From NCBI GenBank assembly GCA_964291265.2, contig OZ219747.1, positions 2,656,001 to 2,720,000 of the forward strand: a stretch of DNA of 64,000 nt, given 5' to 3'. This document shows positions 1 to 64,000 of the stretch, one piece after another; the first letter of the stretch is position 1; each line of letters begins with the position of its first letter. Made by a program: the position numbers and the translations under genes. The notes below the pieces were generated by a model. That model did not search any database and was not told the origin of the DNA. It saw nothing but the letters and a program-made list of their open reading frames with translations. Source of the stretch: Alphaproteobacteria bacterium (GTDB lineage: Bacteria; Pseudomonadota; Alphaproteobacteria; SP197).

Positions 1-1
1 C

Positions 2-637
2 ACCCATATCTCCGCGCGCATTCCGGGAACCGATGACGTGCTCTTCAACCCCTATGGAGTGCTGTTCGACCAGATCACGGCGAGTTCACTGGCAAGAGTC
101 GACAGCGGTGGCGAAGGCAACATCAATCCGGCCGGATTTCTCATTCACCGTGCCATCCATGATGCCAGGCCTGACATTCACTGTGTTCTCCACACTCACA
201 CACGGGCCGGCAATGCCGTGGCCATGCAGGAGGCCGGATTGTTGCCGCTCAGTCAGAAGGCCCTCATCCTGATGGGCTGGATAGGCTACCACGACTTCGA
301 GGGTGTGGTTCTCGACGCCGGCGAACAGCAACGCCTTGTCCGTGACCTCGACGACAACATGATTCTTGTCCTGCGCAACCACGGTCTGCTGACATGCGGT
401 GAGAGTGTCGCGGCGGCGTTTGTGTGGATGCACCGCATGGAAGCCGCCTGCCGGTATCAGGTCGACGGCATGGCGGGTGGAACGCCGCTTCGCTATCCGG
501 ATGAAGGCGTTCAGGAGAAGACCATCGAGCAGGGCCGCCGCATACTCTCCAACTCGGGCCATGCGCGCTCGGGCATGGAGTGGTCGTCGTTGCTCACACA
601 GCTCGAACGGGAACGCGGGAACGCTTGGCGGACGTGA
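2..637 (+). CDS. Class II aldolase/adducin family protein (5' truncated by window edge)
   Basis: THISAR at start, IH..IH..RPD...VLHTHT and LRNHG motifs; frame open from position 2. Confidence 0.88.
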   Translation, partial: THISARIPGTDDVLFNPYGVLFDQITASSLARVDSGGEGNINPAGFLIHRAIHDARPDIHCVLHTHTRAGNAVAMQEAGLLPLSQKALILMGWIGYHDFEGVVLDAGEQQRLVRDLDDNMILVLRNHGLLTCGESVAAAFVWMHRMEAACRYQVDGMAGGTPLRYPDEGVQEKTIEQGRRILSNSGHARSGMEWSSLLTQLERERGNAWRT

Positions 638-640
638 TTC

Positions 641-1402
641 TCATGCGGCGGTGAGGCCGCCGTCGATGACGAATTCGGCACCGGTGACGAACCGGCTCTC
701 GTTGCCGGCAAGGTAGAGAATCATGTCGGCAACTTCACGCGCCCCGCCCAGGCGGCCGAGAGGGATCTGTGCCTCGAGTTTCCTGCGGGTGTTCTCCGGG
801 TCGCGGCTGCGCTGGATGAGCGAGTCCACCATCGGTGTCTCGATGAACGCCGGATGCACCGAGTTGCAGCGGATGTCGTAGCGTTTGCGGGCGCAGTGGA
901 GAGCCACGGACTTGGTGAGCAGGCGCACCGCGCCCTTGCTCGCGTTGTAGGCGGCAAGGTTGTGACCGCCGACAAGACCTGAAACGGAAGAGAGATTGAT
1001 GATCGATCCTCCGCCGGACTGTTTCATGGCGGTGACCGCGTGCTTGCATCCCAGGAAAGTCCCGTCGGCATTGACGGCCATGACCTGGCGCCAGTCCTCA
1101 AGTGTCGTTTCCTCGACGTTGGAGGAGCGCCCTGTTCCGGCACTGTTGACGAGGACCGCAATGGGTCCGTTGACGTTCCCGGCTTCGGCGATCGCCGCCT
1201 TCCATGAGTTCTCGCAGGTCACGTCGTGGTGGATGGCGCACACTGACTGTCCCAGGGGACCGGCGGCCCCGGCCAGCGCCAGTTCGTCGATGTCGCTCAT
1301 CGCCACCCGGGCACCTTCCTCGAGAAGGCGGTGAACGGTCAGCAAACCGATCCCGGATGCGGCGCCGGTGACCAGTGCCGACGTTCCTGTGAACCGTCCC
1401 AT
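641..1402 (-). CDS. SDR family NAD(P)-dependent oxidoreductase
   Basis: TGAASGIG, NSAG, YNASK, IDGG motifs. Confidence 0.92.
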   Translation of the reverse strand: MGRFTGTSALVTGAASGIGLLTVHRLLEEGARVAMSDIDELALAGAAGPLGQSVCAIHHDVTCENSWKAAIAEAGNVNGPIAVLVNSAGTGRSSNVEETTLEDWRQVMAVNADGTFLGCKHAVTAMKQSGGGSIINLSSVSGLVGGHNLAAYNASKGAVRLLTKSVALHCARKRYDIRCNSVHPAFIETPMVDSLIQRSRDPENTRRKLEAQIPLGRLGGAREVADMILYLAGNESRFVTGAEFVIDGGLTAA

Positions 1403-1533
1403 GGCCTTTCAATCTCCATGCCGCCGCAGGCAGCGACGATAGGCGAGGCGACGGCGGTACGGCAACCATCGACCGTTGCAGCTGCTTTCAGGAGGGCGCA
1501 CCATGAACCTTCCGACAGTCGGAGAAAGAACCC

Positions 1534-2292
1534 GTGACACGCGGCATGGATGACAAGGTGGCCCTCGTGACCGGGGGTGGATCGGGGATAGGCGAGGCGG
1601 CTGCACAGCGTCTGGCGGGCGAGGGCGCCAGGGTCTTCATCGTCGGACGCCGCCTGGAGCGGCTCACGGCTGTCGCCGACCGTATAGGGGCCACAGGCGG
1701 CATCATCAAGTGCTGCTCCGTCGATCTCTCCACGAGAACCGGCGGCAGCGAGGCCGTTGCCGCGGCAGTCGCCTGGGGAGGCCGGCTCGATATTCTCGTC
1801 AACGCTGCCGGCACCTTTCCGGCGACGCCTGTCGACAATCTCGACGATGACGACTGGGAGGATGCGCTTGCCATCAATCTTGGCGCCGTCATGAGGACAT
1901 CGCGGGCCGCTGCACGAACGATGTCTGCAAGCGGTGGAGCGATTGTCAACGTCGCGTCGGTCAATGCCGTCATGGGGGACAAGGTCTCGGTCTGCAGCGC
2001 CTACAGCGCTGCCAAGTCGGGACAACTGGGTCTCACGATGCAGTTTGCCGCCGAACTCGCGCCTCGCATCCGGGTGAATGCCATCCTGCCCGGGCCGGTG
2101 GCGACACCCACGCTCGAAGGGTGGCTCGACGATCCAGAGGAGCGCCGCACCTGGCTGGAACGATTCGTTCCTCTCAACCGTCTGGGGGATCCTGCGGAGA
2201 TAGCCGCAGCGGTGGCCTTTCTCGTTTCGGATGACGGCGCCTACATCACCGGTGCCGTCCTCCCCGTCGACGGAGACATGACCATTGTCTGA
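1534..2292 (+). CDS. SDR family NAD(P)-dependent oxidoreductase
   Basis: TGGGSGIG, NAAG, YSAAK, PG, VDG motifs. Confidence 0.92.
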   Translation: MTRGMDDKVALVTGGGSGIGEAAAQRLAGEGARVFIVGRRLERLTAVADRIGATGGIIKCCSVDLSTRTGGSEAVAAAVAWGGRLDILVNAAGTFPATPVDNLDDDDWEDALAINLGAVMRTSRAAARTMSASGGAIVNVASVNAVMGDKVSVCSAYSAAKSGQLGLTMQFAAELAPRIRVNAILPGPVATPTLEGWLDDPEERRTWLERFVPLNRLGDPAEIAAAVAFLVSDDGAYITGAVLPVDGDMTIV

Positions 2293-2965
2293 AGACAAGA
2301 CCACGTTCCTTGTGCGCGATGATCTGGTGGCGCCTGGCGCTCCGTGGTCCGGCATCGTGCGTCGTGGCGAGGTGCTGCGGATCATCGATCTGGAGGGTCG
2401 CCAGGGGGTCGACTTCCTGTGCTACAATGCGGCTGATCCGGCGGAGCGCTATCACGCGCCCAACACCGTCAAGAAGAGCGGAACGCTGCGGCTGACCCAA
2501 GGTCATGTGCTCTATTCCGATCGGGCACGTCCGCTCTTCACCGTCGTTGCCGACACCTGCGGCTATCACGACACCATCGCCGGCTGCTGCAGCGAATCCT
2601 CCAACGCGATGCTTTACGGTGTGAGAGGCATGCCCGGGTGCCGGGAGAACTTCCTGAAGGCGTTGGCGCCACACGGCCTGGGCTGGCGGGACATCGTTTC
2701 CAACGTGAACTTCTTCTGCCACGTTCCCGTCAGCGACGAGTTCCTGCTGGCGGAACGCACCTTCGTCGACAGCCCGTCCGCACCGGGCGACCGGGTTGAT
2801 CTCAGGGCCGAGCGTGATGTTCTCGCCGTGATCTCCAATTGTCCGCAGGTCAACAACGCGGCGGCCGGCGGCCGGCCGACACCGATTCGCGTCCGGATCA
2901 TCGCTTGCCGACAGGGTGATGCGTGGCATCATGACGCACCGGAACTTGCCGGGAATCAGCCATGA
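2285..2965 (+). CDS. Urea carboxylase-associated family protein (DUF1989)
   Basis: LRIIDLEGRQGVD, HDTIAGCC, GCRENF, ISNCPQVNN motifs. Confidence 0.88.
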   Translation: MSEDKTTFLVRDDLVAPGAPWSGIVRRGEVLRIIDLEGRQGVDFLCYNAADPAERYHAPNTVKKSGTLRLTQGHVLYSDRARPLFTVVADTCGYHDTIAGCCSESSNAMLYGVRGMPGCRENFLKALAPHGLGWRDIVSNVNFFCHVPVSDEFLLAERTFVDSPSAPGDRVDLRAERDVLAVISNCPQVNNAAAGGRPTPIRVRIIACRQGDAWHHDAPELAGNQP

Positions 2966-3744
2966 CCTTCCGCATTGCCGACACCTGGTTCGAGCGCCGA
3001 CGGATTGATGATGACATCACGCTCGTCTTCGAGCCCCATGTCGACCCGCTGGGGCGTTGCAACATCTGGCACGTCCGCGGATCCGAGGCCGATCTCCTGG
3101 TCGATACGGGCATGGGCATTGCCGAACTCAAGCCGGCAATTGCCGATCTCTTCGGACATGCCGTCATTGCCTTTGCCACGCACACGCACTTCGATCATGT
3201 CGGCGGACTCCACGAGTTCTCCCATCGCGTGGTGTCGCGCCAGGAGGCCGCCAGCATGGAGGACGGCGACAACCGATTCTCCCTCTTCAAGGAAGACATG
3301 GAACCGGATGTCGTGGATTGCCTGGAGAATGCGGGCTACGCACTGCCGGAATGCCTCATCGATGCGCTTCCCCATGCCGGTTACGATGCCAGGGCCTACC
3401 GGGTCGCACCGGCACGACCAACCCGCATCGTTGATGAGGGAGACGTGGTCTCCATCGGCAACCGGCATTTCGAGGTGCTGCACCTTCCCGGCCATTCCCC
3501 GGGCAGTGTCGGCTTGTGGGAGGAGCGGACGGGGACTCTCTTTTCGGGTGACGCGGTCTATGATGGACCGCTTCTCGACCAGTTGCCGGAATCCGATGTG
3601 ACCGCCTATTGCCGGACCATGGAGCGACTGATGACACTGCCCGTGTCGGTCGTTCATGCGGGCCACGAACCAAGCTTCGGCAGGGAACGTCTTGTCGAGC
3701 TGACCCGTGCCTACCTTGACTCGCGGATGCACCGGGGGGCGTGA
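2962..3744 (+). CDS. MBL-fold metallo-hydrolase
   Basis: THTHFDHVGG, PGHSPG, FSGD, AGH motifs. Confidence 0.92.
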   Translation: MTFRIADTWFERRRIDDDITLVFEPHVDPLGRCNIWHVRGSEADLLVDTGMGIAELKPAIADLFGHAVIAFATHTHFDHVGGLHEFSHRVVSRQEAASMEDGDNRFSLFKEDMEPDVVDCLENAGYALPECLIDALPHAGYDARAYRVAPARPTRIVDEGDVVSIGNRHFEVLHLPGHSPGSVGLWEERTGTLFSGDAVYDGPLLDQLPESDVTAYCRTMERLMTLPVSVVHAGHEPSFGRERLVELTRAYLDSRMHRGA

Positions 3745-3748
3745 AGCC

Positions 3749-5398
3749 ATGGACGGCTACTTCGATCTCGGTGCATTCCACATGCCGATCACCACAACCT
3801 CCGAAGAGGCCCAGACCTGGTTCGACCGCGGCCTTGCCTGGTGTTACGGCTTCAACCACGAAGAGGCGCTCCTTTGCTTCCGCAAGGCGCTTGAACACGA
3901 TCCCGATTGCGCCATGGCGCACTGGGGTGTCGCCTTTGCCAGTGGACCGAACTACAACAAGCTGTGGGCGGACTTCGGTGACGCCGAGCGTGAGGAGTGC
4001 GTGGCCCGGGCACGCGCCGCGAGTCGCAGGGCCCTTGTCTGCGCGACCGCTGCGAGCGATGTCGAGAAGGGGCTTGCCGCGGCGCTCGTGGCGCGGTTTC
4101 CCGATGACCCGGCAGATGACTGGCCATCCTGGGACGACGCCTATGCGGCGGCCATGCGAGAGGTCCATCGCCCGCACGCGGACCATCCGGATGTCTGTGC
4201 GCTCCTTGCCGATGCCCTCATGAACCGGACCCCCTGGAAACTCTGGGATCTCGAGACCGGCGAGCCGGCGGCGGATTCGGACACCCTCGAGGCCATCGAG
4301 GTGCTCGAGACGGCGCTCGCCAGGATAGATGGCGCCTGGCGCCATCCGGGGATCCTCCACATGCACATCCATGTCATGGAGATGTCTCCGCATCCCGAAA
4401 GGGCTCTCAGGACGGCCGACGCCCTCCATGGCCTCACCCCCGATTCAGGCCACCTCAACCACATGCCGACCCATATTGACGTGCTGTGTGGCGACTATCA
4501 GACCGTGGTCGAGCGCAACCAGCGGGCGATCATCGCCGATCGCGCCTACGTGGAGCGGCGCGGGGTCTTCAACTTCTACTCGGGCTACCGCGCCCACGAC
4601 TATCATTTCAAGGCCTATGGAGCGATGTTTCTGGGACAACTCCAACCGGCGATCGAAGCCGCGGAGGAGATGGTCTCGACCTTGCCCGCGGAGCTTCTCG
4701 CCTCGGGCGATCCGCCCCTTGCCGACTGGCTGGAGGGATATGTTCCGATAAGGCAGCACGTGCTCATTCGTTTCGGGCGCTGGCAGGACATTCTCGACGA
4801 CCCCCTGCCCGACGATCAGGCTCTCTACTGCGTCACCACCGCGACCATGCGCTACGCTCGTGGCGTGGCCCTTTCGGCCACGGGCCGGGTCGATGAGGCG
4901 GAGGTCGAACAGCAGCGGTTTCTCGAAGCGCGGGACCGGGTGCCGGACACCCGCAAGCAGTTTCACAACACGTGCCTCAGCGTTCTCCAGGTCGCCGGCG
5001 AAATGCTCTCCGGTGAGCTCGAGTACCGCAAGGGCAATCTCGATGCGGCCTTCGCCCACCTGAGGCGTTCCGTCGTTCTCGACGACACCCTCGAATACGA
5101 TGAGCCGTGGGCATGGATGCAGCCCACCCGTCATGCACTGGGAGCCCTGTTGCTCGAACAGGGCGAGGTGGATGAGGCCGAGGCGATCTACCGCGCCGAC
5201 CTCGGTCTCGACGACAGCCTGCGCCGGCCCTGTCAGCACCCTGACAACGTGTGGAGCCTGCACGGCCTCCACGAGTGCCTCTCGCACCGCGGCGAGACCG
5301 TTGAACTCCGCCACGTCAGGAGACGCCTCGATCGCGCCATGGCCCGCGCCGACGTCAACATCAGAGCCTCCTGCTACTGCCGCCTGGCGGACCCCTGA
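3749..5398 (+). CDS. Tetratricopeptide-repeat-like protein
   Basis: AQTWFDRGL..YGFNHEEA, HMPTHI, DEPWAWMQPTRHALG, SCYC end; helical TPR-like conserved family; ATG at 3749. Confidence 0.8.
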   Translation: MDGYFDLGAFHMPITTTSEEAQTWFDRGLAWCYGFNHEEALLCFRKALEHDPDCAMAHWGVAFASGPNYNKLWADFGDAEREECVARARAASRRALVCATAASDVEKGLAAALVARFPDDPADDWPSWDDAYAAAMREVHRPHADHPDVCALLADALMNRTPWKLWDLETGEPAADSDTLEAIEVLETALARIDGAWRHPGILHMHIHVMEMSPHPERALRTADALHGLTPDSGHLNHMPTHIDVLCGDYQTVVERNQRAIIADRAYVERRGVFNFYSGYRAHDYHFKAYGAMFLGQLQPAIEAAEEMVSTLPAELLASGDPPLADWLEGYVPIRQHVLIRFGRWQDILDDPLPDDQALYCVTTATMRYARGVALSATGRVDEAEVEQQRFLEARDRVPDTRKQFHNTCLSVLQVAGEMLSGELEYRKGNLDAAFAHLRRSVVLDDTLEYDEPWAWMQPTRHALGALLLEQGEVDEAEAIYRADLGLDDSLRRPCQHPDNVWSLHGLHECLSHRGETVELRHVRRRLDRAMARADVNIRASCYCRLADP

Positions 5399-5775
5399 AG
5401 CGGGGCTCTCCTGACCGAGGGATACCGTTTGAGTCTTTCCTGACAGCACCGCATCGCAAGGGAATCCGATCAGGTTGCGATACAGTCTGCAGCGTTGAAG
5501 TGGTTCCGGGATCTCCGCCGGGCCGTTCAATCGGACATGCTCAGCTCGCCGCTCATGAGGCCGTACATGGTGGTCCATGACCTCGGAGTTGCCCACGTCC
5601 GGTTGACCCGAACCCGCTCATCCGGTCATCGGCAGCGGGCGAGTGACGGTGACAGGAGAAGAGCTCAGACCCGAACGCCGTCAGGCCAAGCGATCATCAA
5701 TGATCAGTCGGGGTGAGCAGCCATCAGCATTCAAGAGTAACTGGAAGCGGGCGGTTCCGTCCAAGCGCTCAGCAG

Positions 5776-6570
5776 TCAGCCTCGATAGGGCACCTTGATG
5801 TTTTGCGCCTCCCCGGTCAGCAACAACCGCGCCCATCTTGACTTGCGGTACAGTCTGATGAGTTCGTTGGCCTTCCAATGCTTCCGGCCCCGTACATTTC
5901 GCAGAAGGTACTGGTTCATCGGGCTTTCCGTATCGGAGTCCTTGAGATTGTGAGGCGGATGCCTTATAGCACCCGGAAGCATCTGGAGCGGCCGTGCCCA
6001 GCGGGCCAGGCCAGACTCCACCATGTTGAACAGCACGACATCTATCGGCATCGACAATCCGATTTCGAGAATCCGTTCGGCCGTGGCGCGGTCGATCAGG
6101 TATCCGTAGGCCCCCCCCCCCCCCCACCTTTGCGCCTTCTATCGGGCGAAGCGCACGCCCGTCAGGCGTATGGCCCACGGGCTGGCCGAGACAGTACCCC
6201 CGGTCCTGCCTCAGAGCACTCGACACGTTCACGACGCCGTGGCCGCGCGGCCACCATTCAATGGCGTCAAGAAGCAGCGGGACGGACGCGCCGATCTCGG
6301 CATCATCTTCAAGAATCAGTGCCGCTCGGGCCGAGGTGGCAAGGAGTTCTTCATATGCCTTGTGGTGGCTCAACGCGCACCCGACATGGCCCGGTCCCAT
6401 GATATGGAGTGCGTCGTGGTGGTCGTTGGTCAGAAAGCGTCCATCTATGGCAGCGACCCGCGTTGCAGGGAGGCCAATGCGGTCGAGATTCGCCGATATT
6501 GTCTGCCACCTGTCCGGGCGACGGTCCAGATTAATGACGTATACCGGCAACGGCATGGACATGGACTGCA
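5776..6570 (-). pseudogene. Glycosyltransferase family 25 (Lic2A/Lex2B-like), frameshifted at a G15 tract
   Basis: YVINLDRRPDR, AIDG, GCALSH, ILEDDA in the first frame; AYGYLID...PIDVVLF continues in another frame after the homopolymer at 6111-6125; start approximate. Confidence 0.85.
6111..6125 (-). repeat. Poly-G15 homopolymer (C15 on + strand) inside the GT25 gene
   Basis: 15 consecutive C counted directly. Confidence 0.95.
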
Positions 6571-7382
6571 TTCGCCACTCGACGCACCATCCGGCACTGG
6601 GCCATTGCCATCGCACATGAGGTTGTCACGAGGCAAGCGTTCGGCCACGCGGTGTTTGGGAAAATGCCAGCACTGAACGAGTGCAGGCGAGTCCCGGGGC
6701 AGTGCATAGTTGCCACCGTCATCCGCATCATCGCACTTTGACCGAACGCTTACAATATGTCCATGCTGAGAACTTGGCTCATCTGTGCACTATTGCCTTC
6801 ATTCAAGGAATCTAGACAGGCCGTTGTGTATTCGGGGCGTTCGCGCCCCGGCCTCATTGAAGCGATCCCTTTCTTGCCTACTGGAGCAAACCCGCTGGTG
6901 CGCTGCCGCTCCGCAAGGGGGAGAACAGGATTCAACGGGACATGCCTGCCGATTCAAGGCGCCAGCCAAGGGCAAGCGATATCGACTGGGCGGTCTCCAG
7001 CAGTTTCTCGAGGAGTTGATTGCGCTTTTCGTTGCTTGTCATCGTCGACTTTCTTGTGACGAAACACACGCATGCGACAACCTCGCCTCTGCGGTCGAAG
7101 ACAGGAGCAGCGTAAGCGTTCGGCCGTTCGGTGATGGCTGATTTTGGTTGGTTTGGGTCTTGCTGACTATCGTCTGAGAAAGAGCTGGTAAACTCGTTTG
7201 GTCTCGATTATGGTCGAGGCCATGAAGACTTTTGCCGAGACGCGCGGAGCGACACAGCAGCTGACGGGAGGTGGTGACGGCCTATGTCGGGCGTCAGTGG
7301 CCTTGTCATGCGAGGCGCCTGACTGGCGTGCGCTCTATGAGGCGGAGCGGGTTCGTGCGGATGCGGCGGAAGCGCGTATGCG

Positions 7383-8037
7383 GTGTGCCAGGCGAACTGG
7401 CGGAAGGTAGGGGGTGAAAGTCCCCTGGAACGAAGGAGTAACCAAACCACGTTTCTCCGCGAGCCGTGCGTCGGTTCCCGCGAGGGGGCAGGCGAAGCGT
7501 CGGTAGCGGTACGGATGGGCAGGGCTAATGAGCACCGAAAAAGCTATCATCCGGGGTGCCGAGGCTTTCGCATTGGTCGAAGGCAACATCGCAGGCATCG
7601 ATTTGGTGAGATGTCGGCGAGCGGTGTCAGAGAACCCATGCACGTCCGCACGCCTTCTGTTGGGACCCTGGGAGATCTTCAAACCGTCCCGCCGGTTGTG
7701 GCGGGACCGCATGGGGAAGGAGAAAACCGAAGCCTATGATGTACGGTTTGAAGAAGTCGGATGAGGCCGTAGTACCTGTGAAGGCGGCGAACAAGGAAGC
7801 GTTAGCTTCTGCGGAGTCGCTGGAGGAAAGGGCCTCAACCAAGGGGAATCCGGGACGCTAAAGCACGCACCGAACGCAGTGTCGGGCAAGCGTGCCACAG
7901 GCGGCGGATCGGATACGGGAAGCCGCAGGCTAGTCCAGTGGTTTGCCGTCCAGTACCCGAGGTAGGAGCCGGATGGATTAACGTCCACGTCCGGATCTGC
8001 GCGGGGGGTGCGCAGCAATGCGCATCCCTACCGCGTC
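7383..8037 (+). ncRNA. ORF-less group II mini-intron copy 1 (655 nt)
   Basis: 5' GTGTG; domain V GAGCCGGATGGATTAACGTCCACGTCCGGATC; domain VI with bulged A; colinear with the full-length intron except most of the RT ORF is missing; 5-nt deletion relative to copies 2 and 3. Confidence 0.9.
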
Positions 8038-8821
8038 TGACCTGCGCCGTGCGAAGAATTCTGCCCGTGCCCGTGCGGGCACATTCAAGTTTCATCTCGA
8101 CCGCACTCGTGATCAGCTCAAGGAGGCTCGCCGGGAGGTGAAGCGTGGACAGGCCCGAGCGGAGGCGCTGGAGCAGGAAAGGGACGCTCTGAAGCTCAAG
8201 AACGCTGAACAGGCGAGCGAGCTGAGGAATCTCCGCGGGACGCGTGCCAAGCACGCGACGGCGCGCTTCGGGTCGAAGAGCGAGAAACGGAAGAAGAAGG
8301 AAGGCACCGGGAACAAGCGGGGTCAGCAACCCGGCAAGAGCGGCCACGGGCGCACTCCGCGTCCGAAGCTCAAGGAGAAGCACGAACGCCATGATCCACC
8401 GGCATCGCAGCGCACGTGCCCGTGTTGCGGCGAGCCCTATGTGGCCAACGGCAGCCACGAGACCTCGATCATGGAGGTCCATGTCAAGGCTCATATCCGG
8501 CGGATTGAACGTGGGCGTTGGCGCCGTGGTTGTCAGTGTTCGTCGGCGCCTGCGGAGATCATCGCGCCGCCACCTTTGCGCTTGCTTGCGAATACCCCCT
8601 TCGGCATCAGTGTCTGGGAATGCGTGCTCTATGAGCGCTTCGCCTGCTTGCGTCCCCTGCGCCGGGTCTCGCGATGGCTGGAAGACCAGGGACTGCCGAT
8701 GGCGCCGGGAACGATCGCTGGCGGCATGAAGAAGATGACGCCGATGTTCGCGCCTCTCGCTCAGGCCATCCTCGATCATCAGAACCGGCTGACGGTGCGC
8801 CACGGCGACGAGACCAGCTGG

Positions 8822-10740
8822 GTCGCGGTAGGGATGCGCATTGCTGCGCACCCCCCGCACAGATCCGGACATGGACGTTAATCCATCCGGCTCCTACCTC
8901 GGGTGCTTGACGGTAAACCGCTGGTCCGGCCATGGGTGGCGGATGGAGACGCGCGGCCAAAGAAGCTCGGTCATGCGCTCCAATCGCTTCCAGTCAAAGC
9001 AGTGGCGCTGGGAGCGGCGGCGGATCGCTCGCAGCCATAGGCGTTGCAGCCTTTGGCGGAACGTGCGCAGCCATCGGGTCGACCCCGGAACGGCGAAGTA
9101 GTTGGACCAGCCATTGACAACTCGCCCAAGCCACATGCCGACCTCCCATATGTCGTGATGCCGTCGATTGCGAAGCACCTCCTCGATGCGCGCCAGGGTC
9201 CTTGCGACCCGTTTTGCGACCGGCTTGCGACCAAGCCTGAAGCGTCCTCTCCGGGTCTCCGTGCAGAAGTGCGTGAAGCCCAGGAAGTCGAACGTCTCCG
9301 GCCTGCCCGCCCCGCGAGATCGCCGGTTCGCCTTGGCAAACCGTCCAAACTCAACGAGACGGGTCTTGTCCGGGTGAAGGGTGAGACCAAAGCGGTCCAG
9401 CCTCTCCCGAACGTCGCGAAGGTATGTCTCCGCATCCCGCTTATGCTGGAACCCGACCACAATATCGTCCGCGTAGCGGACAATGATCGCTTTACCGTTC
9501 GGAACCTTCGGACGCCATGCCTTGTGAAACCACAGATCGAGCACGTAGTGCAGAAACACGTTCGCCAGGCAGGGGCTGACAATGGCGCCCTGAGGCGTGC
9601 CCGCACCGGTGTCGCTCCATGATCCGTCGGTCATGACGCCAGCGTTCAGCCACTTGCGGATCAGACGGATCACCCGCCTGTCGCCAATGCGATGCTCCAG
9701 GAACTTGATCAACCAATCCCTCGGGATTGTGTCGAAGTACCCCTGAATGTCCGCGTCGACTATCCAGTTGACCTTGCGCCGCTCGATCCCGAACGCCAGG
9801 GCGTCGAGAGCGTCATGCGCCCCTCGGCCCGGTCGGAACCCGTAGCTGAAGCCAAGGAACTCCACCTCATAAATCGGTGTCAGGATCACATCCACAACCG
9901 CCTTCTGGACGATCTTGTCCTCCAGTGCGGCAATCCCGAGCGGTCGTGTCCCGCCGTCCGGCTTGGGTATCTCAACCCGCCGAACCGGCGGCGCCCGGTA
10001 CGCTCCCCCACGATGCAGGCGCGAGTGCAGATCAAGCAAGCGCTCGTCCAGACCCTCGCCATACGCCGCCCACGTCACGCCGTCGACACCTGCCGAGGCT
10101 TCCTTCTTCAAACCGAAGTAGGCCGCCCGGAGCGCGTCCGGCGTAATGTGATGGAAGAGTGCAGTGAGACGCTCCTTCGGGTTCCTCTCTGCAGCTTCCC
10201 GTATCCGGTCCGCCGCCTGTGGCACACTTGCCCGACACTGCGTTCGGTGCGTGCTTTGGCGTCCCGGATTCCCCTTGGTTGAGGCCCTTTCCTCCAGCGA
10301 CTCCGCAGAAGCTGACGCTCCCTTGTTCGCCGCCTTCACCGGTCTTACGGCCCCATCCGACTTCTTCAAACCGTTCCTCATAGGCTTCGGCTTTCTCCTT
10401 TCCCTACACGGTCCCGCCACGACAGGCGGGATAGTTCGAAGACCTCCCAGGGTCCCAACAGAAGGCGTGCGGACGTGCATGGGTTCTCCGACACCGCGGG
10501 GCTCGCCGACATCTCACCAAATCGATGCCTGCGATGTTGCCTTCGACCGATGCGAAAGCCTCGGCACCCCGAACAACGGACTTTTCGGTGCTCATTAGCC
10601 CTGCCCATCCGTACCGCTACCGACGCTTCGCCTGCCCCCTCGCGGGAACCGACGCACGGCTCGCGGAGAAACGTGGTTTGGTTACTCCTTCGTTTCAGGG
10701 GACTTTCACCCCCTACCTTCCGCCAGTTCGCCTGGCACAC
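8822..10740 (-). mobile_element. Full-length group II intron (1919 nt), antisense within tnpC
   Basis: 5' GTGTGCCAGG, 3' CCCTACCGCGAC; its removal restores GAGACCAGCTGGCGCATCC as seen in copies 2 and 3; no TSD. Confidence 0.95.
8894..10381 (-). CDS. ltrA: Group II intron reverse transcriptase/maturase (no endonuclease domain)
   Basis: GVDG, IPKPDGGTRPLGI, SYGFRPGR, GTPQG, RYADD, FDFLGFTH motifs; ends just before domain V; start approximate. Confidence 0.93.
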   Translation of the reverse strand: MRNGLKKSDGAVRPVKAANKGASASAESLEERASTKGNPGRQSTHRTQCRASVPQAADRIREAAERNPKERLTALFHHITPDALRAAYFGLKKEASAGVDGVTWAAYGEGLDERLLDLHSRLHRGGAYRAPPVRRVEIPKPDGGTRPLGIAALEDKIVQKAVVDVILTPIYEVEFLGFSYGFRPGRGAHDALDALAFGIERRKVNWIVDADIQGYFDTIPRDWLIKFLEHRIGDRRVIRLIRKWLNAGVMTDGSWSDTGAGTPQGAIVSPCLANVFLHYVLDLWFHKAWRPKVPNGKAIIVRYADDIVVGFQHKRDAETYLRDVRERLDRFGLTLHPDKTRLVEFGRFAKANRRSRGAGRPETFDFLGFTHFCTETRRGRFRLGRKPVAKRVARTLARIEEVLRNRRHHDIWEVGMWLGRVVNGWSNYFAVPGSTRWLRTFRQRLQRLWLRAIRRRSQRHCFDWKRLERMTELLWPRVSIRHPWPDQRFTVKHPR

Positions 10741-12638
10741 CGCATCCAGTCCCTCAAGGCCTCGGGGCGCTCGCAGAAGGCCTGGCTGTGGACCGCGGTC
10801 AGCGCCGACTCCGTCTTCTTCTTCATCGATCCGTCACGCAGCACCCGGGTGGCCATGGTGCTGTTCGCCTCCACCGAAGGCACCGTCTTCCTTGTCTGCG
10901 ATCGCTAAGCGGTCTACAGGAAACTGGAGCGTGAGCTTGATGGCAAGGTGATCCTCTGCCTTTGCTGGGCGCACTCCAGGCGCGATGTGATCGAGGCTGC
11001 GGCAGGCCAAGAGGGGCTGGAAGAGTGGTGCGACAAGTGGCTCGACAGGATCGCGCTGATCTACACACTGAATGGGCAACGGCTGAAGCACTACGATCCC
11101 GCACGCAAGCGTCAGTCAGCGAGGTTCAATGCCCTGCAGAAGGACCTTCGTGCGGCTGTCGAGGCGCTGTTCAGGCAGGCTCAGGAGGAACTCGACGCCT
11201 TGCCCGAGGGTGCACGCGAAGCGAAGCCCTTGCGTTCCCTGATCCGTCACCGCGAGGGACTGTGCGTCTTTGTCGACCATCCCCAGGTGCCCATGGACAA
11301 CAACTTTGCCGAGAGAGCCCTCCGGGGTGCGGTGACCGCGAGAAAGCTGAGCTTCGGCTCCGACAGCGAGGAAGGCGCCGCCTTCACCGCCATCATGTAC
11401 TCGGTCATCGGCACCCTTGCCATGAACAACATCAATGTTCGGCGCTGGCTTCATGAGTGGCTTGAGGCCTGCGCGCAGAACGGCGGCAAGCCGCCGGATG
11501 ACCTCGACCCGTGGCTGCCATGGTCGATGACCCCGGAGCGTCGAAGGGACCTCATGGAACCGGGGTGATCGAGTGCCGTTACGACGGCCGTGACTTCACC
11601 GCGCACGAGATGGCGCTGTTGCGCTCCCTGATCACCCAGCACCCCACCCGTGCGGCCATCGCCCGCGCCTTCTGCCGCGAGACCGGCTGATACAAGCCCG
11701 ACGGGGCCTCAAGAACATGATGGCGAATGTCGCCTTTCTGGCCATGCACCGCGACGGCCTCATCACCCTGCCGCCACCCCAACGACGAGCAACCCGACCC
11801 GGACCCATCGTCTTCGGACCCAACAGCGAACCGCCACGTGGTGCGCCTCCCAAACGCATCCTCAACCGGTGAATATCACCAACAATCACCGCGTGGCCGA
11901 ACGCTTACACCCTGGCGACATCTTCTTCTGGAATGACCCCTACAACAGTTCAGGCGGCATCGGCCACATTCCGGACCTGTGCACGACGTTGCCGATCTTT
12001 TACGGCGAGCGCCTGATCGGATTCAGCCAGGTGTTCGGCCATCACGACGATGTCGGCGGCGCCGTCCCGGGGAGTCTGCCGGCCGATGCCACCGACATGT
12101 GGACCGAGGGACTGGTGGTGCCGCCGATCAAGATCTACGAGAGGGGCAGGATCAACGAGGCGGTGTTCACGATCATCTCGCGCAATTCGCGCCTGTCGGA
12201 ACACCTGCGTGGCGATCTCGATGCTGAAATCGGTGCCGCTCGGCTGGGTAGTCAGCGCGTCGTGGCGATGGCGGAGCGTTATGGCGTGGAGGCTCTTGAA
12301 GCCGCCTATGACGCCATCATCGGGAATTGTGCCGAGACCATACGCCGCGAGTTGCTCCCCAGGATACGGGACGGCGTCTACACATGGGAGGACTACATCG
12401 AGAACGACGGTGTTGAGGGACCCAAGATGCATGCACTGCGTCTGACGATGACCAAGATCACCGACAGGATCATGCTCGACTTTACCGGTACGTCCGAGGA
12501 AGCGAAGGGGCCGATCAACTGGCCCATTGACGGGTGTAGTGTAAGCGTTCGGCCGTTCGGTGATGGCTGATTTTGGTTGGTTTGGGTCTTGCTGACTATC
12601 GTCTGAGAAAGAGCTGGTAAACTCGTTTGGTCTCGATT

Positions 12639-17070
<4,432 letters not shown>

Positions 17071-17660
17071 TCGAGTGCCGTTACGACGGCCGTGACTTCA
17101 CCGCGCACGAGATGGCGCTGTTGCGCTCCCTGATCACCCAGCACCCCACCCGTGCGGCCATCGCCCGCGCCTTCTGCCGCAAGACCGGCTGGTACAAGCC
17201 CGACGGCGGCCTCAAGAACATGATGGCGAGTGTCGCCTTTCTGGCCATGCACCGCGCTACACAGGCGCCGTCTACAAGGCGTCGGGTTGGATCCATGTCG
17301 GCACCACCAAGGGGCGCGGACGCTACGATACGCACAGGAAACTCGACAAACCAAAAAAAGGACATCTGGCTGAGGCCTCTCCGCAAAGACTGGAAACTCA
17401 TCCTCAACCGGTGAATATCACCAACAATCACTGCGCGACCGAACGCTTACGGTGTAGTTCTCGTATGGCGAAGCCAAGTCATTGATTTATCACGGTTGTG
17501 CGGTCGCGATGGAGCGGCGAAAACGGGGTTTCGTGACAATTGCCCGTTTCTGGGCCGGATTTTGTCACGACAGCAGGGCTTGGCGGTGGATGCGGGAACG
17601 CTCCGCACCGCAAGATGCGATATGATGCTAGCTTGAAACCACAACATCAGGAGCGCTCCC

Positions 17661-19049
17661 ATGTCAGTGTCACAGCTTCGGCCTTCCGCGTCCATCGATC
17701 TTCTCGGCTTGCCGCCTCGGGTTGTCGAGGCGGTCACGCAAGTGACCGCGGTGTGTCATCGACAGCTCGGTTCAGAGCGCTCTGCCGAGGCTTTCGAGGA
17801 AGCGGAGCGGCGGGTGCTTGAGAGCGTGCACGCGCTTGGCTGCGAGATCCTGGGTGCCTGTGCCGAGGCCCGGGACGACGGTGCGCCCCGGATCGAACGG
17901 GACGGGCAGAACTGGTTCCGTGTGGCGCCGACGCCGAAGACGATCATGACCTCGCTCGGCCCGGTGACCTTTCGGCGTGCGCGCTATCGCACCGGCGGGC
18001 ACTGCCGGTCGCTGATGCCGGTGGACGAAAGCCTGGGCCTCGTCGACGACGACCTGACACGGCCGGCGGCTCAGCTTGGGCTGATGATGATGGTCCACTG
18101 CACGGCGCGGGAAGCGGAGGCGTTCTTCGGCAAGCTCGGCGCCATGACGCCGTCTGTGAGCACCTTGCAGCGCTTGAGCCTGACCATGCAGGAGCGTTGG
18201 GAACGTCTCGGCCCGCAGGCCCTGGATGGCATCCGGGAAGCCGAGGACATTCCGCAGGACGCGGTCACCGCCTCGGTCTCGCTCGACGGCGTCATGGTGG
18301 CGCTGCGGGCCGGCGAGGACGGCCGTAGCGAGGCCTGCTGGCGCGAGGCGGCCTGTGGCACAGTCTCCTTCCACGATGCCGAGGGTGAGCGCCTGAAGAC
18401 CGTCTATCTCGGCCGCATGCCCGAGCGCGGCAAGTGCACGCTGAAGGCGCAGCTGGCAAGCGAGGTCGCGCATATCAGGCGCAAGCGTCCCGAGATCAGG
18501 ATCAGCGCCATCGCCGACGCCGCCGCCGACAACTGGACCTTCCTCTCTGGTCTTGAACCCGAAACCGAGGTGATCGACTTCTGGCATGCCTGCGAGCATC
18601 TGCGCGTGGTGGCCGACCATGCAGCGGCGCCCCACTGGTTCGAGAAGTACCGCGAGATCCTGCGTCACGACCCCCGCGGCATCGACAAGGTGATCCGGGC
18701 GCTGCGCCACCTTCGCGACACCGCCAAGCCGGCGGGCCGAGCCGACATCGACAGGGAACTGGCCTTCTTCCGCAAGCATCGCCACCGCATGCGCTACCAC
18801 GCACTGAAGCAACAGGGGATCGCCATCGGCTCGGGACTTGTCGAGGCAGCCAACAAGACCCTCGTCACACAGCGCATGAAGCGCTCCGGCATGCGCTGGC
18901 GCATCGTCGGCGGACAAGCCGTTCTCACCTTCCGCGCCCTCATCAAATCCGGCCGCTTCGAAAGTGCGTGGACCGCCATGATCGAGGGCGACGACGCACC
19001 AGCCAACGACAACATCAGCCCACATCACACCCAGGCGCTGGCCGCATGA
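17661..19049 (+). CDS. ISKra4/ISLre2-like DDE transposase
   Basis: SLDGV, ADAA..NW, DFWHACEHL, GSGLVEAANK..RMKRSGMRW motifs. Confidence 0.85.
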   Translation: MSVSQLRPSASIDLLGLPPRVVEAVTQVTAVCHRQLGSERSAEAFEEAERRVLESVHALGCEILGACAEARDDGAPRIERDGQNWFRVAPTPKTIMTSLGPVTFRRARYRTGGHCRSLMPVDESLGLVDDDLTRPAAQLGLMMMVHCTAREAEAFFGKLGAMTPSVSTLQRLSLTMQERWERLGPQALDGIREAEDIPQDAVTASVSLDGVMVALRAGEDGRSEACWREAACGTVSFHDAEGERLKTVYLGRMPERGKCTLKAQLASEVAHIRRKRPEIRISAIADAAADNWTFLSGLEPETEVIDFWHACEHLRVVADHAAAPHWFEKYREILRHDPRGIDKVIRALRHLRDTAKPAGRADIDRELAFFRKHRHRMRYHALKQQGIAIGSGLVEAANKTLVTQRMKRSGMRWRIVGGQAVLTFRALIKSGRFESAWTAMIEGDDAPANDNISPHHTQALAA

Positions 19050-20497
19050 GATGAAACAATGGAACTAAGTCCATAACTTAAGACCATAACATAACTGCCA
19101 TACTAGACTCACACCCCCATTGACTATGCCGACGGCAAGTTCGTGCGCAAATGGATGGGTCCGGTCCTGCGCTCGCTCGCTGCAACACCGGAACGAGCGG
19201 CAGAAATCGACATGAACGAGGGTGTGCTCGATATCATCGAGGTGAAGTTTCCGCCAAAGGGTACCCTCGTCACGCCGAATTTCGGCAAGGCGACGGGTCT
19301 GAGGTTCTTCCCGCTGCTGCGGTCGCTCGGCATCTTCGCGGCCCTGCTCGCGAAGGCCACCTCGGGGCGCATGCCGGCAGACCATGAGACCATTCGCATC
19401 TGGGGTCTTCACGGTGGTCGGATCGGCCACGACTTCTTCCTGTTCCGCGAAGTTCTCGGAGGCGGTGGTCCGGGACGCCCCTGGGCCGACGGCAGCGATG
19501 TCGTCCATGTCGTGCCGAACTCACGCAACTTGCCGGCCGAGTTCTCCGAGACACGTTATCCCGTCATCATCGAACCTCTCGGACTGGCAACTGATTCAGG
19601 CGGAGCGGGGTTCCGTCGCGGTGGTCTCGGATACGACAAGCGCGTCAGGGTGCTCGGGGATTGCGAGGCTCTCTCCAATGCCGACCGTTCGCTTATCCAC
19701 ACCTACGGTGTCAATGGCGGCATGCACGGTGGCAACTATGCGCTCGAGATGGAGGACTCGGCGGGGGGCCGACGCACACTTGCGGGCATGGACGACCGGG
19801 TTCCCGTCGGCGCGGGTTCTGCCATCCGGATCCGAACGAATGGCGGGGGCGGTTGGGGCGACCCGTTGGCGCGGGAACCGGCAAGGGTGTGTCACGACGT
19901 TCAGTGTGGTCTCGTGTCCGAATCGGCAGCCCACGATGACTACGGCGTCGTACTTGTGCTGCGGGGACGGCGGTACGCGGTTGATGAAGACGGGACCGGC
20001 AGGCTTCGGGAGCGCATGAGAGCCGAGCGGGGACCGCTACCCATGTTCCGCCGAGGTCCCTACTTCGACGACATGAAGCGCCGCAACGCGATAAGCCGCC
20101 CCGAGGGTCTGGAAGATCCGGACGAGGGCTGGTTTGCGGACGGCGCACTGCCGGAGGCGGCGCAGTGAGTGGCTCACCGACGGACCCCGGTCGTCGCCGA
20201 CTCCCCGTTGCCACGTCGGAAGACTGCAGGATGCGCTGTTGCGCGGCGCTGGTCGGAGCGATGGACATCGGACGGCCAATCGGCGTCATGCCGAAGGACG
20301 TTATCGCGGCGCCACACATCCAGATGCCGCGGCATTGACCATGACGGCGAGCGTTGCCGTGCCGTGCACCGGAAGGCAACCGCGCGAACCCCGATCATCC
20401 CTGCGGGCCGACCGGAGGTCGGGGGATCGAGGTCAGTGGTGACGCGATACGGGGCGCCTGTCCTGATCAGCATCTGCGAACGGGAGCAAGAGACATC

Positions 20498-21280
20498 ATG
20501 GAAGTCCGGCTTGGCCACATGAACTACGACGAGGTTGCCGAAGCGATCTCGGACGCAAGGGTTGTCATCGTACCCACGGGAGCGACGGAATCACATGGTC
20601 CCCACATGCCCTGCGACACCGATACCCACCAGGTCGAATACATGGCCCTTGCTGTGGCAAGGCGGGTCGGAGGCATTGTCGTGCCGGCCGTTCCCTATGC
20701 GGTCTCGAAGACATTCGAGCACTTCCCGGGAACGGTTTCACTGTCGATTCCGACCTATCAGCAAATGCTCTACGAGATTGGCGCTGCGCTTGTCAGGCAG
20801 GGCTTCACCAACATCCTCTTTCTCAATGGCAACCGTCCCAACGGGACATCGAACGATGCCGTTGCGAGACGCCTGATCGACGACATGGACGATCATGACA
20901 TCACGATCACGGCGGTCAGCTACTGGGAACCCGGGGCAGCGGCAGTTCACGCCCTGCGCAACTCAGGCGTGGGAGGCATGGGGCATGGCGGGGAGTTCGA
21001 GACATCGTTTCAACTGGCGACCCGCCCCGAACTCGTGAAGATGGAACGTCTGGCAGGTGTTCACACACCGCTTGTGGGCTGGGATCTGGTTGCGCCCGTC
21101 GAACCATCGCGCACATACAGGAGACGTCCGACGCCCCGGACCAATCACGCCTCGATTTTCGGCGATCCGCACAAGGCATCGAAGGAGTCCGGCCATGCTT
21201 TCATAGCGGCGTCGGTCGATGCTCTGGTGGAGATGATCGAGAACCTGCAGCCGTCCTACGAGGAACGCCGGACCAGGTGA
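20498..21280 (+). CDS. Creatininase family protein
   Basis: PTGATESHGPHMP..TD, FPGTVSL, HGGEFETS, GDP..AS..G motifs. Confidence 0.9.
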   Translation: MEVRLGHMNYDEVAEAISDARVVIVPTGATESHGPHMPCDTDTHQVEYMALAVARRVGGIVVPAVPYAVSKTFEHFPGTVSLSIPTYQQMLYEIGAALVRQGFTNILFLNGNRPNGTSNDAVARRLIDDMDDHDITITAVSYWEPGAAAVHALRNSGVGGMGHGGEFETSFQLATRPELVKMERLAGVHTPLVGWDLVAPVEPSRTYRRRPTPRTNHASIFGDPHKASKESGHAFIAASVDALVEMIENLQPSYEERRTR

Positions 21281-21761
21281 TCCGAGGAGTTGGATCAGGA
21301 AGAGCGGTGACGGACTTCCGGTTCGGCGTTATCCTGATGTTGATGGCTGCATAGAACGGCGGGATTTCGGCGATTTGCCGCGCTTTGTCAGGGTCGTGTT
21401 TCTTCCCTGTTGTCAGGTCCTATTGTCACGTCCTGTTGTCGTGGTTTGAGTGTTCGGCTGGTTGTCTCCCCGAGCGCCGCCGTCTTTTCCTATTGTCGTT
21501 TTGGTCCGGTTCGGGTTCCGTCGACCTCTGCTTCGGTCTTGGTGACGGTTGCCGGGAGGGTTCCGGTTCCGAGGCACTCGCGGGATTGTTTGTCTTCCCT
21601 GTGGGCGGGTCGCGTTGTCCGGTCCCGGGGCGGCGTTTTTGCCGCCGCCCCGGGTGGATGCTAGATCGGCATCAAGAGAAAGAGCGATGCGATGCCGGGC
21701 GGAGTTGTGACGCCCCCCGGCGCAGCACCCGGACGAGCCGGTCACGGGGGACCGAACTCCC

Positions 21762-22292
21762 GTGTATTGTCGAGCCATTTTGCGTCCGGGTCCACCCCCG
21801 CTCTCGAGACGGATCGTGTGCACGACGGGACGACTGTTCAACTGCAAGCGGTGTCAGCGGCAGGTTGTTCTCTGCCGGTCGTGTGACCGGGGGCATGTGT
21901 ATTGCTCCAAGGAGTGCAGGGAATCGTCCCGGATCGAGCGGCGCCGCGCGTCGCGTCGTCGCTACCAGAGCACGCTGAAGGGCCGTGAGACGGGCCGTCA
22001 CCGCCAGCGGCGTTATCGGCTCCGCAAGGCGGAGGAGGCGCGTGCGTTGAAGGCCAGGGCGGCGATGGTTGCCGAGATCATGGGCACGCAGACGTCTGCT
22101 GTGGTGCTGCTTGGCGACGTTCCGGCGGTGTCTGGAGACGCCGGTTCTGAAGAAATCGTTACGGACCACCCTTCCCGACTGCTGCCGACCTCCCTACCTG
22201 CGGTTGTGAAGGCGCGAGAGCGGCGCGAATCGCCGCTTCGGTGCGCCCGGTGCGGACGGGTCGTGACGCATGTGGTGCTGAGGGACCTGTGA
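21762..22292 (+). CDS. Cys-rich putative Zn-binding protein upstream of istA
   Basis: CKRC..CRSCDRG..YCS..C, basic helix, C-terminal CARC; frame conserved in both copies; start uncertain. Confidence 0.65.
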   Translation: MYCRAILRPGPPPLSRRIVCTTGRLFNCKRCQRQVVLCRSCDRGHVYCSKECRESSRIERRRASRRRYQSTLKGRETGRHRQRRYRLRKAEEARALKARAAMVAEIMGTQTSAVVLLGDVPAVSGDAGSEEIVTDHPSRLLPTSLPAVVKARERRESPLRCARCGRVVTHVVLRDL

Positions 22293-22324
22293 TGCGGCGT
22301 TGAGGAACCAAAGGGAGGGAGTTC

Positions 22325-23818
22325 ATGGCGATCGACGAGGACACGCGGGCGACGATCGTGCGGCTGTCGCGGGCCGAGGGCTGGGCTGTGGGGACGATTG
22401 CCCGGCATCTCGGCGTGCACCACGGCACGGTGACGCGGGCGCTCAAGGCGTCGGGGCAGGAGCGGCGGCCGCGGGCCAAGCTCATCGACCCCTTCGTTGC
22501 CTTCCTCGGGGAGCGTCTTGAGGCGTCGCCGGACCTTCCGGCCAGCACGCTCTGGCGACAGGTCGTGGCTCTGGGCTACCGCGGCGGCGAGGATCACTTC
22601 CGTCACGACCTGCGCCGCCTCGGGCTGAGGCCGGTGAAGAGGCCCGAGCCGTCGCTGCGGCTGAGCTTCCTTCCGGGCGAGCAGGCGCAGGTTGACTGGG
22701 CCGAGTTCGGGAAGGTCCGCATTGGCCGGGCGGAGCGCAGGCTCATGGGGCTTCTCGTCACCCTCAGCTACTCGCGCCAGACTGTCCTGAGCCTGTTCCA
22801 CGACGCGCGGATGGCCAGCTTCCTGCAAGGCCATGTCGAGGCTTTCGCGGCATTCGGGGGTGTGCCGCGGAGGCTTCTGTACGACAACCTGAAGAGTGCC
22901 GTGGTGACGCGCCGCGGCAAGGCGGTCACCTATCATCCGATGCTGCTCGGCCTCGCGGCCCACTATGCCTTCGAACCGAGCGCCGCCTGGCCCAGGAGCC
23001 CGCAGGAGAAGGGCCGCGTGGAACGCCGTGTGCGCTTCGCGCGCACCGGGTTCTTCGCCGGGCGCGACATCACGGTCCCGCTCGGCGAGCTCAACGCCGC
23101 AGTTCGGGAGTGGTGCTTCGGCGCCGCCGCGGAGCGGCCCTGGCCGGACGACGACAGTCTCCTGGTGCGGGACGCCTTCGCCCGGGAGAGGGAGCACCTG
23201 ATCGTCCTTCCCGCCGATCCCTTCCCGCATCACGAGGTCCGCCCGGTGCGCATCGACAAGACCTGCCACGCCCGCTTCGACACCAACGACTACAGCGTTC
23301 CGGGTAGCTTCTCCAAGGCCCTGCTGACGCTGGTCGCCGACCGCGACGAGGTTCGCATCCTCGACGGCGCCGACGAGGTCGCGCGCCACCGACGCTCCTA
23401 CGACAGGAAGCAGGCCGTCACCGATCCGGAGCATGCCAGGGCGATCGCCGCGGGCAAGCGGCGGGCCCGCTCCATGAGCGTCCGCGACCGGGTCCTGCGC
23501 ACCGTGCCGCGGGCCGAGGAGATGCTGGCGCGCGCCGGGACCAACGGGCGCAACGTGGCCTCCTGCGCCCGGATGCTGGAGACGCTTCTCAACGCGCACG
23601 GCGCCGACGCTCTCGACCGGGCTGTCGCCACGGCGCTGGAGCGCGGCTCGTGCCACCCCGAAACCGTGCGCGTCATCATCGAGGAGCGCCGCCGGGAGCA
23701 GGGCCTGCCGCCCCTCAGCATCGCCGACGACGGCCGCGGCGGCCGTGGCACGACGCCGCGGGGGACCGCTCTCGACGCCTACGACAGGCCCGAAGCCAGC
23801 GCCAGGAACAAGACATGA
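22325..23818 (+). CDS. istA: IS21 transposase IstA
   Basis: N-terminal HTH, PGEQAQVDW, LSYSR, YDNLKS, KGRVE, YSVP. Confidence 0.95.
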   Translation: MAIDEDTRATIVRLSRAEGWAVGTIARHLGVHHGTVTRALKASGQERRPRAKLIDPFVAFLGERLEASPDLPASTLWRQVVALGYRGGEDHFRHDLRRLGLRPVKRPEPSLRLSFLPGEQAQVDWAEFGKVRIGRAERRLMGLLVTLSYSRQTVLSLFHDARMASFLQGHVEAFAAFGGVPRRLLYDNLKSAVVTRRGKAVTYHPMLLGLAAHYAFEPSAAWPRSPQEKGRVERRVRFARTGFFAGRDITVPLGELNAAVREWCFGAAAERPWPDDDSLLVRDAFAREREHLIVLPADPFPHHEVRPVRIDKTCHARFDTNDYSVPGSFSKALLTLVADRDEVRILDGADEVARHRRSYDRKQAVTDPEHARAIAAGKRRARSMSVRDRVLRTVPRAEEMLARAGTNGRNVASCARMLETLLNAHGADALDRAVATALERGSCHPETVRVIIEERRREQGLPPLSIADDGRGGRGTTPRGTALDAYDRPEASARNKT

Positions 23819-24516
23819 GCGAGCTCAGGGAGCGTGCCCGGGCGCTCGGCCTCCACGGGCTCGTCGAACGCTGGGACGAGGTCGCCGGGACCGCATGGAT
23901 CGAGGAGGTGGTCAGCGGCGAGGAACAGGCCCGCAGGGCCCGCAGCCACGAGCGCCGCCGCGCCGCGGCGCGGCTGCCCGCCTTCAAGCCCCTGGCGGAC
24001 TTCGACTGGACATGGCCGCGCGACATCAGCCGGGCTCATGTCGAAGCGCTCCTCGGCCTCGGCTTCGTCGACCGTGCGGACAACGCCGTGCTCGTCGGCG
24101 GGCAGGGCACCGGAAAGACCATGATCGCCGCCAACGTGGCTCACCAGGCCCTGCTGCACGGCCACACCGTCCGCTTCGAGAAGGCGCCGGAACTGCTCGA
24201 GGCACTCGCCGAGACCGTCTCGCGCAGCGAGCTGCGCCGCCGCCTCGCGATCCTCGCCAGGCCCCGCCTGCTCGTCCTCGACGAAATCGGCTACGTGACC
24301 CTCGAAAGCCACCATGCCGACATCCTCTACGCCATCGTCTCGCGGCGCTATCAGCGCCGCTCGACCATGGTCACGACAAGCCTCGCCTTCGCCCAGTGGG
24401 ACCGCGTCTTCCCCAGCGCCTCCGGCATCGCCGGCACCGTCGACCGGCTCATGCACGACGCAACCCTCATCTCCATCGACAGCGACTCCTGGCGGCTCAG
24501 GCGTGAAACCCGATAA
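23815..24516 (+). CDS. istB: IS21 helper ATPase IstB
   Basis: FDW, GGQGTGKT Walker A, LVLDEIGY, DRLMH; overlaps istA stop. Confidence 0.95.
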   Translation: MSELRERARALGLHGLVERWDEVAGTAWIEEVVSGEEQARRARSHERRRAAARLPAFKPLADFDWTWPRDISRAHVEALLGLGFVDRADNAVLVGGQGTGKTMIAANVAHQALLHGHTVRFEKAPELLEALAETVSRSELRRRLAILARPRLLVLDEIGYVTLESHHADILYAIVSRRYQRRSTMVTTSLAFAQWDRVFPSASGIAGTVDRLMHDATLISIDSDSWRLRRETR

Positions 24517-25396
24517 ACCCCGCCGCGTCGACTTCGACGCCGTCAAGCGCATGCCGTTCGAACGCATCGCCGCCGACTGGGGATACGTCCGCGACGAACA
24601 GGCCTCGACACGCGCCAACCCCGTCCTGTGCGCACCCGGCCTGCCGAAGCTCGTCACGAAGTGCCTCAACAACGGACACTGGGTCTACTTCAACACCCAG
24701 AACGATGAAGACAACGGAACCGTCATCGACTTCATGCTCAACCGCGGACTGGCCTTCGCCGACATCTGCACCCGCTTCGCAGCACCCGACGCCGCGCCAC
24801 GCGACTTCCGCAGCCTCTGGGCCGCGGCAACGCCCGATGCGGCCCCGGACTGGCTCACCGGGCGCGGCATCCTCCCGGAGACCCTCGACACCTGCCGCCC
24901 CCTGGTCCGCCGCGACCACAACGGACGCGTCCTCTTCGCCCATCGCAACAGGAAGCGAAAGCTCACCGGCTTCGAGATCGGTCCCCCCGACGGACCGAAA
25001 CGCTTCGCCACCGGTGGAACCCGAAGCCTGTTCGCCGTCCGCGCCGGAACCGCCGCGGACCTCGAGGCCCTCGTCATCACCGAAAGCGCCGTCGACGCCC
25101 TCAGCCTGGCCCAGATCGACCAATGTCCCCCCAGCCACGCCTTCCTCTCCACCGCCGGGGCACCCTCGCGAAGACAGCACGAACAGATCAGCCTCGCCGC
25201 AAGCAGCCTGCCCAACGTCAGGACCATCGTCCTCGCCCAGGACCACGACGAGGCCGGAGAGCGACAGGCCGAAACCCTGCGCAAAAAGATGAAGCTCCCC
25301 TCCCACGTCTCGTTCCACAGACGCAGACCGCCGGAAAACGCCGACTGGAACGACGTCGTCAACGCCAGGACCAAAGAACCACAAGCGAGATCATGA
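24503..25396 (+). CDS. DUF3991/Toprim-domain cargo protein
   Basis: D.GTVIDF, WLTGRGI, TGFE, VITESAVDALS, AQDHDEAG, DWND Toprim motifs. Confidence 0.8.
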   Translation: MKPDKPRRVDFDAVKRMPFERIAADWGYVRDEQASTRANPVLCAPGLPKLVTKCLNNGHWVYFNTQNDEDNGTVIDFMLNRGLAFADICTRFAAPDAAPRDFRSLWAAATPDAAPDWLTGRGILPETLDTCRPLVRRDHNGRVLFAHRNRKRKLTGFEIGPPDGPKRFATGGTRSLFAVRAGTAADLEALVITESAVDALSLAQIDQCPPSHAFLSTAGAPSRRQHEQISLAASSLPNVRTIVLAQDHDEAGERQAETLRKKMKLPSHVSFHRRRPPENADWNDVVNARTKEPQARS

Positions 25397-25422
25397 CCAC
25401 GTCCGTCACAAGGAGACCACTC

Positions 25423-25713
25423 ATGCCCCTCACGCCCGCCGAAAAGCAGCGGTGATACCGGGAACGGCGCAAGGCCGGCATCCCTCCCGTCCACACCCCA
25501 AAGCACCGTGACCGGCGCTCGCGACCGCAACGCTGGAACGACGCCGTGGCCGAACTGCGCTCCCTGCAGGACGAATGGCGTGACCACCTCGACAGCATCC
25601 CCGAAAGCCTCCGTGACACGCCTTACGGAGAACGCCTGCAGAGCGTCGCCGATGCCGACATCGAGGCCCTCGAGGACATCGAACCGCCACGCGGCTACGG
25701 AAGGGATACGTGA
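25423..25713 (+). pseudogene. 96-aa cargo gene with premature stop (CGA>TGA at 25453-25455)
   Basis: Otherwise near-identical to the intact copy at 32394-32684. Confidence 0.85.
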
Positions 25714-26530
25714 TCCCGCAAGACCCTTGAACGCGGTCACGCGTTACCATCCAGGAATGAGAACGTCTCACCCCGACGCGCCGCTCAGCCTCCCCGGGAA
25801 ACACCCGGGCCGTCCAAACGACACCGCATCACGAGACTGCCGCAGCCTCTGAGCCGCAGCGACGCCCGATCCGCCGCCGGGCTGGCTCACAGGTCGCAGC
25901 ATCCGCCCGAAAACACTCGACGCCTGCCGCACCCTGCAGGACGAATGGCGTGACCGCCTCGACAGCATCCCCGAAACCCTCCGTGACACGCCTTACGGAG
26001 AACGCCTGCAGAGCGTCGCCGATGCCGACATCGAGGCTCTCGAGGACATCGAACCGCCACGCGGCTACGGAAGGGACACGTAATCTCGCAAGACCCTTGA
26101 ACGCGGTCACGCGTTACCATCCAGGAATGAGAACGTCTCACCCCGACGCGCCGCTCAGCCTCCCCGGGAAACCCCCGGGCCGTCCAAACGACACCACATC
26201 ACGAGACTGCCGCAGCCGCTGAGCCGCAGCAACGCCCGATCCGCCGCCGGACTGGCTCACAGGTCGCAGCATCCGCCCGAAAACACTCGACGCCTGCCGC
26301 ACCCTGCGCCGCCGCAACCGCAACGCACGCAGCCTCTTCGCCCAGCGCAACAGAAACCGTCAGCTCTCCAGCCTCGAGATCGTCCCGCCCGACGAACCAC
26401 GACGAGGACGGAGAACGCCAGAACGAAACCACGCGCAAAAGCCTGAAGCTCCCCTCCCACATCACGTTCCACAAACGCCGAACGCCAGAAAACGCCGACC
26501 GGAACGACATCGTCAACGTCAATGCAAGAC
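25563..26530 (+). repeat. 370-bp-period tandem duplication plus decayed Toprim-gene fragments
   Basis: 3' half of the cargo gene and its downstream flank repeated (stops at 25711 and 26081); pieces resemble 24800-25370. Confidence 0.8.
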
Positions 26531-27018
26531 CAATGGGATCCAACAATAGGCAGAAAACAAAGACCGGGCGGACCTTCGTCCAATGCCGCACGTTCTCCTG
26601 TCGTGGTCACCCACTCACACGATCAGCGCCCAAAAGAGCGGTTCTCCGCCAATATCCCGCCGTTCTAAATCGCCGCCGACACCTGAGACCTCGCACTGGT
26701 CCTGGCCGCCATGTGGGAGCGAACGTCATCGCAGAGGATGCACGGGCTGACAGCCACCAACTCTGACGTGGCCCGGTTGCGGCCGGGCCTGAAGGAAAAG
26801 GTGGCGGCAGCCGGCCCGGTTTCCAGGGCAGGCGTTTCGATGAAGCCGGGAACAGGCGGGCGACACGACGGCGGTGGAGTCTGGCGGCGCCCGGAGCGGA
26901 AGTCCGGATGGCGCCGTACAGTTCTGGCGCGTTCCATCGAAGGTTTGCAACGTCCGGGACCGGTACCGACATGTTCCCGCACCGACACTGATCATGCCTT
27001 CAGACCGTAGCTGCAACC

Positions 27019-28656
27019 TTGGATAGTGTCGTGGACTTCGAGCTGATCGCCATTGCATTCGGAGACGTGGCATGGATCGCGATGGCCTTCGTGCTGGGCC
27101 TGCTGTCCAGAACCGTCGGGCTGCCGCCCCTGGTCGGCTTCCTGGTTGCCGGGTTCGTGCTCAACCTGCATGGCATGGCCGGCGGGGACATGCTGCGGAA
27201 ACTGTCGGATCTGGGCATCACCCTGTTGCTCTTCATCGTTGGCCTGAAGCTCAACCTTCGGGTGTTCGCGCGGCCGCAGGTATGGGCCGTGACCGGGCTG
27301 CACATGGCCATCATCGTGCCGCTCTTCGCAACGGCCATCTACGCCGCCGCCGCTCTCGGGGTGCCCTTCCTCTCCGACCTCGACCTTGCCCGATCTCTTC
27401 TGATCGCCTTCGCACTCAGCTTTTCCAGCACCGTGTTCGTCGTCAAGGCGCTGGAAGACAGGGGCCAGACAACGGCGCTCCACGGCCGGGTTGCGATCGG
27501 CATTCTCATCGTGCAGGATCTGGCCGCCGTCGTCTTTCTCGCCATCTCCACGGGGAACCTGCCGACCTACTGGGCCCTGCTGGCCCTTCTCGTCTTTCCG
27601 ATTCGCCCCTTCCTGACCGCCCTGCTTCAGCGGGTCGGCCACGGAGAGCTCATGGTCCTCTATGGCTTCCTGCTTGCCCTGGGTGGTGCGCAGCTGTTCG
27701 AGCTCGTCGGCCTCAAGGGTGATCTCGGCGCACTCGTGTTGGGCGTTCTGATCGCCAATCATGCCAAGGCCAACGAGATGGCGAAGGCCATGCTCGGCTT
27801 CAAGGACCTTTTCCTTCTCGCCTTCTTTCTCTCAGTCGGCCTTTCGGGACAGCTGACCCTGGAGACGTTCATGATCGGCGCCGTGATCACGCCGTTCGTG
27901 CTGTTCAAGTCGGCCCTGTTCTTCGGACTGCTGACCGCGTTCAGGCTTCAGGCACGCACGTCGCTTCTGGCATCGTTCAATCTCGGCAACTTCAGCGAAT
28001 TCGGGCTCATCGTCACCGCCATCGGAGTCGCCCGGGGTTGGATCGACACCGACTGGCTGATCGTGGTCGCGGTCGCGCTTGCCCTGTCCTGCGCCATCTC
28101 TTCCGGGCTCAACATCACCGGAGAACGCATCTACACGCGGCACAGGAGCATGTGGAAGCGCCTGCAACGCTCCAGCCTTGTTGCCGACGATCGGCCGCTT
28201 GATATCGGCGCGGCGACGATTGCCATCATCGGCATGGGCCGTATTGGATCGGGGGCATATGACACCATGCGTGAACTGCATGGAGAAACCGTCGTTGGCG
28301 TGGATTTCGATCAGGCCACGGTCGAGCGTCGCCGGACCGAAGGGCGAAAGGTGTTGTTGGGCGACCCTTGTGACGCCGAGTTCTGGGATCGCGTTCAGAG
28401 CGCCCACACATTGGAACTGGTCATGCTGGCATTGCCGAGTCTTGCCGCCAACCTTGCCGTGATCGACCAGCTCAAGGCGGCCTCGTTCACCGGCCGGGTT
28501 GCCGCCACGGTGAGGTTCCAGGACGACATCGAACCACTTGAGGAGGCCGGCGCCTCGACCGTCTTCAACGTCTACGCGGAAGCAGGTTCGGGGTTCGCCG
28601 CGCATGTGGCCGGGGACATGCCGGCCGTAAGCGTTCGGCCGTTCGGTGATGGCTGA
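27019..28656 (+). CDS. CPA2 cation:proton antiporter (KefC-like) with TrkA-N domain; last codons supplied by the IS66 end
   Basis: LPPLVGFL.AG, LLLFIVGL, FSST, ILIVQD, FFLSVG, GMGRIG. Confidence 0.9.
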   Translation: MDSVVDFELIAIAFGDVAWIAMAFVLGLLSRTVGLPPLVGFLVAGFVLNLHGMAGGDMLRKLSDLGITLLLFIVGLKLNLRVFARPQVWAVTGLHMAIIVPLFATAIYAAAALGVPFLSDLDLARSLLIAFALSFSSTVFVVKALEDRGQTTALHGRVAIGILIVQDLAAVVFLAISTGNLPTYWALLALLVFPIRPFLTALLQRVGHGELMVLYGFLLALGGAQLFELVGLKGDLGALVLGVLIANHAKANEMAKAMLGFKDLFLLAFFLSVGLSGQLTLETFMIGAVITPFVLFKSALFFGLLTAFRLQARTSLLASFNLGNFSEFGLIVTAIGVARGWIDTDWLIVVAVALALSCAISSGLNITGERIYTRHRSMWKRLQRSSLVADDRPLDIGAATIAIIGMGRIGSGAYDTMRELHGETVVGVDFDQATVERRRTEGRKVLLGDPCDAEFWDRVQSAHTLELVMLALPSLAANLAVIDQLKAASFTGRVAATVRFQDDIEPLEEAGASTVFNVYAEAGSGFAAHVAGDMPAVSVRPFGDG

Positions 28657-28724
28657 TTTTGGTTGGTTTGGGTCTTGCTGACTATCGTCTGAGAAAGAGC
28701 TGGTAAACTCGTTTGGTCTCGATT

Positions 28725-31169
28725 ATGGTCGAGGCCATGAAGACTTTTGCCGAGACGCGCGGAGCGACACAGCAGCTGACGGGAGGTGGTGACGGCCTAT
28801 GTCGGGCGTCAGTGGCCTTGTCATGCGAGGCGCCTGACTGGCGTGCGCTCTATGAGGCGGAGCGGGTTCGTGCGGATGCGGCGGAAGCGCGTATGCGGTG
28901 TGCCAGGCGAACTGGCGGAAGGTAGGGGGTGAAAGTCCCCTGGAACGAAGGAGTAACCAAACCACGTTTCTCCGCGAGCCGTGCGTCGGTTCCCGCGAGG
29001 GGGCAGGCGAAGCGTCGGTAGCGGTACGGATGGGCAGGGCTAATGAGCACCGAAAAAGCTATCATCCGGGGTGCCGAGGCTTTCGCATTGGTCGAAGGCA
29101 ACATCGCAGGCATCGATTTGGTGAGATGTCGGCGAGCCCCGCGGTGTCAGAGAACCCATGCACGTCCGCACGCCTTCTGTTGGGACCCTGGGAGATCTTC
29201 AAACCGTCCCGCCGGTTGTGGCGGGACCGCATGGGGAAGGAGAAAACCGAAGCCTATGATGTACGGTTTGAAGAAGTCGGATGAGGCCGTAGTACCTGTG
29301 AAGGCGGCGAACAAGGAAGCGTTAGCTTCTGCGGAGTCGCTGGAGGAAAGGGCCTCAACCAAGGGGAATCCGGGACGCTAAAGCACGCACCGAACGCAGT
29401 GTCGGGCAAGCGTGCCACAGGCGGCGGATCGGATACGGGAAGCCGCAGGCTAGTCCAGTGGTTTGCCGTCCAGTACCCGAGGTAGGAGCCGGATGGATTA
29501 ACGTCCACGTCCGGATCTGCGCGGGGGGTGCGCAGCAATGCGCATCCCTACCGCGTCTGACCTGCGCCGTGCGAAGAATTCTGCCCGTGCCCGTGCGGGC
29601 ACATTCAAGTTTCATCTCGACCGCACTCGTGATCAGCTCAAGGAGGCTCGCCGGGAGGTGAAGCGTGGACAGGCCCGAGCGGAGGCGCTGGAGCAGGAAA
29701 GGGACGCTCTGAAGCTCAAGAACGCTGAACAGGCGAGCGAGCTGAGGAATCTCCGCGGGACGCGTGCCAAGCACGCGACGGCGCGCTTCGGGTCGAAGAG
29801 CGAGAAGCGGAAGAAGAAGGAAGGCACAGGGAACAAGCGGGGTCAGCAACCCGGCAAGAGCGGCCACGGGCGCACTCCGCGTCCGAAGCTCAAGGAGAAG
29901 CACGAACGCCATGATCCACCGGCATCGCAGCGCACGTGCCCGTGTTGCGGCGAGCCCTATGTGGCCAACGGCAGCCACGAGACCTCGATCATGGAGGTCC
30001 ATGTCAAGGCTCATATCCGGCGGATTGAACGTGGGCGTTGGCGCCGTGGTTGTCAGTGTTCGTCGGCGCCTGCGGAGATCATCGCGCCGCCACCTTTGCG
30101 CTTGCTTGCGAATACCCCCTTCGGCATCAGTGTCTGGGAATGCGTGCTCTATGAGCGCTTCGCCTGCTTGCGTCCCCTGCGCCGGGTCTCGCGATGGCTG
30201 GAAGACCAGGGACTGCCGATGGCGCCGGGAACGATCGCTGGCGGCATGAAGAAGATGACGCCGATGTTCGCGCCTCTCGCTCAGGCCATCCTCGATCATC
30301 AGAACCGGCTGACGGTGCGCCACGGCGACGAGACCAGCTGGCGCATCCAGTCCCTCAAGGCCTCGGGGCGCTCGCAGAAGGCCTGGCTGTGGACCGCGGT
30401 CAGCGCCGACTCCGTCTTCTTCCTTATCGACCCGTCACGCAGCGCCCGGGTGGCCATGGTGCTGTTCGCCTCCACCGAAGGTGTCGTCTTCCTTGTTTGC
30501 GACCGCTACGTGGTCTACAGGAAACTGGAGCGTGAGCTTGATGGCAAGGTGATCCTCTGCCTTTGCTGGGCGCACTCCAGGCGCGATGTGATCGAGGCTG
30601 CGGCAGGCCAGGAGGGGCTGGAAGAGTGGTGCGACAAGTGGCTCGACAGGATCGCGCTGATCTACACACTGAATGGGCAACGGCTGAAGCACTACGATCC
30701 CGCACGCAAGCGTCAGTCAGCGAGGTTCAATGCCCTGCAGAAGGACCTTCGTGCGGCTGTCGAGGCGCTGTTCAGGCAGGCTCAGGAGGAACTCGACGCC
30801 TTGCCCGAGGGTGCACGCGAAGCGAAGCCCTTGCGTTCCCTGATCCGTCACCGCGAGGGACTGTGCGTCTTTGTCGACCATCCCCAGGTGCCCATGGACA
30901 ACAACTTTGCCGAGAGAGCCCTCCGGGGTGCGGTGACCGCGAGAAAGCTGAGCTTCGGCTCCGACAGCGAGGAAGGCGCCGCCTTCACCGCCATCATGTA
31001 CTCGGTCATCGGCACCCTTGCCATGAACAACATCAATGTTCGGCGCTGGCTTCATGAGTGGCTTGAGGCCTGCGCGCAGAACGGCGGCAAGCCGCCGGAT
31101 GACCTCGACCCGTGGCTGCCATGGTCGATGCCCCCGGAGCGTCGAAGGGACCTCATGGAACCGGGGTGA
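28725..31169 (+). CDS. tnpC: IS66 transposase TnpC copy 3; exons 28725-28897 + 29558-31169 (594 aa if spliced)
   Basis: In-frame after removal of the mini-intron; no internal stops. Confidence 0.88.
28898..29557 (+). ncRNA. ORF-less group II mini-intron copy 3 (660 nt)
   Basis: GTGTG start, domains V and VI present, RT ORF internally deleted. Confidence 0.92.
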
Positions 31170-32393
31170 TCGAGTGCCGTTACGACGGCCGTGACTTCAC
31201 CGCGCACGAGATGGCGCTGTTGCGCTCCCTGATCACCCAGCACCCCACCCGTGCGGCCATCGCCCGCGCCTTCTGCCGCGAGACCGGCTGATACAAGCCC
31301 GACGGGGCCTCAAGAACATGATGGCGAATGTCGCCTTTCTGGCCATGCACCGCGACGGCCTCATCACCCTGCCGCCACCCCAACGACGAGCAACCCGACC
31401 CGGACCCATCGTCTTCGGACCCAACAGCGAACCGCCACGTGGTGCGCCTGTCGGCGGCGATTTAGAACGGCGGGATATTGGCGGAGAACCGCTCTTTTGG
31501 GCGCTGATCGTGTGAGTGGGTGACCACGACAGGAGAACGTGCGGCATTGGACGAAGGTCCGCCCGGTCTTTGTTTTCTGCCTATTGTTGGATCCCATTGG
31601 TCTTGCATTGACGTTGACGATGTCGTTCCGGTCGGCGTTTTCTGGCGTTCGGCGTTTGTGGAACGTGATGTGGGAGGGGAGCTTCAGGCTTTTGCGCGTG
31701 GTTTCGTTCTGGCGTTCTCCGTCCTCGTCGTGGTTCGTCGGGCGGGACGATCTCGAGGCTGGAGAGCTGACGGTTTCTGTTGCGCTGGGCGAAGAGGCTG
31801 CGTGCGTTGCGGTTGCGGCGGCGCAGGGTGCGGCAGGCGTCGAGTGTTTTCGGGCGGATGCTGCGACCTGTGAGCCAGTCCGGCGGCGGATCGGGCGTTG
31901 CTGCGGCTCAGCGGCTGCGGCAGTCTCGTGATGCGGTGTCGTTTGGACGGCCCGGGTGTTTCCCGGGGAGGCTGAGAGGCGCGTCGGGGTGAGACGTTCT
32001 CATTCCTGGATGGTAACGCGTGACCGCGTTCAAGGGTCTTGCGGGATCACGTATCCCTTCCGTAGCCGCGTGGCGGTTCGATGTCCTCGAGGGCCTCGAT
32101 GTCGGCATCGGCGACGCTCTGCAGGCGTTCTCCGTAAGGCGTGTCACGGAGGCTTTCGGGGATGCTGTCGAGGCGGTCACGCCATTCGTCCTGCAGGGTG
32201 CGGCAGGCGTCGAGTGTTTTCGGGCGGATGCTGCGACCTGTAAGCCAGTCCGGCCAGCGGCTGCGGCAGTCTCGTGATGCGGTGTCGTTTGGACGGCCCG
32301 GGGGTTTCCCCGGGGAGGCTGAGAAGCGCGTCGGGGTGAGACGTTCTCATTCCTGGATGGTAACGCGTGACCGCGTTCAAGGGTCTTGCGGGA

Positions 32394-32684
32394 TCACGTA
32401 TCCCTTCCGTAGCCGCGTGGCGGTTCGATGTCCTCGAGGGCCTCGATGTCGGCATCGGCGACGCTCTGCAGGCGTTCTCCGTAAGGCGTGTCACGGAGGC
32501 TTTCGGGGATGCTGTCGAGGCGGTCACGCCATTCGTCCTGCAGGGCGCGCAGTTCGGCCACGGCGTCGTTCCAGCGTTGCGGTCGCGAGCGCCGGTCACG
32601 ATGCTTTGGGGTGTGGACGGGAGGGATGCCGGCCTTGCGCCGTTCCCGGTATCGCCGCTGCTTTTCGGCGGGCGTGAGGGGCAT
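32394..32684 (-). CDS. 96-aa conserved hypothetical cargo protein (intact)
   Basis: AAGGAG RBS; homolog of 13202-13492. Confidence 0.8.
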   Translation of the reverse strand: MPLTPAEKQRRYRERRKAGIPPVHTPKHRDRRSRPQRWNDAVAELRALQDEWRDRLDSIPESLRDTPYGERLQSVADADIEALEDIEPPRGYGRDT

Positions 32685-32710
32685 GAGTGGTCTCCTTGTG
32701 ACGGACGTGG

Positions 32711-33604
32711 TCATGATCTCGCTTGTGGTTCTTTGGTCCTGGCGTTGACGACGTCGTTCCAGTCGGCGTTTTCCGGCGGTCTGCGTCTGTGGAACGAGAC
32801 GTGGGAGGGGAGCTTCATCTTTTTGCGCAGGGTTTCGGCCTGTCGCTCTCCGGCCTCGTCGTGGTCCTGGGCGAGGACGATGGTCCTGACGTTGGGCAGG
32901 CTGCTTGCGGCGAGGCTGATCTGTTCGTGCTGTCTTCGCGAGGGTGCCCCGGCGGTGGAGAGGAAGGCGTGGCTGGGGGGACATTGGTCGATCTGGGCCA
33001 GGCTGAGGGCGTCGACGGCGCTTTCGGTGATGACGAGGGCCTCGAGGTCCGCGGCGGTTCCGGCGCGGACGGCGAACAGGCTTCGGGTTCCACCGGTGGC
33101 GAAGCGTTTCGGTCCGTCGGGGGGACCGATCTCGAAGCCGGTGAGCTTTCGCTTCCTGTTGCGATGGGCGAAGAGGACGCGTCCGTTGTGGTCGCGGCGG
33201 ACCAGGGGGCGGCAGGTGTCGAGGGTCTCCGGGAGGATGCCGCGCCCGGTGAGCCAGTCCGGGGCCGCATCGGGCGTTGCCGCGGCCCAGAGGCTGCGGA
33301 AGTCGCGTGGCGCGGCGTCGGGTGCTGCGAAGCGGGTGCAGATGTCGGCGAAGGCCAGTCCGCGGTTGAGCATGAAGTCGATGACGGTTCCGTTGTCTTC
33401 ATCGTTCTGGGTGTTGAAGTAGACCCAGTGTCCGTTGTTGAGGCACTTCGTGACGAGCTTCGGCAGGCCGGGTGCGCACAGGACGGGGTTGGCGCGTGTC
33501 GAGGCCTGTTCGTCGCGGACGTATCCCCAGTCGGCGGCGATGCGTTCGAACGGCATGCGCTTGACGGCGTCGAAGTCGACGCGGCGGGGTTTATCGGGTT
33601 TCAC
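32711..33604 (-). CDS. DUF3991/Toprim-domain cargo protein
   Basis: Same protein as 24503-25396. Confidence 0.8.
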   Translation of the reverse strand: MKPDKPRRVDFDAVKRMPFERIAADWGYVRDEQASTRANPVLCAPGLPKLVTKCLNNGHWVYFNTQNDEDNGTVIDFMLNRGLAFADICTRFAAPDAAPRDFRSLWAAATPDAAPDWLTGRGILPETLDTCRPLVRRDHNGRVLFAHRNRKRKLTGFEIGPPDGPKRFATGGTRSLFAVRAGTAADLEALVITESAVDALSLAQIDQCPPSHAFLSTAGAPSRRQHEQISLAASSLPNVRTIVLAQDHDEAGERQAETLRKKMKLPSHVSFHRRRPPENADWNDVVNARTKEPQARS

Positions 33605-34292
33605 GCCTGAGCCGCCAGGAGTCGCTGTCGATGGAGATGAGGGTTGCGTCGTGCATGAGCCGGTCGACGGTGCCGGCGATGCCGGAGGCGCTGGGGAAGA
33701 CGCGGTCCCACTGGGCGAAGGCGAGGCTTGTCGTGACCATGGTCGAGCGGCGCTGATAGCGCCGCGAGACGATGGCGTAGAGGATGTCGGCATGGTGGCT
33801 TTCGAGGGTCACGTAGCCGATTTCGTCGAGGACGAGCAGGCGGGGCCTGGCGAGGATCGCGAGGCGGCGGCGCAGCTCGCTGCGCGAGACGGTCTCGGCG
33901 AGTGCCTCGAGCAGTTCCGGCGCCTTCTCGAAGCGGACGGTGTGGCCGTGCAGCAGGGCCTGGTGCGCCACGTTGGCGGCGATCATGGTCTTTCCGGTGC
34001 CCTGCCCGCCGACGAGCACGGCGTTGTCCGCACGGTCGACGAAGCCGAGGCCGAGGAGCGCTTCGACATGAGCCCGGCTGATGTCGCGCGGCCATGTCCA
34101 GTCGAAGTCCGCCAGGGGCTTGAAGGCGGGCAGCCGCGCCGCGGCGCGGCGGCGCTCGTGGCTGCGGGCCCTGCGGGCCTGTTCCTCGCCGCTGACCACC
34201 TCCTCGATCCATGCGGTCCCGGCGACCTCGTCCCAGCGTTCGACGAGCCCGTGGAGGCCGAGCGCCCGGGCACGCTCCCTGAGCTCGCTCAT
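33591..34292 (-). CDS. istB: IS21 helper ATPase IstB
   Basis: Same protein as copy 1. Confidence 0.95.
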   Translation of the reverse strand: MSELRERARALGLHGLVERWDEVAGTAWIEEVVSGEEQARRARSHERRRAAARLPAFKPLADFDWTWPRDISRAHVEALLGLGFVDRADNAVLVGGQGTGKTMIAANVAHQALLHGHTVRFEKAPELLEALAETVSRSELRRRLAILARPRLLVLDEIGYVTLESHHADILYAIVSRRYQRRSTMVTTSLAFAQWDRVFPSASGIAGTVDRLMHDATLISIDSDSWRLRRETR

Positions 34293-35782
34293 GTCTTGTT
34301 CCTGGCGCTGGCTTCGGGCCTGTCGTAGGCGTCGAGAGCGGTCCCCCGCGGCGTCGTGCCACGGCCGCCGCGGCCGTCGTCGGCGATGCTGAGGGGCGGC
34401 AGGCCCTGCTCCCGGCGGCGCTCCTCGATGATGACGCGCACGGTTTCGGGGTGGCACGAGCCGCGCTCCAGCGCCGTGGCGACAGCCCGGTCGAGAGCGT
34501 CGGCGCCGTGCGCGTTGAGAAGCGTCTCCAGCATCCGGGCGCAGGAGGCCACGTTGCGCCCGTTGGTCCCGGCGCGCGCCAGCATCTCCTCGGCCCGCGG
34601 CACGGTGCGCAGGACCCGGTCGCGGACGCTCATGGAGCGGGCCCGCCGCTTGCCCGCGGCGATCGCCCTGGCATGCTCCGGATCGGTGACGGCCTGCTTC
34701 CTGTCGTAGGAGCGTCGGTGGCGCGCGACCTCGTCGGCGCCGTCGAGGATGCGAACCTCGTCGCGGTCGGCGACCAGCGTCAGCAGGGCCTTGGAGAAGC
34801 TACCCGGAACGCTGTAGTCGTTGGTGTCGAAGCGGGCGTGGCAGGTCTTGTCGATGCGCACCGGGCGGACCTCGTGATGCGGGAAGGGGTCGACGGGAAG
34901 GACGATCAGGTGCTCCCTCTCCCGGGCGAAGGCGTCCCGCACCAGGAGACTGTCGTCGTCCGGCCAGGGCCGCTCCGCGGCGGCGCCGAAGCACCACTCC
35001 CGAACCGCGGCGTTGAGCTCGCCGAGCGGGACCGTGATGTCGCGCCCGGCGAAGAACCCGGTGCGCGCGAAGCGCACACGGCGTTCCACGCGGCCCTTCT
35101 CCTGCGGGCTCCTGGGCCAGGCGGCGCTCGGTTCGAAGGCATAGTGGGCCGCGAGGCCGAGCAGCATCGGATGATAGGTGACCGCCTTGCCGCGGCGCGT
35201 CACCACGGCACTCTTCAGGTTGTCGTACAGAAGCCTCCGCGGCACACCCCCGAATGCCGCGAAAGCCTCGACATGGCCTTGCAGGAAGCTGGCCATCCGC
35301 GCGTCGTGGAACAGGCTCAGGACAGTCTGGCGCGAGTAGCTGAGGGTGACGAGAAGCCCCATGAGCCTGCGCTCCGCCCGGCCGATGCGGACCTTCCCGA
35401 ACTCGGCCCAGTCAACCTGCGCCTGCTCGCCCGGAAGGAAGCTCAGCCGCAGCGACGGCTCGGGCCTCTTCACCGGCCTCAGCCCGAGGCGGCGCAGGTC
35501 GTGACGGAAGTGATCCTCGCCGCCGCGGTAGCCCAGAGCCACGACCTGTCGCCAGAGCGTGCTGGCCGGAAGGTCCGGCGACGCCTCAAGACGCTCCCCG
35601 AGGAAGGCAACGAAGGGGTCGATGAGCTTGGCCCGCGGCCGCCGCTCCTGCCCCGACGCCTTGAGCGCCCGCGTCACCGTGCCGTGGTGCACGCCGAGAT
35701 GCCGGGCAATCGTCCCCACAGCCCAGCCCTCGGCCCGCGACAGCCGCACGATCGTCGCCCGCGTGTCCTCGTCGATCGCCAT
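34289..35782 (-). CDS. istA: IS21 transposase IstA
   Basis: Near-identical to copy 1. Confidence 0.95.
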   Translation of the reverse strand: MAIDEDTRATIVRLSRAEGWAVGTIARHLGVHHGTVTRALKASGQERRPRAKLIDPFVAFLGERLEASPDLPASTLWRQVVALGYRGGEDHFRHDLRRLGLRPVKRPEPSLRLSFLPGEQAQVDWAEFGKVRIGRAERRLMGLLVTLSYSRQTVLSLFHDARMASFLQGHVEAFAAFGGVPRRLLYDNLKSAVVTRRGKAVTYHPMLLGLAAHYAFEPSAAWPRSPQEKGRVERRVRFARTGFFAGRDITVPLGELNAAVREWCFGAAAERPWPDDDSLLVRDAFAREREHLIVLPVDPFPHHEVRPVRIDKTCHARFDTNDYSVPGSFSKALLTLVADRDEVRILDGADEVARHRRSYDRKQAVTDPEHARAIAAGKRRARSMSVRDRVLRTVPRAEEMLARAGTNGRNVASCARMLETLLNAHGADALDRAVATALERGSCHPETVRVIIEERRREQGLPPLSIADDGRGGRGTTPRGTALDAYDRPEASARNKT

Positions 35783-35814
35783 GAACTCCCTCCCTCTGGT
35801 TCCTCAACGCCGCA

Positions 35815-36345
35815 TCACGGGTCCCTCAGCACCACATGCGTCACGACCCGTCCGCAACGGGCGCACCGAAGCGGCGATTCGCGTCGCTCTTGCGCCTTCA
35901 CAACCGCAGGTAGGGAGGTCGGCAGCAGTCGGGAAGGGTGGTCCGTAACGATTTCTTCGGAACCGGCGTCTCCAGACACCGCCGGAACGTCGCCAAGCAG
36001 CACCACAGCAGACGTCTGCGTGCCCATGATCTCGGCAAGCATCGCCGCCCTGGCCTTCAACGCACGCGCCTCCTCCGCCTTGCGGAGCCGGTAACGCCGC
36101 TGGCGGTGACGGCCCGTCTCACGGCCCCTCAGCGTGCTCTGGTAGCGACGACGCGACGCGCGGCGCCGCTCGATCCGGGACCGCTCCCTGCACTCATCGG
36201 AGCAATACACATGCCCCCGGTCACACGACCGGCAGAGAACAACCTGCCGCTGACACCGCTTGCAGTTGAACAGTCGTCCCGTCGTGCACACGATCCGTCT
36301 CGAGAGCGGGGGTGGACCCGGACGCAAAATGGCTCGACAATACAC
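35815..36345 (-). CDS. Cys-rich putative Zn-binding protein upstream of istA
   Basis: Homolog of 21762-22292. Confidence 0.65.
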   Translation of the reverse strand: MYCRAILRPGPPPLSRRIVCTTGRLFNCKRCQRQVVLCRSCDRGHVYCSDECRERSRIERRRASRRRYQSTLRGRETGRHRQRRYRLRKAEEARALKARAAMLAEIMGTQTSAVVLLGDVPAVSGDAGSEEIVTDHPSRLLPTSLPAVVKAQERRESPLRCARCGRVVTHVVLRDP

Positions 36346-36991
36346 GGGAGTTCGGTCCCCCGTGACCGGCTCGTCCGGGTGCTGCGCCGGGGGTCGTCAT
36401 CACAACTCTGCCCGGCATCGCATCGCTCTTTCTTTCGATGCCGATCTAGCATCCACCCGGGGCGGCGGCAAAGTCGCCGCCCCGGGACCGGACAACGCGA
36501 CCCAGACCACAGGGAAAACAGACGATCCCGCGAGTGCCTCGGAACCGGAACCCTCCCGGCAACCCTCACCAAGACCGAAGCAGAGGCCGACGGAACAACC
36601 CGAACCGGACCAAAACGACAATAGGAAAAGACGGCGACGCTCGGTGAGACAATCAACCGAACACTGAACCCACGACAACAGGACGTGACAATAGGACCTG
36701 ACAACAGGGAAGAAACACGACCCTGACAAAGCGCGGCAAATCGCCGAAATCCCGCCGTTCTATGCAGCCATCAACAGCGCCTCCCAAACGCATCCTCAAC
36801 CGGTGAATATCACCAACAATCACCGCGTGGCCGAACGCTTACTGCCGGCCATCACCCCGGCCGGAAGCGGTGACTCTCGCTCGTCACCATGAGTCGAACA
36901 GGCGGGCACAGGGCTTCGGCACCTCGGGCCCCGAAGCCTTTCAAAGTATCAGACCTGTATAGCAGCTGCTCCGCTTGGTGTTGTTGCGGGC

Positions 36992-37512
36992 ATGCAGGTC
37001 GGTCTCCGCCATTTCGATTCGCGGACGCTTGACTGGTTCGCCGACGCGTTGCGCTACGCCGCCGCCACCCGTCTGGCCCGCGAGCTTTGCGAGCGCACCG
37101 GCTGGTACAACGCCCTCGGCCGTCCGTGCCTGTCGGCGTGTCGGCGGCGACGAAAGCGCAGCCGGCGCTCGCCGGTCGCGTGGGGCTTTGAGCTTCCGCC
37201 GCCACATATGTCTTCGTCGACCATCCCCAGGTGCCCATGGACAACAACCTGGCCGAGAGAACCCTCCGGGGTGCGGTGACCGCGAGAAAGCTGAGCTTCG
37301 GCTCCGACAGCGAGGAGGGCGCCGCCTTCACCGCCATCATGTACTCGGTCATCGGCACCCTTGCCATGAACGGCATCAATGTTCGGCGCTGGCTTCATGA
37401 GTGGCTTGATGCCTGCGCGCAGAACGGCGGCAAGCCGCCGGATGACCTCGACCCGTGGCTGCCATGGTCGATGAGCCCGGAGTGCCGACGGGACCTCGCG
37501 GAACCGGGGTGA
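36992..37512 (+). pseudogene. Chimeric remnant: DUF4338-type N-terminal fragment joined to the 3' end of IS66 tnpC
   Basis: MQVGLRHFDSRTLDWF matches the gene at 39549(-); 37209-37512 matches the tnpC 3' end. Confidence 0.75.
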
Positions 37513-38290
37513 TCGAGTGCCGTTACTACGGCCGTGACTTCACCGCGCACGAGATGGAGCTGTTGCGATCCCTGATCACCCAGCACCCCACCCGTGCGGC
37601 CATCGCCCGCGCCTTCTGCCGCGAGACCGGCTGGTACAAGCCCGACGGGAGCCTCAAGGACATGACGGCGAGGGTCGCCTTGCTGGCCATGCATCGCGAC
37701 GCCCTCATCACGCTGCCGCCACCCCAACACCGAGTGAACCGATCCGGGCCCATCGTCTTCGGACCCGACACAGAGCCACCACCCATCCCGCCTCCCACCA
37801 CACTCGACGAGGTGCGGCCCCTCGCTGTCTCCATCGTCACAGGCGGCAAACGGCAAGGAAAGCTGTGGAACGAGTTCGTCGACCGCCACCACTACCTCGG
37901 CCACACGAGACTGGTCGGAGCCCAGATGCGCTACGCCATCCATGATCGCAACGGAGCGCCCGTCGCCATGCTCGGCTTCTCCACCGCCGCCTGGAAAATC
38001 GCCCCGCGCGACACCTTCATCGGATGGACATCTGAACAGCGTCAGAAGAATCTGCCGCTGGTGGTCGATCCTCGCCTTTTTGATCATGTCCTGAGCTTTC
38101 CGTCGCCAACCTTGGGTCCCACATCCTCGCTATCATGCGGCGCCGACTGTCCGATGACTGGACCAGACGCTGCAACATCACCCCGGTCCTCATCGAAACC
38201 TTCGTCCAGACACCGCGCTACACAGGCGCCGTCTACAAGGCCTCAGGGTGGATCCGTGTCGGAAGCATCAAGGGACGAGGCCGTTACGAG
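37509..38290 (+). pseudogene. DUF4338 (DruA-like) domain gene, frameshifted/truncated
   Basis: WNEFVDRHHYLG, GAQMRY, AAWKIAPRDTFIGW, LIETFV..RYTGAVYKASGW motifs over two frames. Confidence 0.8.
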
Positions 38291-38488
38291 TTGCCGCGGG
38301 AGCGGAGCTGGGGCGGCTGTACGGGCAGGCCGCGACCAAGCGTCTGCCCGCACTTCTGAACACGAATGATCCCTTTGCCTCCGACGACCCACAAACCGGC
38401 CGCTGCAAGGCTTGAGAGATGTCTTCACCTACATGGATATCGATGTACAGCTGTGGAGGAAGTGGCACGAGCCCGATTCCCGCCATTA

Positions 38489-38797
38489 TTATTTCCGAAA
38501 ATATTCATAATCTCTCAATCTTTTCTTACATCTTTTCAGTTCATCCTCTGTGAACAGCTCGTGCCACTCCGCGTTATCGTGGACGACTGCTTCGACACTC
38601 AGATCCAAACGCCCGAGTTCCCAAAGTCGCGTGTACCCGTGCGAGGGTTGCGGACTATTGATAAGCTGTTTTGCTGTTTGAATGGGTCCCTTCTCAATCA
38701 GCATGCGATGAAAGATGCTCGGCGTGTAACCGATGCTCTTTGCTTCGCGATAAATAGCTTGCATGGCTTCGCCAAATCGACGCTCAACATCTGCCAT
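38489..38797 (-). CDS. 102-aa hypothetical protein (lower GC)
   Basis: GGAGAGG RBS; GY.P..F..M, GYTRLWELGRLDLSVEA..W..LF pattern looks like a real conserved domain. Confidence 0.7.
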   Translation of the reverse strand: MADVERRFGEAMQAIYREAKSIGYTPSIFHRMLIEKGPIQTAKQLINSPQPSHGYTRLWELGRLDLSVEAVVHDNAEWHELFTEDELKRCKKRLRDYEYFRK

Positions 38798-38881
38798 TGA
38801 ACCTCTCCCTCAATCTTGCGCCGCGCTGCTGGATTGTCTCATTAGAGGGTGAGCAATTAAATCTCACGCTCCTTTACAGCG

Positions 38882-39549
38882 TTAAGTGTGTGTAGGCCGT
38901 CCGGGCGCACGGCGTGCGTAGCGAGCCTCCCAGTCGTCGGCGATGCGCTCCGCCGCCATGCGCAGGACCCGGGAGGCCAGTCCGTAGACCCGAACGCCGG
39001 GAAGCAGGAGAAACCGATGACCGCAGATCACGCGCCCGATGTTGGCGGCACGGGCCACGGCGGACCATTTGATCCACTCGTCCCGCGCCCGCAGCTTCCA
39101 GGTCGCTAACCCGAATCCCGTCCCGCCGAGCGTGCCGTGGCGGTGCGAGCGGATCCAGTAGCGCTTCTGGCCGCCGGGCGGACGCGCCCATCCCAGGGGG
39201 TGATGCGTCGCCATCATCGCCTCCCAGATCCGGCGATCGTCGGCGTCGCCCACCGGTTCGAGCGAGACTGGGCCGAGATCCTCCAGCAGGCAGGCGAGCC
39301 TGGTATCAGGAACGTCTTCGGCCGGATCGGGGACGCCTTGCGGCGGCGGAAGCTCGAGTTCTGAGCGATCGGCGAGCGCTGGCAACGCCTTCGCTGTCGC
39401 CGACAGGCACGGACGGCCGAGGGCGTTGTGCCAGCCGGTGCGCTCGCAAAGCTCGTGAACCAGACGGTGACGGGTGGCGTCGGCGGAGCGCAATGCGCCG
39501 GCGAACCAGTCAAGCGTCCGCGAGTCGAAATGGCGGAGACCGACCTGCA
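38882..39549 (-). pseudogene. Second DUF4338-domain gene, 3' truncated
   Basis: MMATHHPLG, W.L.ARDEWI.W, RFLLLP.VRV..LAS.VL, DDW..RY. Confidence 0.75.
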
Positions 39550-39819
39550 TGCACGCAGCATGCACGAAACGGATCAGGTGTACAGGTCTGATACTATGAA
39601 AGGCCCGAAGCCCGTGGAGGAGAGAACTGCCGCCGGACGGACTCTCAAGGGGGAAGGCGGTTCCCGGCACGAGAGTGAAAACAGGCATGCGCCATTGTCG
39701 GATAACCGTAACGCCGCAATGCAGCGGGGGTGTTTTGCCGGGCATCCGCATGGGAAGATGGCATCACGTGTTGTTCAAGGTTCATGTGCATGGAGGAGGG
39801 AGGCGCATGGTGAGGCACG

Positions 39820-40953
39820 ATGGCTGAACGGGCCGACTGCGTGGTGATCGGCGCGGGACTGATCGGTCTTGCGATCGCCCATGAACTTGCAGGGAAGGGG
39901 ATGTCCTGCCGCGTGATCGATCGGGGAAGGATCGCCGGCGGGACGACATCGACGACATTCGCCTGGCTCAATGCCACCTCCAAGCTGGAACAGGACTACC
40001 ATCGGCTCAACCTTGCCGGCGTGGAGGGACATCGGCAATGGGCTTCCCGCTGGGGGAGCGACGTGACCGGTCACCGGCAAACGGGCTGCCTGATGTGGGC
40101 GGGCACGGACACCGCCACCACCCCTGATGATCTCGAACGGACCTTCGAGCATCTCTCCCGCCTTGACTATCCCTGTTGCCGCGTCGGCGGGCGCGAACTG
40201 GCCGACCTGGAGCCGCGCATTGCCTTCGGTCACGAGGCCGAAGGATTGCTGATGCCGCTGGATGGTTGGCTCGATGCACCGCGTCTGGCCGGTCACCTCG
40301 CGGAAGGCATCGTGCGCGGGGGAGGCGCCATCCATGAGGAGGCGCCGGTGACTGGCTTCCTCGGCGCCGCTCCCCTTCTGGAGGGCGTCTTGAGCGCAAG
40401 GGGCCCGTTCCATGCCGACTGGATCGTCATCGCCGCCGGGACCGCAACCGGTGACCTCGCGGCCATGGCGCTCGGGCACCAGATGGCGTTCCGGCCGGTG
40501 GAGAGTGACCCCGGTCTCCTGGTGGAGATTGTCGGGGCAGGGGCGTGGCTCAATCGCGTCGTCTGTTTTCCCGAAGGTGACGATGAACTCCACGTGCGCC
40601 CCACTGCGGCAGGGGGGCTGCTGATGGGAGCGGATGCCGCGGACAGGATGCTGTCCGACGACCTGCGGGCGAGGCGCCATCTCGCCGCCAGGGCACGACA
40701 CTACCTCGTCGGCCTCGATGCGGCTGACGTGATGGCGCGGACGACTGCGCGGGTCGGGCATCGTCCGATGCCTGCGGACGGTCGCTCGATCGTCGGTCAC
40801 CTTCCCGGATGCGACAACGTCTTCGTCGCCGTGACCCACAGCGGTATCACCCTGGCGCCGGCCATAGGCGCCCTGCTGGCCGACGAGATCACCGGCAGGC
40901 CGGCGTCACCCCTGTTGCAGGAGTTCCGCCCCTACCGGTTCGCCTGGACATGA
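39820..40953 (+). CDS. FAD-dependent oxidoreductase (DAO family)
   Basis: VIGAGLIG, RPMPADG.SIVG, HSGITLAP. Confidence 0.9.
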   Translation: MAERADCVVIGAGLIGLAIAHELAGKGMSCRVIDRGRIAGGTTSTTFAWLNATSKLEQDYHRLNLAGVEGHRQWASRWGSDVTGHRQTGCLMWAGTDTATTPDDLERTFEHLSRLDYPCCRVGGRELADLEPRIAFGHEAEGLLMPLDGWLDAPRLAGHLAEGIVRGGGAIHEEAPVTGFLGAAPLLEGVLSARGPFHADWIVIAAGTATGDLAAMALGHQMAFRPVESDPGLLVEIVGAGAWLNRVVCFPEGDDELHVRPTAAGGLLMGADAADRMLSDDLRARRHLAARARHYLVGLDAADVMARTTARVGHRPMPADGRSIVGHLPGCDNVFVAVTHSGITLAPAIGALLADEITGRPASPLLQEFRPYRFAWT

Positions 40954-41004
40954 AAAAATGGGGGCCCTCCCGGTGGCAAGCCTGGAGGACCCCTGGTCCC
41001 GGTG

Positions 41005-42546
41005 TCAGATCTTGTATCCGAGCGACCTGGCGCCGTCGATGAAGTTCCGGTACTGGGCCTTCTGCTTGTCGAGGCCGAGTTTCTGGGCGATCTGCACCCA
41101 CTCCTCGGCCGCCTCGTCGAGCGCCTGCTGCGAGGTCAGCTCACCGGAAATGGCCTTGGAGATGTTGCGCCCGAGGGCATCGGCGTACTCCGGTGCTCCC
41201 TCCCAGAAGAACTGCGGGTAGCCCACCTCGACATTGGCAAGACCGGCATCGAGATGATTGCGGGCCCTTCCGAAGGTCTGGAAGATGCCGTCGTTCGTCG
41301 GATAGATGTCGTTCGTCCCACGCTGCGGATTGGGCTCGATGTACATCTGCGCCGCTGCATCGGTGTAGTGCGTTGCGCCGAATGGATCGGACCCGCAGTA
41401 GGGATCGGCGACGATCCTGTCGGAGTAGTCGGGATGCGACATGCGGTAGATGAAGTAGAAGGCCGCATCCTTGATGTCCTGGGGCAGGTTCGCCGGAATG
41501 GAGGCCGTCCGGCACCACAGGCTGATCGCCCGGTGGAACACCTCGCCGTCGTCGTGGACCCAGCCCGGCACGATAGCCGCACCCTGATCTTCGGCACGCT
41601 CCATGCCCTGTTGCTGGACCGTGAATTCCGCGAGATCGATCCACCACACCGACATCACGTCCGAACCCGACTGCCAGCGCTGGATGGTCGTTCCGATATC
41701 CATGGCTTCGGCGCCCGGAGGTCCGAACTTGATGATCTCCTGGTACATGTCCAGAGACTCGGCCGCCTTGCCCTGGTTGATGACCGGGTTCATGTTCTCG
41801 TCGAAGTAGTTGACGCCGGCCGAAGCGGCGATGTCCATCCAGAAACCCCATCCGAAGTTTGGTGGATTGACGACCATCGACGTGCCGTAGATGCCCTGCG
41901 AACCCAGTTCCTCGGTCATGAACTGCGTGACGTTGAGGAAGTCCGGCCATGTGCTGGGGACTTCGAGACTGGTCTGGAAGCGCTTGGAGTACTTCGACTG
42001 CAGTTCCGCGTCCTCGAAGAAGCTCTTGCGATAGTGCAGGATGTGGATGTCGCCATCCAGCATCACGCCATAGGTCTTGCCGGCCCACTTCGTATAGAAC
42101 TCGCGGTAGGCGGGCATGACCCAGTCGAGATAGGCATCGCTGCCCTCGTACTGGGCGAAGTAGTCGTCCAGGGGCTCGAGCTGCCCGGTTTCGGCGAAGG
42201 CGCCGAAGAAGAGCGAGGGATACTGCACCCAGTCGAACCTTGGATTGCGTGACAGGAGCTGCGGCAGGATCTTGGCCACGGCCTCGCCGCCATCGTAGTT
42301 CTCGCGCCCCTTGATGCCGACACCGGCTTCATTCATCAGGTGCTCCGACAGCCACAGCGGTGCATGAAGCCAGTTCGAGTCCTGGAAGTAGGTCAGCTCG
42401 ACATCATTGAAGAGCTTCTTTCCTGGAGGAACGGACTGTGCGCCCCACGACAGCCTGCCGGGAAGCTGGAGGCCAGCCGCGGCACCAGCGCCGGCGGCTA
42501 CGGATTTCATGAACTTGCGTCGTGTCCATGCACTGAATACACCCAT
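41005..42546 (-). CDS. Carbohydrate ABC transporter substrate-binding protein (Tat signal)
   Basis: TRRKFMK twin-arginine motif; LEPLD, YRK..F, P.TW motifs. Confidence 0.88.
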   Translation of the reverse strand: MGVFSAWTRRKFMKSVAAGAGAAAGLQLPGRLSWGAQSVPPGKKLFNDVELTYFQDSNWLHAPLWLSEHLMNEAGVGIKGRENYDGGEAVAKILPQLLSRNPRFDWVQYPSLFFGAFAETGQLEPLDDYFAQYEGSDAYLDWVMPAYREFYTKWAGKTYGVMLDGDIHILHYRKSFFEDAELQSKYSKRFQTSLEVPSTWPDFLNVTQFMTEELGSQGIYGTSMVVNPPNFGWGFWMDIAASAGVNYFDENMNPVINQGKAAESLDMYQEIIKFGPPGAEAMDIGTTIQRWQSGSDVMSVWWIDLAEFTVQQQGMERAEDQGAAIVPGWVHDDGEVFHRAISLWCRTASIPANLPQDIKDAAFYFIYRMSHPDYSDRIVADPYCGSDPFGATHYTDAAAQMYIEPNPQRGTNDIYPTNDGIFQTFGRARNHLDAGLANVEVGYPQFFWEGAPEYADALGRNISKAISGELTSQQALDEAAEEWVQIAQKLGLDKQKAQYRNFIDGARSLGYKI

Positions 42547-42619
42547 GGGATTCTTCCTTTCTCCTGGTCAATGTCGGGACAGGCAACATCCTGTCCCGGA
42601 TGGTGGGCGCGTGCGGCCG

Positions 42620-43720
42620 TCAGGTCACAAGCGCTCCGGATTCGCTGTCGAAGATCATCACGTCCCGCGGGTCCAGGCTGAAGCCCGCATGATCGCCCGG
42701 CGTCATCCGGGTGTCCGGAGGCGCCAGCGCCTGCAGGGTCACGTCGCCGGTCACGATCGAGAGGATGGACTTCTCCCCGAGGTATTCGTTGATCACGACC
42801 TTGCCGCCGATCGTCGCACCATGGTCGCAAAGATGAAGGTTCTGGGGGCGGATGCCCACCATGAACTCGCGTCCCCCATGGGCATCGAGGCTCGGCATCC
42901 GATCCGCAGCCACGTCAAAGACGAGATCCGCGCCGGTGGCATGGAGCTGGATGCACCCCGCGTCGTCGCGTCGTTCCACCGGGATGAAGGTCGTCGGTGG
43001 TTCGCCGATGAAGTCGGCCACGAACATGTTCGCGGGACGGTTGTAGAGCGTGTTGCGGTTGCCGACCTGCTGGAGTTCGGCGTTCGACATCACGGCAACC
43101 CTGTCCGCCAGCGCCAGGGCCTCCACCTGATCGTGCGTGACATAGATCATGGTGCGCCGGAGTTCCTGGTGAAGTCGCTTGAGGTCAAACAGCATCTGGA
43201 ACTTGAGGTGGGCATCGAGGTGGCTCATCACCTCGTCGAGAATGAACACCGCCGGCTCTCGAATCAAGGCCCGTCCCAGGCTGACGCGCTGCTGCTGACC
43301 GCCGGAGAGGACCGGTGGCTTGGCCGGGAGGATTTCGGTGATGCGCAGCAGTTCCGCCAGGTCCCGGGCACGGCGGCGCCTTTCTTCATGAGGCACACCG
43401 CGCACCTCAAGAGGAAAGGCGAGGTTCTCCTCGACGGTGAAGTTCGGGTAGAGGGCATAGGTCTCGAAGGCCATGGCCACGTTGCGATCCCTGGGCTCGA
43501 GATCGTTGACGCGCAGGTCGCCGAAGTGGATGGCGCCGGAGGTGATCGGTTCGAGACCGACGATCATGCGCAGCGTCGAGGTCTTGCCGCATCCGGATGG
43601 GCCCAGCAACGCCATGAATTCACCATCCGACACCGCGAGGTCGAGGTCGCGCACCGCGTGAACGCGTGCCCGTCCGGACCCGTAGATCTTGTTGACCTTG
43701 TTCAGTGTCACGTTCGACAT
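42620..43720 (-). CDS. ABC transporter ATP-binding protein (MalK-like)
   Basis: GPSGCGKT, LSGGQQQR, YVTHDQ. Confidence 0.93.
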   Translation of the reverse strand: MSNVTLNKVNKIYGSGRARVHAVRDLDLAVSDGEFMALLGPSGCGKTSTLRMIVGLEPITSGAIHFGDLRVNDLEPRDRNVAMAFETYALYPNFTVEENLAFPLEVRGVPHEERRRRARDLAELLRITEILPAKPPVLSGGQQQRVSLGRALIREPAVFILDEVMSHLDAHLKFQMLFDLKRLHQELRRTMIYVTHDQVEALALADRVAVMSNAELQQVGNRNTLYNRPANMFVADFIGEPPTTFIPVERRDDAGCIQLHATGADLVFDVAADRMPSLDAHGGREFMVGIRPQNLHLCDHGATIGGKVVINEYLGEKSILSIVTGDVTLQALAPPDTRMTPGDHAGFSLDPRDVMIFDSESGALVT

Positions 43721-43721
43721 G

Positions 43722-44816
43722 TTACAACAACAGGTTGCGCCCGTCGGCCGGGCTGAACAGGTAGAGAGCGTCGGGGTTCCATGCCAGGGTGACCATCTCT
43801 CCGTGGTCGAACGCGCGTTCGGGCCGTGTGAGGGCCGTCAGTCTGACACCACCGGCATCCACGATCATGACGCCCGTGGAACCCAGCGCCTCGAAGAGGT
43901 CGATACGGCCCTCGAGCGCCATGCCCTCGGGCAGTTCATCCGCCGGACGCAGATGCTGGGGCCGCAGGCCGACGGTCACCCGGTGTTGCCGCACCCGCGC
44001 CAGGGCCGAACGATGGGCCGGTGAAATCGGCAGGCGAAGTGTTCCGGCGCGGGCCTCCAGACGGTCGTCCACGTCGACGAGTTCGGCCTCGATGGCATTG
44101 ATGGTGGGTTGCCCCAGATGCTCGGCGACAAACAGCGTCGCCGGCTGTTCGAAGAGTTCCCGCGGATTGCCGACCTGGATCAGGTGGCCGCCGTTGCCCA
44201 TGACGGCAATCCTGTCCCCCAGCGACAGCGCTTCGGCATAGTCGTGCGTGACGTAGACGGTCGCCACCCGGCGCAGGTCTTCCAGGGTGTGGAACTGGCT
44301 GCGCAACTCGTGCCGGATGCGCGCGTCGAGATGGCTGATCGGCTCGTCCAGCAGGAAGACCTGGGGGTCGGCAACCAGGGTGCGGCCAAGCGCGGTCCGC
44401 TGCTTCTGGCCGCCCGAGATCTCTCCGGGCTTGCGCTCGAGCAGCGTGTCGATGCGCAGAAGGCGCGTCACCTCCCCGACACGCCGCCTGATCTCGTTCC
44501 CGGGAAGACCTCGCGCCCTGAGCGGCGAGGCGATGTTCGCGGCCACGGTCATGTGAGGATAGAGGGCGTAGCTCTCGAAGGTCATCGCCACATCGCGGCG
44601 GTAGGGAGGAACCCGCGTGACATCGCGGTCACCGACGAGGATGCGCCCGCGATCCGGCGTTTCGAGGCCCGCCACGAGTCGCAGCAGCGTGGTCTTGCCG
44701 ATACCTGACGGGCCGACGATGACCAGGAACTCGCCTTCCTCGACATCGAGCGAGAGATCGTCGATGACCGGAAAGTCCCAGCCCTTGCACAGCCCTTCGA
44801 TCGCCAGTCGCGCCAT
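43722..44816 (-). CDS. ABC transporter ATP-binding protein (MalK-like)
   Basis: GPSGIGKT, ISGGQKQR, LLDEP; start at MARLAIE. Confidence 0.93.
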   Translation of the reverse strand: MARLAIEGLCKGWDFPVIDDLSLDVEEGEFLVIVGPSGIGKTTLLRLVAGLETPDRGRILVGDRDVTRVPPYRRDVAMTFESYALYPHMTVAANIASPLRARGLPGNEIRRRVGEVTRLLRIDTLLERKPGEISGGQKQRTALGRTLVADPQVFLLDEPISHLDARIRHELRSQFHTLEDLRRVATVYVTHDYAEALSLGDRIAVMGNGGHLIQVGNPRELFEQPATLFVAEHLGQPTINAIEAELVDVDDRLEARAGTLRLPISPAHRSALARVRQHRVTVGLRPQHLRPADELPEGMALEGRIDLFEALGSTGVMIVDAGGVRLTALTRPERAFDHGEMVTLAWNPDALYLFSPADGRNLLL

Positions 44817-45670
44817 CAGCCCTTGACCACCCCCAGAGACAGGCCGCGCACCATGTAGCGACGCAGCAGGATGAACAGGGTCACGGGGGGAATCATGGCG
44901 ATCAGAGAGAACGCCATCTGCAGGTTCCACAGTGTCTGGGAACCATGCGTGAACGTGGGAATGACGATGGTATAGGTGCGCACGTCGGTGCCGACAAACA
45001 GGTTGGCGAACAGGTACTCGTTCCAGGCGAAGATCCAGCACAACATCGCCACCGAGATCATTCCAGGCAGCACCAGGGGCAGGGTGATGCGCATGAAGGC
45101 GCGCAACGGGGTCCAGCCGTCGAGGTAGGCGGCTTCCTCGAGCTCGCGGGGCGCATCGCGGAAGAACACCATCATCAGCCAGGTAGCCAGCGGCAGGTTG
45201 AAAACGAGGTAGAGGATGATGAGCGACCAGATCGAATCGGTGCCCCACGGAGTCGAATCGAAGAGAAAGAACATCGGCACCAGGATGGCGACCGGGGGAA
45301 ACATGCGATTCGAGAGTATCCAGAAGGCAAGGTTCTCTCCCCCGGCCTGGCGCGGGAAGCGGGCAAAGGCATAGCCGGCGAGGGTGCCGAGAAACAGCGA
45401 CAGCACGGTGTTGACCGTGGCGATGACGAAACTGTCGACCAGCGCGTCGAAGTTGGTCGCCTCGGCGAAGACCGCGGCGAAGTTGCCGAATGCGAGGAGT
45501 TCGGGCCAGAAGGTCGGCACCGTGAGATTGGTCTCGGCGGTCGTCTTGAGGGCCGTGATGATCATGAAGTAGAGCGGGAACAGGGTGAACAGGAGCCACA
45601 GCCCCAGGAAGGCCAGGAACAGCACGCGGACGTGCCTCCACCGGTCGTCGGGTCCTGCCGGGTCCGCCAT
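44816..45670 (-). CDS. Carbohydrate ABC transporter permease
   Basis: ELEEAAYLDG EAA loop, AWNEY. Confidence 0.93.
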   Translation of the reverse strand: MADPAGPDDRWRHVRVLFLAFLGLWLLFTLFPLYFMIITALKTTAETNLTVPTFWPELLAFGNFAAVFAEATNFDALVDSFVIATVNTVLSLFLGTLAGYAFARFPRQAGGENLAFWILSNRMFPPVAILVPMFFLFDSTPWGTDSIWSLIILYLVFNLPLATWLMMVFFRDAPRELEEAAYLDGWTPLRAFMRITLPLVLPGMISVAMLCWIFAWNEYLFANLFVGTDVRTYTIVIPTFTHGSQTLWNLQMAFSLIAMIPPVTLFILLRRYMVRGLSLGVVKG

Positions 45671-45673
45671 CGC

Positions 45674-46648
45674 TCAGGCAAGTCCCTGGGCGCGCATGAC
45701 GCGCTTCATATACTGCAGGAAGAGCGTGACGAGGATCGCCGAGATGGCGAAGATGATGATCGCATAGGCGGCGGCTTCACCGATCGCGAACTCGCGGATA
45801 CCGCGCTGGAAGGCAATGTAGGTCGGCAGTTCCGATGTCTGCGCCGGTCCCCCCGATGTCATGACGTACACCAGGTCGACGAACTTGAAGGCGTCCGTGA
45901 ACCGCAGGATGAAGGCGATGGCGATGACTTCCTTCAGCATGGGAAGGGTGATGCGCCGCACCACCTTCCACTGGCTCGCGCCATCGACGCGGGCGGCCTC
46001 GTAGACTGCCGGGGGCAGGCTGACACGTCCGGAATAGATGATCAGCAACGGCAGCGCCGTCCAGTTCCACACGTCGGCAATGATGATCGACCACAGCGAA
46101 ACTCCGGCATTGAACCACTCGATGTGAGCGGAGATCAGGCCGAGGTCGAGGAGTGCCTGGTTGACGGCGCCGTTGGAAGGCGTCAGCAGGAAGCGCCAGA
46201 GAACGCCGACGATCGAAGGTGGCAGCATCATCGGCAGGACCAGGAGAATCAGGATGATGGTGCGCCACAGGTTGGACTTGACGACTTCGTAGAGCGTCAG
46301 CGCCAGGATGCCGCCGAGGATGACCTGGAGCACGGCTCCGAACGAAAGGTACTGCAGGAGGTGGACCAGACTGTCCTGGAAGCGGTCCGAACCGAACACG
46401 GTGCCATAGTTGGCAAATCCCACATACGCGTGATTTCCGGTGAAGAGGCCCGTGATGTTGGTGTCACGCAACGAGTGATAGAACATCCAGATGGTGGGGT
46501 AGACGACGATGGCGAAGAGAACGGCCACCGGCAGTCCGACCATGGCGACAGGCACCCAGCGGGCCACGATGAGGGGCCGCTGCCGCCGCTTGCCATCGAA
46601 CCAGTCGGGATAGGTCGAGGGGTCACCCCTGACAATCGCCTGGTGCAC
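45674..46648 (-). CDS. Carbohydrate ABC transporter permease
   Basis: YEAARVDGA EAA loop; start approximate. Confidence 0.9.
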   Translation of the reverse strand: MHQAIVRGDPSTYPDWFDGKRRQRPLIVARWVPVAMVGLPVAVLFAIVVYPTIWMFYHSLRDTNITGLFTGNHAYVGFANYGTVFGSDRFQDSLVHLLQYLSFGAVLQVILGGILALTLYEVVKSNLWRTIILILLVLPMMLPPSIVGVLWRFLLTPSNGAVNQALLDLGLISAHIEWFNAGVSLWSIIIADVWNWTALPLLIIYSGRVSLPPAVYEAARVDGASQWKVVRRITLPMLKEVIAIAFILRFTDAFKFVDLVYVMTSGGPAQTSELPTYIAFQRGIREFAIGEAAAYAIIIFAISAILVTLFLQYMKRVMRAQGLA

Positions 46649-46877
46649 GCTCAACACTCCGGGAGGAACAGACACACCGGCCCATCGCGGACCGACCTCC
46701 GATCCCGAGGCATGCAAGCGAGGAACCCCCGGCCATCAGGAACGGACGGGCGACGCTACACGAGATCAGGGCGGGCGTAAATGACGCATGCAGCGCCTGA
46801 CGGAACGCCGCACTGGACAGTCTGCCCGACTCTGGCGAGTCTTCCCCGGTTCGGCTCGGACCAGGGGAGTACGTGAC

Positions 46878-48170
46878 GTGAACATTGACGTGCCGAAGGC
46901 CTATGTGCCGCAGACGCCGGAGAGCCTGCCCGGACTGCTCGGCAGGGTCGCGGTGATCCGTGACCTCCTGGGAGGCAGGCCCGACGCGTGGGACGTCGAG
47001 GAAGTCGGTGACGGCAATCTCAATCTGGTCTTCAAGGTGCGCGGTCCCGAAGGCGGCATTGCCGTCAAGCAGGCGCTTCCCTATGTCCGCCTGATTGGCG
47101 AGAGCTGGCCACTGCCCCTGACGCGGGCGCATTTCGAGCATCTCGCCCTGGTTCGCCAGGCCCGTCACGCTCCGGGGCTCACGCCGGAGGTCATCCACTA
47201 CGACGCCGACATGGCGCTCATCGCCATGGAACTCCTGGAGCCTCACATCATCATGCGCCACGGCATGATCGACGGCATCGTCTATCCGTCGTTCGCCGGA
47301 GCCCTGTCGACGTTTGCCGCCTCGACCCTCTTCCACACGTCGGACCTTGCGATGGCGGCAATCGACAAGAAGGCCCTTGTGGCCGACTTTGCCGGCAACT
47401 CGGCGCTGTGCGCCATCACCGAGAATCTGATCTTCACCGAACCCTACATGGTTGCCGACAACAACCGGTGGACCTCACCGCACCTCGACGGACTGGCGGC
47501 GTCCATTCGCGCTGACGGCGACCTCAAGATGGCCGTGTCGCGGCTCAAGGTGAAGTTCATGTCCTCGGCCGAGGCCATGATTCACGGTGACCTCCATACG
47601 GGCTCCATCATGGTGACGCAGACCGACACGCGGATCATCGATCCGGAGTTCGCCTTCGTCGGTCCGATGGGCTTCGACACCGGAGCCGTGATCGCCAACC
47701 TGCTGTTGAACTACTTCTCACAGATCGGTCACGAGTCGACCCCCGGTGCCCGGGATTCCTACCGGGACTGGGTGCTTGGCAGCATCGAGGAGTTCTGGAA
47801 CGGCTTCCGCACCGGGTTCCTGGCCCTGTGGAGAAACGAGGGAAAGGGCGATGCCTACCCGACGGTTCTCTTCGAGGACCCGGTTGCCCGGATACGCCTG
47901 GCCAGCGAACAGGAACGCTACATGGCGGGCCTGTTCAGGGACACGCTGGGGTTTGCGGCCGCCAAGATGATCCGCCGCATCCTCGGTCTGGCCCACAACA
48001 TCGACCTCGAGAACATCGCGGACGCCAACGTGCGCGCCACCGCCGAGGCAAGGGCCCTCATGATGGCGCGCTCCCTCATGACCGGCTCGGGAGACTATGG
48101 GTCGATCGAGGCCGTCACTGCCGCTGCCCGTCAATGGAACGCCATCGACCCCTTCGGCGCGACGGAATGA
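46878..48170 (+). CDS. mtnK: S-methyl-5-thioribose kinase
   Basis: EVGDGNLNLVF, KQALPYVR..GESWPL, HGDLHTGS, IDPEFAF.GPMGFD. Confidence 0.93.
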   Translation: MNIDVPKAYVPQTPESLPGLLGRVAVIRDLLGGRPDAWDVEEVGDGNLNLVFKVRGPEGGIAVKQALPYVRLIGESWPLPLTRAHFEHLALVRQARHAPGLTPEVIHYDADMALIAMELLEPHIIMRHGMIDGIVYPSFAGALSTFAASTLFHTSDLAMAAIDKKALVADFAGNSALCAITENLIFTEPYMVADNNRWTSPHLDGLAASIRADGDLKMAVSRLKVKFMSSAEAMIHGDLHTGSIMVTQTDTRIIDPEFAFVGPMGFDTGAVIANLLLNYFSQIGHESTPGARDSYRDWVLGSIEEFWNGFRTGFLALWRNEGKGDAYPTVLFEDPVARIRLASEQERYMAGLFRDTLGFAAAKMIRRILGLAHNIDLENIADANVRATAEARALMMARSLMTGSGDYGSIEAVTAAARQWNAIDPFGATE

Positions 48171-48193
48171 AGCACAGGGGGGGTGGGAAGCGG

Positions 48194-49111
48194 TCAGTCT
48201 CCGTCCAGGTGGCGCCGGAGGAAGGCCGCGATGTCACGCAGGGAACGGTCGGCCTCCGGCAGTTCGTCGTAGAATTCGAAGACATGCCACAGGTCGTCCC
48301 AGACGCGGAGTGTGACGTCCGCGCCGGCGCTCTCGAGGACAGTGGCAAGGGTCCTGTTCTGGTCAAGAAAGAGATCGCGTGTTCCCGTGGTGATCATGAC
48401 CGGGGGAAGGGGCTCGTTCCACGTGCCCCGCAGGGGAGAAAGCCCGGGATGGGTCAACTCGCGTCCTCCTGAATAGAGCTGCGCCGCCTGGCGAACCAGT
48501 TCGAGGGTCAGCGTCGGATCACGGCCGTCATTGCTGCGGTGACTGTCACCTTCGTGCGTCAGGTCACTCCACGGTGACAGCAGGGCCACGGCGACCGGCA
48601 TGGAGGCGCCGGCCTCCATGGAACGTCTCAGCAGGCAGAGTGCCGCATTGCCTCCCGCTGACTCGCCGGCGAGGGCGAGCGGACCGCACGACGGGTCGTC
48701 CGAGACAGCAGCGTGAACCGCCATGCAATCGTCGATGGGGCCCGGATAGGGATGTTCCGGCGCCACGCGGTACCAGGGAGCCACCACCCGCACCCCGGCA
48801 CGTGCGGCGAGAGCGGCACTGACGATGAGGTCCTCGCGCGGGCTGCCCATGATGTATCCTCCACCGTAGCAGTAGAGGACCGTTCCGGGCCTGCGGTCGG
48901 TGCGGGGAATGATCTCGAGACAGGCGGTTCCACCCAGCATGATCTCCCGCACCTCGACGGGGTGGCGGTCAAGGGCACGCTTTATCCTGGGAGCAAACTC
49001 GGCAGCGACCTTCGCCCTGGTCGCTGCCAGGTTGTCCCGCGTCACGTTGCGGGGAGGCTCATCAAGGCTGGCGGCGATGAACGCCCGCGCCTCGTCGCTG
49101 CACGATGTCAT
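48194..49111 (-). CDS. Alpha/beta hydrolase (HSL-family esterase)
   Basis: YGGGY, GESAGG, SPWSD, LWHVF. Confidence 0.9.
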   Translation of the reverse strand: MTSCSDEARAFIAASLDEPPRNVTRDNLAATRAKVAAEFAPRIKRALDRHPVEVREIMLGGTACLEIIPRTDRRPGTVLYCYGGGYIMGSPREDLIVSAALAARAGVRVVAPWYRVAPEHPYPGPIDDCMAVHAAVSDDPSCGPLALAGESAGGNAALCLLRRSMEAGASMPVAVALLSPWSDLTHEGDSHRSNDGRDPTLTLELVRQAAQLYSGGRELTHPGLSPLRGTWNEPLPPVMITTGTRDLFLDQNRTLATVLESAGADVTLRVWDDLWHVFEFYDELPEADRSLRDIAAFLRRHLDGD

Positions 49112-49129
49112 CGCGGCGCCATCTGGTGG

Positions 49130-50764
49130 TCAGCTTCGGCAAATGTCGGCATGCGAAGGCTCCAGCGGATCGTGGCCACGTATCGTGTCGGCAAGCTTCT
49201 CGGCCACCATGAGCACCGGGGCATTGAGGTTCGCCGTCACGTTGTGCGGCATGATCGAGGCGTCGACAACGCGCAGCGCGTCGGTGTCGTGCACCCGTCC
49301 CTGGTGGTCCGTCACCGAGTTGTCCCCGGTTCCCATGCGGCATGTCGAGCAGGGGTGGTACTCGGAAGAGCACGCTGCCGCCAGCCAGGCCCTTGTCTCC
49401 GCGTCGCTCCGGACATCTTCGCCGGGCATGAGTTCACCGGCACTCCACGGTTCGAATGCCGGTTGGCGCGCCATCTCGCGGGTTCGTTCCAGGGCCTTCA
49501 CCATCACGTCCGCATCGTGGTCATGCTGGAGATAGTTGAAGACGATGGCCGGCGCCTGGCGCGGGTCGGCAGACCTCAGCCACACCCGGCCGCGGCTCTT
49601 CGGGCGCATGAGTCCCAGGGAGAACATGAAGCCCGGCGCCGCGTTCGCGTCCTCTTCATCGGCAAGACCGCTCATGGCATAGAACTCGTGCTGCATGTCG
49701 CAGTAGAGAGCATCGGCAGAACTGGAGAAGAAGGCTCCGGTTTCACACAGCGTCGACGCTGCGGCGCCGCGCCTCGCCAGCAGCCACGCCAGACCGGTTC
49801 CGGCGCGCCGCCAGCCCCTGAGCCGGTGCGACACCGACAGCGGCCGTCTTTCGCCGTGGACGATCTGGACGATCGGGTGATCCTCGAGACCGTGTCCGAC
49901 GAAGGGTACCTCCGCCACGAGCGGGATAGCGTGTTCGGCGAGGTGAGCCGGATCGCCGATGCCCGAGAGCAGAAGGAGCTGGGGCGAGTTGATGGCGCCG
50001 CCGGCGACGATGACCTCCTGCAGGGCTTCCTGACGGCGTGCCTCCCCCCTGTTCGCGACCACGACGCCGACTGCCCTCCTGCCGTCGAAGACGATGCGAT
50101 GGACCAGGGCCTGGTCCATCAGGGTGAGATTGGGCCGGCTGAGGGCCGGTTTCAGGTAGCCGGACGCCGCACTCCAGCGCCGTCCCCGATGCGTGAAGCT
50201 CTGGGCGACATGAAACCCCTCGTGGTGCGCACCGTTCTGATCGTCCGTGACGCGGTATCCGGCCTGCCGGCCGGCTTCCAGAAAGGCCCGGTCATAGGCA
50301 TGCTCCGCCGCGCACGTCTCGATGAACTGCGGGCCCCGGTCGCCTCGCCAGGCATCTGCGCCGCGATCGAAGGTCTCGCTCTTGCGAAAGTAGGGCAGAC
50401 AACGGGCGAAGGACCAGTCGTCCAGGCCTTCGCTCGCCCACTGGTCATAGTCCCGGGGATTGCCGCGGTTGGCGACCATGCCGTTGATCGACGACGACCC
50501 GCCCAGGACTCGTCCGCGGCGGGCCCGGATCCTGCGGCCATGCAGAAAGGGCTCCGGTTCGCTCACGTACCCCCAGCCAAACCGCGGATCCCGGGCGGCC
50601 ATTGCCGCAGCCGCCGGCATGGAGATGGCAAGCCCCCGGTCGTGGCCTCCCGCCTCGATCAGCAGCACCCGCACACCCGGATCCTCGCTCAGGCGGTTCG
50701 CCAGCACGCACCCGGCGGTCCCCGCACCGATGATGATGATGTCGTGAGGCGCCGAACGTTCCAT
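49130..50764 (-). CDS. GMC-family oxidoreductase (choline dehydrogenase-like)
   Basis: GAGTAGCVLANRLSED, LGGSSSING, GAINSPQLL.LSGIG, YHPCSTCRMG, NLNAP. Confidence 0.92.
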   Translation of the reverse strand: MERSAPHDIIIIGAGTAGCVLANRLSEDPGVRVLLIEAGGHDRGLAISMPAAAAMAARDPRFGWGYVSEPEPFLHGRRIRARRGRVLGGSSSINGMVANRGNPRDYDQWASEGLDDWSFARCLPYFRKSETFDRGADAWRGDRGPQFIETCAAEHAYDRAFLEAGRQAGYRVTDDQNGAHHEGFHVAQSFTHRGRRWSAASGYLKPALSRPNLTLMDQALVHRIVFDGRRAVGVVVANRGEARRQEALQEVIVAGGAINSPQLLLLSGIGDPAHLAEHAIPLVAEVPFVGHGLEDHPIVQIVHGERRPLSVSHRLRGWRRAGTGLAWLLARRGAAASTLCETGAFFSSSADALYCDMQHEFYAMSGLADEEDANAAPGFMFSLGLMRPKSRGRVWLRSADPRQAPAIVFNYLQHDHDADVMVKALERTREMARQPAFEPWSAGELMPGEDVRSDAETRAWLAAACSSEYHPCSTCRMGTGDNSVTDHQGRVHDTDALRVVDASIMPHNVTANLNAPVLMVAEKLADTIRGHDPLEPSHADICRS

Positions 50765-51267
50765 GGTGCGAGTGTTCCCTGACCGCACCACGAACGCAAA
50801 GGAAGAACGCGCATGACCCCGCCATCACGCCCCGACATGCGTTCGATATCGGCAGTCTTCGACACCATTCCCGGGGCCATGACCCGCGTGCAGTTCCTCG
50901 GCGAACGTGATGATCTTGACAACACCCTGACCTGATGATGTCAAAGCGTGGAATCGCTTGACCATGAAGAAGACCGGGGCTGTCGCCATGGCTTGCCGCG
51001 TTTAGCGCAGGCCGGGACCCGTCCCGACCCGGCCATGACAACGAAGGAAAGAACCAGATCCATCACGATCCGATCGAGACAGGCCCGGCGGCGGCAGTCT
51101 TGCCTTCACGAATAACAGTGGGTGCGTGAAAGGTGGCATGGCACTGGATTGCACGGCCCCGATGAGCGACAATCAACCGTCAGGTGAGCGTGTCTTGCAT
51201 CGTGCCCGGCAGCGAAGGAAGCAAGTCTGGCGCAACAGCCAGCAGAACGCTCCCGAGGAGTGATACG

Positions 51268-52011
51268 ATGAAGGATGCGGACGAGTATCGGTTTGTCATC
51301 GACGCCTGCGACCCCGATACCCTGCCGATGTCGGATCTGGCCGAATACATGGCTGATCTGGCACGACTGCTCGGCAGTGAGGAGCAGGTGCATTTTGTGC
51401 GTCTTGAAGCTGGCAGCACCGTGCTCGTGCAGCAGGTCGAACGGCAAGCTGCTCCCGAAGTGAAACGCCGAATACATGAACTTGCCGCGCCCACTGCCCC
51501 GGAGGATGCGATCAGGGCATTTGCGGCACTCAACCGACGCCTGGCCAAGGACGGTGCAACCGGCAGCTTGCTGGAAGGTGTTGACACCGAAATCATCCGT
51601 TTTCCTGGTCGAGAGCACTCGCCAGGATTGACGTTCGGTGCCTTCAATCAGCTGGGTGTTCTCGACGGCGTGCTCATCCGCATCGGCGGACGGGACGACA
51701 CCGTGCCGGTGCATCTGCATGACGGCGAGACAATTCACGTATGCAACGCCACCCGTGACATGGCCAGGGATCTTGCGGCTTACCTTTACGGCCCGGTTCT
51801 GCGGGTGCACGGCGAAGGACGCTGGGAACGTACAGTGGATGGCATCTGGTTGATGAAGCGCTTCAGTATCTCGAAGTTCGGGGAACTCGATGATGCACCC
51901 TTGAGCGAAATCGTGGAGAGGTTGCGCGGTGTTGAAGGCAGCGGTTGGCAGGATATCGATGATCCGCTGGCGGAAGTCCGAAGATTGCGCGGTCTTGACG
52001 AGGTACACTGA
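51268..52011 (+). CDS. Hypothetical protein, partner of the PIN-domain gene
   Basis: AGGAG RBS; stop overlaps next start (TGATG). Confidence 0.75.
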   Translation: MKDADEYRFVIDACDPDTLPMSDLAEYMADLARLLGSEEQVHFVRLEAGSTVLVQQVERQAAPEVKRRIHELAAPTAPEDAIRAFAALNRRLAKDGATGSLLEGVDTEIIRFPGREHSPGLTFGAFNQLGVLDGVLIRIGGRDDTVPVHLHDGETIHVCNATRDMARDLAAYLYGPVLRVHGEGRWERTVDGIWLMKRFSISKFGELDDAPLSEIVERLRGVEGSGWQDIDDPLAEVRRLRGLDEVH

Positions 52012-52481
52012 TGGCAATCTTCGATGCCACGACACTCCTGTACCTCCTCGAACCAGATGCAAGAGCGCCTCTTGATCCCGACACGAACAGCTCAGTGCCG
52101 GGTGCCCGACAACGCATCGAATTCCTGATCAAGACACTTGAAGCTCGACGCGAAACCGTCGTGATTCCGACTCCGGTTCTCAGCGAGGTACTGGTCCACG
52201 CTGGTGCCGCAGGACCCCGTTACCTCGACATACTGGACAGCACCCGTTGTGTCCGTATCGAGCCATTCGAGCGCCGGGCGGCCATCGAGCTTGCGGAGAT
52301 GACCCGCGATGCCATCAAAGACGGCGACCTGCGTGCCGGCACCGCAGCGACGCGGGCAAAGCTCAAGTTCGATCGACAGATCATCGCCATTGCGCGGACC
52401 GTGGGAGAGTCCACCATCTACTCCGATGACACGGATATCGCGAAGCTTGGCGGAATGCTCGGGCTCAGTATCGTACCCTAG
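52011..52481 (+). CDS. PIN-domain protein
   Basis: IFDATTL, PTPVLSE, FDRQIIAIA, YSDD acidic PIN pattern. Confidence 0.8.
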   Translation: MAIFDATTLLYLLEPDARAPLDPDTNSSVPGARQRIEFLIKTLEARRETVVIPTPVLSEVLVHAGAAGPRYLDILDSTRCVRIEPFERRAAIELAEMTRDAIKDGDLRAGTAATRAKLKFDRQIIAIARTVGESTIYSDDTDIAKLGGMLGLSIVP

Positions 52482-52652
52482 TTGCTTGGTGCGGACCATG
52501 AGTCGGCGGAGAAATGAACGTTGGATACCACTGGGCCGATCCCGCATCGCTCGCTCGGGCACGACTTCCACCGATGTGCTTCCCGCATTTGACGGACCGG
52601 TGTAGGTTTATCGGAGCCGACCGAGGGTGGCGACACGGTGCTGGAGTGATCG

Positions 52653-54968
52653 ATGCGAATGACGAATGTAGTGGCCGCCCTGCGGTCGTGGGTGGAACGT
52701 CTCTGGCTCTTCGCGAGCACGACCTTATCGCGTGTCGGCGAAGTCAGCCCGATCAGTTCGCCTCCGGTGTCCGAACCCGTGAACGGGACTGTGGACGCTG
52801 AAATGTTGGACCAGAGCGGGCCGCAGGCGGAAGATTCTCTCACTCAAGCCTCGGGCCAACTTGAGGGACTCAACGGCAATTATACTGAGAACGGGCTGCA
52901 CGACGACAAACAACCACCCATCGACTCGAACACCACTTCCGTCGAATCGAATCTCGATGCCGAAGATCAGCTGTCCCCGGTTTCCACTGAAAACGGGCCT
53001 GACAAGTCGCCCACTGTGGTTTCGCCGACGGGTGACGACAGCGAACAGACTCAGCTTGAGACCATCGACAAACCGGGAGATGGAGGGGCGGACGGCATTT
53101 CAGAGAGCGGCGCGAGTGAAGCAAATTCACAAAAAAAAACCGGGCCACACCGCAGCGGAGGGAAGAGAGGTACGCAGTCCGGCAGGCTGCCATCGGGTCA
53201 GCAGAAATCGCCATCTAACCGCCCCGAATTGGTCTGCCGGAAAAATCCCTCGTCTGCAGGTTGGGAGGTCATCCTGATCACAGACGAGAAAGCGCAACTT
53301 GACACCGTGTTCCTTGATGGTAGGCCCCTGGACTTCTCCGATGGACGATGCCGTATTCCGTCATTGGACGGATGCCTGACCGTTTCCTATCGAGACGGAC
53401 AGGAACATGTCGTACCTCTGTTCGAGAGCGAACCTCTCATCTTCAAGCTACCAAAGTACTGGTCTGGCGAAGGGCGCAGAACCACCGGGATCACCAGCGG
53501 GTACTTCATCGTTTTCGCTCCGAGTATATGGCAACGGACGGGTCACGCGCCAGTTGAAGCCGACGGCTGTGCCGATCCGGAATTCAGGGCGCATTATTTC
53601 CACCGGGACGCTTTCGCATCAGAAGGCGTTGACGGCTTTCGCGAGTCGGAAGCTCCCTTCGCCACCGGCATCGAATTGACCGGCCGGCGCATCTTCGACG
53701 ATTCTAAGGACGGCGAGCTGTTCGTCGGTGACCCACCCGATATGAAATCCCCGCCTGAGCTTGCATGGGCCCGGGTCGGAGAGGAAACCGGGAGTGGCTG
53801 GGGGGAGAACTTCAAACCCCAAGAGCAATCGCTCTCGAAGGTCTTGGGCAGAAGGAGAGGCCGCTTCTTTCTCCGAGTGTACGATTCGGAAGTCAGCATG
53901 CTCGACAGCCTGGCGTTCCGGCATCTGCCCAACTTGCGGCAGATCTGCGTCAATGGAGCTGAATACGCACCGGACACGGTGCTCGTACCGGGCCTGAGGG
54001 GATACCCGCCCATGGATGTGAGCTTTGTCAGCGCGGATAGCTCAACGCTTTCGCCTGTTCTGCCCACCGGGGCTCGCCAAAAGGTGCTGCCCTCGGGCGC
54101 GATTGAGGTTCCACCGCACCCGGACGCGGATCGCATAGAATGCAGGTTCGGATCCGATGCGCGCGGCGTGAACATCGTCGTCGACCTTCCTCGAATCTGG
54201 TGGCGATTGGACGGTCGCACCGATCCTGGTCCATGGCGCGATACTCCGCTTGTCATGACGCGAGAGGAGTTCCGCAAACAAGCTCACTCGGACGCGACGA
54301 TTTCGCTCCTGTCCAAGCGGCAAGTATCTGTCTGCGTGGGATTCGGCGACGAGCTGAACCAGCCTTACCGCCGAACGATCGAAGATGATCGTATTGTTGT
54401 CCCCCTGGATCACTTCGTCGATCACGCGCAGATCGACAGGAGACTGAATGCCGATGCCTGCTTCAACGTTCAGTGGGCACGGGAGATTGTGTCGCTCATC
54501 GTGATTTCGGCCGATCCCATGCCCGAGATTGTTTCGTTCACTGCGGAACCGGCGACAATTTTCGTCGGCGAGGAAACAGTGTTGGAGTGGACGAGCCGGA
54601 ACGCTGGCGACGCCCGCGTCGCCATGATTCCGGACGCAGGTGTGCTCAAAGTTGACGGATCATGCACCGTCCGCCCCGCTGAAACAACCACGTATACGCT
54701 CATCTTGGATGTTCTCGGCGCCGACGAAGTCAGCAGGACCGTTACGGTCGCCGTCGTTTCACCGACTACTTCGGGCAAACAGACGGTCCCTCGCGTCATG
54801 TCTACCGCAAGCGGGTGGAGAACCGGTAAAGGCTTCAGTTTCGGTGAACTCAAGGAAGCCGGGCTGTCGCTCAAGGAAGCAGTGGACCGATCCATTCCAA
54901 TAGACAGGCGCCGGCGGACCTTGCATCGAACCAACGTTGAGACAATCGGAAGGATGCTTGATGCCTGA
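52653..54968 (+). CDS. 771-aa protein: disordered N-terminus, Ig-like domain, C-terminal eL13-like domain
   Basis: PEIVSFTAEP..TTTYTL Ig-like segment; RTGKGFSFGELKEAGL..IPIDRRRRTLH..NVETI. Confidence 0.75.
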   Translation: MRMTNVVAALRSWVERLWLFASTTLSRVGEVSPISSPPVSEPVNGTVDAEMLDQSGPQAEDSLTQASGQLEGLNGNYTENGLHDDKQPPIDSNTTSVESNLDAEDQLSPVSTENGPDKSPTVVSPTGDDSEQTQLETIDKPGDGGADGISESGASEANSQKKTGPHRSGGKRGTQSGRLPSGQQKSPSNRPELVCRKNPSSAGWEVILITDEKAQLDTVFLDGRPLDFSDGRCRIPSLDGCLTVSYRDGQEHVVPLFESEPLIFKLPKYWSGEGRRTTGITSGYFIVFAPSIWQRTGHAPVEADGCADPEFRAHYFHRDAFASEGVDGFRESEAPFATGIELTGRRIFDDSKDGELFVGDPPDMKSPPELAWARVGEETGSGWGENFKPQEQSLSKVLGRRRGRFFLRVYDSEVSMLDSLAFRHLPNLRQICVNGAEYAPDTVLVPGLRGYPPMDVSFVSADSSTLSPVLPTGARQKVLPSGAIEVPPHPDADRIECRFGSDARGVNIVVDLPRIWWRLDGRTDPGPWRDTPLVMTREEFRKQAHSDATISLLSKRQVSVCVGFGDELNQPYRRTIEDDRIVVPLDHFVDHAQIDRRLNADACFNVQWAREIVSLIVISADPMPEIVSFTAEPATIFVGEETVLEWTSRNAGDARVAMIPDAGVLKVDGSCTVRPAETTTYTLILDVLGADEVSRTVTVAVVSPTTSGKQTVPRVMSTASGWRTGKGFSFGELKEAGLSLKEAVDRSIPIDRRRRTLHRTNVETIGRMLDA

Positions 54969-57900
54969 TACCGACATAAGGGGTTGGCCGGAGAGAATTC
55001 GGCAACGCTACGAGAACTACCTGAAGACCTCTTTCTTCTTCAAGGAACCCCACTTGCGAGCGTCTTTCCAGGAAGCGTTGAGCGAAGAGGGAAGCCTCCT
55101 GCAGGGACCCTTTCCGGAACCCCATCGAGGTTTCGAGAAAAGACTTCACGCGCATGCGCTGGCAGGCGAGTGTTTCCCCGACTGTGCCGGAGGTCTCTTG
55201 CCAGCCCTGATTGATCGCCCGCTGTACGCACATCAGGAACGCGCCATCCGCGCCACGTATGTCGAGGACCTCAATGTGGTGGTCGCAACCGGCACCGCCA
55301 GCGGCAAGACCGAGAGCTTTCTCTACCCCATCCTGTTCGAACTGTATCGCCAGCATCTTGCCGGGGAGTTGGAAGAGCCGGGCGTGCGAGCGATGATCCT
55401 GTACCCCATGAATGCGCTAGCGAACGATCAGCGCGAGCGGCTCGGGGCAATCTGCGGCCGCTTGCGTGAAGCGGGATCCGATTTCGAGCCGACGTTCGGA
55501 CAATACATCGGCCAGACGCCGGAAAATGCCGGGGACCGATGGCGAAACGCGGCAGCTCGCGCCGACGACCGGTTATCCGGCGAGCTTGTCTTTCGCAACA
55601 AGATGCGGCAGTCGCCGCCTCACGTGCTGCTGACCAACTACTCCATGCTGGAGTACCTGTTGATACGTCCCGATGACAGCCCCCTGTTCGACGGCGGGAG
55701 AGGCGCACACTGGCGGTTCATCGTGTTGGACGAGGCGCATCAGTATCGTGGCGCGAGAGGCATGGAAATGGGGATGCTGATCCGCCGTCTCAAGCAACGG
55801 TTGCGCGATGGGGGACGGCAACGGCCGTTTCGATGCATCGCCACCAGTGCGACCATTACCTCCAGCCAAGGCGACGAAGATCGGCAGGCCGTAGCCGAGT
55901 TCGCATCGGAATTATTCGGCGAGTCTTTTTCGATACCATCCATCGTGTTTGGGGAGTCGCTCGGTGCCGACGATCACGGGCCTCCCAGGCGCTATCACGC
56001 GTTTCTCCGTGCGCTCGAGGGCGCCTTCCTCGTTCACCGGAATGGTGTCGATGCGGTGGTGCTCAATCGCAGGAACCAGGACGCAGGCGGCGCGGCCACG
56101 CAGCCGCTCGAGATCGCGCTGTGTCGCGAGTGTGGGCAGCATTACTACGTTGGTCGGGAGCACAAGGGGTGTCTGCGAGAAGCCATCCGTGATCCGAGCC
56201 ATCCAGAATTCGGTGTCGAGCATTATCTGCCGGCAGACGATGGAAACGAATGGCTGTGTAGACGCTGCGGCGCCTTGTCAGGCTCCACACCTGGCTGCGG
56301 CTGTGGCGCAGCAGTACGCGTAAGGAAGTGCGACTCCCACGAACACAATCCCGATCAACTGAAGAAGTGCGCCGTCTGCGGCTACCGGCGCGGAGGAGTT
56401 GGCGATCCCGTCCAGGAAATCGTGCATGGATCGGATGGTCCCAACACGGTTATCGCTACTGCGCTGCACGAACTGCTCCAGCAAGATCGGCGCAAGGTTC
56501 TCGCGTTTGCAGATAACCGTCAGGAGGCGGCGTTTTTCGCATGGTATGCCGAGGATTCTTACAAGAAGCTGCGTGACAGGAATTTCATCCTGAGAGCGAT
56601 CCTGTCGGAATCGGTTGCCGAAGAGGGCCTTTCGATCGATGACCTTCGGAGCCGTTTGCTCCGGGAATGGGACGATGCAGGACTCTTCCGCGAAGCCGAT
56701 ACCCGGGAGCAGCGAACCCGTCAGGTGCTGACGTCCATCCTGCGCGAGGCGGTTACGGACGAGAAGAGATTGTCCTTGGCTGGCGTCGGCCTGGTCAAGT
56801 GGTTTGTCGCTCTCCCCCGGGACCTCCGCTTGCCCGACGCCATGCTGCGGGCGCCCTGGAACCTCAGTGAAAACGACGCGCGTCTCCTGATCGGCCACGT
56901 TCTGGATGAGATGCGCCCGCGCCGTGCCATCAGCTTGCCCGAGGGCGCAGGGACGCCCGAATGGAGCGCTGTCTCGCCTTGGCCGCAACAGGCATTCGGC
57001 ACAGCACCACGCGGCAGGCGGCGCCATGTTCTGCAATGGGGCGGCTCGCAATCGGCGATCGTTAGTCATTTCCTTCGCCGGCTCCTGGCAGACAGTGATC
57101 TGACCGATGACAGGAAGCGAACCGTGTCGATTGAACTGATGAAGGAGATTTGGCTCGCCCTGCGGGACAATGCTCGTGACCCCTTACTCCGGTGTGCAAG
57201 CAAAAACGGCACATTCCAGCTTGACTCGCGCTGGCTTCGGATCAAACCGGCCAACCTCGACGAAATTTGGGAGTGCGACATTTGCGCAACGCTCGGAAAC
57301 TATAACATTCGAGGTGTATGCCCGCGTAACCACTGTCCTGGTACGCTCTCCCCGGCTCGTCAAGAACGTCTGGTCGGCAACCACTATCGTATCCTCTATG
57401 AGAGTCCCGCATTGCCCCCCGAACTGCGCGCCGAAGAACACACCGCCCAGATCGATGCCGACGAGGCGCGCCGGAGGCAGGACGAGTTCAAGAATGGCGA
57501 CATTCACCTGCTCAGCTCCTCGACCACGTTTGAGGTTGGCGTCGATCTTGGCGATCTGGAGGCCGTCTTTCTCCGCAATGTTCCCCCGGAATCGTTCAAC
57601 TACGCTCAGCGCGCCGGTCGGGCCGGTCGGCGGGACACACCTGGCCTGGTGCTGACCTACTGCCGCCGCAATCCCCACGACCTCTATCATTACGAGAAAC
57701 CCGTCGGTCGCGTGATCGAAGGTACAATACACCCGCCGCGTCTGCACATGACGAACGAGAAGATCGTTCTGCGCCATATGGTTGCCGTTGCCCTGTCAGA
57801 GTTCTTCAAGCAGGATCCAGACAGGTTCCGGAACGTCGAAACGTTTTTGGGTGGCTGGCATGTGCCTCGTGCAACGAAAGACCTGTTCGGCTTCTGCGAA

Positions 57901-59163
57901 GATAACGGAGAACTGAAGGAAACCATGCGCCGCATCGTTCCGGCGAACATGCATGACCGGGTCGGTCTTGACGATGATGCCTGGGTTTTGAACATAACGG
58001 GCAAGGACAGCCGCCTTGCTCTCGCGGAGGCGGAGGTGAGCGCGGACTTTACCGCGATGGAGACCCTTCGCAGGGAGTATTTCGACAAGGGCAAGGACAG
58101 TTCGATCGGACGTATCCGCAAGCGGATGAAGACCATTGCGGAGGAGAGGGCGCTGAACTTCCTTTCCCGTAAAGCTATCATTCCGAAGTACGGGTTTCCG
58201 GTGGATGTCGTCGAGCTGGATGTCCGGTCAACGGACGAACGGCCAACCGGTGTCGCGCTTCAGCGGGACCTGTCCCAGGCGATCGCCGAGTACGCTCCGG
58301 GTGGTAAGGTGGTTGCCAACAAACTCGAATGGGAGTCCTGCGGCGTCAAGGCGATTGCCGGGAAAGCATGGCCTGTGCGCCATTACCGGTATGACGATGC
58401 CCGCAGTTTCAGGCAATGGAACGAGGGTGACCCCGACGCACCTTCGGACGAACGGAAGTACCTCATTCCCGAGTTCGGTTTCGTAACTCCCCTGTTCAAG
58501 AAGCCTGCTGAGCCGCAGGGGCGCGCACGACGCCTCTACACGACGCGACCGTTCTTTCGCGATTTCGACGCGCAACCCAAGACCAAAACCGTTCTCGGCG
58601 TGAAGGTGACACGGGCTGTTCCCGGGGTCCTGGTCATCCTGTGCGAAGGCCGGAACAGGGCGGGGTTCTACATCTGCCGATCTTGCGGAAGTCACATGAC
58701 GGTGCCTCAGGTCCCCCACAGATCGCCATCTGGCTCCGATTGCAAGAAGAGCACATTGGAACGATTTTCCCTTGGCCATGAACTGGCCACTGACGTCGTG
58801 CGCCTTCAGTTTCCGATGGTCCACGGCGAGTGGGATGCGTATTCGGTCGCTTACGCCGTCCTGCTCGGTGCGGCAGACACGCTCGAAGTGCCGGACACCG
58901 ACCTTAACGTCACCATTGCTGGCGGAGATAGTCCGGGTGAGTCCGCGGTTGTGCTCTACGACAACGTGCCGGGTGGCGCCGGGTTGGTGGCACAGCTGGA
59001 AAACGAACAGATCTTGGGCGAAGTCCTTGGCGCCGCTACGGAACGGGTGCGGGGCAATTGTGGCTGCGACACCAGCTGCTACGGTTGCCTCCGCAGTTAC
59101 CGCAATCAATTTGCACATGCCCAACTCGACCGGACCCGGGCGCTGGATATCCTTACCCGATAG
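54961..59163 (+). CDS. DEAD/DEAH-box helicase with Zn-binding motifs and C-terminal DUF1998
   Basis: TASGKTE, YPMNALANDQ, DEAH, TSAT, QRAGRAGR, YDNVPGGAG, C.C..SCYGCL. Confidence 0.93.
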   Translation: MPDTDIRGWPERIRQRYENYLKTSFFFKEPHLRASFQEALSEEGSLLQGPFPEPHRGFEKRLHAHALAGECFPDCAGGLLPALIDRPLYAHQERAIRATYVEDLNVVVATGTASGKTESFLYPILFELYRQHLAGELEEPGVRAMILYPMNALANDQRERLGAICGRLREAGSDFEPTFGQYIGQTPENAGDRWRNAAARADDRLSGELVFRNKMRQSPPHVLLTNYSMLEYLLIRPDDSPLFDGGRGAHWRFIVLDEAHQYRGARGMEMGMLIRRLKQRLRDGGRQRPFRCIATSATITSSQGDEDRQAVAEFASELFGESFSIPSIVFGESLGADDHGPPRRYHAFLRALEGAFLVHRNGVDAVVLNRRNQDAGGAATQPLEIALCRECGQHYYVGREHKGCLREAIRDPSHPEFGVEHYLPADDGNEWLCRRCGALSGSTPGCGCGAAVRVRKCDSHEHNPDQLKKCAVCGYRRGGVGDPVQEIVHGSDGPNTVIATALHELLQQDRRKVLAFADNRQEAAFFAWYAEDSYKKLRDRNFILRAILSESVAEEGLSIDDLRSRLLREWDDAGLFREADTREQRTRQVLTSILREAVTDEKRLSLAGVGLVKWFVALPRDLRLPDAMLRAPWNLSENDARLLIGHVLDEMRPRRAISLPEGAGTPEWSAVSPWPQQAFGTAPRGRRRHVLQWGGSQSAIVSHFLRRLLADSDLTDDRKRTVSIELMKEIWLALRDNARDPLLRCASKNGTFQLDSRWLRIKPANLDEIWECDICATLGNYNIRGVCPRNHCPGTLSPARQERLVGNHYRILYESPALPPELRAEEHTAQIDADEARRRQDEFKNGDIHLLSSSTTFEVGVDLGDLEAVFLRNVPPESFNYAQRAGRAGRRDTPGLVLTYCRRNPHDLYHYEKPVGRVIEGTIHPPRLHMTNEKIVLRHMVAVALSEFFKQDPDRFRNVETFLGGWHVPRATKDLFGFCEDNGELKETMRRIVPANMHDRVGLDDDAWVLNITGKDSRLALAEAEVSADFTAMETLRREYFDKGKDSSIGRIRKRMKTIAEERALNFLSRKAIIPKYGFPVDVVELDVRSTDERPTGVALQRDLSQAIAEYAPGGKVVANKLEWESCGVKAIAGKAWPVRHYRYDDARSFRQWNEGDPDAPSDERKYLIPEFGFVTPLFKKPAEPQGRARRLYTTRPFFRDFDAQPKTKTVLGVKVTRAVPGVLVILCEGRNRAGFYICRSCGSHMTVPQVPHRSPSGSDCKKSTLERFSLGHELATDVVRLQFPMVHGEWDAYSVAYAVLLGAADTLEVPDTDLNVTIAGGDSPGESAVVLYDNVPGGAGLVAQLENEQILGEVLGAATERVRGNCGCDTSCYGCLRSYRNQFAHAQLDRTRALDILTR

Positions 59164-59520
59164 TGTGAAGGACTCGGCAACGCGTGGGGCGGACCTGACC
59201 CAGTGGAGCACCACGGTGTCGCGGTTCCGCACGAGGCGGACGACGGTTTGGCGTTTCTGAAGGGTGACGGAAGTCACGGTTGGCGGCAGGTCGTTGGCCC
59301 CGCTGGCTGCCGAAGAGACCGGCATGGAGGACATCGGGTTCAGCCCCCTCCGCGCGCCGCTGAGGCTGACAGCGTCGAATGTCGTGCGTGAGTTGAGTCT
59401 GCAGGCACATGACAACGCCTGGTTCAGCCGTCGCACGCTGTCGTTCCTGATGACGCGGGAGCGGACCGGGGAAGGTCTTGATCCGGAGTGATGGCCCGTG
59501 TCAAGGCCTTCGGCTGGGTC

Positions 59521-60234
59521 TCACAGAGTGACGTCGTTGCGGCAGTTGACGACGAGTTCGGCGATGGAGGCGGTGTTCGAGAGGGCGATCAGGGTGGCCG
59601 CAAGTTCGGCGATGTCGCCGGGTTCCATCATCTCTTCGTGGGGGAAGGTGGTGACATCGGCCGTCATGTCGGTGGCGACGAAACCGGGGCAGAGCGCCGT
59701 GCAGCGCACCCCGTCGTCCCAGCCGCAACGGCGGGTCGCGTGGGAAAGCGCGACGGCGGCAAACTTGGTCATCGCATAGCCGACATTGTTGTTGTAGACG
59801 GCCTTTCCGGCGATCGAGGCAACATTGACGATGCGTCCCGCACCGCTCTTCCTGAGATGCGGCAGGGCGAGTCGGATCATCGACAGAGGCGCCTTCACGT
59901 TGACGGCCCACATGCGGTCGAGATCCTCGTCCCTGTCGATCTCGACCGTGACCCGCACGACCATGCCCGCGTTGTTGACGAGGCCGTCGATGCGCCCGAA
60001 ACGCGATACCGTGTCGTCCACCCATGTGCGATGGGTGCTCTTGTCCTCGGCGTCGTAGTGGTGGCGCAGAAGGCGGTCGGGACTCCAGCCATGGGTCATG
60101 CCGGCGAGCGAGTCGGGGTCGCGAACGCCCAGGCTCAGCGTGTAGCCGGCATCATGGAGGCGCTCGGCAATGGCGCGGCCGATCCCGCGGTTGGCGCCGG
60201 ACACCATGATGACGCGTCCTTGCGGGGCAATCAT
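59521..60234 (-). CDS. SDR family oxidoreductase
   Basis: SGANRGIG, NNAG, YAMTK, CPGFVATDM. Confidence 0.9.
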   Translation of the reverse strand: MIAPQGRVIMVSGANRGIGRAIAERLHDAGYTLSLGVRDPDSLAGMTHGWSPDRLLRHHYDAEDKSTHRTWVDDTVSRFGRIDGLVNNAGMVVRVTVEIDRDEDLDRMWAVNVKAPLSMIRLALPHLRKSGAGRIVNVASIAGKAVYNNNVGYAMTKFAAVALSHATRRCGWDDGVRCTALCPGFVATDMTADVTTFPHEEMMEPGDIAELAATLIALSNTASIAELVVNCRNDVTL

Positions 60235-60253
60235 GGAACGGTTCCTCCTGAAC

Positions 60254-61219
60254 TCAGGACCACAGCGCGACGCAACGAACCTCGATGCTCCAGCGGTCGG
60301 GTGCGCCGTCCGGGGTCGACGGATCCTCGAAGGCGCTGTGAAAGCTGAAGGTGGAGGTGTCGTCGCCGTCTCCGCTCTCACCTCCGGACGATGCGAGCGT
60401 CCCTTCGGAATCCCATTGCTTGAGGACCAGGACCTCGTCACGGGTGAGTGCCGAATAGAAGGACCACCGGTGGGTCTTGGCGTGCCTTGCGAAGTAGTTC
60501 TCTCCGATGCGGTCGGCGTAGTGAATCTCGAAGACGACGAGGTCGTCCGGGTTCACGCTGGTTGCATCGCACAGCGCCAGGGGATGGGTGGCGACCGGTT
60601 CCGGCCTCACGTTGCGCCAGATGTTGATGATGGCAAACCGACCGGACATGAGGGCGCAGTCGACCTGGTCCCTGTCGAGCAGCGACGTGTCCTCGCCAAG
60701 CACCGTGGCGAGAGTGTCGTTCTCGCCCGGCGGTCTTGTCAGGTCGCGCAGCCGTTGCGGTGCGCTGGCGAGGGTGTAGTCGCCGTGGACGATGTGCGCC
60801 GGTCCCTGGACCTCCTGGCCGCCGCTGATGCGGCTGCGGCTCGACTTGCCGCCAGCCGAACGCACGTTGTGATCGAAGGCGGCGGCGAGGTCTGCACCAC
60901 TCGCCTCGCGCACGATGTCGGCACACACCGGATAGTAGCGGCGCACGACCTCGTCGTGATCGAGAAAATCGAAATCCGCCTGCGCCAGGGGGCTTCTGGT
61001 CATGCAGAAACCGTTGCGCGCGAGTGTCGGGCGATGCGCGGCATCGAGCTGGCGGGCGTCGCATACCGGCATCGGGTGCTCCTCGAGGTCGACACCGACC
61101 CAGTGGTCGTCGCTGCCGTCGCGGTCGCGACGAGTCAGCACCTTGCCATTGCGGTAGAGGGAAGGCACCACCGAAGCGCCGAGATAGTTGAAGCGTCCGG
61201 TGCCTGGAGAGTGTGTCAT
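60254..61219 (-). CDS. CmcJ/NvfI-family oxidoreductase-like protein
   Basis: FDHNVR, VHGDYT, NIWR, PLALCD, HSAF.DP, SIEVR motifs. Confidence 0.8.
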   Translation of the reverse strand: MTHSPGTGRFNYLGASVVPSLYRNGKVLTRRDRDGSDDHWVGVDLEEHPMPVCDARQLDAAHRPTLARNGFCMTRSPLAQADFDFLDHDEVVRRYYPVCADIVREASGADLAAAFDHNVRSAGGKSSRSRISGGQEVQGPAHIVHGDYTLASAPQRLRDLTRPPGENDTLATVLGEDTSLLDRDQVDCALMSGRFAIINIWRNVRPEPVATHPLALCDATSVNPDDLVVFEIHYADRIGENYFARHAKTHRWSFYSALTRDEVLVLKQWDSEGTLASSGGESGDGDDTSTFSFHSAFEDPSTPDGAPDRWSIEVRCVALWS

Positions 61220-61302
61220 CAAGAGCTTCTCTGATGGATGGCATTGCGCTGGCCATTCTGCCACGATGGGGCGGACGAAACCATCACGAGGAGGACGACA
61301 CG

Positions 61303-61947
61303 ATGGAACTCTTTGCTGATCCGATCACGGTGAACTGCCGCAAGGTGCTCGCCGGTCTGCACCTGCTTGGCGCTGACTTCGAACTCACTAAGGTCGATTA
61401 CTTCGCCGGTGAGCAGGCGGGCGAGGCCTTTCGGAAGATCAATCCGAATGCGGCGCTGCCGGCGCTCAGGGACGGTGACCTCGTGCTCTGGGAATCGAAC
61501 GCCATCCTGCAGTACGCCGCCGAGAAGACGGATCGCAGGGACTGCTATCCCGTGGAGCCCTCTGCCCGCGCCGATGTCAATCGCTGGCTGCTGTGGGAAG
61601 CCGCCTCGTGGTTTCCTTCCTGCTACATCTACCTGGTCGAGAACTGCGTGAAACCCTTGCTCGGCGACACCACCGATCCTGCCGTTCTCGCCGGGGAGGC
61701 CGACAACTTCCACAAGCTCGCCGGCATTCTCGATGATCGCCTGGCGGACAATCCCTGGCTTGCCGGCGACTCCGTGACGATTGCCGACATCGCGGTGGCC
61801 GCACCGATGCACCTCCACGCGTGGGCACGACTGCCGCTGGATGACCATCCCAATCTGGTTCGCTGGATGACCGAAGGCGTCGAACAGCTCGAATGCTGGA
61901 AGGCCACCCATGTAGGCGAGGGATTCGTCGTCGGCCCCCCATCCTGA
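61303..61947 (+). CDS. Glutathione S-transferase family protein
   Basis: INPN..LPAL.DG..LWESNAILQY, TIADI. Confidence 0.92.
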   Translation: MELFADPITVNCRKVLAGLHLLGADFELTKVDYFAGEQAGEAFRKINPNAALPALRDGDLVLWESNAILQYAAEKTDRRDCYPVEPSARADVNRWLLWEAASWFPSCYIYLVENCVKPLLGDTTDPAVLAGEADNFHKLAGILDDRLADNPWLAGDSVTIADIAVAAPMHLHAWARLPLDDHPNLVRWMTEGVEQLECWKATHVGEGFVVGPPS

Positions 61948-61966
61948 TCAAGGGGGGAATGGAGGG

Positions 61967-62860
61967 TCAGCGTCCGAGGACGAGGACCAGGATCCCGGCG
62001 GCGATCGCCAGAATGCCGGCGAACTCCGCGATGCTGGTCTGTTCCCGGAAGATCACCCGCGAGGCGATGAAGGTGAAGACCAGCTCGACCTGGCCCAGGG
62101 CGCGGACATGGGCGGCATTCTCGATCGTCATGGCCGTGAACCAGCATGCGGACGCCAGCATGCCGGTCAGCCCGACAAGCCCGGAGACCCGCCAGCTGCG
62201 GAAGGCTTCGGCGAGGACCTGACGCCGCCGCGCGATGAGCCACGCGGTCATGATCACGGTCTGCCATGCGGTGACGACCAGCAGCGTGAAGGCAGCCTGC
62301 ATCAGGTAACCGTCCCCGCCCAGCGACAGCGACGCCGCGCGCACCGACACCGAGGTGAGGGCAAAGAGCCCTCCGGACGCGAGGCCGATGGGAATGGCGC
62401 GGCCGGAGAATTCCCGGGCGTCCGTGGCGGCGCGCGCGATGCTGAGGATCAGCACGCCGGCAAGGCTGACGACGATCCCGGTCAGTGCACCCATACTCAG
62501 GGGATCACCGAGGACGAGAAGGCCGATGATGGCTGCCTGGACCGTTTCCGTCTTGGAATAGGCCGTGCCGGCAGCGAAGCTTCGCAGCGAGAAGAGCGCC
62601 ACGAGAAAAAGTGTGGCGAGGATCTGCGCCAGGCCCGCGATACCGGCAAAGACCAGGAACGTGATGTCTGGCAGTGGCAGCGGATGGCCGCCAACGACGA
62701 ACAGTCCGGCGACCCAGCAAAGGGCAAGGGGCGCCGCGTAGACGAATCGGACATAGGTGGCGCCGACGGTATCCAGTCTGCCGCGCAGATGCTTCTGCAG
62801 GGCCGAGCGGGCGTTCTGCAGAAAGGCCGCGGCGACGGTGATCGGGATCCACAATTCCAT
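61967..62860 (-). CDS. DMT/EamA-family transporter
   Basis: About 10 hydrophobic segments, KTE motif, LGQVE. Confidence 0.85.
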   Translation of the reverse strand: MELWIPITVAAAFLQNARSALQKHLRGRLDTVGATYVRFVYAAPLALCWVAGLFVVGGHPLPLPDITFLVFAGIAGLAQILATLFLVALFSLRSFAAGTAYSKTETVQAAIIGLLVLGDPLSMGALTGIVVSLAGVLILSIARAATDAREFSGRAIPIGLASGGLFALTSVSVRAASLSLGGDGYLMQAAFTLLVVTAWQTVIMTAWLIARRRQVLAEAFRSWRVSGLVGLTGMLASACWFTAMTIENAAHVRALGQVELVFTFIASRVIFREQTSIAEFAGILAIAAGILVLVLGR

Positions 62861-63025
62861 CAGCGATGACCTCTTGTCGTCGGCGCACCGTGAGGGGCCG
62901 GGTCGATCGGTACGCGGTTCGGCGCCTCCTTGTCCACGGGCGTGCGTCGTGATCAGCCAGCCGGGCGATTCACGTCGACAGGAGCGACGTCATGAGAACG
63001 GCGGATACCTCGATCCCGCCGCAGG

Positions 63026-63367
63026 TCAACCCTTCGGGAACGGAATGACGTTGCCTCTGTCGTCTGTCTCGTTGGTGTTGATCGTGATGGTCAGAGGATC
63101 GCCTTCGCCATCGGCGGTCTTCGCACGGATCTCCACCTCGTACACGACCCCGGGCTCCAGGTCGACAAAGGTACACGTCGGCAAGGGCGACTCGAATCCA
63201 GGCCCCCACGGCACCGAGCCCTTCTCGCGTATGCGGATGACATGGGTAACAGACGATTCCCACCGTGCATCGATCGTCCGACCGTCATCGACCGGAAGCG
63301 ATACGTGCCAGGCCTTGCCATCCCACGTGATCTTCGGACTTGCGATGTCGGTCATCGAGGCGTCCAT
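63026..63367 (-). CDS. Small fibronectin type III-like domain protein
   Basis: W...IR.R....W....DLEPG..YEVEIRA....GEG pattern. Confidence 0.65.
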   Translation of the reverse strand: MDASMTDIASPKITWDGKAWHVSLPVDDGRTIDARWESSVTHVIRIREKGSVPWGPGFESPLPTCTFVDLEPGVVYEVEIRAKTADGEGDPLTITINTNETDDRGNVIPFPKG

Positions 63368-64000
63368 TCCTCGATCCGGTACTCGGTTCGCAGGAACTGC
63401 CTGCGAGTCTGGAGTCCTTCAAACACCTCGTCGGCATTCATTCGTTCAAGAGAATCGAGCGTCAGGGATGATCGGGCTTCGGCATAGAAGCGGTCGCTGC
63501 ACCGTTCCACGTAAGCCTCTTGCCACCATGTGCAGATCCGGTCCCTGGCGCCCTCGAGAGCCTCAGCCGATGGAAGGCGCGCACACTTCTCATTCTGATT
63601 GACGTGCCTGTGGGCGGGAAGGAGGTTCCACAGGGCATCGCAAGGCCAGGCCGCCCATGGCATGCAGTGATCGATGTTGAGGCTCCTGCTGTCAAGCCTG
63701 CGGCCCGTCCAGACGCAATGGAGGGTCCCCGATTCGAGAAGATTCCGGGAGATCTCGCGGGCATCGCCGACATCGCGGTCAGGGTCGGACCAACGCATGG
63801 CGTCGGCGGCCTCTTGATGATTGAACTCTTCGCCCTGCCTCGCTGCCCAGTCGGACATCAGCTTGGTCCACTCGGCGACAAGCGCCGGCTCGATCCAGGC
63901 GTCATGGCGCCTGAGCGAGTTCCACAAGTGGACGGGGACGCGAAGGCTGCCGAACTGTGCCAGGTACCCCTGGTCGATGAGAAGTGACCCGGGCGCCGCC
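63352..64000 (-). CDS. C-terminal part of an HNH-endonuclease-domain protein (truncated by window edge)
   Basis: CVWTG, IDHCMPW..WPCDALWNLLPA...N..K HNH motif. Confidence 0.75.
   Translation of the reverse strand, partial: AAPGSLLIDQGYLAQFGSLRVPVHLWNSLRRHDAWIEPALVAEWTKLMSDWAARQGEEFNHQEAADAMRWSDPDRDVGDAREISRNLLESGTLHCVWTGRRLDSRSLNIDHCMPWAAWPCDALWNLLPAHRHVNQNEKCARLPSAEALEGARDRICTWWQEAYVERCSDRFYAEARSSLTLDSLERMNADEVFEGLQTRRQFLRTEYRIEEWTPR

Follow-up and report, generated by a model that had tools for sequence, protein, structure and literature searches.

Sibling group II introns on opposite strands of one IS66 family in an alphaproteobacterial genome, and the likely retrohoming of the ORF-less form

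ORF-less group II introns driven in trans are known from T. elongatus, where one family is located at a conserved IS site (PMC2882425, PMC4424553 and PMC8643678). Retrohoming of endonuclease-lacking (En-minus) introns into the lagging-strand template is known for RmInt1, including its ORF-deleted forms in trans (PMC1802570; PMC4615759; survey in PMC8919778). In RmInt1, exon ligation amounts to just 0.07%, and the intron nevertheless spreads well (PMC3035460); a U at the penultimate position was one of the mutations most harmful to its second step (PMC4238363). The latter paper argues that splicing limits the host IS. A splice-gated transposase is therefore not new, since the RmInt1 papers already state that the transposase of the host IS requires splicing and that this limits the spread of the IS.

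We have analysed a window of 64,000 nucleotides (the whole stretch, C2:2656001-2720000) within the two-contig genome (G000) of an Alphaproteobacteria bacterium; positions without prefix are those of the window. Three IS66 copies of the window carry an ORF-less group II intron (hereafter the mini), and one of them also carries a full-length sibling. Our main reading, to which we give a probability of about 0.8, is that the mini (14 of 27 scored IS66 copies of the genome) has spread in place by retrohoming, likely using the RT/maturase of the sibling, and has silenced most copies.

IS66 copies and introns of the window

The IS66 copies are identified by DDE_Tnp_IS66 (PF03050) and NF033517 matches above cut-off, by GTAAGCG terminal repeats and by 8-bp target site duplications (TSDs). 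The uninterrupted element has 2,224 bp and contains only tnpC and a short downstream ORF; it is not of the three-ORF form with tnpA and tnpB. We take this single-ORF form to be the ISBst12-like subgroup. The three copies lie on the plus strand. Copy 1 (7112-11908), of the single-ORF tnpC type, is the only copy with both introns and has no TSD. Its tnpC is divided into exon 1 (7210-7382, i.e., 57 codons plus 2 nt, the last 15 nt being IBS2/IBS1 of the mini), exon 2 (8038-8821) and a remainder (10741-11568) with a premature in-frame stop at 10906-10908. Copy 2 (12541-17450), with a divergent backbone, is located within a hydantoinase B gene and has the TSD GGTGTAGT. Copy 3 (28627-36842) has the TSD TGCCGGCC, its right end being displaced by a 5.3-kb IS21-like insertion (31449-36776); its tnpC (28725-31169) is intact except for the mini.

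The mini is an ORF-less group II intron with IIB-type exon recognition, 660 nt long when intact. It begins with GTGTG at 7383, 12812 and 28898, in the sense of tnpC and at the identical codon in the three copies. Rfam RF02005 recognizes domain I at 7417-7636, 14812-15036 and 28932-29156 on the plus strand, with 147-170 bits against a gathering score of 49, and a further domain I is matched at 10482-10706 on the minus strand; a GUGYG 5' end and a group II domain I are thus both present. For RF00029 the gathering score was not reached in the window, and domain V of the mini is called from its sequence, its fold and the 89-94% identity that it shares with introns bearing an RT. This domain has the AGC triad, and domain VI has a bulged A located 8 nt from the 3' end (sequence and fold). 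The fold of the mini is stronger than that of shuffled sequences (z -4.8, 0/20 shuffles). Relative to the full-length intron (1,919 nt), domain IV has lost 1,259 nt and 40 substitutions are found at other positions; the IEP (intron-encoded protein) start region is retained, in a remnant frame that stops after 41 codons. The mini derives from the full-length intron family via this deletion and has its own exon-binding sites.

The 3' end of the mini is UC, that of the sibling AC. Since the penultimate base is A in the sibling and in 3/3 aligned relatives, the U of the mini is derived. The UC end departs from the 3' AY of group II introns; this does not exclude group II membership, because RmInt1 (CC) is a known exception. 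Pairing with the exons comprises 5/6 pairs for EBS1, three contiguous pairs plus two for EBS2, and A:U for EBS3 at all three target variants. EBS2 (GCU:AGC) and EBS3 (A:U) suit the three target variants of the mini and not those of the sibling; the reciprocal is also true.

In copy 1 the mini (7383-8037, plus strand) has 655 nt, a 5-nt deletion near 7620 in domain I having broken five pairs. Its exon-binding sites are EBS2 at about 7541-7548, EBS1 at 7569-7574 and EBS3 at 7629; domain V covers about 7966-7998 and domain VI about 7999-8035, with the branch A at 8030 and a 3' UC. In copy 2 (12812-15437, plus strand) an IS110 element splits the mini after nt 9, leaving 12812-12820 and 14787-15437. 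In copy 3 (28898-29557, plus strand; EBS2 29056-29063, EBS1 29084-29089, EBS3 29149) the mini has its intact 660 nt and is identical to 12 other uninterrupted genomic copies. In other words, 13/13 uninterrupted 660-nt minis of the genome are identical, and their backbones differ by up to 4%.

Excision of the mini (7383-8037; 28898-29557) yields the junction AEARMR/DLRR and a TnpC of 594 aa in copy 3 and 601 aa in copy 2; exactly this junction is found in intron-free genomic IS66 copies. Several other splice shifts also keep the frame, and the GUGUG..UC boundaries alone recreate the natural empty allele. Exon 1 encodes the native N-terminus: 16/16 aligned TnpC homologues, picked from 426 hits for their high N-terminal coverage, have their start no more than about 6 residues away from one common Met.

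An earlier note on this DNA is borne out on several of these points: the ORF-less intron in sense orientation at one site of the three IS66 copies (GTGTG starts and RF02005 matches), its loss of ~1.26 kb of RT ORF with domains V and VI retained, the TnpC rebuilt by its removal, the native N-terminus in exon 1 and the perfect TSDs of copies 2 and 3. The length of ~660 nt that it gave to the intron in all three copies is right for copy 3 and not for copy 1. The restoration of a full-length TnpC by splicing, which it also expected, does not apply to copy 1, because the full-length intron is antisense and the stop at 10906-10908 ends the frame (374 aa). Copy 1 is dead regardless of splicing, with a damaged mini, an antisense full-length intron, a stop and unmatched flanks.

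The full-length sibling (8822-10740, minus strand) is antisense in tnpC, at a second site (site 2), and is the likely RT/maturase donor. Its RT/maturase (8894-10381, minus strand, 495 aa) contains RT and X domains, i.e., only RVT_1 and GIIM by Pfam; the domain searches gave no hit for an HNH endonuclease domain in this protein. This absence and the fork co-orientation of 14/15 full introns are those of En-minus introns (classes C, D, E and F). From the N-terminal motif, class E is a candidate. The loop of domain V is read as 4 or 6 nt, the IIE/IIF feature being 5 nt, and the best plasmid matches to the RT (55-59%) bear no class label. The sibling is 94% identical to the mini, 11/11 uninterrupted full copies encode the intact 495-aa RT ORF, and the genome has 16 TIGR04416 matches over cut-off. 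As the mini has no RT and so close a sibling has intact ones, help of the sibling maturase in trans is likely; by the precedent of the systems described, the sibling IEP would bind and mobilize the mini. Two full-length introns (C2:936304 and 2129349) are interrupted around nt 240-250 by long insertions of 13-17 kb, and the left ends of these insertions differ. Over window positions 28600-31460, contigs of runs X3 and X5 fuse an AC-type intron 3' end directly to an intron 5' end; in X3 these joints have a high summed depth. They would represent head-to-tail tandem introns or circles.

Other features of the window were recorded. The hydantoinase B/oxoprolinase gene (11900-20168) is broken by IS66 copy 2 and by an ISKra4-like element (17661-19049); next to IS66 copy 1, the 5' part of this gene is absent. 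Two inverted 5.3-kb IS21-like copies (istA/istB; 21338-26681 and 31449-36776) have a Toprim-domain ORF, the second one being inserted within the right end of copy 3 of IS66. The IS66 right ends (11565-11908 and 17067-17450) hold the start of an ORF resembling the DruA/PF14236-domain ORF at 37455; DruA/PF14236-related regions are also listed at 37455-38369 and 38882-39751, and PF14236 is fused to some TnpC homologues (P0047, P0107). A MITE-like element of ~120 bp (~6635-6753) has IS66-type GTAAGCG ends and dozens of genomic relatives. At 52653-59163, a 771-aa ORF is followed by a 1,408-aa DEAD-box helicase-like ORF and preceded by a possible toxin-antitoxin pair at 51184; judging from the translation, 52653-59163 may be a defence locus.

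Intron occupancy, fork orientation and spread

The genome census counted 30 IS66 elements, whole copies or large pieces of them; both sites could be scored in 27, and 3/30 have no scorable site 1 (that of the mini); three partial copies were called full-intron-positive by adjacency. Among the 27 scored copies, the mini alone is present in 13, the full intron alone in 10, both introns in one and neither in three (Fisher p=0.0003). Site 1 is thus occupied in 14 copies and empty in 13. Eight mini-bearing copies would be intact once spliced, and the remaining six carry further lesions. TSDs were found for 11/14 mini-bearing copies and for 6/9 full-only copies checked for them. Two of the three copies with neither intron, C2:927480-929703 and C2:181806-184069, have an uninterrupted 594-aa tnpC and TSDs. 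In run X1, where the single-copy depth is 54, the mini-type contig has a depth of 846 and the empty junction 445, which fits ~16 minis and ~8 empty sites. These depths argue against an assembly artefact, with the restriction that X1 is possibly the source sample and is not independent.

Origin and terminus were placed from the GC skew (minimum 0.72 Mb, maximum 3.29 Mb) and from dnaA at 0.65 Mb. With reference to the replication fork, the overall orientation of IS66 is 17:13. Of the introns, 13/15 mini sites (12/14 within IS66) and 14/15 full introns are co-oriented with the fork. The mini occupies 12/16 co-oriented vs. 2/11 head-on IS66 copies (p=0.006), and the full intron 2/17 co-oriented vs. 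11/13 head-on copies (p=1e-4). These effects hold across all 9 combinations of origin and terminus (p<=0.007). One of the two head-on minis is located within 50 kb of the skew minimum. Empty head-on sites have the same -25..+10 sequences as occupied sites; three co-oriented copies are still empty, two of them having perfect sites.

The mini is found in 15 copies in two unrelated targets, as precise insertions at EBS-matched sites for which precise empty alleles exist. The second target is a host gene for a double ABC ATPase, split by the identical mini ~68 codons before its stop (L021:2539-3198, i.e., C2:2219838-2220497); the precise intron-free allele of this gene is present on an 8.4-kb contig of run X3, whereas G000 has none. 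It must be noticed that the identical mini sits between flanking alleles that differ within 6-25 nt of both junctions.

The state of the intron does not follow the ancestry of the transposon. On the backbone tree, which took in 24/31 elements and left out 7, the mini label needs 9 changes (mean of shuffled labels, 7.9), and a single clade is rejected (p-AU 4e-8); IS66 backbones are mosaic, and gene conversion weakens this test. Nearest-neighbour and distance permutation tests gave no significant clustering of intron state (p 0.14-0.51). Backbones that are 2 and 4 nt apart bear opposite introns in opposite orientation, e.g., 1142975 (full, head-on) and 2684627 (mini, co-oriented), with 2/2,223 nt different. 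Pairs of mini-bearing backbones 0-2 nt apart were also found (1940216/3877612; 374818/2684627; 857243/2577263, the last in opposite orientations). These near-identical pairs and the two head-on minis make a few co-transpositions possible.

These distributions can be accommodated as follows. The mini would be transcribed inside the mRNA of tnpC (or of the ABC gene), and the sibling maturase would help to excise it, before reverse-splicing into single-stranded DNA at the fork. The lagging-strand template would be the only good target, because the sibling RT has no endonuclease. The mini site is on the sense strand of tnpC and the sibling site on the antisense strand, and therefore the mini would enter co-oriented IS66 copies, and the full intron those lying head-on. 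Both introns would cut the transposase output, the antisense one irreversibly and the mini leakily.

Related intron sequence is present in 11/32 genomes of the family, the introns examined being full-length; among the matches listed for these 32 genomes, none spans the deletion junction of the mini. A metagenome scan yielded one IS66 locus, intron-free. Contigs of run X3 share this deletion junction except for a single changed base, and a variant ORF-less intron (L022:835-7170, i.e., C2:2242635-2248969) has the same deletion and UC end with different EBS1 and EBS2; since both share the junction, the ORF-less lineage predates the burst of this strain. The variant lies in a partial duplicate of the ABC gene and holds another group II intron (5.7-kb insertion) at ~nt 392; in two other copies, the start of this inner intron is at the identical position.

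Transposase supply and alternative explanations

Homing needs excision, therefore some ligated tnpC mRNA is likely. Having no RT of its own, the mini likely depends on the sibling. Splicing could rebuild TnpC and yet would probably be a minor source, the derived 3' UC end predicting poor exon ligation. The two uninterrupted copies are the likely source of most TnpC, and splicing would add only little. With 8 spliceable vs. 2 intact copies and equal transcription assumed, parity is reached only at 25% splicing; at 0.07-1%, splicing would account for 0.3-4% of TnpC. The RmInt1 figures are those of another intron class and another host. The mini likely dampens the transposon rather than serving as a built-in switch. 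A joint of 28897 to 29558 in runs X1, X2 and X5 was considered as a sign of splicing and rejected, as it is an intron-free DNA allele or indistinguishable from one. Run X2 has no mini-type letters at the deletion junction, an absence that is uninformative. A scan for sigma-70-like promoters in one intron-free IS66 copy gave 0 sites.

The earlier note had proposed an intron fixed in a composite IS66, moving with it and gating the transposase by maturase-dependent splicing. Several observations are in line with this proposal, i.e., the exact restoration of the frame, the conserved exon 1, the dependence on splicing of 8/10 copies still able to encode TnpC, the TSDs of 11/14 mini-bearing copies and the few near-identical mini-bearing pairs. 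However, an intron absent from 13/27 copies is not fixed, and two of these copies are fully intact; intron-free tnpC copies elsewhere, which the note itself had counted against its reading, thus exist with TSDs. Co-transposition would randomize orientation as for IS66 itself (17:13), yet 12/14 minis are fork-co-oriented. Moreover, monophyly of the mini is rejected, 5/5 related IS66 loci in G010, G012 and L039 are intron-free, and no contiguous deletion junction is present among the matches listed for 32 other family genomes. TSDs date the insertion of the IS only and therefore do not prove co-transposition; they also surround 6/9 copies killed by the antisense intron, and the intron tracks fork orientation, not ancestry. 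What was found is not a fixed intron-transposon chimera (IStron-like or splice-gated IS), with 13/27 copies lacking the intron and no monophyly. The trans maturase of the proposal is kept as likely, but the gate is not supported, as two uninterrupted tnpC copies exist; taken as a whole, the proposal is improbable.

An inert mini spread by gene conversion or recombination at the DNA level, and not by its own retromobility, is favoured by the mosaic backbones, the non-consensus 3' UC end and the recombinant-looking copy 1 with its unmatched flanks. Such a process would not be expected to produce a replication-strand bias, nor does it explain why the identical mini is bordered by alleles that differ within 6-25 nt of its two junctions, why it also occupies an unrelated gene, where the site shares the IBS motif, or EBS changes that fit the target; we consider it very unlikely. 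The intron might also be near-neutral, with a truncated 543-aa TnpC made from an in-frame ATG in the hairpin of domain VI (8018-8020, plus strand), the start chosen by automatic gene callers. The frame is open from 8018/15418/29538 and includes the whole DDE domain, but this ATG straddles the loop and stem of the hairpin and the G run upstream is paired (-32.8 kcal/mol for the fragment), so the start is predicted to be occluded. The structure comparison used the mini's own fold and hence favours the mini. The product would also drop 58 N-terminal residues that are conserved in homologues, and this explanation appears the least credible of all. Retrohoming of the mini in trans thus remains the preferred reading.

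The IS110 element and comparison with described systems

The IS110 element in the mini of copy 2 (12821-14786, minus strand) has 1,966 bp including one AG/CT core copy. Its transposase (13522-14469, minus strand) is of the DEDD type, with NF033542 above cut-off. Upstream of the transposase, the non-coding end has a strong fold (z -7.2) and holds a predicted bridge RNA (14470-14680, minus strand), with both target guides (14592-14585 and 14568-14561) in one internal loop and donor guides at ~14518 and ~14493. The guides UUUCGCCU and UGUGCCAG correspond to one half each of the intron 5' end, on either side of the CT core, in the geometry of IS621; both were recovered in 4/20,000 shuffles. Throughout the genome, 27/27 perfect 13-nt targets are intron 5' ends. 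The four identical IS110 copies of G000 (C2:2594643, 2668821, 3032862 and 2593457) are located in the mini of copy 2, in two full-length introns at nt 9 and at one near-match site. The dedicated off-switch that had been seen in this insertion is not sustained, nt 9 being hit also in two full-length introns and in only 1/14 IS66 minis: IS110 parasitizes the intron family and is no IS66-specific switch. In 32 relatives no clear IS110-intron junction was found, and 5 two-mismatch hits are about the control count. At C2:3954248 a related IS110 end is found at the same position in another intron variant. Deletions of 1-5 nt at the IS110 target occur in intron 5' ends at C1:226533 and C2:1456212, 1430298, 1454993 and 2242635; they are possibly excision scars or escape variants.

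Through its predicted bridge RNA for the conserved intron 5' end, IS110 would parasitize both introns. A wider scheme is tentative and, to us, rather doubtful: through divergence of their exon-binding sites, the autonomous intron and its ORF-less offspring would cover both strands of IS66, so that a new copy could be plugged by one of them in either orientation to the fork (24/27 copies are plugged), the UC end would keep the offspring mobile and limit ligated tnpC mRNA, IS110 would be programmed against both 5' ends, and this three-tier chain of hyperparasites would set the transposase supply.

Across the ~30 copies that a single IS has in this near-complete genome, the orientation to the fork is by itself enough to predict which sibling intron is present. 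The census provides genomic evidence for retrohoming in trans of a naturally ORF-less intron at replication forks, and it warns that TSDs around an intron-bearing IS are no sign of co-transposition. The IS110 case offers a testable RNA-guided element specialized on a retroelement. Neither the partition of one IS between two introns on two strands nor an IS110 guided to an intron 5' end was found in the literature searched (few subscription papers).

IS621/IS110 (Durrant et al. 2024, PMC11208160) has, as here, a CT core on the transposase strand, a non-coding end upstream of the gene, and target and donor loops in which the left guide reads as the top strand and the right one as its complement. 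Unlike in IS621, the predicted target of the IS110 described here is a group II intron, at its conserved 5' end; the main text of PMC11208160 does not contain the word "intron".

Sr.md.I1, also of group II, interrupts the transposase ORF of an IS66, as here, but contains an ORF (PMC4615759). Sr.md.I1 and RmInt2 share the strand bias of the introns described here. RmInt2, located in the inverted repeats of ISRm17, can find its target on either IS strand, as is the case here, but it too contains an ORF (PMC4615759); one intron covers both orientations via two inverted repeats, whereas here two introns use two sites.

RmInt1, in ISRm2011-2 of Sinorhizobium meliloti (PMC1802570), is likewise En-minus and located in a transposase gene, shows a lagging-strand-template bias as it spreads among IS copies and has deletion-ORF forms mobilized in trans. 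Its splicing is needed for the transposase and is a proposed limit of the IS, and its penultimate base is a pyrimidine (PMC3035460, PMC4238363). Unlike the mini, RmInt1 encodes its own IEP (its ORF-less forms are engineered), belongs to class D and has a host IS other than IS66.

The mini also resembles the TeI3 introns (families F3-F6), which are driven by the TeI4 IEPs, with F4 in ISEL1 (Mohr et al. 2010, PMC2882425). TeI3 introns and the mini have a single ORF deletion in domain IV, ORF remnants on each side and an extra lesion that kills the remnant frame (in the mini, the stop after 41 codons). Both have their own EBS set, proliferate beside ORF-containing siblings and use a conserved IS site. 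The TeI4 IEPs have an endonuclease domain, whereas the sibling RT has none, and, unlike TeI3 and TeI4, the mini and its autonomous sibling target opposite strands of one IS family.

Follow-up and report, generated by a model that had tools for sequence, protein, structure and literature searches.

The window, the 64-kb stretch of DNA analysed here, encodes a bacterial protein that ends in an eL13 (L13e) domain and lies directly ahead of a DruE-like helicase. The eL13 tail is under purifying selection, as is the core of the protein, and it is the commonest occupant of a C-terminal slot whose contents relatives swap. This swapping points to an as yet undescribed sensor slot with interchangeable contents in what is probably an anti-phage system; judged from its sequence, the two-gene module likely defends against phage. 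We refer to the protein with the eL13 tail as the partner.

Organization of the locus

The features of the locus are as follows.

50829..59520, no strand: 8.7-kb variable insert with the partner/helicase pair and an upstream TA-like pair; empty site in congener G404
51184..52481, + strand: co-inserted TA-like pair (275-aa unknown protein and 156-aa PIN-domain protein; PIN 26.3 bits)
52653..54968, + strand: partner gene (P0001, 771 aa), with N-helix, tether, Ig-like array and eL13 tail
52659..52706, + strand: N-terminal amphipathic helix, residues 3-18 (AF2 model), a predicted membrane anchor
52719..53132, + strand: acidic disordered tether, residues 23-160 (AF2 pLDDT, charge, dN/dS)
53133..53222, + strand: basic GGRR patch, residues 161-190 (conserved P..GGRR motif)
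53223..54767, + strand: tandem array of about six β-sandwich (Ig-like) domains, residues 191-705 (AF2, Foldseek, VIA)
54786..54956, + strand: eL13 (L13e) tail, residues 712-768 (Pfam, NCBIfam and PDB matches), covering the conserved core of short archaeal eL13
54961..59163, + strand: helicase gene (P0002, 1400 aa), a DruE-like YprA-family SF2 helicase

The partner ATG has a GGAG 6 nt upstream, and the helicase ATG at 54961 lies 8 nt before the end of the partner stop codon, so that the overlap reported in the preliminary description amounts to 8 nt. A single contig from the X1 run, which may be the source sample, spans 50500-55314 with 0 differences; the partner gene is therefore no assembly chimera. 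The pair is also kept in other genomes, with the helicase directly downstream of the partner at 67 of 70 GTDB genome loci and the 8-nt overlap at 35 of the loci in this set. These loci were obtained with an alignment query, P0001 alone having returned none in viral contigs or GTDB. Scanning viral contigs with the Clostridial partner gave no match, nor did tblastn of plasmids with a full-length partner as query. No third conserved gene was found near the pair in the 70 loci; the recurring ORF clusters considered for this role were rejected as shadows of the partner and helicase genes.

The pair is patchy and mobile. It is found in 3 of 23 congeners, occupies a different site in G411, and is missing from G404, where window position 50828 is joined to 59521. 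GC3 within the insert is 0.66-0.70, compared with 0.81-0.83 in two flanking genes, and the GC content of the insert is below that of the genome. The TA-like pair occurs in G412 without the partner/helicase pair and is outside the conserved unit. The 107 nearest neighbours, for which there is no control set, include 7 restriction-modification genes, about 17 more that are defence- or TA-like by judgement and 10 mobile-element genes. The insert is not flanked by att-like repeats, those repeats that do occur looking fortuitous, and the 64-kb window has no tRNA gene. The insertion site was also considered as a defence hotspot and rejected, as congeners carry mostly metabolic genes there (judged by eye).

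The C-terminal tail is an eL13 domain

The last ~60 aa had been said to resemble eL13, and profile searches bear this out. Pfam Ribosomal_L13e (PF01294) matches the whole partner at 27.8 bits (E 2.8e-6), above its gathering threshold of 24.9, and reaches 33.5 bits with the last 65 aa. Positions 26-71 of the 83-position NCBIfam profile PRK12277 (archaeal L13e) align to the partner with E 3.4e-13, the score staying under the 96-bit cut-off set for the whole protein. Among PDB sequences, an archaeal eL13, chain 9e6q_AH, matches best (E 1.8e-6; 1.5e-10 with the family profile), from the Pyrobaculum calidifontis 50S subunit according to the entry title. The motif originally quoted for the tail spans residues 723-765, within the interval 54786-54965 given for it. 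PF01294 occurs in 1 of 401 phylum-sample genomes, namely that of the window, and in 0 of 14 control genomes, so the match is not due to chance.

The predicted structure agrees with this assignment. An AlphaFold model was made for the tail of a relative, L138, the first row of the alignment that includes the window's tail. Its best 50 Foldseek matches listed are all ribosome chains, several of which recur as eL13 in the PDB sequence matches, and it aligns to 9e6q_AH with TMq 0.54 and rmsd 3.3 over 74 columns. In the full AF2 model of the window's partner, the tail has a pLDDT of 52-77 and the same strand-strand-helix-helix-helix order.

The tail forms the final 60 aa of the 771-aa fusion protein and is not a stand-alone ribosomal subunit. 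Its dN/dS is 0.32, within the range of the Ig domains (0.23-0.39) and below that of the tether (0.66). The net charge averages +12 per 100 aa (69 loci), and the motifs GxGF..E and D.RR are kept in 90% and 98% of eL13 tails, respectively (n = 288). By the record titles of the 70 loci, 60 of which carry the tail, it occurs in bacteria of at least 16 phyla. A tree of tails and stand-alone eL13 proteins (65 columns) contains two supported tail clades and resolves no donor lineage, with 45 of 93 forks open. The tail is a clear example of bacteria retaining, under selection, a domain of an archaeal/eukaryote-type ribosomal protein.

Relatives exchange the tail

The eL13 tail is present in 288 of 384 sequences of a query-biased, redundant set. 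Other occupants of the slot are uS9 (11 sequences), uS5, the RpoA N-domain (the fragment being the assembly domain), NusA-AR2, TrcR and zinc fingers, while sigma70 is fused C-terminally in L130 and L151 and N-terminally in L077. Singletons are common among the tails, and 7 of the 384 sequences have a very short one or none. A FastTree tree of 129 cores, again with many singletons, implies at least 33 changes of tail. The uS9, uS5 and RpoA copies score under the equivalog cut-offs and have therefore diverged from the native proteins; each of the uS5, RpoA and NusA fusions occurs once and lacks genomic context. No housekeeping family matched the zinc-finger, helical or wHTH-like tails. For the tails of P0176 and P0216, which bear a resemblance to bS6, a bS6-like reading was set aside: they had no match in Pfam, NCBIfam or the PDB.

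The preliminary description regarded the tail as a co-opted RNA-binding domain. Co-option of an eL13 domain stands, but RNA binding does not fit the whole family: NusA-AR2, TrcR and RpoA tails carry net charges of -8.7, -14.7 and -1.2 per 100 aa, respectively, and since several alternative tails are thus acidic or neutral domains of the protein-interaction type, nucleic-acid binding cannot be the rule for the slot as a whole.

The partner combines a predicted membrane tether with an Ig-like array

The partner is likely membrane-tethered, as predicted from its N-terminal sequence. The N-helix in the window is too weakly hydrophobic for a transmembrane (TM) span (KD 0.78), and its hydrophobic moment of 0.51 is just under the 0.55 cut-off. 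Among 114 assessable partners from the loci, 59 have an amphipathic and 47 a TM helix, and deep-branching relatives begin with a hydrophobic, TM-like helix. The helix is followed by a region with AF2 pLDDT <50 (residues 18-187), comprising the tether (net charge -16.7 per 100 aa) and most of the GGRR patch (+26.7 per 100 aa). The conserved N-terminal membrane helix and tether had been missed in the preliminary description.

Invariant residues of the partner concentrate in the Ig array. Foldseek and VIA match the array to other Ig arrays with Z up to 9.2, mostly over residues 429-704, domains 1-2 being barely covered. The array is homologous to the full-length partners of sister helicases, which have a DruH-like build. 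HHalign of the core profile against 15 such partners (950-1570 aa) gave 98.7% (E 3e-16, 396 collinear columns), compared with 1.6% for the reversed control. Likewise, the HMM recovered 11 of 22 full-length or fragmentary candidate partners at E<0.01 (Z=1000), with 311 of 313 background ORFs at or below 1.6 bits and the other two being split partners.

Comparison with DruH itself revealed no link to a characterised member. PADLOC found no DruH match for the partner, a weak negative because two DruH-like controls (Clostridial and Ralstonia) were also blank; NCBIfam did not match these two controls either. In HHalign, the short core scored 0.07-0.1% against the Clostridial III-B DruH, and an HMM comparison with that family found no match, while the full-length partners scored 9.8% against the Clostridial family and 3.8% against the Ralstonia protein. 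Atlas structure rows 1 and 3, which we take to be DruH-type clusters (STY4851/ECs_5259 and YjiT), gave a TM of only 0.25-0.28, and an Atlas feature search with L078 and L143 had no usable match. A PDB search with a DruH-like control matched no DruH chain, and fold searches on the partner returned generic Ig arrays.

Published work describes DruH as an N-domain, six Ig domains and a helical C-terminal domain (CTD), with ssDNA bound at the Ig5-CTD interface and the DruE stalk contacted via the CTD. The partner has the tandem array of about six Ig-like domains as in this architecture. The globular helical N-terminal domain is absent, a short helix and ~165 disordered residues standing in its place, and the CTD position is taken by eL13 or other domains in this family. 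Deleting the N-terminal domain of E. coli DruH abolishes defence; the PLD domains of E. coli Druantia III are dispensable. The partner is probably a truncated DruH derivative.

The helicase belongs to a Druantia III-B-like branch

The helicase was initially described as a 1400-aa DEAH protein with Zn and DUF1998 modules, and both its length and its domains hold: it contains DEAD, Helicase_C and MZB/DUF1998 domains, Walker A, DEAH and Zn modules. The MZB/DUF1998 match (58849-59091) ends 23 aa before the C terminus, and the protein has no PLD or Vsr extension. PADLOC matches it to DruE1 (3e-145) and DruE3 (2e-136); in the PDB it matches DruE 9tu7 (E 3e-69) and, weakly, YprA/MrfA (E 3e-19). Table S1 of Bell et al. 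(PMC12458937) gives the helicases on the L019 and L061 contigs as 'Druantia Type III-B-like'; 10 other accessions are not among the Table S1 rows listed. In a FastTree tree of 132 helicases, the short-partner group adjoins the clade with the Clostridium III-B helicase (support of 1.0 for both together).

Because the helicase falls in this named branch, the locus is a variant of a known system rather than wholly new. The earlier proposal of a two-gene, possibly undescribed defence system therefore survives as a conserved and probably defensive unit, and the possibility raised there, that the pair was already classified, is partly borne out through the helicase. Literature searches on Druantia, DruH and L13e/DUF1998 found no description of a system combining such a partner, an eL13-type tail and a helicase; 'L13' and 'ribosom(al)' are absent from the main text of the Druantia/YprA papers searched, bar one spurious 'L13'. 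Other assignments were rejected: DISARM, Dpd and ARMADA, whose operons hold a conserved methyltransferase, BrxHII-like helicase, PLD or dpd genes, as the 70 loci have no conserved neighbour and PADLOC scores for DrmA and DpdJ are much weaker, and Druantia III-A, as the 1400-aa helicase lacks the extension of the ~2100-aa DruE with its two PLD-like domains.

Proposed mechanism and alternatives

We propose, at a little under even confidence, a Druantia III-B-like anti-phage module in which a membrane-tethered DruH derivative grips nucleic acid with its tail and licenses the helicase on phage DNA. Through its N-helix and tether, the partner would keep its Ig array and tail anchored to the inner membrane, close to where DNA enters, and the eL13 tail may grip single-stranded or forked nucleic acid. 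The slot that replaces the helical CTD of DruH would act as an interchangeable trigger module, here with a predicted basic nucleic-acid-binding fold. The DruE-type helicase, which has no nuclease, would unwind phage DNA on entry, licensed by the partner. By analogy with characterised type III systems, the two proteins would form a complex, the helicase would load at ssDNA or fork junctions and unwind 3'-5', and phage circularisation or replication would be blocked. Weighing against this proposal are the low scores against characterised DruH-like families, the lack in this family of the N-terminal domain that E. coli DruH needs for defence, the acidic or neutral alternative tails, the modest hydrophobicity and moment of the window's own N-helix, and the mostly metabolic cargo at the insertion site in congeners.

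A more far-reaching reading, which we regard as doubtful, is a plug-in sensor immune receptor: a membrane-tethered DruH derivative would repeatedly have captured ribosome and transcription parts (archaeal eL13, uS9, uS5, RNA polymerase alpha, NusA-AR2, TrcR, sigma70), which serve as baits or docking modules that set the helicase trigger. If true, prokaryotes would have an equivalent of the integrated decoys of plant NLRs, and an archaeal ribosomal protein would have been domesticated for immunity across many bacterial phyla.

The tail could instead be bait, an integrated decoy (guard): phage takeover proteins attacking RNA polymerase, Nus factors or ribosomes would bind or modify the fused copy and thereby trigger the helicase, as in plant NLRs. 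The diverged housekeeping copies and sigma70 fusions in the slot, the frequent tail changes, the acidic tails, which fit protein binding, and the activation of M. smegmatis Druantia III by a phage minor tail protein all favour this. To our knowledge, however, bacterial ribosomes have no counterpart of eL13, which leaves a bacteriophage without an eL13 target in its host, and PF01294 is found in 0 of the 400 other phylum-sample genomes. As, in addition, the zinc-finger, helical and wHTH-like tails resemble no housekeeping family and the uS5, RpoA and NusA fusions are isolated singletons, we consider bait unlikely. Rather improbable, in our view, is a docking role, in which the tail would station the complex at host ribosomes or at RNA polymerase, perhaps within membrane-bound transcription-translation complexes, so that the helicase could survey R-loops or phage transcripts as they are made. 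Almost every tail that could be identified is a ribosome or transcription-machinery part, among them the RpoA assembly domain and the rRNA-binding folds eL13, uS9 and uS5, but bacterial 50S subunits are not known to have a site for eL13, which argues against docking, as do the divergence of the uS9, uS5 and RpoA copies and the action of characterised DruE proteins on DNA forks.

The tail might also be a passenger at a recombination-prone gene end that tolerates any small fold, or only a helicase contact, with sensing in the Ig array. Members with a very short tail or none, singleton tails, the DruH CTD contact with DruE and the invariant residues of the array are consistent with this; it nevertheless seems quite improbable, given that the eL13 tail is constrained like the core with motifs kept across many phyla, that unrelated folds are unlikely to have a common helicase interface and that tails are strongly skewed to gene-expression proteins. 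We think it very improbable that the pair has no role in defence and instead serves DNA repair or plasmid maintenance, as an MrfA/SftH-type helicase joined to a membrane adaptor. The helicase family and MZB domain are common to MrfA/SftH, to which the weak YprA/MrfA match and the lack of a nuclease domain may be added, but the helicase is far closer to DruE than to MrfA, the pair is patchy, horizontally moved and inserted, and Bell et al. place family members in the defence branch (PMC12458937).

Papers from 2026 disagree about what DruH senses and how a III-B DruE without a nuclease becomes active, the candidates being ssDNA binding, an exonuclease, a scaffold and activation through a phage tail protein. 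A natural series in which a single core carries many different tails allows this question to be addressed directly by swapping them; should the tail determine the phage spectrum, the system would have a modular sensor. The membrane tether, if it works as predicted, would bring spatial control into Druantia.

Comparison with known systems

In plant NLRs with integrated domains and with Shedu-type variable sensor domains, too, the immune core stays constant while an accessory domain derived from host proteins is exchanged repeatedly. The likeness is an analogy without homology, and the effector here is a helicase. Archaeal eL13 (PF01294, PRK12277; 9e6q_AH) has sequence motifs and a predicted fold in common with the tail, but it is a stand-alone ribosomal protein with a short form of 60-85 aa, whereas the tail is fused to a bacterial Ig-array protein.

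Druantia III-A of E. coli and P. aeruginosa (10.64898/2026.05.13.724758, 10.64898/2026.05.12.722862, 10.64898/2026.05.13.724313, PMC13192584) has helicase homology (DruE structures of the 9tu7 series), the two-gene layout and an Ig-array partner in common with the pair. Its DruH is a soluble protein whose N-domain is essential and whose CTD is helical, and the partner has no sequence match to DruH models. The Mycolicibacterium smegmatis DruH-DruE system (MSMEG_1253/1254; PMC13316683) likewise has overlapping genes and a nuclease-less DruE (1667 aa), and physical interaction of its two proteins is required for defence. By description, its 1132-aa DruH is set apart by having no reported membrane anchor or ribosomal domain.

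Druantia III-B and III-B-like systems (Bell et al. 2025, PMC12458937) have two overlapping genes with the partner first, a YprA-family helicase with Zn modules and DUF1998, mostly without a nuclease, and an Ig-like array in the partner. The partner of the present family is not described in the text or Table S2 of that study. It is shorter (~650-900 aa compared with ~1070-1130 aa), as is the helicase (~1400 aa in the window's clade and 1550 in deeper clades), and it begins with a TM or amphipathic helix and a tether where those systems have a globular N-domain, and ends in the swappable tail.

An eL13-like domain at the end of the partner

The unit comprises two reading frames in the window:

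52653-54968, plus strand: partner protein (P0001), 771 aa
54961-59163, plus strand: DruE-like helicase (P0002), 1400 aa

As the preliminary description had stated, the gene of the DUF1998 helicase overlaps that of the partner, which contains the helicase ATG 8 nt inside its end. The eL13-like character that it had assigned to the C-terminus of the partner is upheld by family, sequence and fold comparisons. The partner has a single family match, Ribosomal_L13e (PF01294; 27.8 bits, gathering score 24.9), and on the same tail PRK12277 matches with E = 3.4e-13. The top PDB sequence is 9e6q_AH (E = 1.8e-6, or 1.5e-10 using a 97-sequence profile). The predicted model of the tail from a relative (L138) aligns with the same chain in Foldseek (TMq 0.54, rmsd 3.3 over 74 columns), and ribosome chains occupy 50 of the 50 rows listed for it. 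Among 401 genomes sampled from the phylum, PF01294 is present in one, that of the window, and it occurs in 0 of 14 control genomes. A single contig of sequencing run X1, perhaps the window's own source sample, covers 50500-55314 with no differences.

Anatomy of the partner

The AlphaFold model of the partner (pTM 0.47) consists of an N-terminal helix (residues 3-18), disorder up to residue 187, an all-β array (191-705) and the tail. Fold searches matched the partner to Ig arrays, the highest Z being 9.2, chiefly over residues 429-704. Charge differs along the chain, with an acidic tether and a strongly basic patch before the array.

Simple hydropathy and moment rules were applied to the N-termini of 126 locus partners, of which 114 were assessable and 12 were not. 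A hydrophobic, transmembrane-like stretch is present in 47 of the 114, one of them (L021) probably an artefact of a mis-called start, and an amphipathic helix in 59, while 8 fall under both cut-offs. The N-helix of the window's partner, with a moment of 0.51, lies just below the cut-off and is similar to those of its neighbours. In the locus partners, a basic cluster usually follows the transmembrane-like stretch, which, given the positive-inside rule for membrane protein topology, suggests that the partner beyond this helix is cytoplasmic.

Some relatives vary this plan. In L054:9779-12757 the Ig array is internally duplicated, with a two-domain unit present three times, and P0122 contains almost the whole core twice. 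A 160-aa miniature form (P0442) joins an amphipathic N-helix through a short disordered linker to an eL13 domain, without the Ig array.

Occupants of the tail slot

The pool of tails (P0001, P0003-P0265 and locus ORFs) is redundant and was found with eL13-bearing queries. The core was recognized in 390 members and its end reached in 384, where eL13 follows in 288, something else in 89, and little or nothing in 7.

Tails other than eL13 with a family match
uS9: cluster of 11; 10 scanned, 10/10 above cut-off, E 1e-12 to 4e-19
uS5: P0200
RpoA N-domain: P0215
TrcR: L053, P0246
MacB-like domain: P0257
NusA-AR2: P0265, E 2e-7 to PDB

Sigma70 is also fused at the C-terminus of two of the longer, full-length partners (L130, L151), and the partner at L077:3022-7017 combines an N-terminal sigma70 (regions 2-4) with a degenerate eL13 tail. 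No clear family match was obtained for tandem zinc fingers (18 tails), a domain that we read as wHTH-like (17) or helical domains (9). The uS5, RpoA and NusA fusions are single-member clusters known without genomic context, but their tails score under the respective equivalog cut-offs, more in keeping with diverged copies than with newly formed chimeras.

At least 33 tail changes are required on a tree of 129 cores. In 16 sequences, with pooled, non-independent pairs, the eL13 tail (dN/dS 0.32) resembles the Ig domains (0.23-0.39) and differs from the tether (0.66). A search with the tail profile retrieved 67 short proteins, mostly stand-alone eL13; the few taxon-named ones are from Bathyarchaeota and Acidianus, and one from Syntrophomonadaceae looks like a partner fragment. 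The tails form two starred clades among the stand-alone eL13 sequences and may thus derive from one capture or from two. Separately, P0449 (127 aa) fuses an eL13-like domain to a Rho N-terminal-like domain.

Conservation and mobility of the pair

The partner homology search yielded 247 relatives out of 7990 scored candidates. At E ≤ 1e-30, 1314 clusters came from the profile search, a number that unspecific Ig and eL13 matches inflate. The two-gene arrangement is real and conserved, with the helicase directly after the partner in 67 of 70 GTDB loci; of the other three, two have a truncated partner and one meets a contig end. The eL13 tail is found in 60 and the 8-nt overlap in 35 of these loci, around which no recurring third gene was found. 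By record titles they span 16 phyla, and many of the names are those of sponge-symbiont lineages. Deep members of the family come from other metagenomes.

Within the window's genus, the partner occurs in 3 of 23 genomes. One congener (G404) joins window position 50828 directly to 59521, so 8.7 kb of the window is an insert. In another (G411), a different site holds only the pair (52577-59169, 82% identity). Contigs of both sequencing runs (X1, X2) diverge from the window sequence at 59168-59169, which suggests an additional copy with a different flank. GC3 is 0.66-0.70, versus 0.81-0.83 in two flanking genes. The variable site (window 50829-59520; orthologous L184-L190, L193, L194) lies between GMC oxidoreductase and short-chain dehydrogenase genes. 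In congeners its cargo is different, spans 0-17 kb and is often a cluster of ABC transporter and hydrolase genes; the genes there are mostly metabolic. Our survey of nearest neighbours, confined to the pair's own loci, covered 107 genes at 62 loci, 82 with a Pfam hit. They include 7 restriction-modification genes, about 17 more that by our reading look defence- or toxin-antitoxin (TA)-like, and 10 mobile-element genes.

Other features at or near copies of the pair are:

51184-52481: TA-like pair on the same insert, a 275-aa unknown protein and a PIN domain
63026-63367, minus strand: small stand-alone fibronectin type III-like protein, 113 aa, E 6.6e-5, below cut-off
63352-63999, minus strand: HNH endonuclease domain protein (HNH_4, 26.6 bits), cut by the window edge
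L138:3888-4691 and 11742-12671: apparent methyltransferase gene halves flanking the pair (restriction-modification, identified by eye)

The TA-like pair occurs without the Druantia-like pair in another congener (G412), and run X2 has a 1-nt deletion at 52129 within the PIN gene. In L138 the two-gene unit, with an eL13 tail, sits between the apparent N- and C-terminal halves of a type I methyltransferase gene, an arrangement that by eye looks like insertion into hsdM. Several copies are split by insertions or frameshifts (helicase in L003, L060 and L052; partner in L014, L040, L046 and L055), which would fit an accessory system in turnover.

Possible role of the tail

As described in part of the literature on Druantia, DruH has an N-domain, which the E. 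coli protein requires, six Ig domains and a helical CTD, with ssDNA bound at the Ig5-CTD interface (10.64898/2026.05.12.722862). DruH loads DruE on forks, its CTD touching the DruE stalk (10.64898/2026.05.13.724313), and in M. smegmatis a phage tail protein activates a nuclease-less pair, which blocks circularisation (PMC13316683). The pair described here likely has a defensive role of some kind.

To our knowledge, eL13 has no bacterial counterpart. The tail takes the position of the nucleic-acid-binding CTD of DruH, is basic and constrained, and offers a phage no bacterial counterpart to attack, all of which favours a grip on nucleic acid. We therefore consider it close to an even chance that the eL13 tail would hold nucleic acid, that this grip would license the helicase, and that it would be held near the membrane. 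The tail could instead be a decoy, which accounts better for the RpoA, NusA, TrcR and sigma tails; overall we regard this as unlikely. Docking of the tail on ribosomes or RNA polymerase seems less probable again, a passenger tail slightly less so still, and a role in repair very improbable. Different models may hold for different tails.

Relation to Druantia

The helicase contains DEAD, Helicase_C and MZB/DUF1998 domains and stops 23 residues past the MZB match, and so has no PLD or Vsr nuclease. Its top defence models are DruE1 (3e-145) and DruE3 (2e-136), with DrmA and DpdJ matching far more weakly; in the PDB it scores best against 9tu7 (2108 aa, 3e-69) and 9wae, and YprA reaches 3e-19. In a FastTree phylogeny of 132 sequences, rooted on ARMADA-like sequences, the group with short partners is sister to a clade containing the Clostridium III-B helicase and the helicases of full-length partners. 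A III-like branch has been described in which the nuclease is most often absent (Bell et al., PMC12458937), and type III-B as having a compact DruE without PLDs, which are dispensable (10.64898/2026.05.13.724758). The preliminary description had proposed a two-gene, possibly undescribed system: the helicase branch is already named, whereas a pair with such a partner was not found described in the literature searched, though supplements of bioRxiv preprints might mention such partners. The helicases of L137-L139, whose short partners have an amphipathic N-helix, are nested among those of full-length partners; the truncated, anchored partner may thus have two origins or have undergone exchange.

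In a metagenome scan (best 80 of 574), more distant helicases lie downstream of partners of 950-1570 aa whose N-terminal region is globular. Of 22 full-length or fragmentary candidates of this kind, 11 match a profile built from 76 short cores at E < 0.01 (Z = 1000), with 311 of 313 background ORFs at ≤1.6 bits. In HHalign, short-core and full-length profiles match at 98.7% (E = 3e-16, 396 collinear columns; reversed control 1.6%). Beyond these, matches to named DruH proteins are weak, with full-length partners at 9.8% for the Clostridial III-B family and 3.8% for a Ralstonia DruH-like protein, and the short core itself at 0.1-0.3%. PADLOC gave no DruH match for the partner, and both PADLOC and NCBIfam were also blank for the Clostridial and Ralstonia DruH-like controls. 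Two clusters that we take to be DruH-type are among the top three rows of an Atlas structure search, at low TM (0.25-0.28). Although the N-domain and helical CTD of DruH are absent from the partner, it is, judged from these comparisons, DruH-like in position and Ig build, and it probably descended from a DruH.
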